Below the pieces are notes generated by a model. That model saw only the letters and a program-made list of their open reading frames with translations, searched no databases and had not been told where the DNA came from. Source: Tubulanus polymorphus (Eukaryota > Animalia > Nemertea). From it: a DNA stretch of 64,000 bases. The stretch lies in assembly GCF_964204645.1 (NCBI RefSeq), contig NC_134027.1:992001-1056000 (forward strand). The letters are read 5' to 3'. A program made the position numbers and the translations under genes. Each line of letters opens with the position of its first letter. Within the stretch, counting starts at the first letter, position 1. Shown here one piece after another: positions 1 through 64,000 of this stretch.

Positions 1-2670
1 CTCTACACGCTCTGGCTGCTCAGTAACCGCCATCTCTTTACTCTTCTTCGAAGTAGATCCTCTTTTTTCCGATAAACAAGCGTTCGATTTCAATGCCTGC
101 TTTTTCAACTTTTTTAATAAATCAGTTTTTTTCACTTTCTTCTTTTTAGCGACCTTTTCTTTCCTACAACCGGTTGTTGATTTATGCCCTTTTTTTCTCC
201 CCGAACTTGCTCGTTCTTTACCTGACTCTACACCTTGACTATCGACCTCTTTGGAAGAAGAACTAACTAGACTAGCATCAGAAAAATCATCAGATTCTGA
301 GATTGAATCACACGGGGTAGAGGCCCGACTTGATGTCTGCTCACGGGAACCAGAAGGTGGAGTCAGTCCATCCTTGCAGGAGCCAGACAGTTGAGCTGGT
401 CTGTCTTTGTAGGAATTAGAAGGCAGACTTGGTTTGTCTTCACAAGAGTCACCAGGTTGACTTGGTTTGTCCTCACAGGGCTCAGAAAGTTGAGTTGGTC
501 TCCCCTCACTTGACTCAGAAACTTGATTTGGTCTCCCCTCACAGGACTCAGAAAGTTGAGTTGGTCTCCCCTCACAGGGCTCAGAAAATTGATTTGGTCT
601 CCCCTCACAGGACTCAGAAAGTTGAGTTGGTCTCCCCTCACAGACCTTAGAAACTTGATTCGGTCTCCCCTCACAGGGCTCAGAAAGTTGAGTTGGTCTC
701 CCCTCACTGGATCCACCCTTACTGGAGTCAGGAGGCCGACTCGGTTCCTCCTGACAGAAGTCAGAAGGTAGAATAGGTGTTTTACTTTCTGACGTTAGAT
801 CATCTTGTGATTTATTTTCCGATAATGCAATATCAACAATATCTGCGCTGGTTGCATCTGCATCAGCCGCTGCCGCAGCATCCGCGTCAGCAGTAGTATT
901 TTCTGTTGGATCGGTGTGTTTATCGCTAGATGATAAATGGCACGGTGAGATTGTTTCAGCAGGAGACAATGAACTCGAGGAGGAGGTGGTGGCGATGTTG
1001 GCAGGATGGTGAGGAGAGCATCCGTCGTTGTCTATCGGGTCATCTTTCAATAGTGTTTTTTGTTGCACGCGATTAGTGAGAAGTTCTACATCAGGAGCGG
1101 CGACCGTTTTATTTAAATATGAGCGTGAATTAAGATATGATTGTGCACAGGCAGCAGTAACACTGGATTTAGATATATCAGACGATTGCGTAGATGATTT
1201 TAACGATATATCTAACAGAGTTATTTCACTAGCAGACGTTTGTTCATGCGCAGTTAACGTGATATTCGAGATTTGATGTCGTTCGACAGATATCGAACGA
1301 ACATCCGATATTTTACACAATCCGGAATCGCAACAATCGATACTCGGTCTACGAATTTGATGGACATCTCGCACGGACGAAGTCGGATTTGTTCGCACGG
1401 TTTCACGTAGTTCAGTGTTTCGTTGAATACTCGGTGGTTCGGTAAAATCATCGATGACTAAAACATCGGAATGTTCTCGCACCACTCTCGGCGGTGATAC
1501 AGTTTCAGTAAGCGCATTTTTTTCAGTTTTTTCAGAAGTTTGTCGAGGGCAAACCAAAAAATCTGATACACCGTTAGAACCTGACTCAGTGATAGAACCT
1601 GACAGAGCAACGGAACCTGACTCAACGGTAGAACCTGACAGAGTAACAGAACCCGGCTCAGTTGTAGAACCTGACATAGCAACAGAACCTGACTCAGCGG
1701 TAGAACCTGACATAGCGGTAGAACCAGCAACAGATGATTGACGGGTATCTGTATTTACACTAGTTACATTCTCTGCTGTAGGTGGCACCACTGTTTCTTC
1801 TTCATTTGCTGTCAACTCGAGTATTGCAGTTGGCACCTGTTTTGTAGGTGGTAGCACTATCACTTCATCTGCTGCTGTAGATGGCAGCACAATGACCTTA
1901 TCCGCTGTAGGGGGCACCTGTGTTGTAAGTGGCAGCACGATCTTCTCATCTGCTGAACGGTCAACCTGTGTTGTTGTAGGGGGCAACATCACAGCATCCC
2001 CTGCTGAAGGGGGCGCCTGTGTTGTTGTAGGTGGCAGCACTATGATGTCGTCTGCTGAAGTGGGCACCTGTGTTGTTGTAGGTGGCAGCACTATGATGTC
2101 ATCTGTTGCAGGGGGCGCCTGTATTGTTGTGGATGGCAGCATAATGATGTCGTCTGTCGCAGGGGGCGCCCGTGTTGTTATAGATGGCAGCACTGTGATG
2201 TCATCCGTTGCAGGGGGCGCCTGTGTTGTTGTAGGTGGCAGCACTATGATGTCATCTGTTGCAGGGGGTGCCTGTGTTGTTGTAGGTGGCAGCACTACGA
2301 TAAGGTCATCGGAATCGTCACTCAAGGTTAAATCGATGGTGTTATTTTCCGTCGATCGTTTATTTCCGCGATTCGACGACAGACGACGACGTTTATTATT
2401 GACACGGTCGTCGTCGGTTACGAACGCGAACCCGTGACCTTGACCTACGTGTAATTCTAACTGCGCGTAATCGGCGTTGATTTCGTCGCAGAATGGACAC
2501 GGATATTCCAGATTACAATTATGACTGTCGTCCATGTGGATTTCTAACAATGCGGGACACGGTGATTTATGTTGACACTCGGGACACCTGTAAAACCCCA
2601 TAATGTGATCCTCTCCGCATTCATCACACGTTCCTTTCAGGATTTTCTTCCTTTTCCGTGAAGACATCAT
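1..2670 (-). CDS. Large nuclear C2H2 zinc-finger / low-complexity protein, 5' part (single exon of >=890 codons, runs off the window edge)
   Basis: ATG at 2670 just after an acceptor (ttttcag, exon starts 2683); hand translation found no stop down to base 1 (absent from the ORF track because it has no stop in the window). MMSSRKRKKILKGTCDECGEDH..., C2H2 motifs CPECQHKSPCPALLEIHMDDSH and CPFCDEINADYAQLELHVGQGH, basic NLS-like RKRKK and KRRR, then Ser/Thr/Pro-rich repeats. Confidence 0.8.
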   Translation of the reverse strand, partial: MMSSRKRKKILKGTCDECGEDHIMGFYRCPECQHKSPCPALLEIHMDDSHNCNLEYPCPFCDEINADYAQLELHVGQGHGFAFVTDDDRVNNKRRRLSSNRGNKRSTENNTIDLTLSDDSDDLIVVLPPTTTQAPPATDDIIVLPPTTTQAPPATDDITVLPSITTRAPPATDDIIMLPSTTIQAPPATDDIIVLPPTTTQVPTSADDIIVLPPTTTQAPPSAGDAVMLPPTTTQVDRSADEKIVLPLTTQVPPTADKVIVLPSTAADEVIVLPPTKQVPTAILELTANEEETVVPPTAENVTSVNTDTRQSSVAGSTAMSGSTAESGSVAMSGSTTEPGSVTLSGSTVESGSVALSGSITESGSNGVSDFLVCPRQTSEKTEKNALTETVSPPRVVREHSDVLVIDDFTEPPSIQRNTELRETVRTNPTSSVRDVHQIRRPSIDCCDSGLCKISDVRSISVERHQISNITLTAHEQTSASEITLLDISLKSSTQSSDISKSSVTAACAQSYLNSRSYLNKTVAAPDVELLTNRVQQKTLLKDDPIDNDGCSPHHPANIATTSSSSSLSPAETISPCHLSSSDKHTDPTENTTADADAAAAADADATSADIVDIALSENKSQDDLTSESKTPILPSDFCQEEPSRPPDSSKGGSSEGRPTQLSEPCEGRPNQVSKVCEGRPTQLSESCEGRPNQFSEPCEGRPTQLSESCEGRPNQVSESSEGRPTQLSEPCEDKPSQPGDSCEDKPSLPSNSYKDRPAQLSGSCKDGLTPPSGSREQTSSRASTPCDSISESDDFSDASLVSSSSKEVDSQGVESGKERASSGRKKGHKSTTGCRKEKVAKKKKVKKTDLLKKLKKQALKSNACLSEKRGSTSKKSKEMAVTEQPERVE
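430..720 (-). repeat. Coding minisatellite, 33-bp unit (EGRPTQLSEPC-like), about 8-9 copies
   Basis: Repeated tcagaaagttgagttggtctcccctcacaggg; 11-aa periodicity in overlapping frames. Confidence 0.9.
1575..1730 (-). repeat. Coding minisatellite, 18-bp unit (SGSTAE/SGSVAM-like)
   Basis: Repeated gaacctgac every 18 bp. Confidence 0.85.
1840..2310 (-). repeat. Coding minisatellite, 51-bp unit (DDIIVLPPTTTQAPPAT), about 9-10 copies
   Basis: Repeated cctgtgttgttgtaggtggcagcactatgatgtc; 17-aa period. Confidence 0.9.
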
Positions 2671-3719
2671 ATTCTCGGTCAATCTGAAAATACATTTATA
2701 CATTATACAAATACTCTACCAGACAGGATCCTACCCGGGGCAGGGACTCGAGCCTGACTGAGACTTGATCGCCACGGTTCTGTCACACTAGCCCCGGTGC
2801 ACAGCTTAGATGATGTAATTATTAGCCAATCAGAAATCCTGTTTGATTTTAGCCTGGATTTTTCCATTAAAATTTTATCTATGAAGTTTGCCTCAGCGCG
2901 ATTTTACAACGGGCAATCTGATTGGTGCAGCAAGTTTTCTTGCAGAAAACCAGCGCAATGTGGCAGGGTTTTATAATACCGTGGCTAAGACAAGTGTAAC
3001 GATGCCATCAGGTTTGGATCCCTGCTGGAGTTGGATGAAAAGATGTGTGCGTCCAGGATCACTGACAGCAGTCACTGACTGATGTTATTCTCCACCAGAC
3101 ATCGGCTTAAATAGCTTCATCACCGGGACTTTCCAAACCGACCTCTCACTTCAGCACCTTATCCTCTGAGCCATGAACACAGAAGAGGATTACCGAGTTA
3201 TAGTTGTCGCCCCCTTAATAATCAGCCCCAGGGGTGCTGTCTGTGTTAATGCGAAATTAACATTCTTAGACTTTAGACAATAATATTAATAAACCATTTG
3301 GAATATAACTGAATTTATGATTGTATTGAATTGCGAGGATATAAATACAGTGATTTCTAGATAATTTTCGGGTCTGGCACCGGATTTTTACCTGTAGAAT
3401 TTTAGAACTGATTCTAATCTACTGATCCGTGGTGGTTATTATCGCAATCATTGAGTGTTTGAATAAATCACGGCCATAAAAACATTCCATGGCTATAAAT
3501 CAAAATATAAAATCATCTCCACAATCGGCGCGACAAAAACCTCACATCCTGGACATTCAATATCAACCGATTTCATCACAAATTAATGAAAACAATCAAT
3601 TTCGATGATAAAGAGAATTTTAAAAGTCTTTGAGTTTCCATTTCAATGTTATTTTTGGGGAGATTTTTTCTGATCAATTTTCCATGAGTTGAAGTTTCTA
3701 CGCGACATTAGGATTCAAG

Positions 3720-4846
3720 ATGGCCGCTGTTTTGAAGACGGTGAGAATTTTAATTTTCTCGATTATTTGATGTAATTTGCTGGGGTTTGTTACGCGTAAA
3801 TGATATCGATCATGGGTTTCCTCTGTAGATTTAACGTTTTCCCTGATAATACAGTGTTTTTGATGGTGAGACATGACCCAGCAATGGAACGTTTCATGTT
3901 CAAAATCGGGATGTCATGTCAGTCTTTGCCTTTTTGGGCTGGCATTGGCAATTCACATCAATATATTTTATTGAGACCAGAGATTCGGGAATCAATGAAT
4001 CATGGTTTGTTCGTCCGGTTATTAGCTCAATGAAAATGTTTTCAATCAATTATGATTTCAGACGACTGGTCTTACCGGTTTGGCTGTTGCCAAAAATCCA
4101 CAAAATGTAAGCAATTAGTCTGGTGGAATTCACTCGGTTGGACTGAACTGTGAAGATTTTTGAATGTTTGATAATAATTAGTCTCTTTTTATATATTTCA
4201 GACATTAAGGATTTTATACGATAAGATTCTGAGAACTTTGGACAAAATGCCGAAAGACGCAGGTTACAGAAAACGCACACAGATCGTAGTGAATGAGAGG
4301 CTGCAGGCCGTTAAATCAGTTAGTATTCAAATATTCAAATTGTTTACTGATTGATTGATAGAATTGCCTAAATTGCGATGTTTAATAATTATTCAATTAT
4401 TCGACAAAGATTTTTATTAAAAAGTTTCTCTGTCGCCCCGTAAAGTGTGTCAATCCTCATTTTGAACTCATTAATATCTTGTTGTTTTTTTTTAAGGAAC
4501 CGACTGTCGAAAAGTTAGAAAAAAAACTGAACGCAGGTCAAATAGAAGAAGTGATCTTACAGGTATATGATATAGTTGACGACTTAACCATTATTTACAC
4601 TTAGTATCTTAGATTAGACTTACGAATCGGGAATCAGGAATCAAAAACAGAGACGAGCCCTGTAATGTGACAATGCTTATATTCAATGAGTTTGAAAATG
4701 GAATCAAAAGATTTTTACTTAAATTCTATTCGATGTTTTTCTAGGCTGAGCGAGAGTTACTGCTATCTAGGAAAATGTTAGAATGGAAAGCTTGGGAACC
4801 GTTACAAACCCATCCACCGGCTAATCAATGGAAATGGCCGATGTAA
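3720..4846 (+). CDS. NDUFA5: NADH dehydrogenase [ubiquinone] 1 alpha subcomplex subunit 5; exons 3720-3740, 4062-4106, 4202-4318, 4497-4562, 4745-4846
   Basis: GT-AG spliced translation [116 protein letters not shown] matches NDUFA5 hallmarks (TTGLxGLAV, GQxEEVIxQAE, WEPL, QWKWP). AATAAA at 4953. Confidence 0.97.
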
Positions 4847-6110
4847 GGAGATAATCCTCTCAATCTGATTATAGATAATCCTTTAATTCGTTGTCTAGCA
4901 GCAGCAGTGTTTGTCGTGCATGATTTAGAAGTTTGTTGATAATTTTTAGAGTAATAAACACCATCAAAATATTATAATTATTTACACAGATATTTTGTTG
5001 TCCATCAATGAATTTGTGTCGGAGATCAATGAATCAAGATCAAGAGGTTTCATCTTAATCACTGCGGATTCTTAAGCTACATCCACACTAGACTGTCGGT
5101 CGTTTCTTTAGTTGATCTGTGCATTGAATTTCAATTCTTTATGATCTTGCAGTACTAAAATCCTGTGAGAAATCCGAGACTTGTAACGGGTGATGAAATC
5201 CTTTTTAGTTCAAGAACTAATTCATTTTACCCTGAAGAAAAACCGTTAATGTTCTAAAAGCAATAACTAAATCACTATTATATTCAACATGTCCATTTAT
5301 TCAACCCATAAGACATATACATATAATAAACATAAGCACATCACTAACAATTCTTACACAGCACAGTATAATTTTATTAAACAGCATTTTAACCCTTTGG
5401 GTTTTCAATATCTGAAAATAGGTCTGCTTCCCTTAATACGTTTTAGGTAGATACCGAAACTAAAAAAATTTCTTTGATTATCAATTAAACCAATCATTAT
5501 CAGCCCTTGCACAATTAGTCCTAGGATTATATCCTTATTATACATCTACGTTCGATTTATATTACCGTAAATTTAATACAAGGTGCCCTCTTAGTTTCAG
5601 TACAAATATCAAATAATTTTTATAATACTTTAATATAGTTCTATATAGAACAACCAAACCCTGCGAAAGCATTTTCAATAAATACAGAAAACCTGCATAA
5701 TTGAAACAATCATCATGTCACCGGCTTATGATTGGAAATTAGAAATCAGTACCGAATTAGAAATACAAATTGGGATTCAAACATAGAGGTGACTTCAGAA
5801 ATGGGATGACAAATGTTGACTTACACGAATTTGGAGTCAAAAACTAAGATGACTTCAGATTACAACCATACAAAGTTTAACAATACAGGATCCTTACAAA
5901 TCGCAGAATCAGTCGGTCCTGTTTCTAATAATATCATGAGGTTCCTCGAAACAACTCATCATTGACAAGAACAACAAGACACCGATGAAAAAATAAATCC
6001 AGAACTGCCTGAGCTGTAAATCCTCCCCCCCGGTTTCACAGTTCTGAATTAAACTCATCGAAAATCAAAGTCAATGTTACTCACAACTGGGGGTCATTCA
6101 TTAAGTCTTA

Positions 6111-6289
6111 GGGATCATTCATGTATTACGTACGCATTAGGGGAGGGGGGAAGGGTCAGTGCAATTGCGTACTGTAGTGCTTAATGTAGGCTATACGAAA
6201 AAATGGTCGATTTTGGTTACAAGGGGAGGGGGGGTTTAAAAATTCAAATTTTATGCGTACGTAATGAATTGATAAATAAATGATCCCCT
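6111..6289. mobile_element. MITE-like element with terminal inverted repeats
   Basis: gggatcattcatgtattacgtacgcat at left; atgcgtacgtaatg...aatgatcccc at right. Confidence 0.6.
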
Positions 6290-6334
6290 GTGGAACTGGT
6301 TCCTGGTTAAGTATAATATTATTTAGATATTTCA

Positions 6335-8813
6335 CTAGTTTAGTTTTTTGGTGGGTGTTTTCAAGAATCCGATACGTCTGAGATATCTGACTATAAACGG
6401 TGTTGAGGTTAGAGTGATCGCTATTCGTACTGGAGCGAATACTTTATGAACAGCGTACGCTACGAGGAACGTACTCGCTCCGGCTGCTAGTTTAGACTCC
6501 AGAAACGACTGACCAACTCCGAGTTGAGCGAGGATTCCGACTACATCTACACCGCTGAAATATAATCAAAACATAACACAATATTTAAATAATACTCATT
6601 TGAAATGACATCAAAAACCTATAGTATATCATCCCTGGGAATATTTTGAAGACCCAGTCACACTAAGTTCTAGAACCAGTTCCAGAGGTCTTGAGCCAGC
6701 TCCCTGGACCCAGTCACACTAAGTTCTGGAACCAGTTCCAGAGGTCTTGAGCCAGCTCCCTGGACCCAGTCACACTAAGTTCTGGAACCAGTTCCAGAGG
6801 TCTTGAGCCAGCTCCCTGGACCCAGTCACACTAAGTTCTGGAACCAGTTCCAGAGGTCTTGAGCCAGCTCCCTGGACCCAGTCACACTAAGTTCTGGAAC
6901 CAGTTCCAGAGGTCTTGAGCCAGCTCCCTGGACCCAGTCACACTAAGTTCTGGAACCAGTTCCAGAGGTCTTGAGCCAGCTCCCTGGACCCAGTCACATT
7001 AAGTTCTGGAACCAGTTCCAGAGGTCTTGAGCCAGCTCCCTGGATCTGAAGTGAATTCATCAGTTCTGGAACCAGTACAGTCGATGGTTAAATTTAACTC
7101 ACAACTTTGAAAATGCGCTGATTTTTAACTGGAGAACCTGTGGAACTGTTGTATGGGTCTTTAAGTGAACAACTGCTTATACCGGGGAGTGGAGATTATG
7201 CTGTGAGGAGGGGGCACGAGTGGAGATTATGCCAGAAGAGGGGCATGAGTGGAGATAATGCTGTGGAGAGGGGAGGGGCTTGAGTGGAGATAATGCTGTG
7301 GAGAGGGGAGGGGCGTGAGTGGAGATAATGCTGTGGAGAGGGGAGGGGCGTGAGTGGAGATAATGCTGTGGAGAGGGGAGGGGCGTGAGTGGAGATAATG
7401 CTGTGGAGAGGGGAGGGGCGTGAGTGGAGATAATGCTGTGGAGAGGGGAGGGGCGTGAGTGGAGATAATGCTGTGGAGAGGGGAGGGGCGTGAGTGGAGA
7501 TAATGCTGTGGAGAGGGGAGGGGCGTGAGTGGAGATAATGCTGTGGAGAGGGGAGGGGCGTGAGTGGAGATAATGCTGTGGAGAGGGGAGGGGCGTGAGT
7601 GGAGATAATGCTGTGGAGAGGGGAGGGGCGTGAATGGAGGAGGGGCATTGTCTCACCTGTAAACTAAACCATAGAAACCTCCAAGAGACATTAACGAAAT
7701 TCCAACATGGAAAACAACGACAGTCGAACCGTAATCTTTAATCGCTCGCTGTAACTTCTGTCGTTGAGACAACGTTGTCACCTCTTCACTTTCTTCCTTC
7801 TTCACCTCTTCAGTTTTCCTCTTCATTTTGAACTCTTCAGCCGCTTGCCTGATCTCGTCGTCTTGGTGTTCGAACAGCTGAGCGAGAGTCTTCTTACCGC
7901 TCTGATAATCGTCCAGTAACTGATCACAACTCGAGAATCCGAAACGATTACAATTCTGCAGCCAGATTTTAAACAATTCCGGGCTGTCACCTTGGATACC
8001 TTGCGGAGAGAGGGTTACTTTACCGTGGCGTCGTAAACTGACGAGGTTATCACCCATCTGACCTCCCTGTAAACCCTGAACCGACGTATCGGATAATGCC
8101 TGCTGATAATACCCCGCGACGACCTTCAACTCTTTCTCTTGAGCGTCGAATAACTCTTTCAAGGTCGTGCGGCCCTCACGTAGATTCGCGATAGCTTCGT
8201 CGCATTTCGATAAACCGAGATTTTCGCACGTTTTTAGCCAGACGCGGAATTCCTCGGTTTCAGTCGCCGCAGCCTGCTCCACACTCGTCACGCTCTTCCT
8301 GTTCCATGCCGATGTCGAGTATTTTCGATACGGATGGTTGGAGGTCTGATTTTCGGCGACGTATTTTTGCGATTGGTTTGTGCCACCCCCGGGCATGTTT
8401 AGATGAGTAGGTGCCGTGCTGTCCGGCTGGTATGGTTCCGGTACCTGACTCTGCATACAGCTATGTAAACTTATCCCTTGAGTTTGTAGATTATAAGCTT
8501 CAGCCTCGGAACTTTCTTCCGGCGTCATCGTCGCGGTTTCGTCGACTCCGGCGCCATCTGTCGAGGATTCCTCACGTTCAGCGATGTCGTTTTGAATTTC
8601 TTTTGCTCGGTCGGAGGCGAAAGCGTGTTCACCCTGAAACCCTTCGATATCTGAAGTGGTTTTTTCGCTGTGGTACAAGAACCCAGTTGTCGTATACCGT
8701 AGAATCTGTTGTTGTTGTTGTTGTTGGTTCTGTTTACAAGAAGTGACACCACAAAAAACGACCCTTCTCAACATCGGAGCCGTCAAACTCATCGTTACAC
8801 GATTTACCATCAT
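6335..8813 (-). CDS. FAM210B: FAM210B-like (DUF1279) mitochondrial membrane protein with long N-terminal extension; exons 8813-7657 and 6554-6335
   Basis: C-terminal LSQRQKLQRAIKDYGSTVVVFHVGISLMSLGGFYGLVYS|GVDVVGILAQLG...AAGASTFLVAYAVHKVFAPVRIAITLTSTPFIVRYLRRIG is the DUF1279/FAM210B pattern. Phase-consistent donor (7656) and acceptor (6555). Arg-rich, acid-free N-terminus resembles a mitochondrial presequence. Start taken as ATG 8813. Confidence 0.9.
6651..7042. repeat. Intronic minisatellite, 56-bp unit x7
   Basis: gacccagtcacactaagttctggaaccagttccagaggtcttgagccagctccctg, near-perfect copies. Confidence 0.97.
7186..7647. repeat. G-rich intronic minisatellite, 35-bp unit, about 13 copies
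   Basis: gagtggagataatgctgtggagaggggaggggcgt repeated up to the exon 1 splice donor. Confidence 0.97.
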
Positions 8814-9466
8814 TTTCCTGGCAAACTGGACGAGTGAAAATATAGTGACAGTCCCCACTCAGTAGTCCAAGGTTGCGTAACATGTATCATTCACGTGGAA
8901 AAACTATGACTGTGTTGACAATTTTTGTGGAACGCTACAAAACAAACTTAGAAATGGAATCGCGAATCTTCTGTGTGGAAATAATTGTTTTATTTTTACA
9001 GTATTTCATAGAAAACATGACAATTTTAACTTGATTCAGCTGATTATTTATGTTCAACTCAGTACTATTGCGATGAATAGTTTTTCATTAACTGAAAATC
9101 GAACTATTCCATACCATCGTTTCAACGATCTTGTAGCACTTTTATAAACCAATTAGGCTGCTGTCAATCAAAGCTTCGATCGTCGGACTCTACCGGAGAA
9201 CACCGAGCACTAACAAACTACCCATTTAATTTGGCTTTATCACCATTTCAATTTAATCACGATTATTAGCTAAATTAAACACTCAGAATAATTGAAAATT
9301 TATTCTAAGAGAACTGGAGCGCGTGTCATCAGAAATTGCCGAGCGCATCGGGTATACGCACTTTCCCGTGACGTAGTTCACATTTCCTGTTTCTAGATTT
9401 AGTCATAATTTTTGCAATACGCGCAATACACCTGAATTAATTGATTTATTTGTGAGAATTTCGAGG
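8814..9466. promoter_or_regulatory. Probable bidirectional promoter between FAM210B-like and MAPKAPK2
   Basis: Divergent ATGs about 650 bp apart; CRE-like gtgacgta (9368), E-box cacgtg (8893), ETS-like ttcctg (9384). Confidence 0.55.
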
Positions 9467-15955
<6,489 letters not shown>

Positions 15956-16997
15956 AGAAAAAAAAACCATGAAATTTAAAGTTTCGGAACGTGAGAGGTG
16001 TTTAATGCGAGCAGCTGGTTTGTATTTACGATGACTGGTACCTGTAGTAGCTGCTGCAGCTGCGTGGATGACACAACAACAAAAATTATATCTATAATCA
16101 TTCATTCATTTACCCTTGAGGAAGTTTTTGAATCATCGGCTTGAAACATGAAAATTATGTCAAATCATGTCTAAATTATGTCAAATTCGCTTTTATATTT
16201 AAAATATACCATGTATTACGTATAATAGCTAAGACACAAATCAGCCAAAATTAGTGACAAATCTATGGTATTTATTATTATAAATGAAATAGTCACATCC
16301 AGTAGAGCCCTACCCCTGGGATACTGAACCATTAGAGAGCCCTACCCCTGGGATGTTGAACCAGTGTAGACCGTACCCCTGGGATGCTGGACCAGTAGAG
16401 ACCGTACACCCTCCCGGGATCCTGGATGGATGATTCGATTTTCATCCGTGCCATCAGAATGTTTATAAATCGCTGAATGTTTTCATTGTTTTTTCTAATG
16501 TTAGCTGTTTATAACTGTTTTGATTAGATCAGGGATATCAATTATAGCGTCTTGATTGATTGATACTGCTAGTCCACTTATCCCCTATACGAGTTCCGCG
16601 AGATTCTGCTAACTCTCGCCCCTCATGAGGTCCAGGGATTCTACTCGCCCTCATTCCTCACGAGGTCTAATCTTCGCGAGACTCAGTCACTGCCCGGGGA
16701 CCTGTTTTATAGACTCGGTAATGATTTCAACTCAGGGAACTTTTCAGATCTGTCGGTTCTCATCATTACCATGGTTTCTCATTGTTACCATGGTTACTCA
16801 TTGTTATACACGTGCTATGCTATCATTTTGATATTTTCTTCGATTTCAATTGCTGCGATTAGAATGCAGTCTATGGAACCGGTCCTGGTGCAGTAGCAGT
16901 GTATCGATGACACTAGGTTCTATGTGTCTGCCATACAGGACGAGTCTTGAATGTTGTTTGCAAAAAATATGTTAGACTGTTGACTCTTTTCCTGAAT

Positions 16998-17169
16998 ACA
17001 GTGGAGCCTTGTTGCGATGAACTTCAGGATTCAGTTGAAAATCTGGTTTCGGTTGTTTGACCTAATTGTGCAACTGGCCCCTGATGGTTCTAACTTGTAT
17101 AGAATTAGTTAGCACGAAATTCTAGGTTTGTAATAGCTGATGCATTGTTAAAACGAGGTTCCGCTGTAT
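16998..17169. mobile_element. Tc1/mariner-pogo-type MITE (TA ends), degenerate
   Basis: tacagtggagccttgttg ... aaaacgaggttccgctgta; shares gaaattctaggtttgtaat with the copy at 35858. Confidence 0.65.
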
Positions 17170-18809
17170 GTAAAAATACTAATCCCTTTTTGTTTATCGT
17201 CAATGCATGCAGTCATTTGGTATTCGGTGTTGTCAATAAGTATTTTAGGTTAAAGTATAAAATGTTTTTCATTTCTTAAGAAAAATGGAATAATTCCACT
17301 GATCTGTACCACCGAATTTAATTCCTCAAAAGGGAAAACGCTCGTGCAGTTGTTTAAGTAAAAGCAATATATTTTGTAAAACATGGATCCTTGCAATCTT
17401 TAACCAAAATTTCTGTAGTGCAAGAATTCCATTGAAGTTAGCAAAGTTGAACGGTTTCGTCTTCATGAATTATCTGTGAAAGTGGATCCCGATGATTTGA
17501 TGAGGCGTTAATTATGTAGTCAAAAAAAAAACTGTAATCTTGCATTTTATTTTTTATTTTCAATAATACTTTATCAGTTCTTTTTACTTAACATGATTAA
17601 ACCTTGTCATTTGTGGTTAGATATTTATGTGAAATATTTCCTCATGTTTGAAGATCATTTACATGATAATTCTGATAATAATTATAATGTTAGTTATAGT
17701 TATTACTATAATTATCAATTTCTCTCTATGTTAGTGATGTATTTTTATTATGGTATAAAAATATTACACTCTTTTCCGCATCTATTTGGCCATGTTTATT
17801 TTGCATAGTAAACTATTATCAGCATCATGTATCACTTTTGAATTCTATTGAAAGTTTTTGATACAGTTAACCACGCTCTCAAGTCAGAGCCCTAGAACTT
17901 TTCATCTCAAATACATGTATTTAGGTCCAAAATGATCAGACTTGAGCGGAGTCTAATGTACCATCCAACTCAAATATCACTCTTCAAGTCAAACAATTTT
18001 ATTCAGTCCAAAAAGGTTTGATTTGAGAAATGTGTTGAGGAATTTTTTGTGAACAGAGACCGAGGGGTGTAGCCTTTGCGGTGTGGCAAATGAAGTAGAG
18101 TTGAAAGAGTTTTCACTGAAATTCAACTAGATAAATGAAGGTGTGACCTTAGGGGATTATACTCCTAAATTACCATATTATAAACTGAATCCTGTCAATC
18201 AAACCATGTGCGCTATGTATTTATAGTAATCAAGACTCTTTGATATTTGTTGAAAAAAACTTTTATAAATGAAATATTTGTGCTTCGACAGAAATGCTGC
18301 AGATATGTTATGTTTTTACCTGTATATAGATAATTATAATAAATATAATGATAATGATAACAATAAACTTGATCATGATAATGTTCAAACTCGATTCTTG
18401 AGTCAGTTTTTATGGACTTTTCATTTTCGCGAAATCCATTTTGTTATCGCATATGAAACTTCCTTTGGTATAAAATAACTCCCGGACGAAGCTTAGTTTC
18501 TCTTCAGAACTTTCGAAACATTCGATGCAGTAATAAAATCTCCAACCCTATTGAATTTCATCGGAATGCATCGCTTATTTTCTTTAACCCATTTACTATC
18601 GATGGACAAGACAGAGAAGTAGGCTCTTGGACCCTTTCGTAGAAATGAAATATCTCATTTTTGTTTACAGATCTCGTCTTTCCAGAACGAAAAGATTTAA
18701 TGACATCCGATTTTTAAAAAGAACTACCAGTATATTTGTTTCCTTACAGTACGTGTGCAATGTACTACAAGACAATCTGTTTTGATCATGGACTAATAAT
18801 TTGACTAGA

Positions 18810-19070
18810 TTAGTTTTCTGATATCATAATAAACTCACCAATGTTTTAACTAAAAACAAACTGAATAGTGAGTTCATCGAGTCTGGGGTCTATAAGATAC
18901 CCTGTAACGATTGTAACATGATGTACATTGGTGAAACGGGTCGCAATCTTTAGTCAACGTATAAAGGAACATAGAGTAGATATCCGTTATCAAAAGCCTG
19001 AGAATGGGGATAGCAAATCATGTTTTTACAACCAACTACCAATTTGACTTTCAGAATTCTACTACAGCTG
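18810..19070 (+). pseudogene. Penelope-like retroelement remnant (GIY-YIG endonuclease)
   Basis: Translates SGVYKIPCNDCNMMYIGETGRNL-(frameshift)-QRIKEHR...IANHVF, the GIY-YIG motif typical of Penelope elements; has frameshifts and stops. Confidence 0.85.
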
Positions 19071-20179
19071 ATTTATACAATTTGCATCAATAGGAAAGTA
19101 ACAAAAATACACAAAGAATTGTAAACTTTGATCCATAAAACACCGAAAATTGGACTAGTCTGAAAGTCTAAGATTATGAATTTGACAATTCATGAGGTCA
19201 ATATAACCGACTCATGTCAACTTTTCAAATGACATCTCAATTATCAAGAAAAGCTCATTTATATTCGATTAGGGCCTTAATAAATCAGTGTTTTATGAAC
19301 GATTGACATGAACATGTCGTTTTATCCCCACAACAATAATCATACCTAAATGACAGGTATTTTATATACTTGAGGAAGTGCCTCAGTCATTTACAAAAAC
19401 GTGACCTGTATTTCAAAAAAGAGTCTCCAATATAAAACATAAAAACATTGAAACCAGAGATAAAACCACAAATTCAAACTGGAAAGCTTATGATTAACTA
19501 AACAGTCTTTGATTTAATTTTAATCAACTTTGTTTTACTAGATAACTAGAGTTTTGCCACCTTTGCACAGACATGATCAAGTTGGTTATTTTCTCACATG
19601 TTACATTTAATGCAAAGTATTTTGGAGGTATGCATTTAACAAGATAAAATTGTTCACCTGTCAATTTGAATACAGCTAGCACAATCTATTAATTAACACT
19701 TCATATATCCTCATTTATCAGGAGACTGCTCCTCCATTTTCCATAAGGACCTTAATAAAAAATAGTATATTATGAACCACTGAAAAGCACCAAAGTGAAA
19801 ATCAATACTTTACTACAGAAATCCGCTATTGTCTTCGCCGCTCCTGGATCTCAGTGTTTATAACATGCACTATTATCTATGCTGCTCCTAATAAGATACA
19901 CTATTGTCTACAGTGTTTATCCTGAGTCAGTGTTTATGAGATAATCCATTAGCTTTGTCGCTTGAATCAGTGTTTATAAGATTCACTATTGTCTCTGCTG
20001 CTCCTGATAAAATGTTTTATAGAAATCACCGATTGTAGATGAATCCATCGTTGAGTGATTAATCCATTGCTGGCTCCTCAACTTCTCATTTGGGCTTCTG
20101 CAGTTTTCATCAGCAAATGGGTCGATCAGTATTCATCTACTTGTGAGTGTCTTCTTCAGGCCAATTTTTCCGAGATGTA

Positions 20180-21460
20180 GTTTGGCTGAAACCATGTGAA
20201 GAAAGCAAAACATTTCAGACAGATTTATCATAAATTACGTGTCATTTCATATTACAAGCCACCCTGTTTTTCACAACGTAAAATTCATTGATGTCAATTG
20301 CTGATTTAAACCCCAATAATTAATTGCAGTAATAGGACTAGTTCATCATTGTTTCAGACTAGTGAAGATAAAAGTTCAGCCATGTGGACCGGTAAATAGA
20401 TTTTGATGATAGTCAATTATTAAATGATATTCATACGAGGACTGAAATTGCTTTATACAGGTAATTTCATGTATATCAACTGACCTTTAAAGATTGCTGG
20501 GTTCAGTTCTGGCCTTTTCTGTGCACTGTTGCAGTTTGTAGATTTTGGACGAGTGTTTGATCTCAAGATGGGCTTTTTCTTATAGTTGAAATTCAGCTGA
20601 AATGATTAAAAGAAGATATCCTGTAATGACAAAATATTTCATTTAGAATTTATCTAAATAATTTCATGTATATCAAGTTACCTTTAATGATTGCTTGGTT
20701 GGTAATCGGCGTGGATCATCTTAAGTTTGTTTGTTGATAAGTTGGCCTCATCTTACATTTCAAGTTTGCTGGGTTCAGTATCGGTTAGAACAATTGGTTG
20801 ATGCATTTGATTCAAGCTTGGATTGTTCGGTGGGCGGAGCTTATCTGTAGATATTTGATGAGTCGTTGATTTAAAGCTGGGCAGTTTCATATAGATAGGA
20901 TTTAGCTGAAATGAGCAAACAAAGATATCCTGTAATGACAAAATATTTCATTTAGAATTTATTGACATAATTCCACATATATCCAGTTACCTTTTACGAT
21001 TGCTGGTTTCATTATCAGCGATTATCCTATTAATTGGTTAGTTAGTTGACCTCATCTGTGCACTGTTCCAGTTGGTCGATTTTGGGCGAGTAGTTGATCT
21101 CAAACTGGGTTTTTCTCATAGTTGAAATTTAGCTGCAATGATTAAAAGAAGATATCCTGTAATGACAAAATATTTCATTTAGAATTTATCGAAATAATTT
21201 CATGTATATCAAGTTACCTTTAATGATTGCTTGGTTCGTAATCGGCGTGGATCATCTTAAGTTTGTTTGTTGATAAGTTGGATTCCAGCTGGCTTCATCT
21301 GTGCACTGTTCCAGTTGGTCGATTTTGGATGAGTAGTTGATCTCAAGCTGGGTTTTTCTCATAGTTGAAATTTAGCTGCAATGATTAAAAGAAGATATCC
21401 TGTAATGACAAAATATTTCATTTAGAATTTATCATAATAATTTCCATAAATAATATACCT
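20180..21460 (-). repeat. Tandemly repeated exon-intron-like units (about 230-310 bp)
   Basis: Four copies of ctg(a/c)aatg..aaa..aagatatcctgtaatgacaaaatatttcatttagaattta; on the minus strand these are ~85-nt GT...AG introns separating similar exons. Confidence 0.7.
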
Positions 21461-23479
21461 AGAATAGCCTACTCGGTTATATTCGTAACACCGAACAAAT
21501 TATAAGCGAACATACGATACCTAGTCGAATGAAATGCTCGCCATTTTGTTTTGGGTTCCACATTGGGTTTTCCCAATGGGCTTTCCTAATTACATCAGAA
21601 GTTCCCGGAATTTCCGGTATATCCATCAAACAGCCAATCACATTCAATGTAGCTCAGGTAATGAGGTCAACTCAGATAAATAGAAGCGAGAAAATTTAGG
21701 GGGTTTATAAAGTGAGGACCCGTAGGTCGAAAGGTACATCGAGATGAGTCGCAAAAAAAATGGCAACACTTCCAGGAAGGATTGAACTTTTATATATTTC
21801 AATTCCAAGTATGCAAATTCTCATTCATATATGAAAACGTGCCATTACTTAGTGCTAAAAAGCAGGGTTTTTACGTGTTTTTCAAGAATAAGTCCCCTAG
21901 AATAAGTCCCCTACTATAACTCGATCACTATGAAATTTTTGTGGGCTCGAGAACTCATTAAGCCAAACCATGACACCAAAATCAACACTATTGGTTCAAC
22001 AGCCAATGTTTATGCCTCGTTGACACACCGGTAGTCTATTCATTTTCAATGAAAACTGCTTCTCCAGACCATTTGCGTAGGCAAACCTACGGTTCGCCAA
22101 AAATCAACTTACATTTCAAATTTGCTGGGTTCAGTATCGGTTAAAATGTTCTAAGTTTGTATCAAATATCAAATTACCTTTTATGATAGCTGGGTTCATT
22201 ATCGGAGGATCTCCTAAGTTGGTTGGTTGAGTTTCATCCAAATTGGCCCCTTCTGTGCACTGTTCTCTAATCGGCAGATCTTAGTTGATGAGCTCTCGTT
22301 CAACTTTTTGAGTTGGTGTGCCTTACGATTGTGACACACCTGCCAGGAGCGAAACAGGCAGGAATCGAAGTACAGATATAGTCGTGTGATCGTCGGTCGA
22401 TTTTACATAATTTTTTTTCGATAACTTTACAATATTTGGTCTTTTTTTCATGTAGTCCGAAAGTTTACAAGGTTGAAGATAATTTTGTCTAATTTTTTTT
22501 TTTCGAAATCGAAGTACAGATATAGTTGTGTGATCGTCGGTCGATTTTACATCATTTTTTTCGGAATCTAAGTACTTCTTTGTCTTCTTGGGTTTCGTCG
22601 AAGCTGAAATTGAGAAAAAGAAAAATATTTTGTAGTCACACATTTCTTCATCATTGATCCTAATTTACATGGGTATCAACTTAACTTTCAAGATTGTCGA
22701 GTTCAGTATTTTTTTCGGCATCTTCTGTAGTCGCCTTCTAGCATCTTCTTCTTCAACTTCTTGGGAGTCCTGAAATGAAAAAAAAAAGAGAAGAGCGATG
22801 AAAACCTGGTACGGAACAAAACTAATGTCCGAAAGCTTTACAGCTCTCCGTCGCCGGTCACATGCCGAGAACATCAGACAAAGAGCCAGCCAGGAATATA
22901 CTGCCCTCTACACGCCCTCACACAGAACGCGAAAACCAGGATGACAACGCCTCACATTCCCCATCTAACTGCAGGATGTACTGGGCGACGTCAGTAACTG
23001 ACACACCTGTAAAATGGCACGAAACAAAAATAGTGCAGTACAACCAGCTTGACCGGGTGAGATTCAGGATCTCAACTAGCACTCAAAAGCGTGACAAGAG
23101 ACTTCATCCACTGACCGAGGTTGTCACAAGGACACAATGAAACTAGCACTCACAAGCCGACGAGGGACTTCATCCACTGACCGGGGTTGTCACAAGGACA
23201 CAATGAAAACTAGCACTCAAACTAGAAATCAAAGAGCGTGACAGTAGAATCTTCCCTCAGCCGACTCAGAATACCAGAAACAAAGAGCGTGACAGTAGAA
23301 TCATCCCTCATCCGGGCGGTCACAAGGACACAATGAATGCTAGTAGCGTGACAATCCAGTATAACCGCTCCATTTGTATCCCGCGCAATCCCACAGATAT
23401 GCCCGTCATTGACATCACTCAGCACACTGTAGATAGGTGGGAGCAGTGAGGCCTCGTCATCCTGGTTTTCGTGTTCCGT

Positions 23480-23600
23480 ATGAGGGCGTGTAGAGGGCAG
23501 AATTTCCTGACCGACTCTTTGTCTGACATCCTCAACACATGACCGGCGAAGGAGAGCCGATGCTTTCGGACATTAGTTTTGTTCCAGCAAACGTTGAAAT
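23480..23600 (-). mobile_element. LINE ORF2 C-terminal remnant
   Basis: VRKHRLSFAGHVLRM resembles the RRLxWxGHVxRM motif at the end of non-LTR retrotransposon reverse transcriptases. Confidence 0.6.
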
Positions 23601-24984
23601 TCGACAGAGAAATCGGCCCTGAAAAATAAAACGGGTTAATTGCTGAAAAATAGAACGGATTAATAAACACGGAACAGTACAGGACAGTACGGAGACGAAC
23701 AGTAACACATAAAACATAAAGACGTCGTTCCCCAGGAAGCAGGAACAGGAGCAGGAGCGGGAGCGCAGCGAAAATCGCCAGGAGGAGAATCCACGGAAGC
23801 ATGTTCACAGTGTGAGTAAGCTGAGGTGAATGAATGGTTTCCTATGCTTAATACATACCGTGGTGGTCAGCTGGTGACGTATTCAATAGCGCGTATGAAT
23901 GATATCAACAACTCTGAAAAGCCGCAATTGTGTCTCTATTGTTGAATGGATTTACATTGAGAGCTTATAGAAGTTGAATGAAAAGGTTCTACTGCCGGGT
24001 TGAACACGCGCCAGTAGCCAGCTGAACAACTGGAACTTTAATAAGGCCATAGAAATAAATTACTTGATTACCAACAGCTCCCCTTCTAATTTAGCCGCCG
24101 CCTGTTTTTTTTTAGAATAATATATTGAAATCGAAGAATGAAATCGTTAACATTTATTGATGAAAACCTTTAACTTTATTTCTCATGCATAGCTTCCCCG
24201 AAGTGGTGACATAAATAATTCCAAGTTCAAGGCTAAACAAAAATGATACTTTGTTTCATCGCGGCGCAGCAGCCGGGTCATTTTTGTTAGATATGATAAA
24301 ATTTGTAAACAGCGCCGGCCGGGTCTGTTAAGGTTATGGTAAAATTGACACGAATTTTAGGAAAGTCCATTAAAGAATTTCGTTTCTTGTTGTTTTTAAA
24401 GACTATAAAGTTAGCAGTTCTGAAATGTCCAGAATTCAATTATAAACTGTCTTAATGAGTGAAAGTGAAATTGAGATTCCTGGTTGAATCGTAGTTGGTT
24501 TAGTTTTCCCCTCATTATGTTAACAACCGTGGCACTGCGCCTGCGGGTCTAGTGTAGGTGTGAGTCGACATTTCGTCGTTAGAATGTATAGTTTTGTTTT
24601 TGAGCGTGTCTGTTGGAGATGAGCCGTGAGAAGTCTCGGGTTGAAGTGTTTAACACGTAAGCCGAGTCTCTAACGCACTACAGTTACTACAGTTAATGGT
24701 TTTGATTTGTAAATAAATACTTCTCTTCCTGGTTTGTTAAACGGTGATGATGATGAACGTGCGGTGAGAAGTGTTTTCTGGTTTTACACACGCGCCCAGT
24801 CGCCGGCTGAAAGCATCAATATGATACAACAACAGTGAACAATTTTTGATGAGGAGTTTTATATATGAATTTCTGCCTCTTCTGCTGGTAAGAAGTTTCG
24901 TTTTTTTGGGCTTGCCCTTGTCCAGTCAAGTTGTTTGTTTGTTGATGTTGCTGGTTGGGCCTGTCTGTGTCTACGTCAATACGC

Positions 24985-25335
24985 AGTAGATATTCAACCG
25001 TTTACGGCTGAGTATTTATTTCCGCTATTTTACCATACATCGGGCCAGTAAATGACTAGCGCAGCATCATACCACTAGACCACAGAGCTCGCTGAAAACC
25101 AACCGAATGTTTTTAACTATCTATAGTACCTCACCTTACCCTAATCCTATCTCTAGGGGTAAAACGGAACCCTTTGGACCCTCTTCTCACCCTCTCGACA
25201 CTAACCCTATCGAAACCATAAACCTTAACCCAATAAAAGGATTTTATTGTTACTTTTATAGTTAATACTATAGTAATAATGTACGGTTGAATAGCGGAAG
25301 TAAATACTTTGCCGTATATGGTTAAATATCCACTT
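24985..25335. mobile_element. Non-autonomous DNA transposon-like element with ~50-bp imperfect TIRs
   Basis: gatattcaaccgtttacggctgagtatttatttccgctatt ... aatagcggaagtaaatactttgccgtatatggttaaatatc; internal ctaaccc-like motifs. Confidence 0.6.
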
Positions 25336-25936
25336 CGTTTGATTTAAATAAAAAAGCGCTGTATTCAACTGTTGTTGTTAGTCAGTAACCGGGGTCAACT
25401 TCGGTTAGGGCTATCTGAGATAGTCGAATATAGTCGAACTAAGTGAAACCGAATTTTAGTTAGTCAGAACTTTTATATTCTGGAAATAGTTTGGAAATTG
25501 AGTGCATTCAGTTGTTAGTTCCGACCACTAGTCAACTAGAATTGGCCCTGTCTGTTCTCTGTGGTGGTTTAGTTTCGCAATTGGAAGCCCATCCGATTAT
25601 AAAAGCTTACCACCAATGATTAGCTAACCAACTAACTACACTGCTGTGTGACTGGAGCCAGCAGCAGCAGCAGGAGAGAAGGAAGTTGACTTATTATTGC
25701 ACTTTCGTTCCCTTCCCAAAAAATCATCACAGGAAGGTTTTGGGAATCATAGTCAATAGCTTAGACAAAAAATAAAAGAATCAAGTAGTGAATTTTAGTA
25801 GTGGACAGGACTTGAGTGGTACTTTGAAATTCGGCAGACGTGCCTCTCTACTCTAATCAGATCGGATATTTCATTGCTCATTTTGAGATCAATGTTTTTA
25901 TTAGATTGTGATGTATATTTTCAGATGTGATTTAAA

Positions 25937-28900
25937 ATGTCTTACGTGGATATTAATAGTTACGTATTAGAGGATATTGATTGGGAATCTGATGGAGTTA
26001 AAGCAGTTTTAGGTAGGTTCAATTTCATCCCTCCGTTTATTTCACTGGTATTCATTCTAAATTAGAAACCCCCAAACCTCTCTCATCCCTCCATTCTCTC
26101 TCCTCTTTTTCCTGTACACAATTTTAAGCATCATATAGGCCTACGCAGTGAGTAGTGGCCAGTTATTGAACCCTCCATGGATATGTGCACATATTATAAA
26201 TGTTTGCTAACGGGATTTTAAATTTTCAATATAATTATCATTTATTGTTTAGTGATTGATTTCCTGTGATTCGCACAAAGACAGTCGTCTCTCATTCTTG
26301 CGTTGACTTGACAACTCTCTCCTGCGAGATCAGCTTGTAGTTCATGTGTACATCGCAAAATATTGATTCCAGTTAGTCTAATAATATTGAAATTCATTGA
26401 TTCCTGCTGAGTTTATGGATCCGAAGGAAATGTTGGCTTTGAATGAATCTATCGGTGATACCAAAAATACTGGATACTGTTTCATGGATGTGCGGGCAAA
26501 ATAATCCCTGGGAATGTTTTCAAATCAGTCAGTTATTGCCATGGTTTCTCATTGTTACTATAATGGTAGTCGATGCGTAAAGATTTATTTCCATGGATGA
26601 TAATTGATGTGGTCTCTAAGTTCGAGAAAATTCTGCGTCCATTAAAAGACAAAGAATTTTATTTTTTTCGTAGAAAAAGGAATTTTTCTCGTACTTAGAA
26701 AAAATTGACGAATCGCTGACGTCATCCTTTCATTATATTGAGCTTTAAAAAATCAGTATGATGATAAACGCTAAAATAGAATGATACCTCGTTTCTCCTA
26801 ATCGGTCGGGGGTCACTTCTATAGCAGCCAGCTCAGCAGAAATGAGAAACAAGGTATCAATTTTCTTTTAGCCCAAACTAATGCTTGTAAATTGGTAGTT
26901 CTCATCTGAAAATAAAATGTCTTCGAAGATTCTTTAAAAGTTTTCTAAATAAAGAGACTTCAGCAACAAGTTTTTGCAGAATTAAACAAGTTATTATTCT
27001 CCCTCTTATCTGTCGATTGCAGCCAAGAAAAAACCGAAAGCGAAATATGGAAAACTCTCAGAGAAATTACGTAAGAATATTCCTGAGGAGACGCTGTGCG
27101 CAATGTTCTGCGGGGGTAAAACGTGTAAATACTGCGACCCACCGGGATATTATACCGACGAACAGATGACTATTAAAGGTCTCTATTCGAGTTGGTGAGT
27201 TATAAAAACATTTCATACGAGAATCTCTGAGCTTGATTTATAACTGTCTAAGTTATGATTTGACTGATGTCTCGAGTTGTTAGATTTGTATTAGAACTGA
27301 AGCTGGTCTTAGAATGGTCTTAAATCTAGGCATTGGATGCGGACCAGTTGCATAGTCATGGCTTAGACTTAAGACCAGTCTAACACCAACATAGTTCTAT
27401 AGCTAATCTAACCACTTAAGACCAGTCTTAAGATTTAAGATCACTTTTGGACTAAGTCGCGACTGTGCAACTGGCCCCAGGATGCTGTAGATTCTTATGT
27501 AGTCTCAGCACCTGCACTTCAGTTTCAGCGCCTCCTCTATAAATAGAATCTAATAGTGGACAGGTGATAATTTGAAAGTTATTTCTGAATTGCCCGTTTG
27601 TATTATTGTCATGGATACCGTGTCACCTCCAGTTCAGTTTCAGCGCCTGCAGTTCAGTTTCAGCGCCTGCAGTTCAGTTTCAGCACCTGTAGTTCAGTTT
27701 CAGCGCCTCCTCTATAAATAGAACAGAGTAAACTTACATTTTTATCATCATCGCACGTGTATCGTTATGAATTATATCCATGTGCGTTACCGTGGTTACG
27801 TGTAATCGGATCAATAAAATCTAATTAATTGCGACACAACAAGTGAGAATAGAGGAAGTTCCCGGGACTGGGTGGCACCACTTACCTGGAATAGTCAGGG
27901 AAATTTCTTTTCTTTGATAAAGTCGGGCAAAAAAGCTAAAATTCAGGGAAATTTATTTCGAAATCGCGCATAAAATCAAACAGTTTCGGTTTATGTTGGA
28001 TGTTGTTGATTGGACTCAGAGCAGATCAAGTCAGGGAAAAACGTGTATATCCGGGAAAAAACAAGTCAAATATAAGTGGCCCCGAGTTCAACTTGGGCAA
28101 CTCTATGTCAACTATCTGAGGCCCGTTCCATAGTCATGGCTTAGACAAAGGCCAAATACAAACTTAGTTCTATAGCCACATGAACAACTTTAGACCAGTT
28201 TTAAGATTAAAGACCACTTTTGGTCTTAAGTCTTTACTATGGAACCGGCCTCTGATGGTTAACTTTTGAGCTACTGGACCAAGGACATTCGCGCATATTT
28301 CATTAAAAAGGCCCCAGGTTTTTTTTTCAAAATCCCGGTAAATTCAGAGTGTTAAAACGTGTGGTTGATTTTTTCAGGGTGACTGAGAATATTTTGGCGA
28401 TGTCGCGACCGAGTACGAGATTAATGAAAGAATATGATATCATTAAACAGTTTAAAGAGTAAGTGAAACATTCATGAAACACTTTGATCCCGAGATGTTT
28501 CCTGAAGCTAAAATGTTTATTCAACGTTTCGACTAGGCCTATATCCTAACATCCTCCCACGTCAGGGATTCGAACCTGATGGCATCGCTATTCTCAGCCA
28601 CGGTACGAACCCCTGCCACACTAGACCGGGTGCGCAGGTACATGCGCAGCTTTGCTGCACGAAAACTTGCGGCACCAATCAGATTGCTCCTAAGCTGCGC
28701 GTGTAGCTGCGCACTCGGTCTCAAAGGTCTCACTCAGATTCAAAGTTAAATAGATAATTTCGAATTAAATCTATGAAGCTATGCACCAGTGATTTTCGTT
28801 AATTTGAATCTTAAAAACGTTTTTATGTGAATTTTGTTTTTGTTTTTTTCACGTAGAGCTGGAATCAGTTCAATAATCAATCTACAAACTCCTGGTGAAC

Positions 28901-31900
28901 ATTTTAACTGCGGTGACCCTTTAGAACTATCCGGATTCTCTTATAACATCGAGGACTTCATGGACGAAGGAAGTCAGTGGTTTACATCTGGAAATTACAT
29001 TCTTTTTTTATAAAAATAGAAAAGATTTATGATTTTATTTTCTGTTCTATTTTTCAGTTTTCTTCTACAATTTTGGTTGGTAAGTATTTTACTTACTGAA
29101 AACCGCCGTTGTTTAGAGAATTAACGACTATTTGCCGAACAAGTCAAATAAAACTTCGGGGGCTTGTTGCACAGTCATGACTTCAGTCCAAAAGTGGTCT
29201 TAAATCATAAGACCGGTCTTGAATTCTTAGATTGGCTATACAACTAAGTTGGTCTTAGACTAGTCTTAAGTCTAAGCCATGACTATGCAACCAGCCCCAG
29301 GATTTGTTTCCACAGTTGAGAGTTGGAGTTGACTTTTGAGTTGAAATGAGTTAACTCACAACTGTGGAACGGATCCCTGATCCAAGAAGACTCATTAAGA
29401 ATATTTGTGGATTTGTAGGCCTGATTACGGAGTAGCTAATCCTGATACATTGCTCGATATGGTTAGAGTCATGCAGTTCGCTGTTTCTGAAGGCAAAGTA
29501 GCGATTCATTGTCACGCCGGTCTAGGTGAGTTACCACCTACCACCTGAAACGTGAAATCAGCAGTAACTTGTAATGGGTGGAGAAATTCAATAATATTGA
29601 AATTACTTTAGATAAACTCAGTGTCAAATATTGCCAGTCTTTTGCTGAATGAAATTAGATTTTTGTCAGTGTTGCAAGATTACCTTTCTTTTTAAAGTTG
29701 ATAATTTTGTCTTGACAACCAATCTCTTGAAATCAGATTGGAAATGATTATCTTTGGAATTGAACAACTAAGAAAATATGTAAGTTTGTTCTTTTTAGGA
29801 TCATGGGTTCTACAACTAAAGACTAAAACTCAAGATTAATGTTATTTGTCCTATTATCAAAATCTCACCAAAAATGGTTTTGATTTAAGGAGATTTTCTC
29901 TTCATGTCAGAGATATAAACAGATTGGGTTTAATCTAGAGATGACTGACTGTTTCTGGGACATTGAGGTTGGCTCTTAAAAGTGCCGTTTAAGAATCGAG
30001 TTGAATCGTGTTTTGATTCAGATGCGTGATTCACTGATATGAGGTGAATCAGTAGATTCATTGATGAGTATTTCGCCGAGATGTCGTTTTAACATGTGAA
30101 TTTCGGTAGCTTTATTCTGCGCGTACAAATAGAAAGCATCTTTCGTACTGGCGAGTGACAACCATTGAATCCTCGCCGAGTACCCGGTGTTCAATTCCTT
30201 CATACGTTCATAACGTTCACTGAACTGATGAACTTTCCTCTCCAGTATCGCTATTTGACGAGCTGCTCGAAGAAACTTCATTTCAACTCGTTGTAAACTC
30301 ATAACTGTATCATCGACATTCATCTGGTCTATAGAATTCTGTTGTAGGAAGATGGAGGAGCTGCTCTTGTCGTTAACGGTTTGACGTTCCATTTTACAAT
30401 GTTGAAAATATTCATAAATCACGGATATTTATACATCAACCTCAAACACTAATTAGTGAACTCATTAATTAAATACTTTTATTCGAAAACATCAAAGAAT
30501 CTTTAATCTTTTATTATGTTGTTTTCGAAAAGATCAAAGGAAAATTGTGATCAGTAATTAATTTGTAATTAGTGAAGATCAAAGGAGACCAAAAGGATCA
30601 CGTGTTAATTAGTTAAGGTGATCATATTCACTGTTTGATCAAAGGGTTGTACTTAATTAATTACTAGTAACTGATCATGACCAGAATACTATTCATTATT
30701 CAAAGATCAAAGGATACTGATTTATTTGTAACAGGTGTTGTAAATATTGATGACTGATCAACACAATATTTTGAAAAGAAATAATGCGTTTACCAGTAAT
30801 TAATGTTTGAGGTTGCTGTATAAATATCCATAGTGTCTGTTAATATCTCTGATACAACAGCAAAATCTCCTCAATCAAAACCATCTTAGGTCAGGTTTTG
30901 ATATAAAAGGCATTTTGTCTAAATATGTTAGACCGATGGCAGTTTTAAGTTGTAGGAACCAAAACCCACATTTTCAAGAACAAACCTATGTTTACCCAAG
31001 ATTTCCAGTTGATTTAAGAGAGTTTATTTGAAATCTGAATTTTTACTTTCCGTCCGAAACATTAGAAAATAACTGAGTTTGGATTTTGTCTTAACTGATT
31101 CTTACGGATTGTTTCTTTATAAAAGTTGGTTGTCTATTATCAAAGATGGTTAAATTCTTGTACACGAGTTTGAAGAATTACGAACATAATTTTGCTTAAA
31201 GCTGGTAAAATATGTAGCGAGATTTTGAAAATTGAATTTTGTGATATTTCAGGACGGACGGGAGTTTTGATAGCGGTTTATTTGATATTCAATAATCGTA
31301 TGTCCGCAGGTGAAGCTATTCAATACATTCGAACAAAAAGGTAGAAATATCGATTTCAAAGATTTGATTATCGATTGATGGATCGAACTATGATTTGTTT
31401 ATGAATCTGTTGTATCATTTTTAGGAAAGGGGCAATACAAACAAAGAGACAAATAGATGCGATAAAAGCTTATGGAATTTATTTAAAACCATTTCGGATA
31501 ATTTATTCCGAGTAAGTATCTGAACTGGCTCTCGTTCCTGATGGTGCTGTAAGTTTTTGAAACTTTAGTCATGAAATCGACAGTCCATTATTCAACCATG
31601 GCATATTTCACGAATCAAGGTTACAATGCCAGAAGTAAGTTCAACAGCCCAACAGCAGTCTTAGATAATGACCCTAAGTCTAACTAAAGTCTAAAAGTGG
31701 TCTTAGATATTTAGACTGGTCTTGAGTTGTTTTATTGGTTCTAGAACTAAGTTGGTCTCAAATCTAAAGCCTAGACTGTGCAACTTGGCTCCAGGGGCTG
31801 GTTGCATAGTCATGGCTTAGACTTAAGACCAGTCTAAGACCAACTTAGTTCTATAGCCAATCTAACAACTTGAGACCAGTCATAAGATTTAAGACCACTT

Positions 31901-34423
31901 TTGGACTTAAGTCACGACTGTGCAACTGGCCCCAGATCTAGTGTCAGAATCCAGACTGATGCGATGAGTCCCTATTTTGACCGTGTGACGAATTAACAAA
32001 TGAAATTGTTGTTATTGTTTTTAGTTGTGCTACTGATGATTTTACGTTGTACCAGTATCTAATGAGACAGAAACACATGTTACATGGATTTGAAGCTCGA
32101 CGGCTGAAACACATTCCAAAGGTACGGTCGATCAGAACAGCCGACACTCTCACACGTGAACAATATGAATCCAAAACGTCTTCATTTTTTATCTCCTAGA
32201 TTTGTATAAATTAGGTTATAAGCTTCAGTTTTATAATACATCGATCTCCAGTTTATTTCTCATCTTGATAATGATTATTGATTTTTTTTTTTCGACAGAT
32301 AATCTACGTCTGCTGCGAACGTCTGCTCGAACTGGCTCATAGAGGGCGCCGGTTGAAATCTCACGCTAACGACAGCGATACGTTGAAACTGATTCGAGAG
32401 GTGGCTCCGAAAGCTTTCAACAATTCGCCGTCGTCGGGGGCGACGATGATGAACGGGTTAAAACGCGCTCAGAGCTGCGATGACAAACTCAGCTCGGCTG
32501 ACTCCGATAATAACTCATTGTTACCGTTACCGACGGCGACGGGACGCGCCGGTTCGACGAACGATATTTATAAACTATCGGCGAATTTGACCTTGAACGA
32601 CGAAAGCGATACCGGGTCGAGTTTTGGCGATGATAAAAACACGGACGAGGATGGATTACGTACGGATGACGACGGCGATGAATCTAGCGATCCGGAATCG
32701 GCAGGAATCGAGTCGGTGATTCGTAGTTTAGTTACCGTGAATCATACCGATGACGTTAAACAAATAGTGCACGATTATAAAGTAAGTTTCATCCGATTCA
32801 GAAACAGGACCCGGTTCCATGACTACGGGACTGGTTACCAAACCTCTGCATCCCGGTTCATCATCGTAGAAACAATTGTAAACTGTAAACCGGAGTTTAA
32901 TTATCTGTTGTAGATCTCTTTAAACACGTGTGACAGCGCATGGCAGACGCTATCTCATGAAAACAATCCGTCCGTTTTGAGTTTACTAATCTGGGATTGG
33001 TTAGATCAACTACGGGTAAGTCTTAAACATTTCAACGGTTTACAAGTTTTAGACATTAGCTCGGTTTCGATCGACTTTAGTCACCGTGTATATTTCAATT
33101 GAGAAAAAACCTAGCTGTACAATTGAAAAGGAGTTTAGTTTGATGTTTTGACTCAATGAGCCATTTTTAAACGGATTTAAGTTCGAAATCATTGATGAGG
33201 TATTCTAGTTGCTACCAGGAATTACTTAGTAACTTTACTGTAACTTTTACTGTTCTTGCGTATCAAATCAATTCTGAAAATGGCGTATATTGTTGTCGAA
33301 ATGTCACGACTTTCTTTCTTAGTTCGGACATTTTTCAGGACTTTTCAAACTCGGGATGAAATGATACTCCGTGAAGGAAGCGATATTTTATTTTAAAGAT
33401 ATTCTGATTTGTTTTTTAGGAACCGATTATCAGTTTTCAGGATCTGAATCTAATTTCTGCTCACGTCGATGAACCATTAGCCGGAATTCAACGTTTAGAA
33501 AGAGTAAGTATCCACCACCAGGTGGAGCCACTGTACAGTTTCGCGTCCGGTTCAGGTAGACATTCTGTTTATTTGTATTGACCAATAAACAACGCTCGGT
33601 ATTTCCACTTAGAAGTTGAAATTATCTTTTGTTTCGGCACCGAGTAGAAATCTAGGGACTAAAGCCGTTGCGTCACAAGTTGGGGGGTAAGTCTGTTGCG
33701 ATGTGATTTCCAGCGACTGTGTGCGACTAGTTGCTGCCAGTTGCAAGAGCGCATAGATCGGTTGCGACGGTTGCGTCGCAGAAAGTAGAACATGTGCGAC
33801 TCATTGCGACTGGCGTCGCTGCCAGTCGCAACCTGCGCTGGTAGTTGCAAAGTAGCGTAGGTCGGTGAGTCGTTGCGACGTGATCGTCGCGAGCCGTCGC
33901 AAGGCCGACCTACGCCCGGCTTAATTTCATCAATTCATTGATGCTGTTCTATACAAAATGACCCCTGGAGCTTCATTATCAAGTGTTTGTGAACAACAAA
34001 TAATATATTAAATCTCTAAAAGAAACCAAAAAGAATGTAGAACTTGTCCAAGCAAAGATTTTGAAACGTCTCTTCAAATACGTTAAAAAAAGATTCTCAT
34101 AAATGATGTTTGTTTTGTTTCAGGCGAGTCAACATACGACTGAATATCTAGTCAACTTCGTAACACGGTTATTGCCCCTCGACGAGGAGCACGAGGATTC
34201 CATCATGATGCGATTAATGTCCGTTCTAACGCAACAGAACGTCTACGGTAACCGCGGCGACGCGTTCCACTGTCCATCGCTGACCAAATCGAGCCGCGTT
34301 ATGAAATCTGAAATGCAACAGAAAACTATCAAGTTTTTCTACCTGCTCCTCGACGCTCTCGAGACGAAATTACAACAGCGTAAAATGAAACGTCGCGCTT
34401 CGCTTTCAGAAACTAATCAATAA
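25937..34423 (+). CDS. PTPDC1: Protein tyrosine phosphatase domain-containing protein 1; exons 25937-26012, 27023-27194, 28378-28458, 28857-28972, 29058-29079, 29419-29525, 31253-31340, 31425-31511, 32025-32121, 32299-32781, 32914-33015, 33420-33503, 34124-34423
   Basis: Spliced motifs CAMFCGGKTCKY, IKGLYSSWVTENILAMSRPS, IINLQTPGEH..CG.PLE.SGFSY, FFYNFGWPDYGVA, LDMVRVMQFAVSEGKVAIHCHAGLGRTGVLIA (CX5R loop), YLMRQKHMLHGFEARRLKHIPKIIYVCC match PTPDC1. First exon less certain. Confidence 0.95.
27341..27477. mobile_element. ~140-bp palindromic MITE family (Harbinger-like), copy
   Basis: gaccagttgcatagtcatggcttagacttaagacc ... gactgtgcaactggccc; same family as 31795-31932. Confidence 0.8.
28120..28250. 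mobile_element. Same ~140-bp MITE family, diverged copy
   Basis: ggcccgttccatagtcatggcttagac ... actatggaaccggcc. Confidence 0.7.
28545..28700 (-). repeat. Dispersed repeat (SINE-like, B-box GTTCGAATCC); inverted relative at ~2905-3035
   Basis: Shared gcaatctgattggtgc.gcaagttttc.tgcag ... accgtggct.aga ... cgatgccatcaggtt.g.atccctg in both copies. Confidence 0.55.
29160..29298. mobile_element. Same ~140-bp MITE family, inverted copy
   Basis: gggcttgttgcacagtcatgac ... catgactatgcaaccagccc. Confidence 0.8.
29971..29986 (-). promoter_or_regulatory. Histone-type 3' stem-loop (one stem mismatch), copy 1
   Basis: Minus strand aaac-GGCACT-TTTA-AGAGCC-aacc versus consensus GGYYCT-TTTH-AGRRCC; 31 nt after the stop of the 124-aa ORF. 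Confidence 0.65.
30018..30392 (-). CDS. Intronless 124-aa uncharacterised helical/coiled-coil protein, copy 1 (antisense in PTPDC1 intron 6)
   Basis: ATG in AAAATGG context at 30392, TATAAATA at 30433-30426, identical protein encoded by the second copy at 38089-38463. Confidence 0.75.
   Translation of the reverse strand: MERQTVNDKSSSSIFLQQNSIDQMNVDDTVMSLQRVEMKFLRAARQIAILERKVHQFSERYERMKELNTGYSARIQWLSLASTKDAFYLYAQNKATEIHMLKRHLGEILINESTDSPHISESRI
30426..30713 (-). promoter_or_regulatory. TATA box plus cluster of five TCF/LEF-type sites and TAATTA motifs, copy 1
   Basis: ATCAAAG-containing sites starting at 30489, 30531, 30576, 30636, 30704 (three are AGATCAAAGG); TATA at 30426-30433. Confidence 0.7.
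31795..31932. mobile_element. ~140-bp MITE, best-preserved copy, CAG target-site duplication; a degenerate copy abuts it (~31655-31790)
   Basis: cag|gggctggttgcatagtcatggctta ... taagtcacgactgtgcaactggccc|cag. Confidence 0.85.
33663..33920. mobile_element. GC-rich MITE with TAA target-site duplication (Tourist/Harbinger-like)
   Basis: taa|agccgttgcgt ... acgcccggct|taa; internal ttgcgac/gtcgca subrepeats; GC island in an AT-rich intron. Confidence 0.7.
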
Positions 34424-34675
34424 ATACCGTTACCGGTGGTAGAAAAAATAATCAAAATTTCATCGTCAGTATCAAATGCAAGTTATTCTAGTGCCAATTG
34501 TTGTCATTATTAGTCACCAGGTAGCGCTTTGTTACGTTTAGTCACATGATTTCGTCCTGTTTTTTATCGAATCTCGTAACTTGTAAATAGATAAGTTGAA
34601 TTATTGTTGTGTATTGATTGTATATATAGTGTAAAGTGTAATAATGTATTTGTGCATCCATCAGCTCTATATCAA

Positions 34676-34860
34676 ACAGTTCAGAGCCCAGTTCCACTGT
34701 GCTGGCCATGGTTCCACAGTTCAGAGCCCAGTTCCACTGTGCCGGACCTGATTCCACAGTTCAGAGCCCAGTTCCACTGTGCCGGACCTGATTCCACAGT
34801 TCAGAGCCCAGTTCCACTGTGCCGGACCTGATTCCACAGTTCAGAGCCCAGTTCCACTGT
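34676..34860. repeat. Minisatellite, 40-bp unit, about 4.6 copies (PTPDC1 3' region)
   Basis: acagttcagagcccagttccactgtgccggacctgattcc. Confidence 0.95.
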
Positions 34861-35857
34861 TCACGGGTAGAAATTGAATCCAGGGTAAGAACATTGAATG
34901 TTAACTAGTTGCCAGTCAAAATGTACCAATAATTAGAAGACCGTGCATCGATTGGGAATTTCTGTAAACTTTCTGGCTAGTCTGGGTCACCTTTACCTTT
35001 TATTATACTAGCTACATATAAAACTTCTGCTCAAGGTCCCAGCTTCACGACGTGTTGTGAAACTGGAACCTGAATTCTTAGTGTTTTAATATGTGATTGT
35101 TAACGAATGTCATTGATAGACATTTCTATGTATTAAAAAGATGTGATATTGTTGTAAATGAAGAGGTTCCATTTCCACTGTCAGTTGTTCGGTTCAGTTT
35201 GACACATTTTGAGTTCGAATCAGTTCATTTACGATATTTCAACTCTTAAAGAGTTAGAAATTTTAACCCACAATTGTAGAGCTGCTGATCTGTTTAATTT
35301 GTTTGGCACCAGTTCTACAGCTCTGGGTGGAGTTTGACTCAAATTTTAACTGCAGAACTGTTGAACTTGAAACAGATATTTAAAACTACAGATTCTGCAA
35401 GAAATTCATGGTCTTTTTGATTCTGCTTACAACTGTATACACAGTATTTATACATGCAACAAATGGAAGAAATATGTTTTTACTCAATATTTTTCCCTCC
35501 CTTGATTTGACACAGTTTTTATAGATGACATTTTTCATGACGTGCTTCTCGGACTCCGTTCCACGCATTTTTCTGTTTGTTGTATTCGATTGTTTCATGT
35601 TAATTCTAACGACATTCAGATATTATTTTACTATATTTGTGTGTGTGGTTAGTGGTCCGCCTTACTGCCATGTGGTTCCGCTGTGTTAAGCCATCCAGTT
35701 TCACATTTTTCAACGTCCAAAGGACCTCAGGTCCGTAATCATTGTTCTTGAGTCTAGATTTACATGATTCAAAGTTAAATATGCAGTTGACAGCAGTTTG
35801 TGGTCTCTCTGTTACACAGTTGTTAACTAAAACATACATTTGTGAGTTATTTAGAAA

Positions 35858-36034
35858 TACAATGGAACCTCGTTACAACGAACCTTATCCGACCATCTGT
35901 TTCTGATAATCAATAGTTTGTTATATCCAGAATGAAAAATTTTGAAATTTCCGTTTTTGATGAAATTCTAGGTTTGTAATTGAATGAATGATAAATCGTT
36001 ATAACTGAGGTCGTTAAAACGAGGTTCCACTGTA
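35858..36034. mobile_element. Tc1/mariner-pogo-type MITE with TA ends
   Basis: tacaatggaacctcgttacaacga ... tcgttaaaacgaggttccactgta. Confidence 0.8.
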
Positions 36035-36889
36035 GGTCAATCAACGTGTCAAATACTGCACTCGGTTCTAGATATCTACTGTAGGTCTTACTGCAGTAAG
36101 TTACTTAAATTCAAGCCATCAAAAAATGATTTGATTTTTAAAATATTTTGTAAGGTATTTTTTGTTGATTGTTGTATATATATATGTAAACCGTACTGAA
36201 GATACCGTCCAGGTAAAAATATAAAAACAAACTATTATTCATTCCAATAGATTTCACTAGTTTTAGTTTTTTCATCTCTATTCTCCGCTGGATGCGGAGG
36301 GCATCGCTGAAGTTTAACACTTGTCAGAGAATGCATTATGAGCCTCACTCAGATACACGCTGCTAGTATAGAAGAGTCTACAACCAGAACTGTCGAACCT
36401 AAGACACCCCTGATTATCCATTGTGTAATTATGTATATCGCTCGACATTAGTATCAATAGACAGGGTTCGAACCCGGAACACCCATGTCATCTATTCGGC
36501 ATCGGGACCACCAATCTCAGGACCAATTACAGGACAAGTATCCCAAAGTCAAGTGAACAAAACTCCCACTACATATAAGTGGGTTTTTGTAAAATCTTTA
36601 AAACATGCACACCTGTGATTATTTAAACCAGCATGTACGCCTGCAATTTTAGAAATTACAACAGCCTTTGTCGCTGCGAACCGCGGTGCACGACACATCA
36701 TGTGACAACGCAAACGATGATTATAGTATTCAGCCAGTATTTCAAAACTGAAGCAACGCCACATTATTTGACGACGCATGCAAAAGATAATTATAGTATT
36801 TCAAAACTAAAGCGAACATGAAGATTGAAGTAGGCACATCAGTACGAATCGAGTTCTAAAACATTCAAACACTGATAGTAAATGACAGA

Positions 36890-37930
36890 ATGTCGGTGGT
36901 AAATGAAACATCAGATCCTGCGGCGCTCATCTGTTGTGGTCAGTTATGCGACAGTTCGAGTGCGATCTTCACGTACAGGACGATCATGGCATTTACACGT
37001 GCCACACTTTATACAATCGGTATCATCTCAAACTGTCTGGCGTTTATCGTTATTCATCTGATGAAACTTAGAGGTAGCAGTATTCTATATTTGGAGATGT
37101 TGGCTGTAGCTGATTGTGTAAACTGTCTGACCGGTTTGTTCGGACGCGAGTTAAATATGCTTTCTAAACGCTTTCCGCTCGAATATATTCGCTACAATCA
37201 CATTTATCAACAGTTTTATCGTTATGTTTATCTTTACGTGGACGCCATCTTCCAAATGACGACGAGCACCAGTTCGTGGCTACTGTTCGCATTAAGTTTA
37301 GACCGTTATGTAGCTATTAGATTCCCACTGTCTGCTAGGAATATTTGCACGATTCGAAATGCATTTCGTGTTTCTCTCGCGACTTGGGTTCTAACTTTTA
37401 TTTTCGATTTACCGACAATTTGGGATCTAGAAACATACTTTACGATGCCCGATCAGCCTTGTAAATATGTTCTGCCAAGGAAACTCTTGCTTCAGAATAA
37501 AGAATACGCTTTGTATTACGATTTTGTATTCGGTAAAGTAGTGTTGAAGTTTATTCCGGGTTTGATTGTTTTAGGTTGTAATGTACATATGGCGGCTTTA
37601 GTTCGGTTGGCGGCTCGTCTGAGACACAAACTTCAACAAATCGACGTCAAAGATGAACTTTCGACAAATAGTAAACAAGGACGACAAATAACTCTGACAA
37701 TATTAGCTTTGAATGTAGTATTTATGGTTGAATATGGGATGTCTTTAATAAACACATTTATACCGGCGGTTTTACCCGATGGATACACATATCGCCCGTA
37801 TCATTCGGGGCAGTTGTTACACGCTATCAATGCTATGATAAATTTATTCGTTTATTTAGGAATTCGAAGAGGTTTTGGAGAAACTCTAGTTTGGTTTTTG
37901 AGTTGTAAACGTTTAGGAAACCGAGTGTAG
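36890..37930 (+). CDS. Single-exon rhodopsin-family (class A) GPCR, FMRFamide-receptor-like / invertebrate chemoreceptor-like, 346 aa
   Basis: Seven hydrophobic segments; GIISN (TM1), LAVAD (TM2), LSLDRYVAIRFP (TM3), FIPG (TM5), INAMINLFVY (TM7); N-glycosylation sequon NET near the N-terminus. Confidence 0.9.
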   Translation: MSVVNETSDPAALICCGQLCDSSSAIFTYRTIMAFTRATLYTIGIISNCLAFIVIHLMKLRGSSILYLEMLAVADCVNCLTGLFGRELNMLSKRFPLEYIRYNHIYQQFYRYVYLYVDAIFQMTTSTSSWLLFALSLDRYVAIRFPLSARNICTIRNAFRVSLATWVLTFIFDLPTIWDLETYFTMPDQPCKYVLPRKLLLQNKEYALYYDFVFGKVVLKFIPGLIVLGCNVHMAALVRLAARLRHKLQQIDVKDELSTNSKQGRQITLTILALNVVFMVEYGMSLINTFIPAVLPDGYTYRPYHSGQLLHAINAMINLFVYLGIRRGFGETLVWFLSCKRLGNRV

Positions 37931-38088
37931 TTGATGAACAAGACAAAAAGCCATTCAAAAACTGAATTTGGGGAGTGGAAGAGATATAAACAGATTGGGT
38001 TTAATCTAGAGATGACTGACTGTTTCTGGGACATTGAGGTTGGCTCTTAAAAGTGCCGTTTAAGAATCGAGTTGAATCGTGTTTTGAT

Positions 38089-38463
38089 TCAGATGCGTGA
38101 TTCACTGATATGAGGTGAATCAGTAGATTCATTGATGAGTATTTCGCCGAGATGTCGTTTTAACATGTGAATTTCGGTAGCTTTATTCTGCGCGTACAAA
38201 TAGAAAGCATCTTTCGTACTGGCGAGTGACAACCATTGAATCCTCGCCGAGTACCCAGTGTTCAATTCCTTCATACGTTCATAACGTTCACTGAACTGAT
38301 GAACTTTCCTCTCCAGTATCGCTATTTGACGAGCTGCTCGAAGAAACTTCATTTCAACTCGTTGTAAACTCATAACTGTATCATCGACATTCATCTGGTC
38401 TATAGAATTCTGTTGTAGGAAGATGGAGGAGCTGCTCTTGTCGTTAACGGTTTGACGTTCCAT
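38089..38463 (-). CDS. Intronless 124-aa uncharacterised protein, copy 2
   Basis: Protein identical to copy 1; only one synonymous DNA difference seen by eye (38257 vs 30186); same TATA, TCF cluster (38560-38786) and stem-loop (38042-38057). Confidence 0.75.
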   Translation of the reverse strand: MERQTVNDKSSSSIFLQQNSIDQMNVDDTVMSLQRVEMKFLRAARQIAILERKVHQFSERYERMKELNTGYSARIQWLSLASTKDAFYLYAQNKATEIHMLKRHLGEILINESTDSPHISESRI

Positions 38464-38889
38464 TTTACAATGTTGAAAATATTCATAAATCACGGATATT
38501 TATACATCAACCTCAAACACTAATTACTGAACTCATTAATTAAATACTTTTATTCGAAAACATCAAAGAATCTTTAATCTTTTATTCTGTTGTTTTCGAA
38601 AAGATCAAAGGAAAATTGTGATCAGTAATTAATTAGTAATTAGTGAAGATCAAAGGAGAGTCAAGTGATCACCTGTTAATTAGTTAAGGTGATGGTGCTC
38701 ACTATTTGATCAAAGAGTTTTAATTAATTAATTGTTAGTTACTGATCACATGACCAGAAAATTATTAATAATATAAAGATCAAAGGATACTGATTTATTT
38801 GTAGCAGGTGTTGTAAAATATTGATGACGGATAAACACAATATTTTGAAAAGAAATAATTGCAGTAATAGTTACAACAGATGTATCTTA

Positions 38890-41800
38890 TCTGTTCAAGG
38901 CTTGTGTCGTTTATGAAGCGAAGATTTTGAAATATCAATAGCTACTTTTCTGAATTTATCATTTGTCGCGCAATACACGATAAAATTTACTGATGAATCG
39001 ATGATAGAAAATCCTAACGCTACTTGTCTCATACCTAGAAAACCATGGATACCTGATCTACAGTAAATATTGCTAACCTGTGGTAAAAACCAAACCCTTC
39101 ACAAATAATAAACAATAAAACTACTGATAAAACCATCCTTAAGACCCTCATTTCCCTTCTAGACGATTCATCAGTTACATCGAGCTGTGAACGTCGAGTA
39201 ACCCGACGGTAAAATATCACCGAAATAAGAATTATATTGATACATATCAAAATACAAATTGGAAAAATAGTAGTAAGATACAGGAATAGATATATCCCAG
39301 ACTTGTAACTGGTGTTGTCGAACATCTCATAAACTGTTTCTTCTCTGCCTATTTGACAAAATAATTCTATTTTCGCTTATTTGACAAAACGTCCCGTGAA
39401 TTGAAGAAATACCGTAATCAGTTTTGCAATGACGATTCTATTCTTTACACAGATTTTTATGACATATTATGGTAATGAAATCAATTTTGCATGATACAAT
39501 TTATTATCCTATTATGAAATTGCTGTAGGGTTTAAATCTATTTACGTATTGACATCGAGAGCAAAAGCAGGCTATAATATATTTCATTAGAGTGAAAAAG
39601 AAATCGCTACTTAATTTCAGATACATTTAGACGATGTACTTGTTTTTAGACGATGTACTTGTTTTTAGACGATGTACTTGTTTTTAGAAGATATACTTGT
39701 TTTTAGACGATGTACTTGTTTTGTTTTGCTTTGATTTGACTCTTAGTAGTTTTACGGGACTATCTCTCATAAGATGTGGCACTGCTAAAAGGCCCGGGAT
39801 CGCCTGGACATAAACTAAACTCCTTTTAGCTCGGTACCGTTCAAATGGAAAGCTCTTCTACTCATAGATTCTCAACTCAGAATCCAGTCTACTCAAAAAA
39901 TGTAATTTCGTCTACCAGGTCCTGGCTTTTAGCTAGACTGGTTGCCTGTCCAATTCAGCGCTAAATGCATTCGCAGTCGAATACTGAAGGTAGAGACCGG
40001 CACCCAGTCTAGGCTTCTAGCAAATCATTACCCGCATGCCACAGTAGGAATATGTGTTGTCTGGTTAGTTCACATGTTCACCGCCAACGTTCTTTAGAGT
40101 GGCAGCACTTGACGGTCGATAGAGAAGTAGATAGAAAATCAATGTTGAGCCTCTGAAATCCACTTAAAAACCCAAACACATCAAGTTTCAAGAAGAAAAC
40201 TGTCTTTATTAATTACAGAACTGATGAAGAGTTGTAGATAGAGGAGCTGCATAAACCTGGCGTTGAGTCAGTTAAACGTTAAGACAGATGTATTGTACTT
40301 TATAGGTTAATTTTTGTAACCATGAAAAAATATCAAACTTGACATTTCTTTACTTTTATCATCTACTGACAAGCCACAATCTGGAGACTGCATGGCACCC
40401 AACACGACACATGTGATGTTCAATTATGGCAAAAAACAACTCTTTTTTTCATAAAACTTGGTACTTTATTCGTCTTTCTCTGATATCACAAAATGTTTTT
40501 TTTTAATGTGAATATTTTATGTTATTATTTATACTCAATTTTTTTAAATATCTACAACATATTTTCTACAGTAGCGCGGAGCAGTATATAACAGTAGACC
40601 AGAACGAATTGATTCAAGACTTATTTAAGATATGAAAATGCAAGTCCTGGTCAGTCAATTATCATCGACATCATTATCATTCGGGAAAATACCGTATTCA
40701 TTCATATCACTGAAAAAAACAAAAAAAAGACACTTCGCAGGAATTATTCAAAACTCAACCAGTTGCACGGTTCAAAAACGTTCTTATATCTTCAGATTAG
40801 CCTTATTAGTTACTAGATTGGTTATAGAACTAAGATGAGCTTAGAATGGTCTTCTCGTTATTAGATTGGTTATAGAACTAAATATAATCAGAATTAGAAT
40901 TAGATTATTAAACAATGTAAGGAAAAAACATCGAATTAAACACAATTAAATCCAAACACAAGTTGAATTTTCACTTGACTAGCACTCAATTTCAGCGTAA
41001 CTTATCGAAGCCTTTCAAAAAACTTCCTAGAATTTTACTCCTGACGTCCAAGCGTTGTACTATAATTATCAAGAAGATCTCACAGAGTCTCCTGATGAAA
41101 CATTGCTCATCCCAGTTCCACAGTCAAGTTGGATTCCAAATTAGTTGGTTGCTAATATTCAACTACAAGTCAAACTTGCTTAAGTCGCCATAGGTGTGAC
41201 AATAATTTTGTTGAGGACTTATCAAAATTACAGTTTACACTTGTAAATTGGGGCTAAAAAGAGGATTTCAGTAATGCGATAACAACTTAAGTGATATCAC
41301 TGATTGCCATTTTCGAAGCCAAATAGGGAAATATAGATGAGAACGGATCATGATATACGGCCAATATGAGGGGCAATTTATGAATACCAAACGACGGCCA
41401 CGTAAAAATTGAGAAAAATCACCACAAAAGCTTAACAGTGAAATAAACACCATCGCCCAAACTGATATCAACTTCTTTGGAAATTTACGAGATTTTATAG
41501 GAAACAATACGACGATTAACCGCTCTAGACTGAGCAGTACAGTGCACCAGTTACGCGTCATCTGAAAAATATAGAAAAACGGCACAGCGACCGAGATAAA
41601 AATCCAACCGCAATGCCAATCATTTCTGCGGAACAAAATATCACCCAAAACGGCGTAAATGTACGCAGTTCTCAGCGGATACAGAATGAATGTAGCGATC
41701 ATAAACAAAAGATCGTTTACAGCGAGAATTTTGATGAGAAAATAAACATCTGATTTAAATCGTTTTAGAACAAATAGCGTGAATGCGTTGGAATATCAAA

Positions 41801-41942
41801 CCCAGTACTGACGCCGGTAGATACGAGCATAAGTAAGTTATAACAGTGAACTTGTTGTATACCTAACAGGAAGAGCTTGATGTCCCAGACACCAGTTGAA
41901 TCGACGTGTTGCCAATGTAGTCGTAATGTTGTAATTAAACAT
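38890..41942 (-). pseudogene. Disrupted class A GPCR: N-half ~41942-41330, C-half ~39335-38890, separated by ~2 kb
   Basis: N-half NAFTLFVL..ILAVNDLLF..QMTRNWCTVLLSLERLIVVLFP; C-half IFPICILICIN..RVLRMVLSVVLLFIICE..(frameshift)..IDSSVNFIVYC; frameshifts near TM1 and before TM7. Confidence 0.7.
39646..39722. repeat. 20-bp tandem repeat x4
   Basis: tttagacgatgtacttgttt. Confidence 0.9.
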
Positions 41943-43851
41943 CTGACTTTTCAACCATTTGATTTTCCCATTGTGTTAAATTTGAATGAATTCATCAGTA
42001 AAACTTTCAGTGAATGAGACGTAAATTAAATCTAGAAATATTCTCTTCGTGTTAATATAAACTGCTTCCATTCACTACTGATGAAATAAGTTGCGGAACG
42101 TGTGCAAAATCCCCGGATTATTTAGATATCAATCCGGCTGTGATGAAAGAGTCGGCCCTCTGAATCAATGCCTTGGGTTCGAACCCGCCACTCCACTACG
42201 TTTGTAGACATTTTATTCCATATTCCGATAGATGGCGCTTGTGAAATGCGGTAAATTACGAATATTTACAACGATTAATTCTAGCTATTTGATAGTTTAT
42301 CGAAATTCCAATCGGTGGCGATAATAGTTATATGTATAATTGTATCGTACAGTCCTATTTAACTTCAGTTGAAGATTAGGACCATTCCCAATATAAGTGG
42401 TATCTACGTTCGAACCCAGAACACCTTTACATGTCCTTCTTTTCTGCATCAGGACCACTCTGAATAATTACTGGGACACCCCAGCTCATCGTCTACTTCA
42501 GCATCATGGCCTATCAGAAACAGCTCGAGAAACTATCGATGGAGTTCGTACCTGACACAGTTATTTTTCAGTGTAGTACAGAATGTATTCAAGGAAACAA
42601 CTGCGAAAAGACAAATTAATTATTCCATTAATGGTGGAATTAGTGTCCAAAATGCAGGTTGATAGCTGCATAAATAGTCAAATAAATGAAAGTCTCTGAG
42701 ACCTTAGAGTAATCAGACAAGATCGGTCTGCACTCCAAGCCGAGAGAAAGGTGTCGATCTGTTGCCTGGACCCCAGACATTCTATCTGAAAGGGGTTGGG
42801 TGGAGGGTTCAAGCTGTGTTTGAAGAGCGAGTACGTCAGATTCTATAGAAGGTCTAAAGTCTAAACGAGTGTCTGAAGGGTATGGGTGGGGACTGGAGTA
42901 TCCTCAGCAAATAGGGTAGTGCCAAGCTGCTGCAGATTGCTCCTCATTTTCAGTAGATCCTTAGTTATATACAAATCTCATGATTGAAAGTGAAATTGTC
43001 GTATTAAGGGGGAAATGCTGGAAATCTGATCGTAAACACAATCGTATCAATGAGGTTCAACTGTCGTCCTGTTCATTTAATTCACTTCCAGAGAAATAAG
43101 AATCCATGTACAATAGACTTGACTAACTCGAATCAATTAAGACAAGGTGATAATTGTCACCCACAGATAAAAGAATTTCAATGCAATAGTTCAATGGGTT
43201 TATGTCCGAGTTGATGTAAGCTTGGAGAATCATTACTCAAAGATAAAAGTAACTGGACTTGAAATGATTCTAGTTAAGAGAGTCCACCGTACATTATATA
43301 AAGAAAAAATAACACATATAATTTGTAGAGAACAACTGACCACTAATGATACTGATGTTAAAGTTCAAATGGTATTCATTGACAATAGTTCAACAGATAA
43401 TCAAACACCATAAAATCAATGTATTCATCAATATCATAATCAAAGTCCAGAGCAAACTGTGTATCTTGAGTTAAGTGTTTAACATCCTCAGAATGTGATG
43501 CAACACAAAAACATTTTAAAGAAATAAATGTATTTACAAAAACAAACGCAAAGTCACAAGTACATAATCTCCACATATACAGTGCATTCATTCATCACTG
43601 TAACAAAACTCTAAACCAAAGTTTGACATCCTCAATTATCATTTATAAAATAATTTAACCATCACAACAAAAACAGGAGAAGCCCTTTGAAATGTATGCA
43701 TTAAAAACGCAAAGTCGCAGCACATCAGTAATTAATAACCCACAATCAGATTCAACAACAAACCAGCCAATCAAACCATCAGTTCATATTTATTTTTCAA
43801 TAGATGTACAATGTATATTTACATTTTACCTATACCTGAAGCTATCAGCCT

Positions 43852-44647
43852 CGGAGAAATTGGTTGGCATCTCTGGAACTACGATAACTCGCGGTAACAA
43901 ACACTGAAAGTCCCGCTTTGACAAAGAAATTGTTCGGCATCTCTGGAACTACCGATAACTCGCGGTAACAAACACTGAAAGTCATGATTTGACGGAGAAA
44001 ATGTTCAGCATCTCTGGAACTACCGATAACTCGCGGTAACAATCACTGAAAGTCCCGATTTGACGGAGAAATTGTTCGGCATCTCTGGAACTACGATAAC
44101 TCGCGGTAACAAACACTGAAAGTCATGATTTGACAGAGAAATTGTTCGGCATCTCTGGAACTACGATAACTCGCGGTAACAAACACTGAAAGTCATGATT
44201 TGACGGAGAAATTGGTCGGCATCTCTGGAACTACGATAACTCGCGGTAACAAACACTGAAAGTCCCGAATTGACGGAGAAATTGGTCGGCATCTCTGGAA
44301 CTGCGCTAACTCGCGGTAACAAACACTGAAAGTCCCGATTTGATGGAAAAATTGTTCGGCATTTCTGGAACTACGATAACTCACGGTAACAAACACTGAA
44401 AGTCCCGATTTGATGGAAAAATTGGTCGGCATCTCTGGAACTACGATAACTCGCGGTAACAAACACTGAAAGTCATGATTTGACAGAGAAATTGGTCGGC
44501 ATCTCTGGAACTACGATAACTCGTGGTAACAAACACTGAAAGTCCCGATTTGACAGGGAAATTGGTCGGCATCTCTGGAACTACGATAACTCGCGGTAAC
44601 AATCACTGAAAGTCCCGATTTGATGGAGAAATTGGTCGGCATCTCTG
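43852..44647. repeat. Minisatellite, 70-bp unit, about 11 copies
   Basis: tcgcggtaac recurs at 44031, 44101, 44171 ... 44591. Confidence 0.97.
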
Positions 44648-45965
44648 ATTTGATCTTTTCATGTCATCTGATATTCTACAGCCAACCAAAAACTCAATAC
44701 TACAATGACAAAACACAAAATATGAATAATGATATCATTTTTGAGACTCTTCTTAAAAATAAATTTCAATTATACCTGATTTTTAGTCGATTCAGACTCC
44801 TGACTCATTTCTTCATGAGGAAATTGATCTGCATCATCGGTATCGTTTCCATTTTGATATCTGGTATTGTGTGACGAATAACTCAATACTAACTACAACA
44901 ACAATGTACTAAATATAAACCATGATTTTCATTCATAAGACTCTTCATAAAAACAAAATTCGACTAATTTCAATTTTACCTGATTTATAGTCAATTCAGA
45001 TTCATGACTCGGACCTTGAGGAATTTGCTCAACACTTTGTGAACTCTGATGTTTTCCTTTCCTCTGGTTTTGCACGTCACTTACAACAACAACAAACAGT
45101 CAACTGGCTACAACAAAAATACATAAAATAAAAGTAGTAATCATCTTCATTGAGTCGACTGTTCCTGCGAAGAAATTCAAGTTAAATTTTACCTGATTCA
45201 TAGTCAATCTAAACTCATGACTTAAAAGAGAAATTGCTCAGAACCTCAGCAACTGCTCGTATCTTCTTGAACTTTCGGTTTGATGTGGAGATCCCCCAAG
45301 AATATCTCCGATTTCAGCATACAAACACTGAATGAAGTCCTTATTTGACAGGGAAATTGGTCGGCATCTCTGATCTGATCTTTTCCTGTCGTCTGATATT
45401 CTACGGCCAACCACAAGCTCAATACATGTGCTACAATGTGAAAACACAAAATATAAATAATGAATTAAGACTCTTCTTAAAAAGAAACATAAAAAATAAA
45501 TTACAATTATACCTGATTTATAGTCAATTCAGATTCATGACTCGGACCTTGATGAATTTGCTCAACACTTTGTGAACTCTGATGTTTCCTTTCCTCTGGT
45601 TTTGAGCGTCTCTAACAACAACAGTCCACTGGCTACAACAAAAATACATAAAATAAATGTAACCATCTTCTTTAAGTCGACTGTTCCTGCAAAGAAGTTC
45701 ATATCAAGTACAACATTAAGTACAATTTTACCTGATTTATAGTCAATTCAGACTTATGACACCTTAAATATTTCTCAACAATAACTGGAACGATCCTGAA
45801 TGTTTCCTGTCGATCGTTTGGTATTTTGTACTTGCCGACCAAATCAATACACGCTACAACAGGGAAATATGAAATACATGTAATACTAACTTACTGTCCT
45901 AGTTGAGAACATTATTATCTACAAATAAATTCATAGCAATTTATACTATACCTGATTTATAGTCT
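44620..45965 (-). repeat. Repeated exon-intron-like units, including a local duplication (44620-45240 vs 45340-45770)
   Basis: Recurrent acctgatttatagtc (minus-strand ...aaatcag|gt donor) and ctacaa (ttgtag| acceptor). Confidence 0.65.
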
Positions 45966-46261
45966 TTACTTAGTGAAATTTCTAAGAACCTCAGGAACTT
46001 TCAGTATCATCTTGAACTTTCTGTTTGGGGGGGGGGGGGGTTGTGGTGGAGAGTCCTCAGTGGAGTACCTCAGATTTCTGCTGACAACAGACACCAATCC
46101 AACACTTCTCTTTCTGGTACTTTCATCTTTCTCTTTCCTCTCGTTTTTTACAAATTGATATTTAATTACTTTACATTTTGATATTTTTACCATCATAAAA
46201 TGTTTTTCTTTACATCATCGTTATTTGAGATTGTACAAGGAATGATACAAATAATACGTTA

Positions 46262-49200
46262 TTGATATATATTACAATATATACACAGAACCAACACCAG
46301 CGACATTTCAATGATTCAACCACCACAAAGCTATCGATGGATAGCTGTTTTGATTATTTATACATTTAAAACGTTAAGTCGCAAAAAGGACGATCAGGAA
46401 ACATAATCAGTCCCAATTCACCGACATATATTACAATATATACACAGAACCAACACCAGCGACATTTCAATGATTCAACCACCACAAAGCTATCGATGGA
46501 TAGCTGTTTTGATTATTTATACATTTAAAACGTTAAGTCGCAATAAGGACGATCAGGAAACATAATCAATCCCAAATCACCGACATATATTCAGAACCAA
46601 CACCAGCGACATTTCAATGATTTAACTAACCACCACAAAGCTATCGATGGATAGCTGTTTGAATATTTATACATTTAAAACGTAAAGTCGTAATGAGGAT
46701 GATCAGGAAACATAATCAGTCCCAATTCACCGACATATATTACAATATATACACAGAACCAACACCAGCGACATTTCAATGATTCAACAACCACAAAGCT
46801 ATCGATGGATAGCTGTTTTGAATATTTATACATTTAAAGCGTTAAGTCGCAATAAGGACGATCAGGAAACATAATCAGTCCCAATTAACTGATATATATT
46901 ACAATATATACACTGAACCAACACCAGCGACATTTCAATGATTCAACCACCACAAAGCTATCGATGGATAGCTGTTTTGAATATTTATACATTTAAAATG
47001 TTAAGTCGTAATGAGGACAATCAGGAAACATAATCAGTCCCAATTAACTGATATATATTACAATATCTACACAGAACCAACACCAGCTACATTTCAATGA
47101 TTCAACCACCACAAAGCTATCGAGGGATAGCTGTTTTGAATATTTATACATTTAAAACGTAAAGTCGTAATGAGGACGATCAGGAAACATAATCAATCCC
47201 AATTCACTGAAATATATTACAATATATACACAGAACCAACACCAGCGACATTTCAATGATTCAACCACCACAAAGCTATCGATGGATAGCTGTTTTGAAT
47301 ATTTATACATATTAAACGTTAAGTCGCAATAAGGACGATCAGGAAACATAATCAATCCCAAATCACCGACATATATTCAGAACCAACACCAGCGACATTT
47401 CAATGATTTAACTAACCACCACAAAGCTATCGATGGATAGCTGTTTGAATATTTATACATTTAAAACGTAAAGTCGTAATGAGGATGATCAGGAAACATA
47501 ATCAGTCCCAATTCACCGACATATATTACAATATATACACAGAACCAACACCAGCGACATTTCAATGATTCAACAACCACAAAGCTATCGATGGATAGCT
47601 GTTTTGAATATTTATACATTTAAAGCGTTAAGTCGCAATAAGGACGATCAGGAAACATAATCAGTCCCAATTAACTGATATATATTACAATATATACACA
47701 GAACCAACACCAGCCACATTTCAATGATTCAACCACCACAAAGCTATCAATGGATAGCTGTTTTGAATATTTATACATTTAAAACGTTAAGTCGCAATAA
47801 GGACGATCAGGAAACATAATCAATCCCAAATCACCGACATATATTCAGAACCAACACCAGCGACATTTCAATGATTCAACCACCACAAAGCTATCGATGG
47901 ATAGCTGTTTTGAATATTTATACATTTAAAACGTTAAGTCGCAATAAGGACGATCAGGAAACATAATCAATCCCAAATCACCGACAAATATTCAGAACGT
48001 TTGAATATTTATACATTTAAAACGTAAAGTCGTAATGAGGATGATCAGGAAACATAATCAATCCCAATTCACTGACATATATTACAATATATACACAGGA
48101 CCAACACCAGCGACAATTCAATGATTCAACCACCACAAAGCTATCGATGGATAGCTGTTTTGAATATTTATACATTTAAAACGTAAAGTCGTAATTAGGA
48201 CGATCAGGAAACTAGTGAATCCCAATTCACCGATACATATTACAATATATATATATATACACAGAACCAACACCAGCGACATTTCAATGATTCAACCACC
48301 ACAAAGCTATCGATGGATAGCTGTTTTGAATATTTATACATTTAAAATGCTAAGTTGTAATGAGGACGATCAGGAAGCATAACTCGCCCAAACTCAATAT
48401 CACCCCATAACAGAGTGTATTAATTAACACGCAGCAGCAAGCTGCATTATTAAAGGAGGTCATCAGTGTTGTAACACACTGACAATTCAGTTTGTTTGTC
48501 ACGTTTCTACATGACAATTGAAGAAGGAAGGAGGAGACTCCTGCACTCAATATCACTCCAAAACAGAGTGTATTAATTAACACCCAGCACCAAGCAGCAG
48601 TATTAAAGGAGGTCATCAGTGTTGTAACACACTGACAATTCAGTTTGTTTGTCACGTTTCTACATGACAGTTGAAGAAGGAAGGAGGAGACTCCTGAACT
48701 CAATATCACCCCTGAACAGAATGTATCAATTAACACGCAGCAGCAAGCAGCAGTATTAAAGGAGGTCATCAGTGTTGTAACACACAGACAATTCAGTTTG
48801 TTTGTCACGTTTCTACATGACAATTGAAGAAGGAAGGAGGAGACTCCTGCACTCAATATTACCCCAAAACAGAGTGTATTAATTAACACCCAGCACCAAG
48901 CAGCAGTATTAAAGGAGGTCATCAGTGTTGTAACAAACTGACAATTCAGTTTGTTTGTCACGTTTCGACATGACAGTTGAAGAAGGAAGGAGGAGACTCC
49001 TGATTTCAATATCACCCCAAAAACAAAGCCAGCAGCAAGCAGCAGTATTAAAGGAGGCCATCAGTGTTGTACCAAACTGACAATTCAGTTTGTTTGTCAC
49101 GTTTCGACCTGACAATTGAAGAAGGAAGGAGGAGACTCCTGAACTCAATATCACCCCAAAACAGAGTGTATTAATTAACACCCAGCAGCAAGCAGCAGTA

Positions 49201-52200
49201 TTAAAGGAGGTCATCAGTGTTGTAACAAACTGACAATTCAGTTTGTTTGTTACGTTTCGACATGACAGTTGAAGAAGGAAGGAGGAGACTCCTGATTTCA
49301 ATATCACCCCAAAAACAAAGCCAGCAGCAAGCAGCAGTATTAAAGGAGGCCACCAGTGTTGTACCAAACTGACAATTCAGTTTGTTTGTCACGTTTCTAC
49401 GTGACAACTGAAGAAGGAAGGAGGAGACTCCTGCACTCAATATCACCCCTGAACAGAATGTATCAATTAACAACCAGCACCAAGCAGCAGTATTAAAGGA
49501 GGCCATCAGTGTTGTAACAAACTGACAATTCAGTTTGTTTGTCACGTTTCTACATGACAGTTGAAGAAGGAAGGAGGAGACTCCTGAACTCAATATTACC
49601 CCAAAACAGAGTGTATTAATTAACACCCAGCAGCAAGCAGCAGTATTAAAGGAGGTCATCAGTGTTGCACCACACTGACAATTTAGTTTGTTTGTCACGT
49701 TTCTACATGACAGTTAATAACCTCCAAGTGCAAGGAACCAAAGTGAAGCTATCAAACAATAGCATCTTTGAGTATAACACTTTTAAAATCCGTAATATAA
49801 TAATAATTTGCTGCTACAATATATACACAGAACCAACACCAGCGACATTTCAATGATTCAACCACCACAAAGCTATCGATGGATAGCTGTTTTGAATATT
49901 TATACATTTAAAACGTAAAGTCGTAATAAGGACGATCAGGAAACATAATCAATCTCAATTCACCGACATATATTACAATATATACACAGAACCAACACCA
50001 GCGACATTTCAATGATTCAACCACCACAAAGCTATCGATGGATAGCTGTTTGAATATTTATACATTTAAAACGTAAAGGCATAATGAGGACGATCAGGAA
50101 ACATAATCAATCTCAATTCACCGACATATATTACAATATATACACAGAACCAACACCAGCGACATTTCAATGATTCAACCACCACAAAGCTATCGATGGA
50201 TAGCTGTTTTGAATATTTATACATTTAAAACGTTCAGTCGCAATAAGGACGATCAGGAAACAAAATCAGTCCAAATTAACTGATATATATTATAATATAT
50301 ACACTGAACCAACACCAGCCACATTTCAATGATTCAGCCACCACAAAGCTATCGATGGATAGCTGTTTTGAATATTTATACATTTAAAACGTTAAGTCGC
50401 AATAAGGACGATCAAGAAACATAATCAGTCCCAATTAACTGATACATATTACAATATATACACTGAACCAACACCAGCGACATTTCAATGATTCAACCAC
50501 CACAAAGCTATCGATGGATAGCTGTTTTGAATATTTATACATTTAATACGTAAAGTCGTAATGAGGACGATCAGGAAACATAACTCGCCCAAACTCAATA
50601 TCACCCCATAACAGAGTGTATTAATTAACACGCAGCAGCAAGCTGCAGTATTAAAGGAGGTCATCAGTGTTGTAACACACTGAAAATTCAGTTTGTTTGT
50701 CACGTTTCTACATGACAGTTGAAGAAGGAAGGAGGAGACTCCTGCACTCAATATCACCCCAAAACAGAGTGTATCAATTAACACCACCAGCAAGCAGCAG
50801 TATTTAAGGAGGCCATCAGTGTTGTAACACACTGACAATTCAGTTTGTTTGTCACGTTTCTACATGACAGTTGAAGAAGGAAGGAGGAGACTCCTGTACT
50901 CAATATCACTCCAAAACAGAGTGTATTAATTAACACCCAGCACCAAGCAGCAGGATTAAAGGAGGTCATCAGTGTTGTAACACACTGATAATTCAGTTTG
51001 TTTGTCACGTTTCTACATGACAGTTGAAGAAGGAAGGAGGAGACTCCTGAACTCAATATCACCCCTGAACAGAATGTATCAATTAACACGCAGCAGCAAG
51101 CAGCAGTATTAAAGGAGGTCATCAGTGTTGTAACACACTGACAATTCAGTTTGTTTGTCACGTTTCTACATGACAATTGAAGCAGGAAAGAGGAGACTCC
51201 TGAACTGAATATCACCCCAAAACAGAGCCAGCAGCAAGCAGCAGTATTTAAGGAGGATGATTTATGATGTTACAATGTTTAAGGTAATTAGTCTTATTGT
51301 AATAATGTTTAATGTAATAATTCAAGAAGTTCAGGGAAGGAGGTAAGAATTAACAAGCACCAGCAACGTGCAGTATTGAAGGAGGCCATCAGTGTTGTAC
51401 TAAACTGACAATTCAGTTTGTTTGTCACGTTTCTACGTGACAACTGAAGAAGGAAGGAGGAGACTCCTGCACTCAATATCACCCCTGAACAGAATGTATC
51501 AATTAACAACCAGCACCAAGCAGCAGTATTAAAGGAGGCCATCAGTGTTGTAACAAACTGACAATTCAGTTTGTTTGTCACGTTTCTACATGACAGTTGA
51601 AGAAGGAAGGAGGAGACTCCTGAACTCAATATTACCCCAAAACAGAGTGTATTAATTAACACCCAGCAGCAAGCAGCAGTATTAAAGGAGGTCATCAGTG
51701 TTGTACCACACTGACAATTTAGTTTGTTTGTCACGTTTCTACATGACAGTTAATAACCTCCAAGTGCAAGGAACCAAAGTGAAGCTATCAAACAATAGCA
51801 TCTTTGAGTATAACACTTTTAAAATCCGTAATATAATAATAATTTGCTGCTACAATATATACACAGAACCAACACCAGCGACATTTCAATGATTCAACCA
51901 CCACAAAGCTATCGATGGATAGCTGTTTGAATATTTATGCATTTAAAACGTAAAGTCGTAATAAGGACGATCAGGAAACATAATGAGTCCCAATTCACCG
52001 ACATATATAACAATATATACAAAGTACCAACACCAGCGACATTTCAATGATTCAACCACCACAAAGCTATCGATGGATAGCTGTTTGAATATTTATACAT
52101 TTAAAACGTAAAGTCGTAATGAGGACGATCAGGAAACATAATCAATCCCAATTCACCGACATATATTACAATATATACACAGAACCAACACCAGCGACAT

Positions 52201-55200
52201 TTCAATGATTCAACCACCACAAAGCTATCGATAGATAGCTGTTTTGAATATCTATACATTTAAAACGTAAAGTCCTAATGAGGACGATCAGGAAACATAA
52301 TCAATCCCAATTCACCGACATATATTACAATATATACACAGAACCAACACCAGCGACATTTCAATGATTCAACCACCACAAAGCTATCGATGGATAGCTG
52401 TTTTGAATATTTATACATTTAAAACGTAAAGTCGTAATGAGGACGATCAGGAAACATAATCAGTCCCAATTCACCGACATATATTACAATATATACACAG
52501 AACCAACACCAGCGACATTTCAATGATTCAACCACCACAAAGCTATCGATGGATAGCTGTTTTGAATATTTATACATTTAAAACGTAAAGTCGTAATGAG
52601 GACGATCAGGAAACATAATCAGTCCCAATTAACTGATATATATTACAATATATACACTGAACCAACACCAGCAACATTTCAATGATTCAACCACCACAAA
52701 GCTATCGATGGATAGCTGTTTTGAATATTTATAAATTTAAAACGTAAAGTCGCAAAAAGGACGATCAGGAAACATAATCAATCCCAATTCACCACCACAA
52801 AGCTATCGATGGATAGCTGTTTGAATATTTATACATTTAAAACGTAAAGTCGCAATAAGGACGATCAGGAAACATAATCAGTCCCAATTAACTGATATAT
52901 ATTACAATATATACACTGAACCAACACCAGCGACATTTCAATGATTCAACCACCACAAAGCTATCAATGGATAGCTGTTTTGAATATTTATAAATTTAAA
53001 ATGTTAAGTTGTAATGAGGACGATCAGGAAGCATAACTCACCCAAACTCAATATCACCCCATAACAGAGTGTATCAATTAACACGCAGCAGCAAGCTGCA
53101 TTATCAAAGGAGGTCATCAGTGTTGTAACACACTGACAATTCAGTTTGTTTGTCACGTTTCTACATGACAGTTGAAGAAGGAAGGAGGAGACTCCTGAAC
53201 TCAATATCACCCCTGAACAGAATGTATTAATTAACACCCAGCACCAAGCAGCAGTATTAAATGAGGTCATCAGTGTTGTAACACACTGAAAATTCAGTTT
53301 GTTTGTCACGTTTCTACATGACAATTGAAGAAGGAAGGAGGAGACTCCTGTACTCAATATAACCCCTGAACAGAATGTATCAATTAACACGCAGCAGCAA
53401 GCAGCATTATTAAAGGAGGTCATCAGTGTTGTAACACACTGACAATTCAGTTTGTTTGTCACGTTTCTACATGACAGTTGAAGAAGGAAGGAGGAGACTC
53501 CTGAACTCAATATCACCCCTGAACAGAATGTATCAATTAACACGCAGCAGCAAGCAGCATTATTAAAGGAGGTCATCAGTGTTGTAACACACTGACAATT
53601 CAGTTTGTTCGTCACGTTTCTACATGACAGTTGAAGAAGGAAGGAGGAGACTCCTGAACTCAATATCACCCCTGAACAGAATGTATCAATTAACACGCAG
53701 CAGCAAGCAGCAGTATTAAAGGAGGTCATCAGTGTTGTAACAAACTGACAATTCAGTTTGTTTGTCACGTTTCTACATGACAGTTGAAGAAGGAAGGAGG
53801 AGACTCCTGAACTCAATATTACCCCAAAACAGAGTGTATTAATTAACACCCAGCAGCAAGCAGCAGTATTAAAGGAGGTCATCAGTGTTGTACCACACTG
53901 ACAATTTAGTTTGTTTGTCACGTTTCTACATGACAGTTAATAACCTCCAAGTGCAAGGAACCAAAGTGAAGCTATCAAACAATAGCATCTTTGAGTATAA
54001 CACTTTTAAAATCCGTAATATAATAATAATTTGCTGCTACAATATATACACAGAACCAACACCAGCGACATTTCAATGATTCAACCACCACAAAGCTATC
54101 GATGGATAGCTGTTTGAATATTTATACATTTAAAACGTAAAGTCGTAATAAGGACGATCAGGAAACATAATGAGTCCCAATTCACCGACATATATAACAA
54201 TATATACAAATTACCAACACCAGCGACATTTCAATGATTCAACCACCACAAAGCTATCGATGGATAGCTGTTTGAATATTTATACATTTAAAACGTAAAG
54301 TCGTAATAAGGACGATCAGGAAACATAATGAGTCCCAATTCACCGACATATATAACAATATATACAAAGTACCAACACCAGCGACATTTCAATGATTCAA
54401 CCACCACAAAGCTATCGATGGATAGCTGTTTGAATATTTATACATTTAAAACGTAAAGTCGTAATGAGGACGATCAGGAAACATAATCAATCCCAATTCA
54501 CCGACATATATTACAATATATACACAGAACCAACACCAGCGACATTTCAATGATTCAACCACCACAAAGCTATCGATGGATAGCTGTTTTGAATATTTAT
54601 AAATTTAAAATGTTAAGTTGTAAAGAGGACGATCAGGAAGCATAACTCACCCAAACTTAATATCACCCCATAACAGAGTGTATCAATTAACACGCAGCAG
54701 CAAGCAGCAGTATCAAAGGAGGTCATCAGTGTTGTAACACACTGACAATTCAGTTTGTTTGTCACGTTTCTACATGACAGTTGAAGAAGGAAGGAGGAGA
54801 CTCCTGAACTCAATATCACCCCTGAACAGAATGTATTAATTAACACCCAGCACCAAGCAGCAGTATTAAATGAGGTCATCAGTGTTGTAACACACTGAAA
54901 ATTCAGTTTGTTTGTCACGTTTCTACATGACAATTGAAGAAGGAAGGAGGAGACTCCTGCACTCAATATCACCCCAAAACAGAGTGTATTAATTAACACC
55001 CAGCACCAAGCAGCAGTATCAAAGGAGGTCATCAGTGTTGTAACACACTGACAATTCAGTTTGTTTGTCACGTTTCTACATGACAATTGAAGAAGGAAGG
55101 AGGAGACTCCTGAACTCAATATCACCCCTGAACAGAATGTATCAATTAACACGCAGCAGCAAGCAGCAGTATTAAAGGAGGTCATCAGTGTTGTAACACA

Positions 55201-58200
55201 CTGACAATTCAGTTTGTTTGTCACGTTTCTACATGACAGTTGAAGAAGGAAGGAGGAGACTCCTGAACTCAATATCACCCCAAAACAGAGCCAGCAGCAA
55301 GCAGCAGTATTAAAGGAGGTCATCAGTGTTGTAACACACTGATAATTCAGTTTGTTTGTCACGTTTCTACATGACAGTTGAAGAAGGAAGGAGGAGACTC
55401 CTGAACTCAATATCACCCCTGAACAGAATGTATCAATTAACACGCAGCAGCAAGCAGCAGTATTAAAGGAGGTCATCAGTGTTGTAACACACTGACAATT
55501 CAGTTTGTTTGTCACGTTTCTACATGACAATTGAAGCAGGAAAGAGGAGACTCCTGAACTGAATATCACCCCAAAACAGAGCCAGCAGCAAGCAGCAGTA
55601 TTTAAGGAGGATGATTTATGATGTTACAATGTTTAAGGTAATTAGTCTTATTGTAATAATGTTTAATGTAATAATTCAAGAAGTTCAGGGAAGGAGGTAA
55701 GAATTAACAAGCACCAGCAACGTGCAGTATTGAAGGAGGCCATCAGTGTTGTACCAAACTGACAATTCAGTTTGTTTGTCACGTTTCTACGTGACAACTG
55801 AAGAAGGAAGGAGGAGACTCCTGCACTCAATATCACCCCTGAACAGAATGTATCAATTAACAACCAGCACCAAGCAGCAGTATTAAAGGAGGCCATCAGT
55901 GTTGTAACAAACTGACAATTCAGTTTGTTTGTCACGTTTCTACATGACAGTTGAAGAAGGAAGGAGGAGACTCCTGAACTCAATATTACCCCAAAACAGA
56001 GTGTATTAATTAACACCCAGCAGCAAGCAGCAGTATTAAAGGAGGTCATCAGTGTTGTACCACACTGACAATTTAGTTTGTTTGTCACGTTTCTACATGA
56101 CAGTTAATAACCTCCAAGTGCAAGGAACCAAAGTGAAGCTATCAAACAATAGCATCTTTGAGTATAACACTTTTAAAATCCGTAATATAATAATAATTTG
56201 CTGCTACAATATATACACAGAACCAACACCAGCGACATTTCAATGATTCAACCACCACAAAGCTATCGATGGATAGCTGTTTGAATATTTATACATTTAA
56301 AACGTAAAGTCGTAATGAGGACGATCAGGAAACATAATCAGTCTCAATTCACCGACATATATTACAATATATACACAGAACCAACACCAGCGACATTTCA
56401 ATGATTCAACCACCACAAAGCTATCGATGGATAGCTGTTTGAATATTTATACATTTAAAACGTAAAGTCGCAATAAGGACGATTAGGAAACATAATCAAT
56501 CCCAATTCACCGACATATATTACAATATATACACAGAACCAACACCAGCGACATTTCAATGATTCAACCACCACAAAGCTATCGATGGATAGCTGTTTGA
56601 ATATTTATACATTTAAAACGTAAAGGCATAATGAGGACGATCAGGAAACATAATCAATCCCAATTCACCGACATATATTACAATATATACACAGAACCAA
56701 CACCAGCGACATTTCAATGATTCAACCACCACAAAGCTATCGATGGATAGCTGTTTGAATATTTATACATTTAAAACGTAAAGTCGCAATAAGGACGATC
56801 AGGAAACATAATCAGTCCAAATTCACCGACATATTTTACAATATATACAATGTACCAACACCAGCGACATTTCAATGATTCAACCACCACAAAGCTATCG
56901 ATGGATAGCTGTTTTGAATATTTATACATTTAAAACGTAAAGTCGCAAAAAGGACGATCAGGAAACATAATCAATCCCAATTCACCACCACAAAGCTATC
57001 GATGGATAGCTGTTTGAATATTTATACATTTAAAACGTAAAGTCGTAATGAGGACGATCAGGAAACATAATCAGTCCCAATTAACTGATATATATTACAA
57101 TATATACACAGAACCAACACCAGCGACATTTCAATGATTCAACCACCACAAAGCTATCGATGGATAGCTGTTTGAATATTTATACATTTAAAACGTAAAG
57201 TCGTTATGAGGACGATCAGGAAACATAATCAGTCCCAATTCACCGACATATATTACAATATATACACAGAACCAACACCAGCGACATTTCAATGATTCAA
57301 CCACCACAAAGCTATCAATGGATAGCTGTTTTGAATATTTATAAATTTAAAATGTTAAGTTGTAAAGAGGACGATCAGGAAGCATAACTCGCCCAAACTC
57401 AATATCACCCCATAACAGAGTGTATTAATTAACACGCAGCAGCAAGCTGCAGTATTAAAGGAGGTCATCAGTGTTGTAACACACTGACAATTCAGTTTGT
57501 TTGTCACGTTTCTACATGACAGTTGAAGCAGGAAGGAGGAGACTCCTGAACTCAATATCACCCCAAAACAGAGTGTATCAATTAACACCACCAGCAAGCA
57601 GCAGTATTAAAGGAGGTCATCAGTGTTGTAACACACTGACAAATCAGTTTGTTTGTCACGTTTCTACATGACAGTTGAAGCAGGAAGGAGGAGACTCCTG
57701 AACTCAATATCACCCCAAAACAGAGTGTATCAATTAACACCACCAGCAAGCAGCAGTATTTTAGGAGGCCATCAGTGTTGTAACACACTGACAATTCAGT
57801 TAGTTTGTCACGTTTCTACATGACAGTTGAAGACAGAAGGAGGAGACTCCTGTACTCAATATCCCTCCAAAACAGAGTGTATTAATTAACACCCAGCACC
57901 AAGCAGCAGTATTAAAGGAGGTCATCTGTGTTGTAACACACTGACAATTCAGTTTGTTTGTCACGTTTCTACATGACAGTTGAAGAAGGAAGGAGGAGAC
58001 TCCTGAACTCAATATCACCCCAAAACAGAGCCAGCAGCAAGCAGCAGTATTAAAGGAGGTCATCAGTGTTGTAACACACTGATAATTCAGTTTGTTTGTC
58101 ACGTTTCTACATGACAGTTGAAGAAGGAAGGAGGAGACTCCTGCACTCAATATCACTCCAAAACAGAGTGTATTAATTAACACCCAGCAGCAAGCAGCAG

Positions 58201-58220
58201 TATTAAAGGAGGTCATCAGT
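46262..58220. repeat. Composite higher-order satellite: alternating blocks of a ~159-bp unit (A) and a 153-bp unit (B) with two ~95-bp linkers
   Basis: A blocks ~46262-48385, 49814-50582, 51851-53035, 54038-54645, 56205-57385; B blocks between them. Linker 1 at ~49716, 51752, 53939, 56106; linker 2 at ~51256, 55610. Confidence 0.97.
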
Positions 58221-59249
58221 TATGATTTAGCAGTTATTTACCCATCGTGTTCTGTAGCACTTAACTTTCATCACTACCGATTGATTTAGCAGTGATTTAC
58301 CCACAGTGTTTTGTAACACTTAACTTTCATCACCACCAATTGATTTAGCAGTAATTGATCCATAGTTTGAAATGCGCTGCATTCAATGAGCAATTTCAAA
58401 CTTTTCTATTGAGGAAACCACAGCAAAGAACTAAATGTATACAAACAATACGTGTCTTATTTAATTGTTGATGAGAGAGGAGAGAGAGAGGAGGCATGTA
58501 CACCTAACACAACGTTTAAAACTCAATATCAAAACCAAAACAGAGTTGAATGATAGCAAGCATCAGCGACATGTAGTTTTTCAAATAAGGAAGTAATCAG
58601 TATTGTAAGTCACATCTATTTGACAATTCAAGAACGCAAGGGAAGGAGAAGAGACTCCAAAACTCAATATCACCCCTTAAACAGAGTGGAATGAGCAACA
58701 TGCAGCAGCAAACAACAGTATTTGCCGTTTTTAAAGTAGAAGAAAGGAGTATCTTCTGTATTTGATACTCATTTGATGTCATAGCGAGGCCATTACCAAG
58801 AGTTATAGAGAACAAAAGCCATGCCACCACAAGATTTTAATTGTCTATGATTTTGATATCGTATATAAAAATGGCACGATATCACCTCGTAGCAGAGGAA
58901 GGAGGTAGAACAAACCGCAAGATCAGTACATCTATCAATGTTTCATTACATTTATCATTGTTTCAAGACACCAACTTTCAGTGTTTTGTAACACTTTAAC
59001 TTTCATTACCACCAATTGATTTAGCAAAAATTCATCCACAGTGTTTTTATAACTCTTAACTTTCAGATTTGTGTCTTACTTTTTTCGTGATGAGAGAGGA
59101 GAGAGAGAAGTCTTGTAGGAAATGTAGCGATACACCTATCAAAGCGTTTTTTACAAATGCAAATCAGTCTATTCTAGACTATGGACGTTTGTTGCTGGAG
59201 GAGACAAACTGTATTCCGATCGAAACCCTTTTAGCTTTTTCTTAGAGAG

Positions 59250-59761
59250 ATCGAATCTTCTTTCAAATATTAAATCAAAAGGAGGAGGGACTAATTTAAT
59301 GTAATGGTATCAATGCTACGAATGTATGTAAAAAGTGAACGTAATAGTTTGAAACCAAGATTGAATGCATTCATTTTGTTGTATTGAATAAAGTGTGTTC
59401 CGATGAAAATGATTAAAATCGCCTCTAAAATAGTTTCAATCAAAAAATATTCCGGAATGTAATATACAGAAAAAATTAAAATCATAAATATATATATATA
59501 CACTAATAAAAAGAAATGGATTACTATTTACAAATCTACAATATCTACAAGAAAAATAAAAACTACTATTTACAAATTTACAATATCTACAAGAAAAATA
59601 AAAACTATTATTTACATATTTACAATATTTACAAGAGAGAAATAAAAACTACTATTTACAAATTTACAATATTTACAAGAGAAATAAAAACTACTATTTA
59701 CAAATTTACAATATTTACAAGAGAAATAAATACTACTATCTACATATTTACAATATTTACA

Positions 59762-59795
<34 letters not shown>

Positions 59796-61200
59796 GAGAG
59801 AGAAAGAGAGAGAGAGGAGAGTGTGGAGAGAGAGAGAAGGGAGAGAGAAGAGAGGAAGGAGAGCGGTGAGAGGAAGAAAGGAGAGGAGAGAGTTAGTGGG
59901 TTAGAGAGAGAGGAAGAGAGTTAGTGGGTTAGAGACAAAGGGAAAGAACATAGAGTGGGAAAGGATAGAGACAGAGAGGAAAAGGATAGAGACAGAGAGG
60001 GAAAGGATAGAGACAGAAAGGGAAAGGATAGAGGTAGAAAGGGAAAGGATAGAGGTAGAAAAAGAAGGGGTTAAAAAGAGGCAGTTTAACGTCATACCAC
60101 AGGACAAATAGATAAAAATCACTGATAAAATGTATGGATAAAACGTATTGTTAAAAAGAGGCAGTTTAACGTCATACCACAGGACAAATAGATAAAAATC
60201 ACTGATAAAATGTATGGATAAAACGTATTGTTAAAAAGAGGCAGTTTAACGTCGTACCACAGGACAAATAGATAAAAATCACTAATAAAATGTATAAATA
60301 AAACGTATTGTTAAAAAGAGGCGGTTTAACGTCATACCACAGGACAAATAGATAAAAATCACTGATAAAATGTATGGATAAAACGTATTGTTAAAAAGAG
60401 GCAGTTTAACGTCATACCACAGGACAAATAGATAAAAATCACTGATAAAATGTATGGATAAAACGTATTGTTAAAAAGAGGCAGTTTAACGTCATACCAC
60501 AGGACAAATAGATAAAAATCACTGATAAAATGTATGGATAAAACGTATTGTTAAAAAGAGGCAGTTTAACGTCGTACCACAGGACAAATAGATAAAAATC
60601 ACTGATAAAATGTATGGATAAAACGTATTGTTAAAAAGAGGCAGTTTAACGTCATACCTCAGGACAAATAGATAAAAATCACTGATAAAATGTATGGATA
60701 AAACGTATTGTTAAAAAGAGGCAGTTTAACGTCATACCACAGGACAAATAGATAAAAATCACTGATAAAATGTATGGATAAAACGTATTGTTAAAAAGAG
60801 GCAGTTTAACGTCGTACCACAGGACAAATAGATAAAAATCACTGATAAAATGTATGGATAAAACGTATTGTTAAAAAGAGGCAGTTTAACGTCGTACCAC
60901 AGGACAAATAGATAAAAATCACTGATAAAATGTATAGATAAAACGTATTGTTAAAAAGAGGCAGTTTAACGTTGTACTACAGGACAACTTGTAAACAGAG
61001 GAACACTAGCTATACTACTTATATGTTACTAGGTTTTAGACAATTCTATAAAATTCTATAATTATTTCAACCTCTGCAATTTTAATTCTACAAGTCAACT
61101 TTGAAAACGTTTATATGAGATAAACTAACAAAACATAACGTAGCATTGAATTAATATTAATGTAATCAGGAGCTGTAAATCTGAAATCAACCATCAGCCA
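59250..61200. repeat. Segmental duplication copy 1 (42-bp repeat, GA-rich tract, 80-bp repeat x11)
   Basis: Collinear with 62572-64000; 80-bp unit ttaaaaagaggcagtttaacgtc... at 60071, 60151 ... 60951. Confidence 0.95.
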
Positions 61201-61754
61201 TAAATGAGGAGGCGGGACTAATGCAATGAAATAATATCAATGCTCCAAGGTTAAAATGTCGTTAAAACAATAGATGCAACAAGTGATATCCGGATCAAAC
61301 TAAGATTGGATGCATTCATTCTGTTTTTTTGAATATTAAAATTATTCGATGGAATTAAAAATATTAATTATCAATTAAATCTATATCAAAATTTGAGCAA
61401 ACGTGATGAGGTAATTTGCCAGCATCTGTATACATGGAACCACCACCCGAAGATTGATACATTTATGTAGCTATCACAGGACAGCATGTTTAAAACGGAA
61501 AATCGCAATTATGCAAACATGATTGAGTATCACGATTTGCCAGTATACATGGAATCACCAACCGAAGATTTAGGATATATCACAGGGTGACTGTATATTC
61601 AAATATAATGATGAAAATGTGAATGTTAACATTTTCACTTACACCAAAGGAGAGATGTAGTTTATGGCAGTTATCAGCGACGCCAATGAGATGCAGTCAG
61701 TAATCAACCACCCGTAATCAACTAAAGCAGCAATCAGTGTTGTAAGCTGTTGTA

Positions 61755-62392
61755 ACAGCTGCAACCAATGGAGTGAACTGTAACCAGTAAGGGAAAGTAT
61801 GCACAATCAATGAGATGATTGTTCATAGCTGCAACCAATGAAGTGAACTGCAACCAGTGAGGGGGAATTATATCGCAAACCAGTGAGGGGAAAGTATGCA
61901 CAATCAATGAGATGATTGTTCATAGCTGCAACCAATGGAGTGAACTGTAACCAGTAAGGGAAAGTATGCACAATCAATGAGATGATTGTTCATAGCTGCA
62001 ACCAATGGAGTGAACTGCAACCAGTGAGGGGGAATTATATCGCAAACCAGTGAGGGGAAAGTATGCACAATCAATGAGATGATTGTTCATAGCTGCAACC
62101 AATGGAGTGAACTGTAACCAGTAAGGGAAAGTATGCACAATCAATGAGATGATTGTTTATAGCTGCAACCAATGGAGTGAACTGCAACCAGTGAGGGGGA
62201 ATTATATCGCAAACCAGTGAGGGGAAAGTATGCACAATCAATGAGATGATTGTTCATAGCTGCAACCAATGGAGTAAACTGCAACCAGTGAGGGGGAATT
62301 ATATCGCAAACCAGTGAGGGGAAAGTATGCACAATCAATGAGATGATTGTTCATAGCTGCAACCAATGAAGTGAACAGCGAACAGTGAGGGG
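61755..62392. repeat. Minisatellite with alternating 70- and 97-bp units
   Basis: gcaaccaatg at 61761, 61831, 61928, 61998, 62095, 62165, 62262, 62359. Confidence 0.93.
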
Positions 62393-62571
62393 AAAATTTG
62401 CACAGTCATTTACAAACAAGTGATGGTTAAATACACTTGCAAGCTAACAGATCAGAGATCACAGGAAGCAACATCAATCCAATCCTTATTTCTTGACATA
62501 TGATATAAAATGCTCTTCAGCCTGTGACAAAATGTCTTCGATGTAATACGCTTATTAATATATGCTTAACT

Positions 62572-63142
62572 AGAATCTTCTTTCAAATATTAAATCAAAA
62601 GGAGGAGGGACTAATTTAATGTTACAAATGTATGTAAAAAGTGAACGTAATAGTTTTAAACCAAGATTGAATGCATTCATTTTGTTGTATTGAATTAAGT
62701 ATGTTCTGATGATAATGATTAAAATCGCCTCTAAAATAGTTTCAATTAAAAAATAAATATTTTAAGTTTGAAAATTTAAAACGTTTTCTTTAAAATGTAA
62801 AAATAATTGTTTAAAAAAGAAAATATTCCGGAATGTAATATACAGAAAAAATTAAAATCATAAATATATATATATATATATACACTAATAAAAAAAATGG
62901 ATTACTATTTACAAATTTACAATATCTACAAGAAAAATAAAAACTACTATTTACATATTTACAATATTTACAAGAGAAATAAAAACTACTATTTACATAT
63001 TTACAATATTTACAAGAGAGAAATAAAAACTACTATTTACAAATTTACAATATTTACAAGAGAAATAAAAACTACTATTTACAAATTTACAATATTTACA
63101 AGAGAAATAAAAACTACTATCTACATATTTACAATATTTACA

Positions 63143-63176
<34 letters not shown>

Positions 63177-64000
63177 GAGAGAGAAAGAGAGAGAGAGAGG
63201 AGAGTGTGGAGAGAGAGAGAAGGGAGAGAGAAGGGATGAAGGAGAGCGGTGAGAGGAAGAAAGGAGAGGAGAGAGTTAGTGGGTTAGAGAGAGAGGAAGA
63301 GAGAGTTAGTGGGTTAGAGAAAGAGGGAGAGAGTTAGTGGGTTAGAGAAAGAGGAAGAGAGTTAGTGGGTTAGAGACAAAGGGAAAGAACATAGAGTGGG
63401 AAAGGATAGAGAGAGGAAAAGGATAGAGACAGAGAGGGAAAGGATAGAGACAGAGAGGGAAAGGATAGAGGTAGAAAGGGAAAGGATAGAGGTAGAAAAA
63501 GAAGGGGTTAAAAAGAGGCAGTTTAACGTCATACCACAGGACAAATAGATAAAAATCACTGATAAAATGTATGGATAAAACGTATTGTTAAAAAGAGGCA
63601 GTTTAACGTCGTACCACAGGACAAATAGATAAAAATCACTGATAAAATGTATAGATAAAACGTATTGTTAAAAAGAGGCGGTTTAACGTCGTACCACAGG
63701 ACAAATAGATAAAAATCACTGATAAAATGTATGGATAAAATGTATTGTTAAAAAGAGGCAGTTTAACGTTGTACTACAGGACAACTTGTAAACAGAGGAA
63801 CACTAGCTATACTACTTATATGTTACTAGGTATTTTAGACAATTCTATAAAATTCTATAATTATTTCAACCTCTGCAATTTTAATTCTACAAGTCATCTT
63901 TGAAAACGTTTATATGAGATAAACTAACAAAACATAACGTAGCATTGAATTAATATTAATGTAATCAGGAGCTGTAAATCTGAATTTAACCATCATCCAT
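62572..64000. repeat. Segmental duplication copy 2 (80-bp repeat only ~3.4 copies)
   Basis: gaatcttctttcaaatattaaatcaaaaggaggaggg onward repeats 59253 onward. Confidence 0.95.

Follow-up and report, generated by a model that had tools for sequence, protein, structure and literature searches.

The window analysed here, a stretch of 64,000 nucleotides of the nemertean Tubulanus polymorphus (contig NC_134027.1), carries on its minus strand two copies of a small intronless gene, the first of which lies within an intron of a dual-specificity phosphatase gene that we take to be PTPDC1-like. The features are as follows, with positions counted from the first letter of the window:

30450..30720, minus strand: upstream cluster of copy 1, with five same-direction CTTTGAT (TCF/LEF-type) sites and seven of eight TAATTA motifs
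30433-30426, minus strand: TATA box TATAAATA, 41 nt 5' of the ATG
30392-30018, minus strand: copy 1 ORF, 124 aa, intronless, in a single frame, for a divergent member of a lophotrochozoan helical-hairpin family
29986-29971, minus strand: copy 1 histone-type stem-loop GGCACT-TTTA-AGAGCC, 16 nt, 31 nt past the stop, 5 of 6 pairs
29958-29950, minus strand: copy 1 HDE-like purine-rich 9-mer CCAGAAACA, 12 nt past the stem
29934-29929, minus strand: ATTAAA, perhaps a polyadenylation signal held in reserve, though its occurrence is compatible with chance
29526..31252, plus strand: phosphatase intron that hosts copy 1 antisense and splits the HCHAGLG/RTG signature
30779..30903, plus strand: inverted partner remnant, copied promoter and TATA box running straight into copied distal 3' flank, with neither ORF nor hairpin
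37980..38859, minus strand: whole unit of copy 2, 96 % identical to the copy 1 unit
38463-38089, 38057-38042 and 38029-38021, minus strand: ORF, hairpin and HDE-like element of copy 2, with the same upstream cluster

All elements listed in the original prediction proved exact, namely an intronless ORF of 124 aa behind a TATA box, a hairpin 31 nt past its stop, the purine-rich 9-mer and the ATTAAA; the same arrangement in copy 2, with the hairpin at 38042-38057, was likewise confirmed. Three points go beyond that prediction: the antisense, intronic position of copy 1, the numerous homologues of its protein and the clustered TCF sites upstream. Copy 2 repeats the TATA box, ORF, hairpin and 9-mer of copy 1 with a shift of 8071 nt. 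Between 29909 and 30440, the copies differ at 1 of 532 positions and therefore represent one event rather than two independent ones, the transcribed region having been homogenised between them (compare 32 differences in 345 nt elsewhere in the comparison). The ORF is intact in both, and the sole change within it is synonymous. Both in the window and in the homologous locus L002 described below, one open frame spans the family profile, so that, at the level of DNA, the gene is intronless.

The inverted remnant upstream of copy 1, whose flank aligns with a score of 133 (shuffled, 56 ± 7), is read as what is left of a former head-to-head pair, the partner gene of which was deleted. Copy 2 is convergent with an intronless GPCR gene that ends at 37930; this gene is of the rhodopsin type (36890-37930), and GPCR-like fragments (39035-39325 and 41268-41702) also lie around copy 2. 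Read contigs support the junctions of copy 1 in run X1 and both junctions of copy 2 in X2, and the DNA-like runs X1 to X3 show, among the matches listed, more relatives, including an 81 %-identical piece within the ORF and copies with other 3' flanks. One relative covering 29795-30005 has 23 mismatches and 8 gap letters, all of the gaps being outside the hairpin, and one X2 contig has an 11-nt gap at 29980, within the hairpin (depth 34.8 of 64.2), so that the hairpin may be missing or altered in one paralogue or more. A fourth run, X4, possibly of RNA, gave no contig over 29380-31520, the host exons included, and therefore carries no information on expression. Copy 2 (at 37980) and another copy in X1 leave the shared 3' flank within 1 nt of the same point (29908-29909), which may mark an edge used repeatedly by a unit that moves or duplicates. 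In an X2/X3 contig, furthermore, the 3' end with the hairpin region is inverted and joined to the upstream cluster (30028/30687), which is a second deleted head-to-head arrangement, unlike the one in the window. A viral or mobile-element origin of the gene was considered and rejected after no family match was found in viral contigs, phages or plasmids and no terminal repeat or target duplication was identified; the inverted arms that flank the gene are better explained by the deleted partner.

Taken by itself, the site in the window is suggestive rather than convincing. Hairpins of the form GG..T/TYTN/A..CC occur only at these two places in the 64 kb when both strands are searched, and a third-order Markov model of the window yields cores of this kind, paired at 5 or more of the 6 positions, at a rate of 2.75 per Mb, which corresponds to 0.35 anywhere in the window and to about 3e-4 if the core has to lie no more than 100 nt from a given stop. 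Simulated cores that also had A/C flanks numbered 0 in 20 Mb, a figure that reflects a flank filter chosen after the site had been seen and one that the 5' flank of the homologue, which ends in T, would fail. In the Rfam search that had been proposed as a check, Histone3 (RF00032) ranks first for the 1-kb region, with 18.5 bits (E 0.046 there, rising to 2.9 across the whole window), yet both this score and that of the homologous hairpin (29.3 bits) lie under the gathering score of 34 bits. The 26-mer of the window adopts the expected hairpin fold (-4.0 kcal/mol); of 200 shuffled versions, 13 are equally stable. Both this value and the -5.3 predicted for the homologue fall short of the range of -7 to -10 published for metazoan histone hairpins, which lie at a median of 30 nt past the stop and for which one stem mismatch was tolerated (from portions of the survey bioRxiv 10.64898/2026.10.14.759114).

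The A.A mismatch at stem pair 4, to which the original prediction had itself drawn attention, is real, and in window and homologue alike 5 of the 6 pairs form, the same one being disrupted. A second deviation concerns the downstream element of the window, which reads AAACA where the UCUUU box of U7 would pair with AAAGA; measured against this box, which is conserved in U7 (PMC5054213), 4 of 5 positions would pair in the window and 5 of 5 in the homologue. The 5' adenines and the second G-C pair, needed by SLBP according to passages in PMC10388802 and PMC3884669, are intact in the window. In window and homologue alike, the hairpin lies 31 nt past the stop, inside the 25-60 nt expected of a histone-type end, and has the 5' adenines, the second G-C pair and the loop U. 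The ATTAAA, finally, is unremarkable, with 0.13 expected per 60 nt.

A word-based search with the single window protein gave no matches; an exhaustive phmmer search returned 6 (E 4.5e-5 to 6.8e-4), a profile of which recovered 117 of 977 candidates at E<=1e-5, and a 97-row profile recovered 364 of 7999 at the same threshold. Against a profile of 110 homologues, from which the window protein and 16 seed-related rows had been left out, residues 13-116 score 56.7 bits (E 7e-10), in a test that is not fully independent, since the window protein had been among the seven rows of the profile used to gather those homologues. A metagenome match from the single-protein scan (L001) was discarded as spurious, its alignment crossing a stop. 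Named animal members among the matches listed come from bivalves, gastropods and the nemertean Tubulanus, for example Mactra KAL4229368-72, Aplysia XP_035826768 and Tubulanus XP_074640406, and measure about 100-125 aa. One member stems from a transcriptome of the gut parasite Siedleckia and is presumably host-derived, and another (P0264) comes from a bacterial MAG and is annotated as bacterial. Bacterial labels in MAGs (P0264 and CBDHDT010000127.1) show that database labels mislead for this family, and the few members with automatic labels such as ELM1 have no Pfam match that would back them. Some homologues derive from transcriptome assemblies, which are usually poly(A)-selected, a point against messages without poly(A). 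Tandem organisation recurs: five consecutive Mactra loci are 97-99 % identical, and clusters comprise 135 and 102 members. In one branch (P0179, P0180, P0219, P0320, and P0321), proteins of distant gastropods are 90-97 % identical (Aplysia versus Patella, 90 %), a histone-like conservation in a nameless protein.

That the product is not a histone, as had been stated from the outset, is upheld by the lack of any histone match in Pfam at E<=1, by the predicted fold and by membership in an unrelated family. AlphaFold (112 rows) gives a confident two-helix hairpin with helices at 8-65 and 71-114 (pLDDT 83). Searches of Pfam, NCBIfam, PDB sequences and the ESM Atlas yielded weak coiled-coil or unrelated matches only, and fold searches returned nothing at E<=0.001, the best match (Z 12.0, generic coiled coils) being below the level that is meaningful for helical models; neither a Pfam model for the family nor a described function was found. 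Of 111 homologues, 110 have a basic core (median +8) and 77 an acidic tail with a net charge of -3 or lower, a combination that suggests binding to nucleic acid or chromatin. The window protein keeps 12 of the 20 columns conserved at 80 % or more and sits on the third-longest terminal branch of 113. At its turn, 3 residues are deleted and little of the basic stretch is left (net +1 versus a median of +6). Profile and predicted fold together place it as a divergent member of a large, nameless, often tandem lophotrochozoan family of basic helical-hairpin proteins.

A profile scan of prokaryotic assemblies led to one contig with a family gene, CBDHDT010000127.1, which is animal DNA binned into a bacterial MAG. 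It consists of seven tandem 2.14-kb units, each with an intronless family gene and interspersed with 5S rRNA and U1 snRNA genes; no further family loci were found in 400 other assemblies searched, and U7 or histone genes had no match in assembly G001. The locus L002 was picked by protein similarity alone (30 % identity to the window protein over 100 aa) and is the sole homologous DNA locus examined (one of one), so that a hairpin there counts as a prediction borne out. Such a hairpin, GGCCCT-TCTA-AGAGCC, is present 31 nt past the stop, the very distance seen in the window, and is followed 11 nt later by CAAGAAAGA; both elements recur in all seven units of the L002-L007 array, which are nevertheless to be counted as one event. 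Beforehand, the chance of finding a core in this position was about 1e-4 and that of the 9-mer 8e-5. Hence, the proposal that homologues should keep the hairpin at the same position held for the one homologous locus with DNA, where the HDE is kept as well. The two hairpins share 14 of 16 nt, or 20 of 26 in the 26-mer, and are mismatched at the same stem pair (C.A in L002 versus A.A in the window), while identity in the flanks is at background level (6 of 25 just before and 18 of 65 after). Within their 11.9-Mb assembly, the seven units are the top 7 of 19 Histone3 matches. A hairpin alone proves nothing, since others of 24-27 bits occur in the same assembly without a family or histone-like ORF and without an HDE (three of three loci inspected). 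Perfectly paired histone-like hairpins were also seen at L015 (361-376) and L016 (two copies, 31 nt apart); these are non-coding, lack an HDE or evident gene and probably belong to a repeat.

As hairpin, distance and HDE are kept in L002 while the flanks are unrelated, the signal is likely to be a selected family trait. The expected number of cores in the window and the whole-window E-value would still allow for chance resemblance in both loci, and the 19-nt hairpin pattern has 9 chance matches in viral contigs, none of which stands behind a family gene. However, the position of the window hairpin directly behind a stop and, above all, its predicted reappearance in L002 at odds of about 1e-4 for the core alone make this explanation very improbable. 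A different origin of the signal is conceivable in recombination with histone, 5S or snRNA repeats, which would have left it as a passenger without U7 cleavage, at most bound by SLBP in a longer polyadenylated message. The company of the homologue within a 5S-U1 tandem unit, which is typical of histone genes, and the mobile or duplication-prone nature of the window unit lend this some appeal, but the two loci have nothing in common in flanks, promoter or context and yet carry the element equally far from the stop, which is hard to reconcile with it, as is a homologue with a perfect CAAGAAAGA and no AATAAA or ATTAAA in the 270 nt past the stem, and we regard it as improbable.

The rival that deserves most attention accepts the histone-type ends of the family and holds that the window copies have left the pathway, either as decaying relics polyadenylated at the ATTAAA or as recent pseudogenes. 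Such a fate would agree with the two deviations of the signal (pair 4 and AAACA), the lowest Rfam score, a very long protein branch, a new type of promoter and neighbours that have been deleted or rearranged. Yet L002 is mismatched at the same pair, hairpin and spacing have outlasted a divergence of the protein to 30 % identity, the ORF has stayed open in both copies with a single, synonymous change, and the ATTAAA is compatible with chance, which together render the loss of the pathway rather unlikely. On balance, we lean towards the view that these copies use a histone-type SLBP/U7 message end, at least in part, and consider it likely that the genes of the family make messages whose ends arise by SLBP/U7 cleavage rather than by polyadenylation. 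The original idea that a non-histone gene may have co-opted this pathway is partly supported, by the non-histone protein and by the hairpin, position and HDE kept in the homologue, but has to be widened from a one-gene event to a family trait.

In detail, SLBP would bind the hairpin, U7 snRNP would pair with the purine-rich element, and CPSF73 would cut about 5 nt past the stem, by analogy with histone mRNAs, resulting in a message without poly(A) that might be translated and cleared like a histone mRNA, with fast turnover. Because both signals, hairpin and HDE, are weakened in the window copies, these likely give a mix of stem-loop-ended and ATTAAA-polyadenylated messages, as for H2A.X. The protein itself would likely bind nucleic acid or chromatin, which is the weakest step of the scheme.

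Transcription of the window copies seems to be organised differently. The upstream cluster occurs before both copies (30450-30720 and 38520-38790), with CTTTGAT sites at -320, -252, -192, -147 and -105 of which four of five read CCTTTGATC. CCTTTGATC occurs 7 times in the window, always upstream of one copy or the other, and the Poisson probabilities of the cluster are 3e-8 for five CTTTGAT and 5e-9 for eight TAATTA, a motif bound by homeodomains; a repeat check ruled out that the cluster is a tandem repeat. Between copies, 0 of 31 differing positions fall within the five TCF sites (P about 0.03), the surrounding DNA being about 9 % different. According to parts of bioRxiv 10.1101/2021.01.15.426889, CCTTTGATC is the TCF site of a synthetic Wnt reporter. 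No CCAAT box was found within 500 nt, and the coupling to the cell cycle that had originally been envisaged thus finds no support in the promoter, which has a cluster of TCF and homeodomain sites instead. The cluster suggests that Wnt-driven transcription is a better guess than cell-cycle-driven transcription for these copies: a beta-catenin/TCF complex plus a homeodomain factor, rather than a histone promoter, would likely drive them, and the outcome could be a brief burst of message set off by the signal, probably during early embryogenesis. At L002, no TCF sites were found in 700 nt of promoter.

Among known systems, replication-dependent histone genes come closest: the window gene resembles them at the 3' end without being one of them. 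It is likewise intronless, has a TATA box and a short 5' UTR, and carries a 6-bp/4-nt hairpin about 30 nt past the stop, with A/C-rich flanks and a purine-rich element 11-12 nt later; the family shares tandem multicopy arrays with histone genes, and the homologue the linkage to 5S and U1. Unlike histone genes, it encodes a two-helix hairpin protein, pair 4 is mismatched in both loci, the Rfam scores stay under the cut-off, the promoter in the window combines TCF with TAATTA sites and lacks a CCAAT box, and the 3' processing is a prediction. A hairpin plus HDE followed by a possible poly(A) hexamer is also a hallmark of the bimorphic H2A.X mRNAs, as outlined in parts of PMC3188798; in contrast to these, the product here is not a histone, and the hexamer is at chance level and absent from the homologue. 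The promoter recalls TCF and CDX Wnt-responsive elements, in that several CCTTTGATC are interleaved with homeodomain-type sites before the TATA box (bioRxiv 10.1101/2021.01.15.426889, in part), but the palindromes are TAATTA rather than CDX sites, and the cluster, known here from its sequence, is absent from the homologous locus.

The genomic company of the homologue has precedents: 5S and U1 lie within the Hydractinia histone repeat and 5S within bivalve histone repeats (PMC5011920, in part), and Lucina histone genes have the hairpin and, in some cases, purine-rich elements (PMC6210712, in part). Portions of PMC6303110 and PMC5054213 describe replication-dependent histone mRNAs as the only known animal protein-coding messages with a stem-loop in place of poly(A). 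Human SLBP CLIP, however, also yields regions without stem-loops (bioRxiv 10.64898/2026.08.17.745202, in part), and some non-histone mRNAs lack poly(A) and are processed in an unknown way (PMC3188798, in the part cited above). The literature search found no non-histone family with a histone-type end, although subscription papers and bioRxiv supplements, which lay outside it, could hold one; no paper found names the six family accessions, and five family motifs are absent from four supplementary files of PMC7441323, a subset of that source.

If the family indeed ends its messages in this way, a conserved non-histone family would break the histone-only rule for stem-loop message ends, and the mismatch shared at pair 4 would offer a natural test of the requirements of SLBP and U7. 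It would also raise the suspicion that, for molluscs and worms, embryo and single-cell atlases that rely on poly(A) lack an abundant class of genes. A much broader picture is possible, though doubtful, and is offered tentatively: besides the histones themselves, lophotrochozoans might have another ancient user of the histone mRNA pathway, namely a basic helical-hairpin protein that binds chromatin or nucleic acid. Its genes would be arranged as histone genes are, comprising tandem stem-loop arrays that supply early embryos in bulk and an ultra-conserved variant class, and would have been overlooked because poly(A) sequencing misses them. The fast-evolving branch seen here would then have come under the control of beta-catenin/TCF, which would link Wnt signalling with a pulse of poly(A)-free message.

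The remainder of the window is of a mixed character. A FAM210-like gene lies at 7653-8813, and short palindromic, MITE-like repeats occupy introns at 27347-27453, 28120-28265, 29146-29302 and 31683-31936. Further along, a 70-nt tandem array extends over 43852-44723, and a long satellite-like array over 48000-58500 is the source of spurious ORFs.
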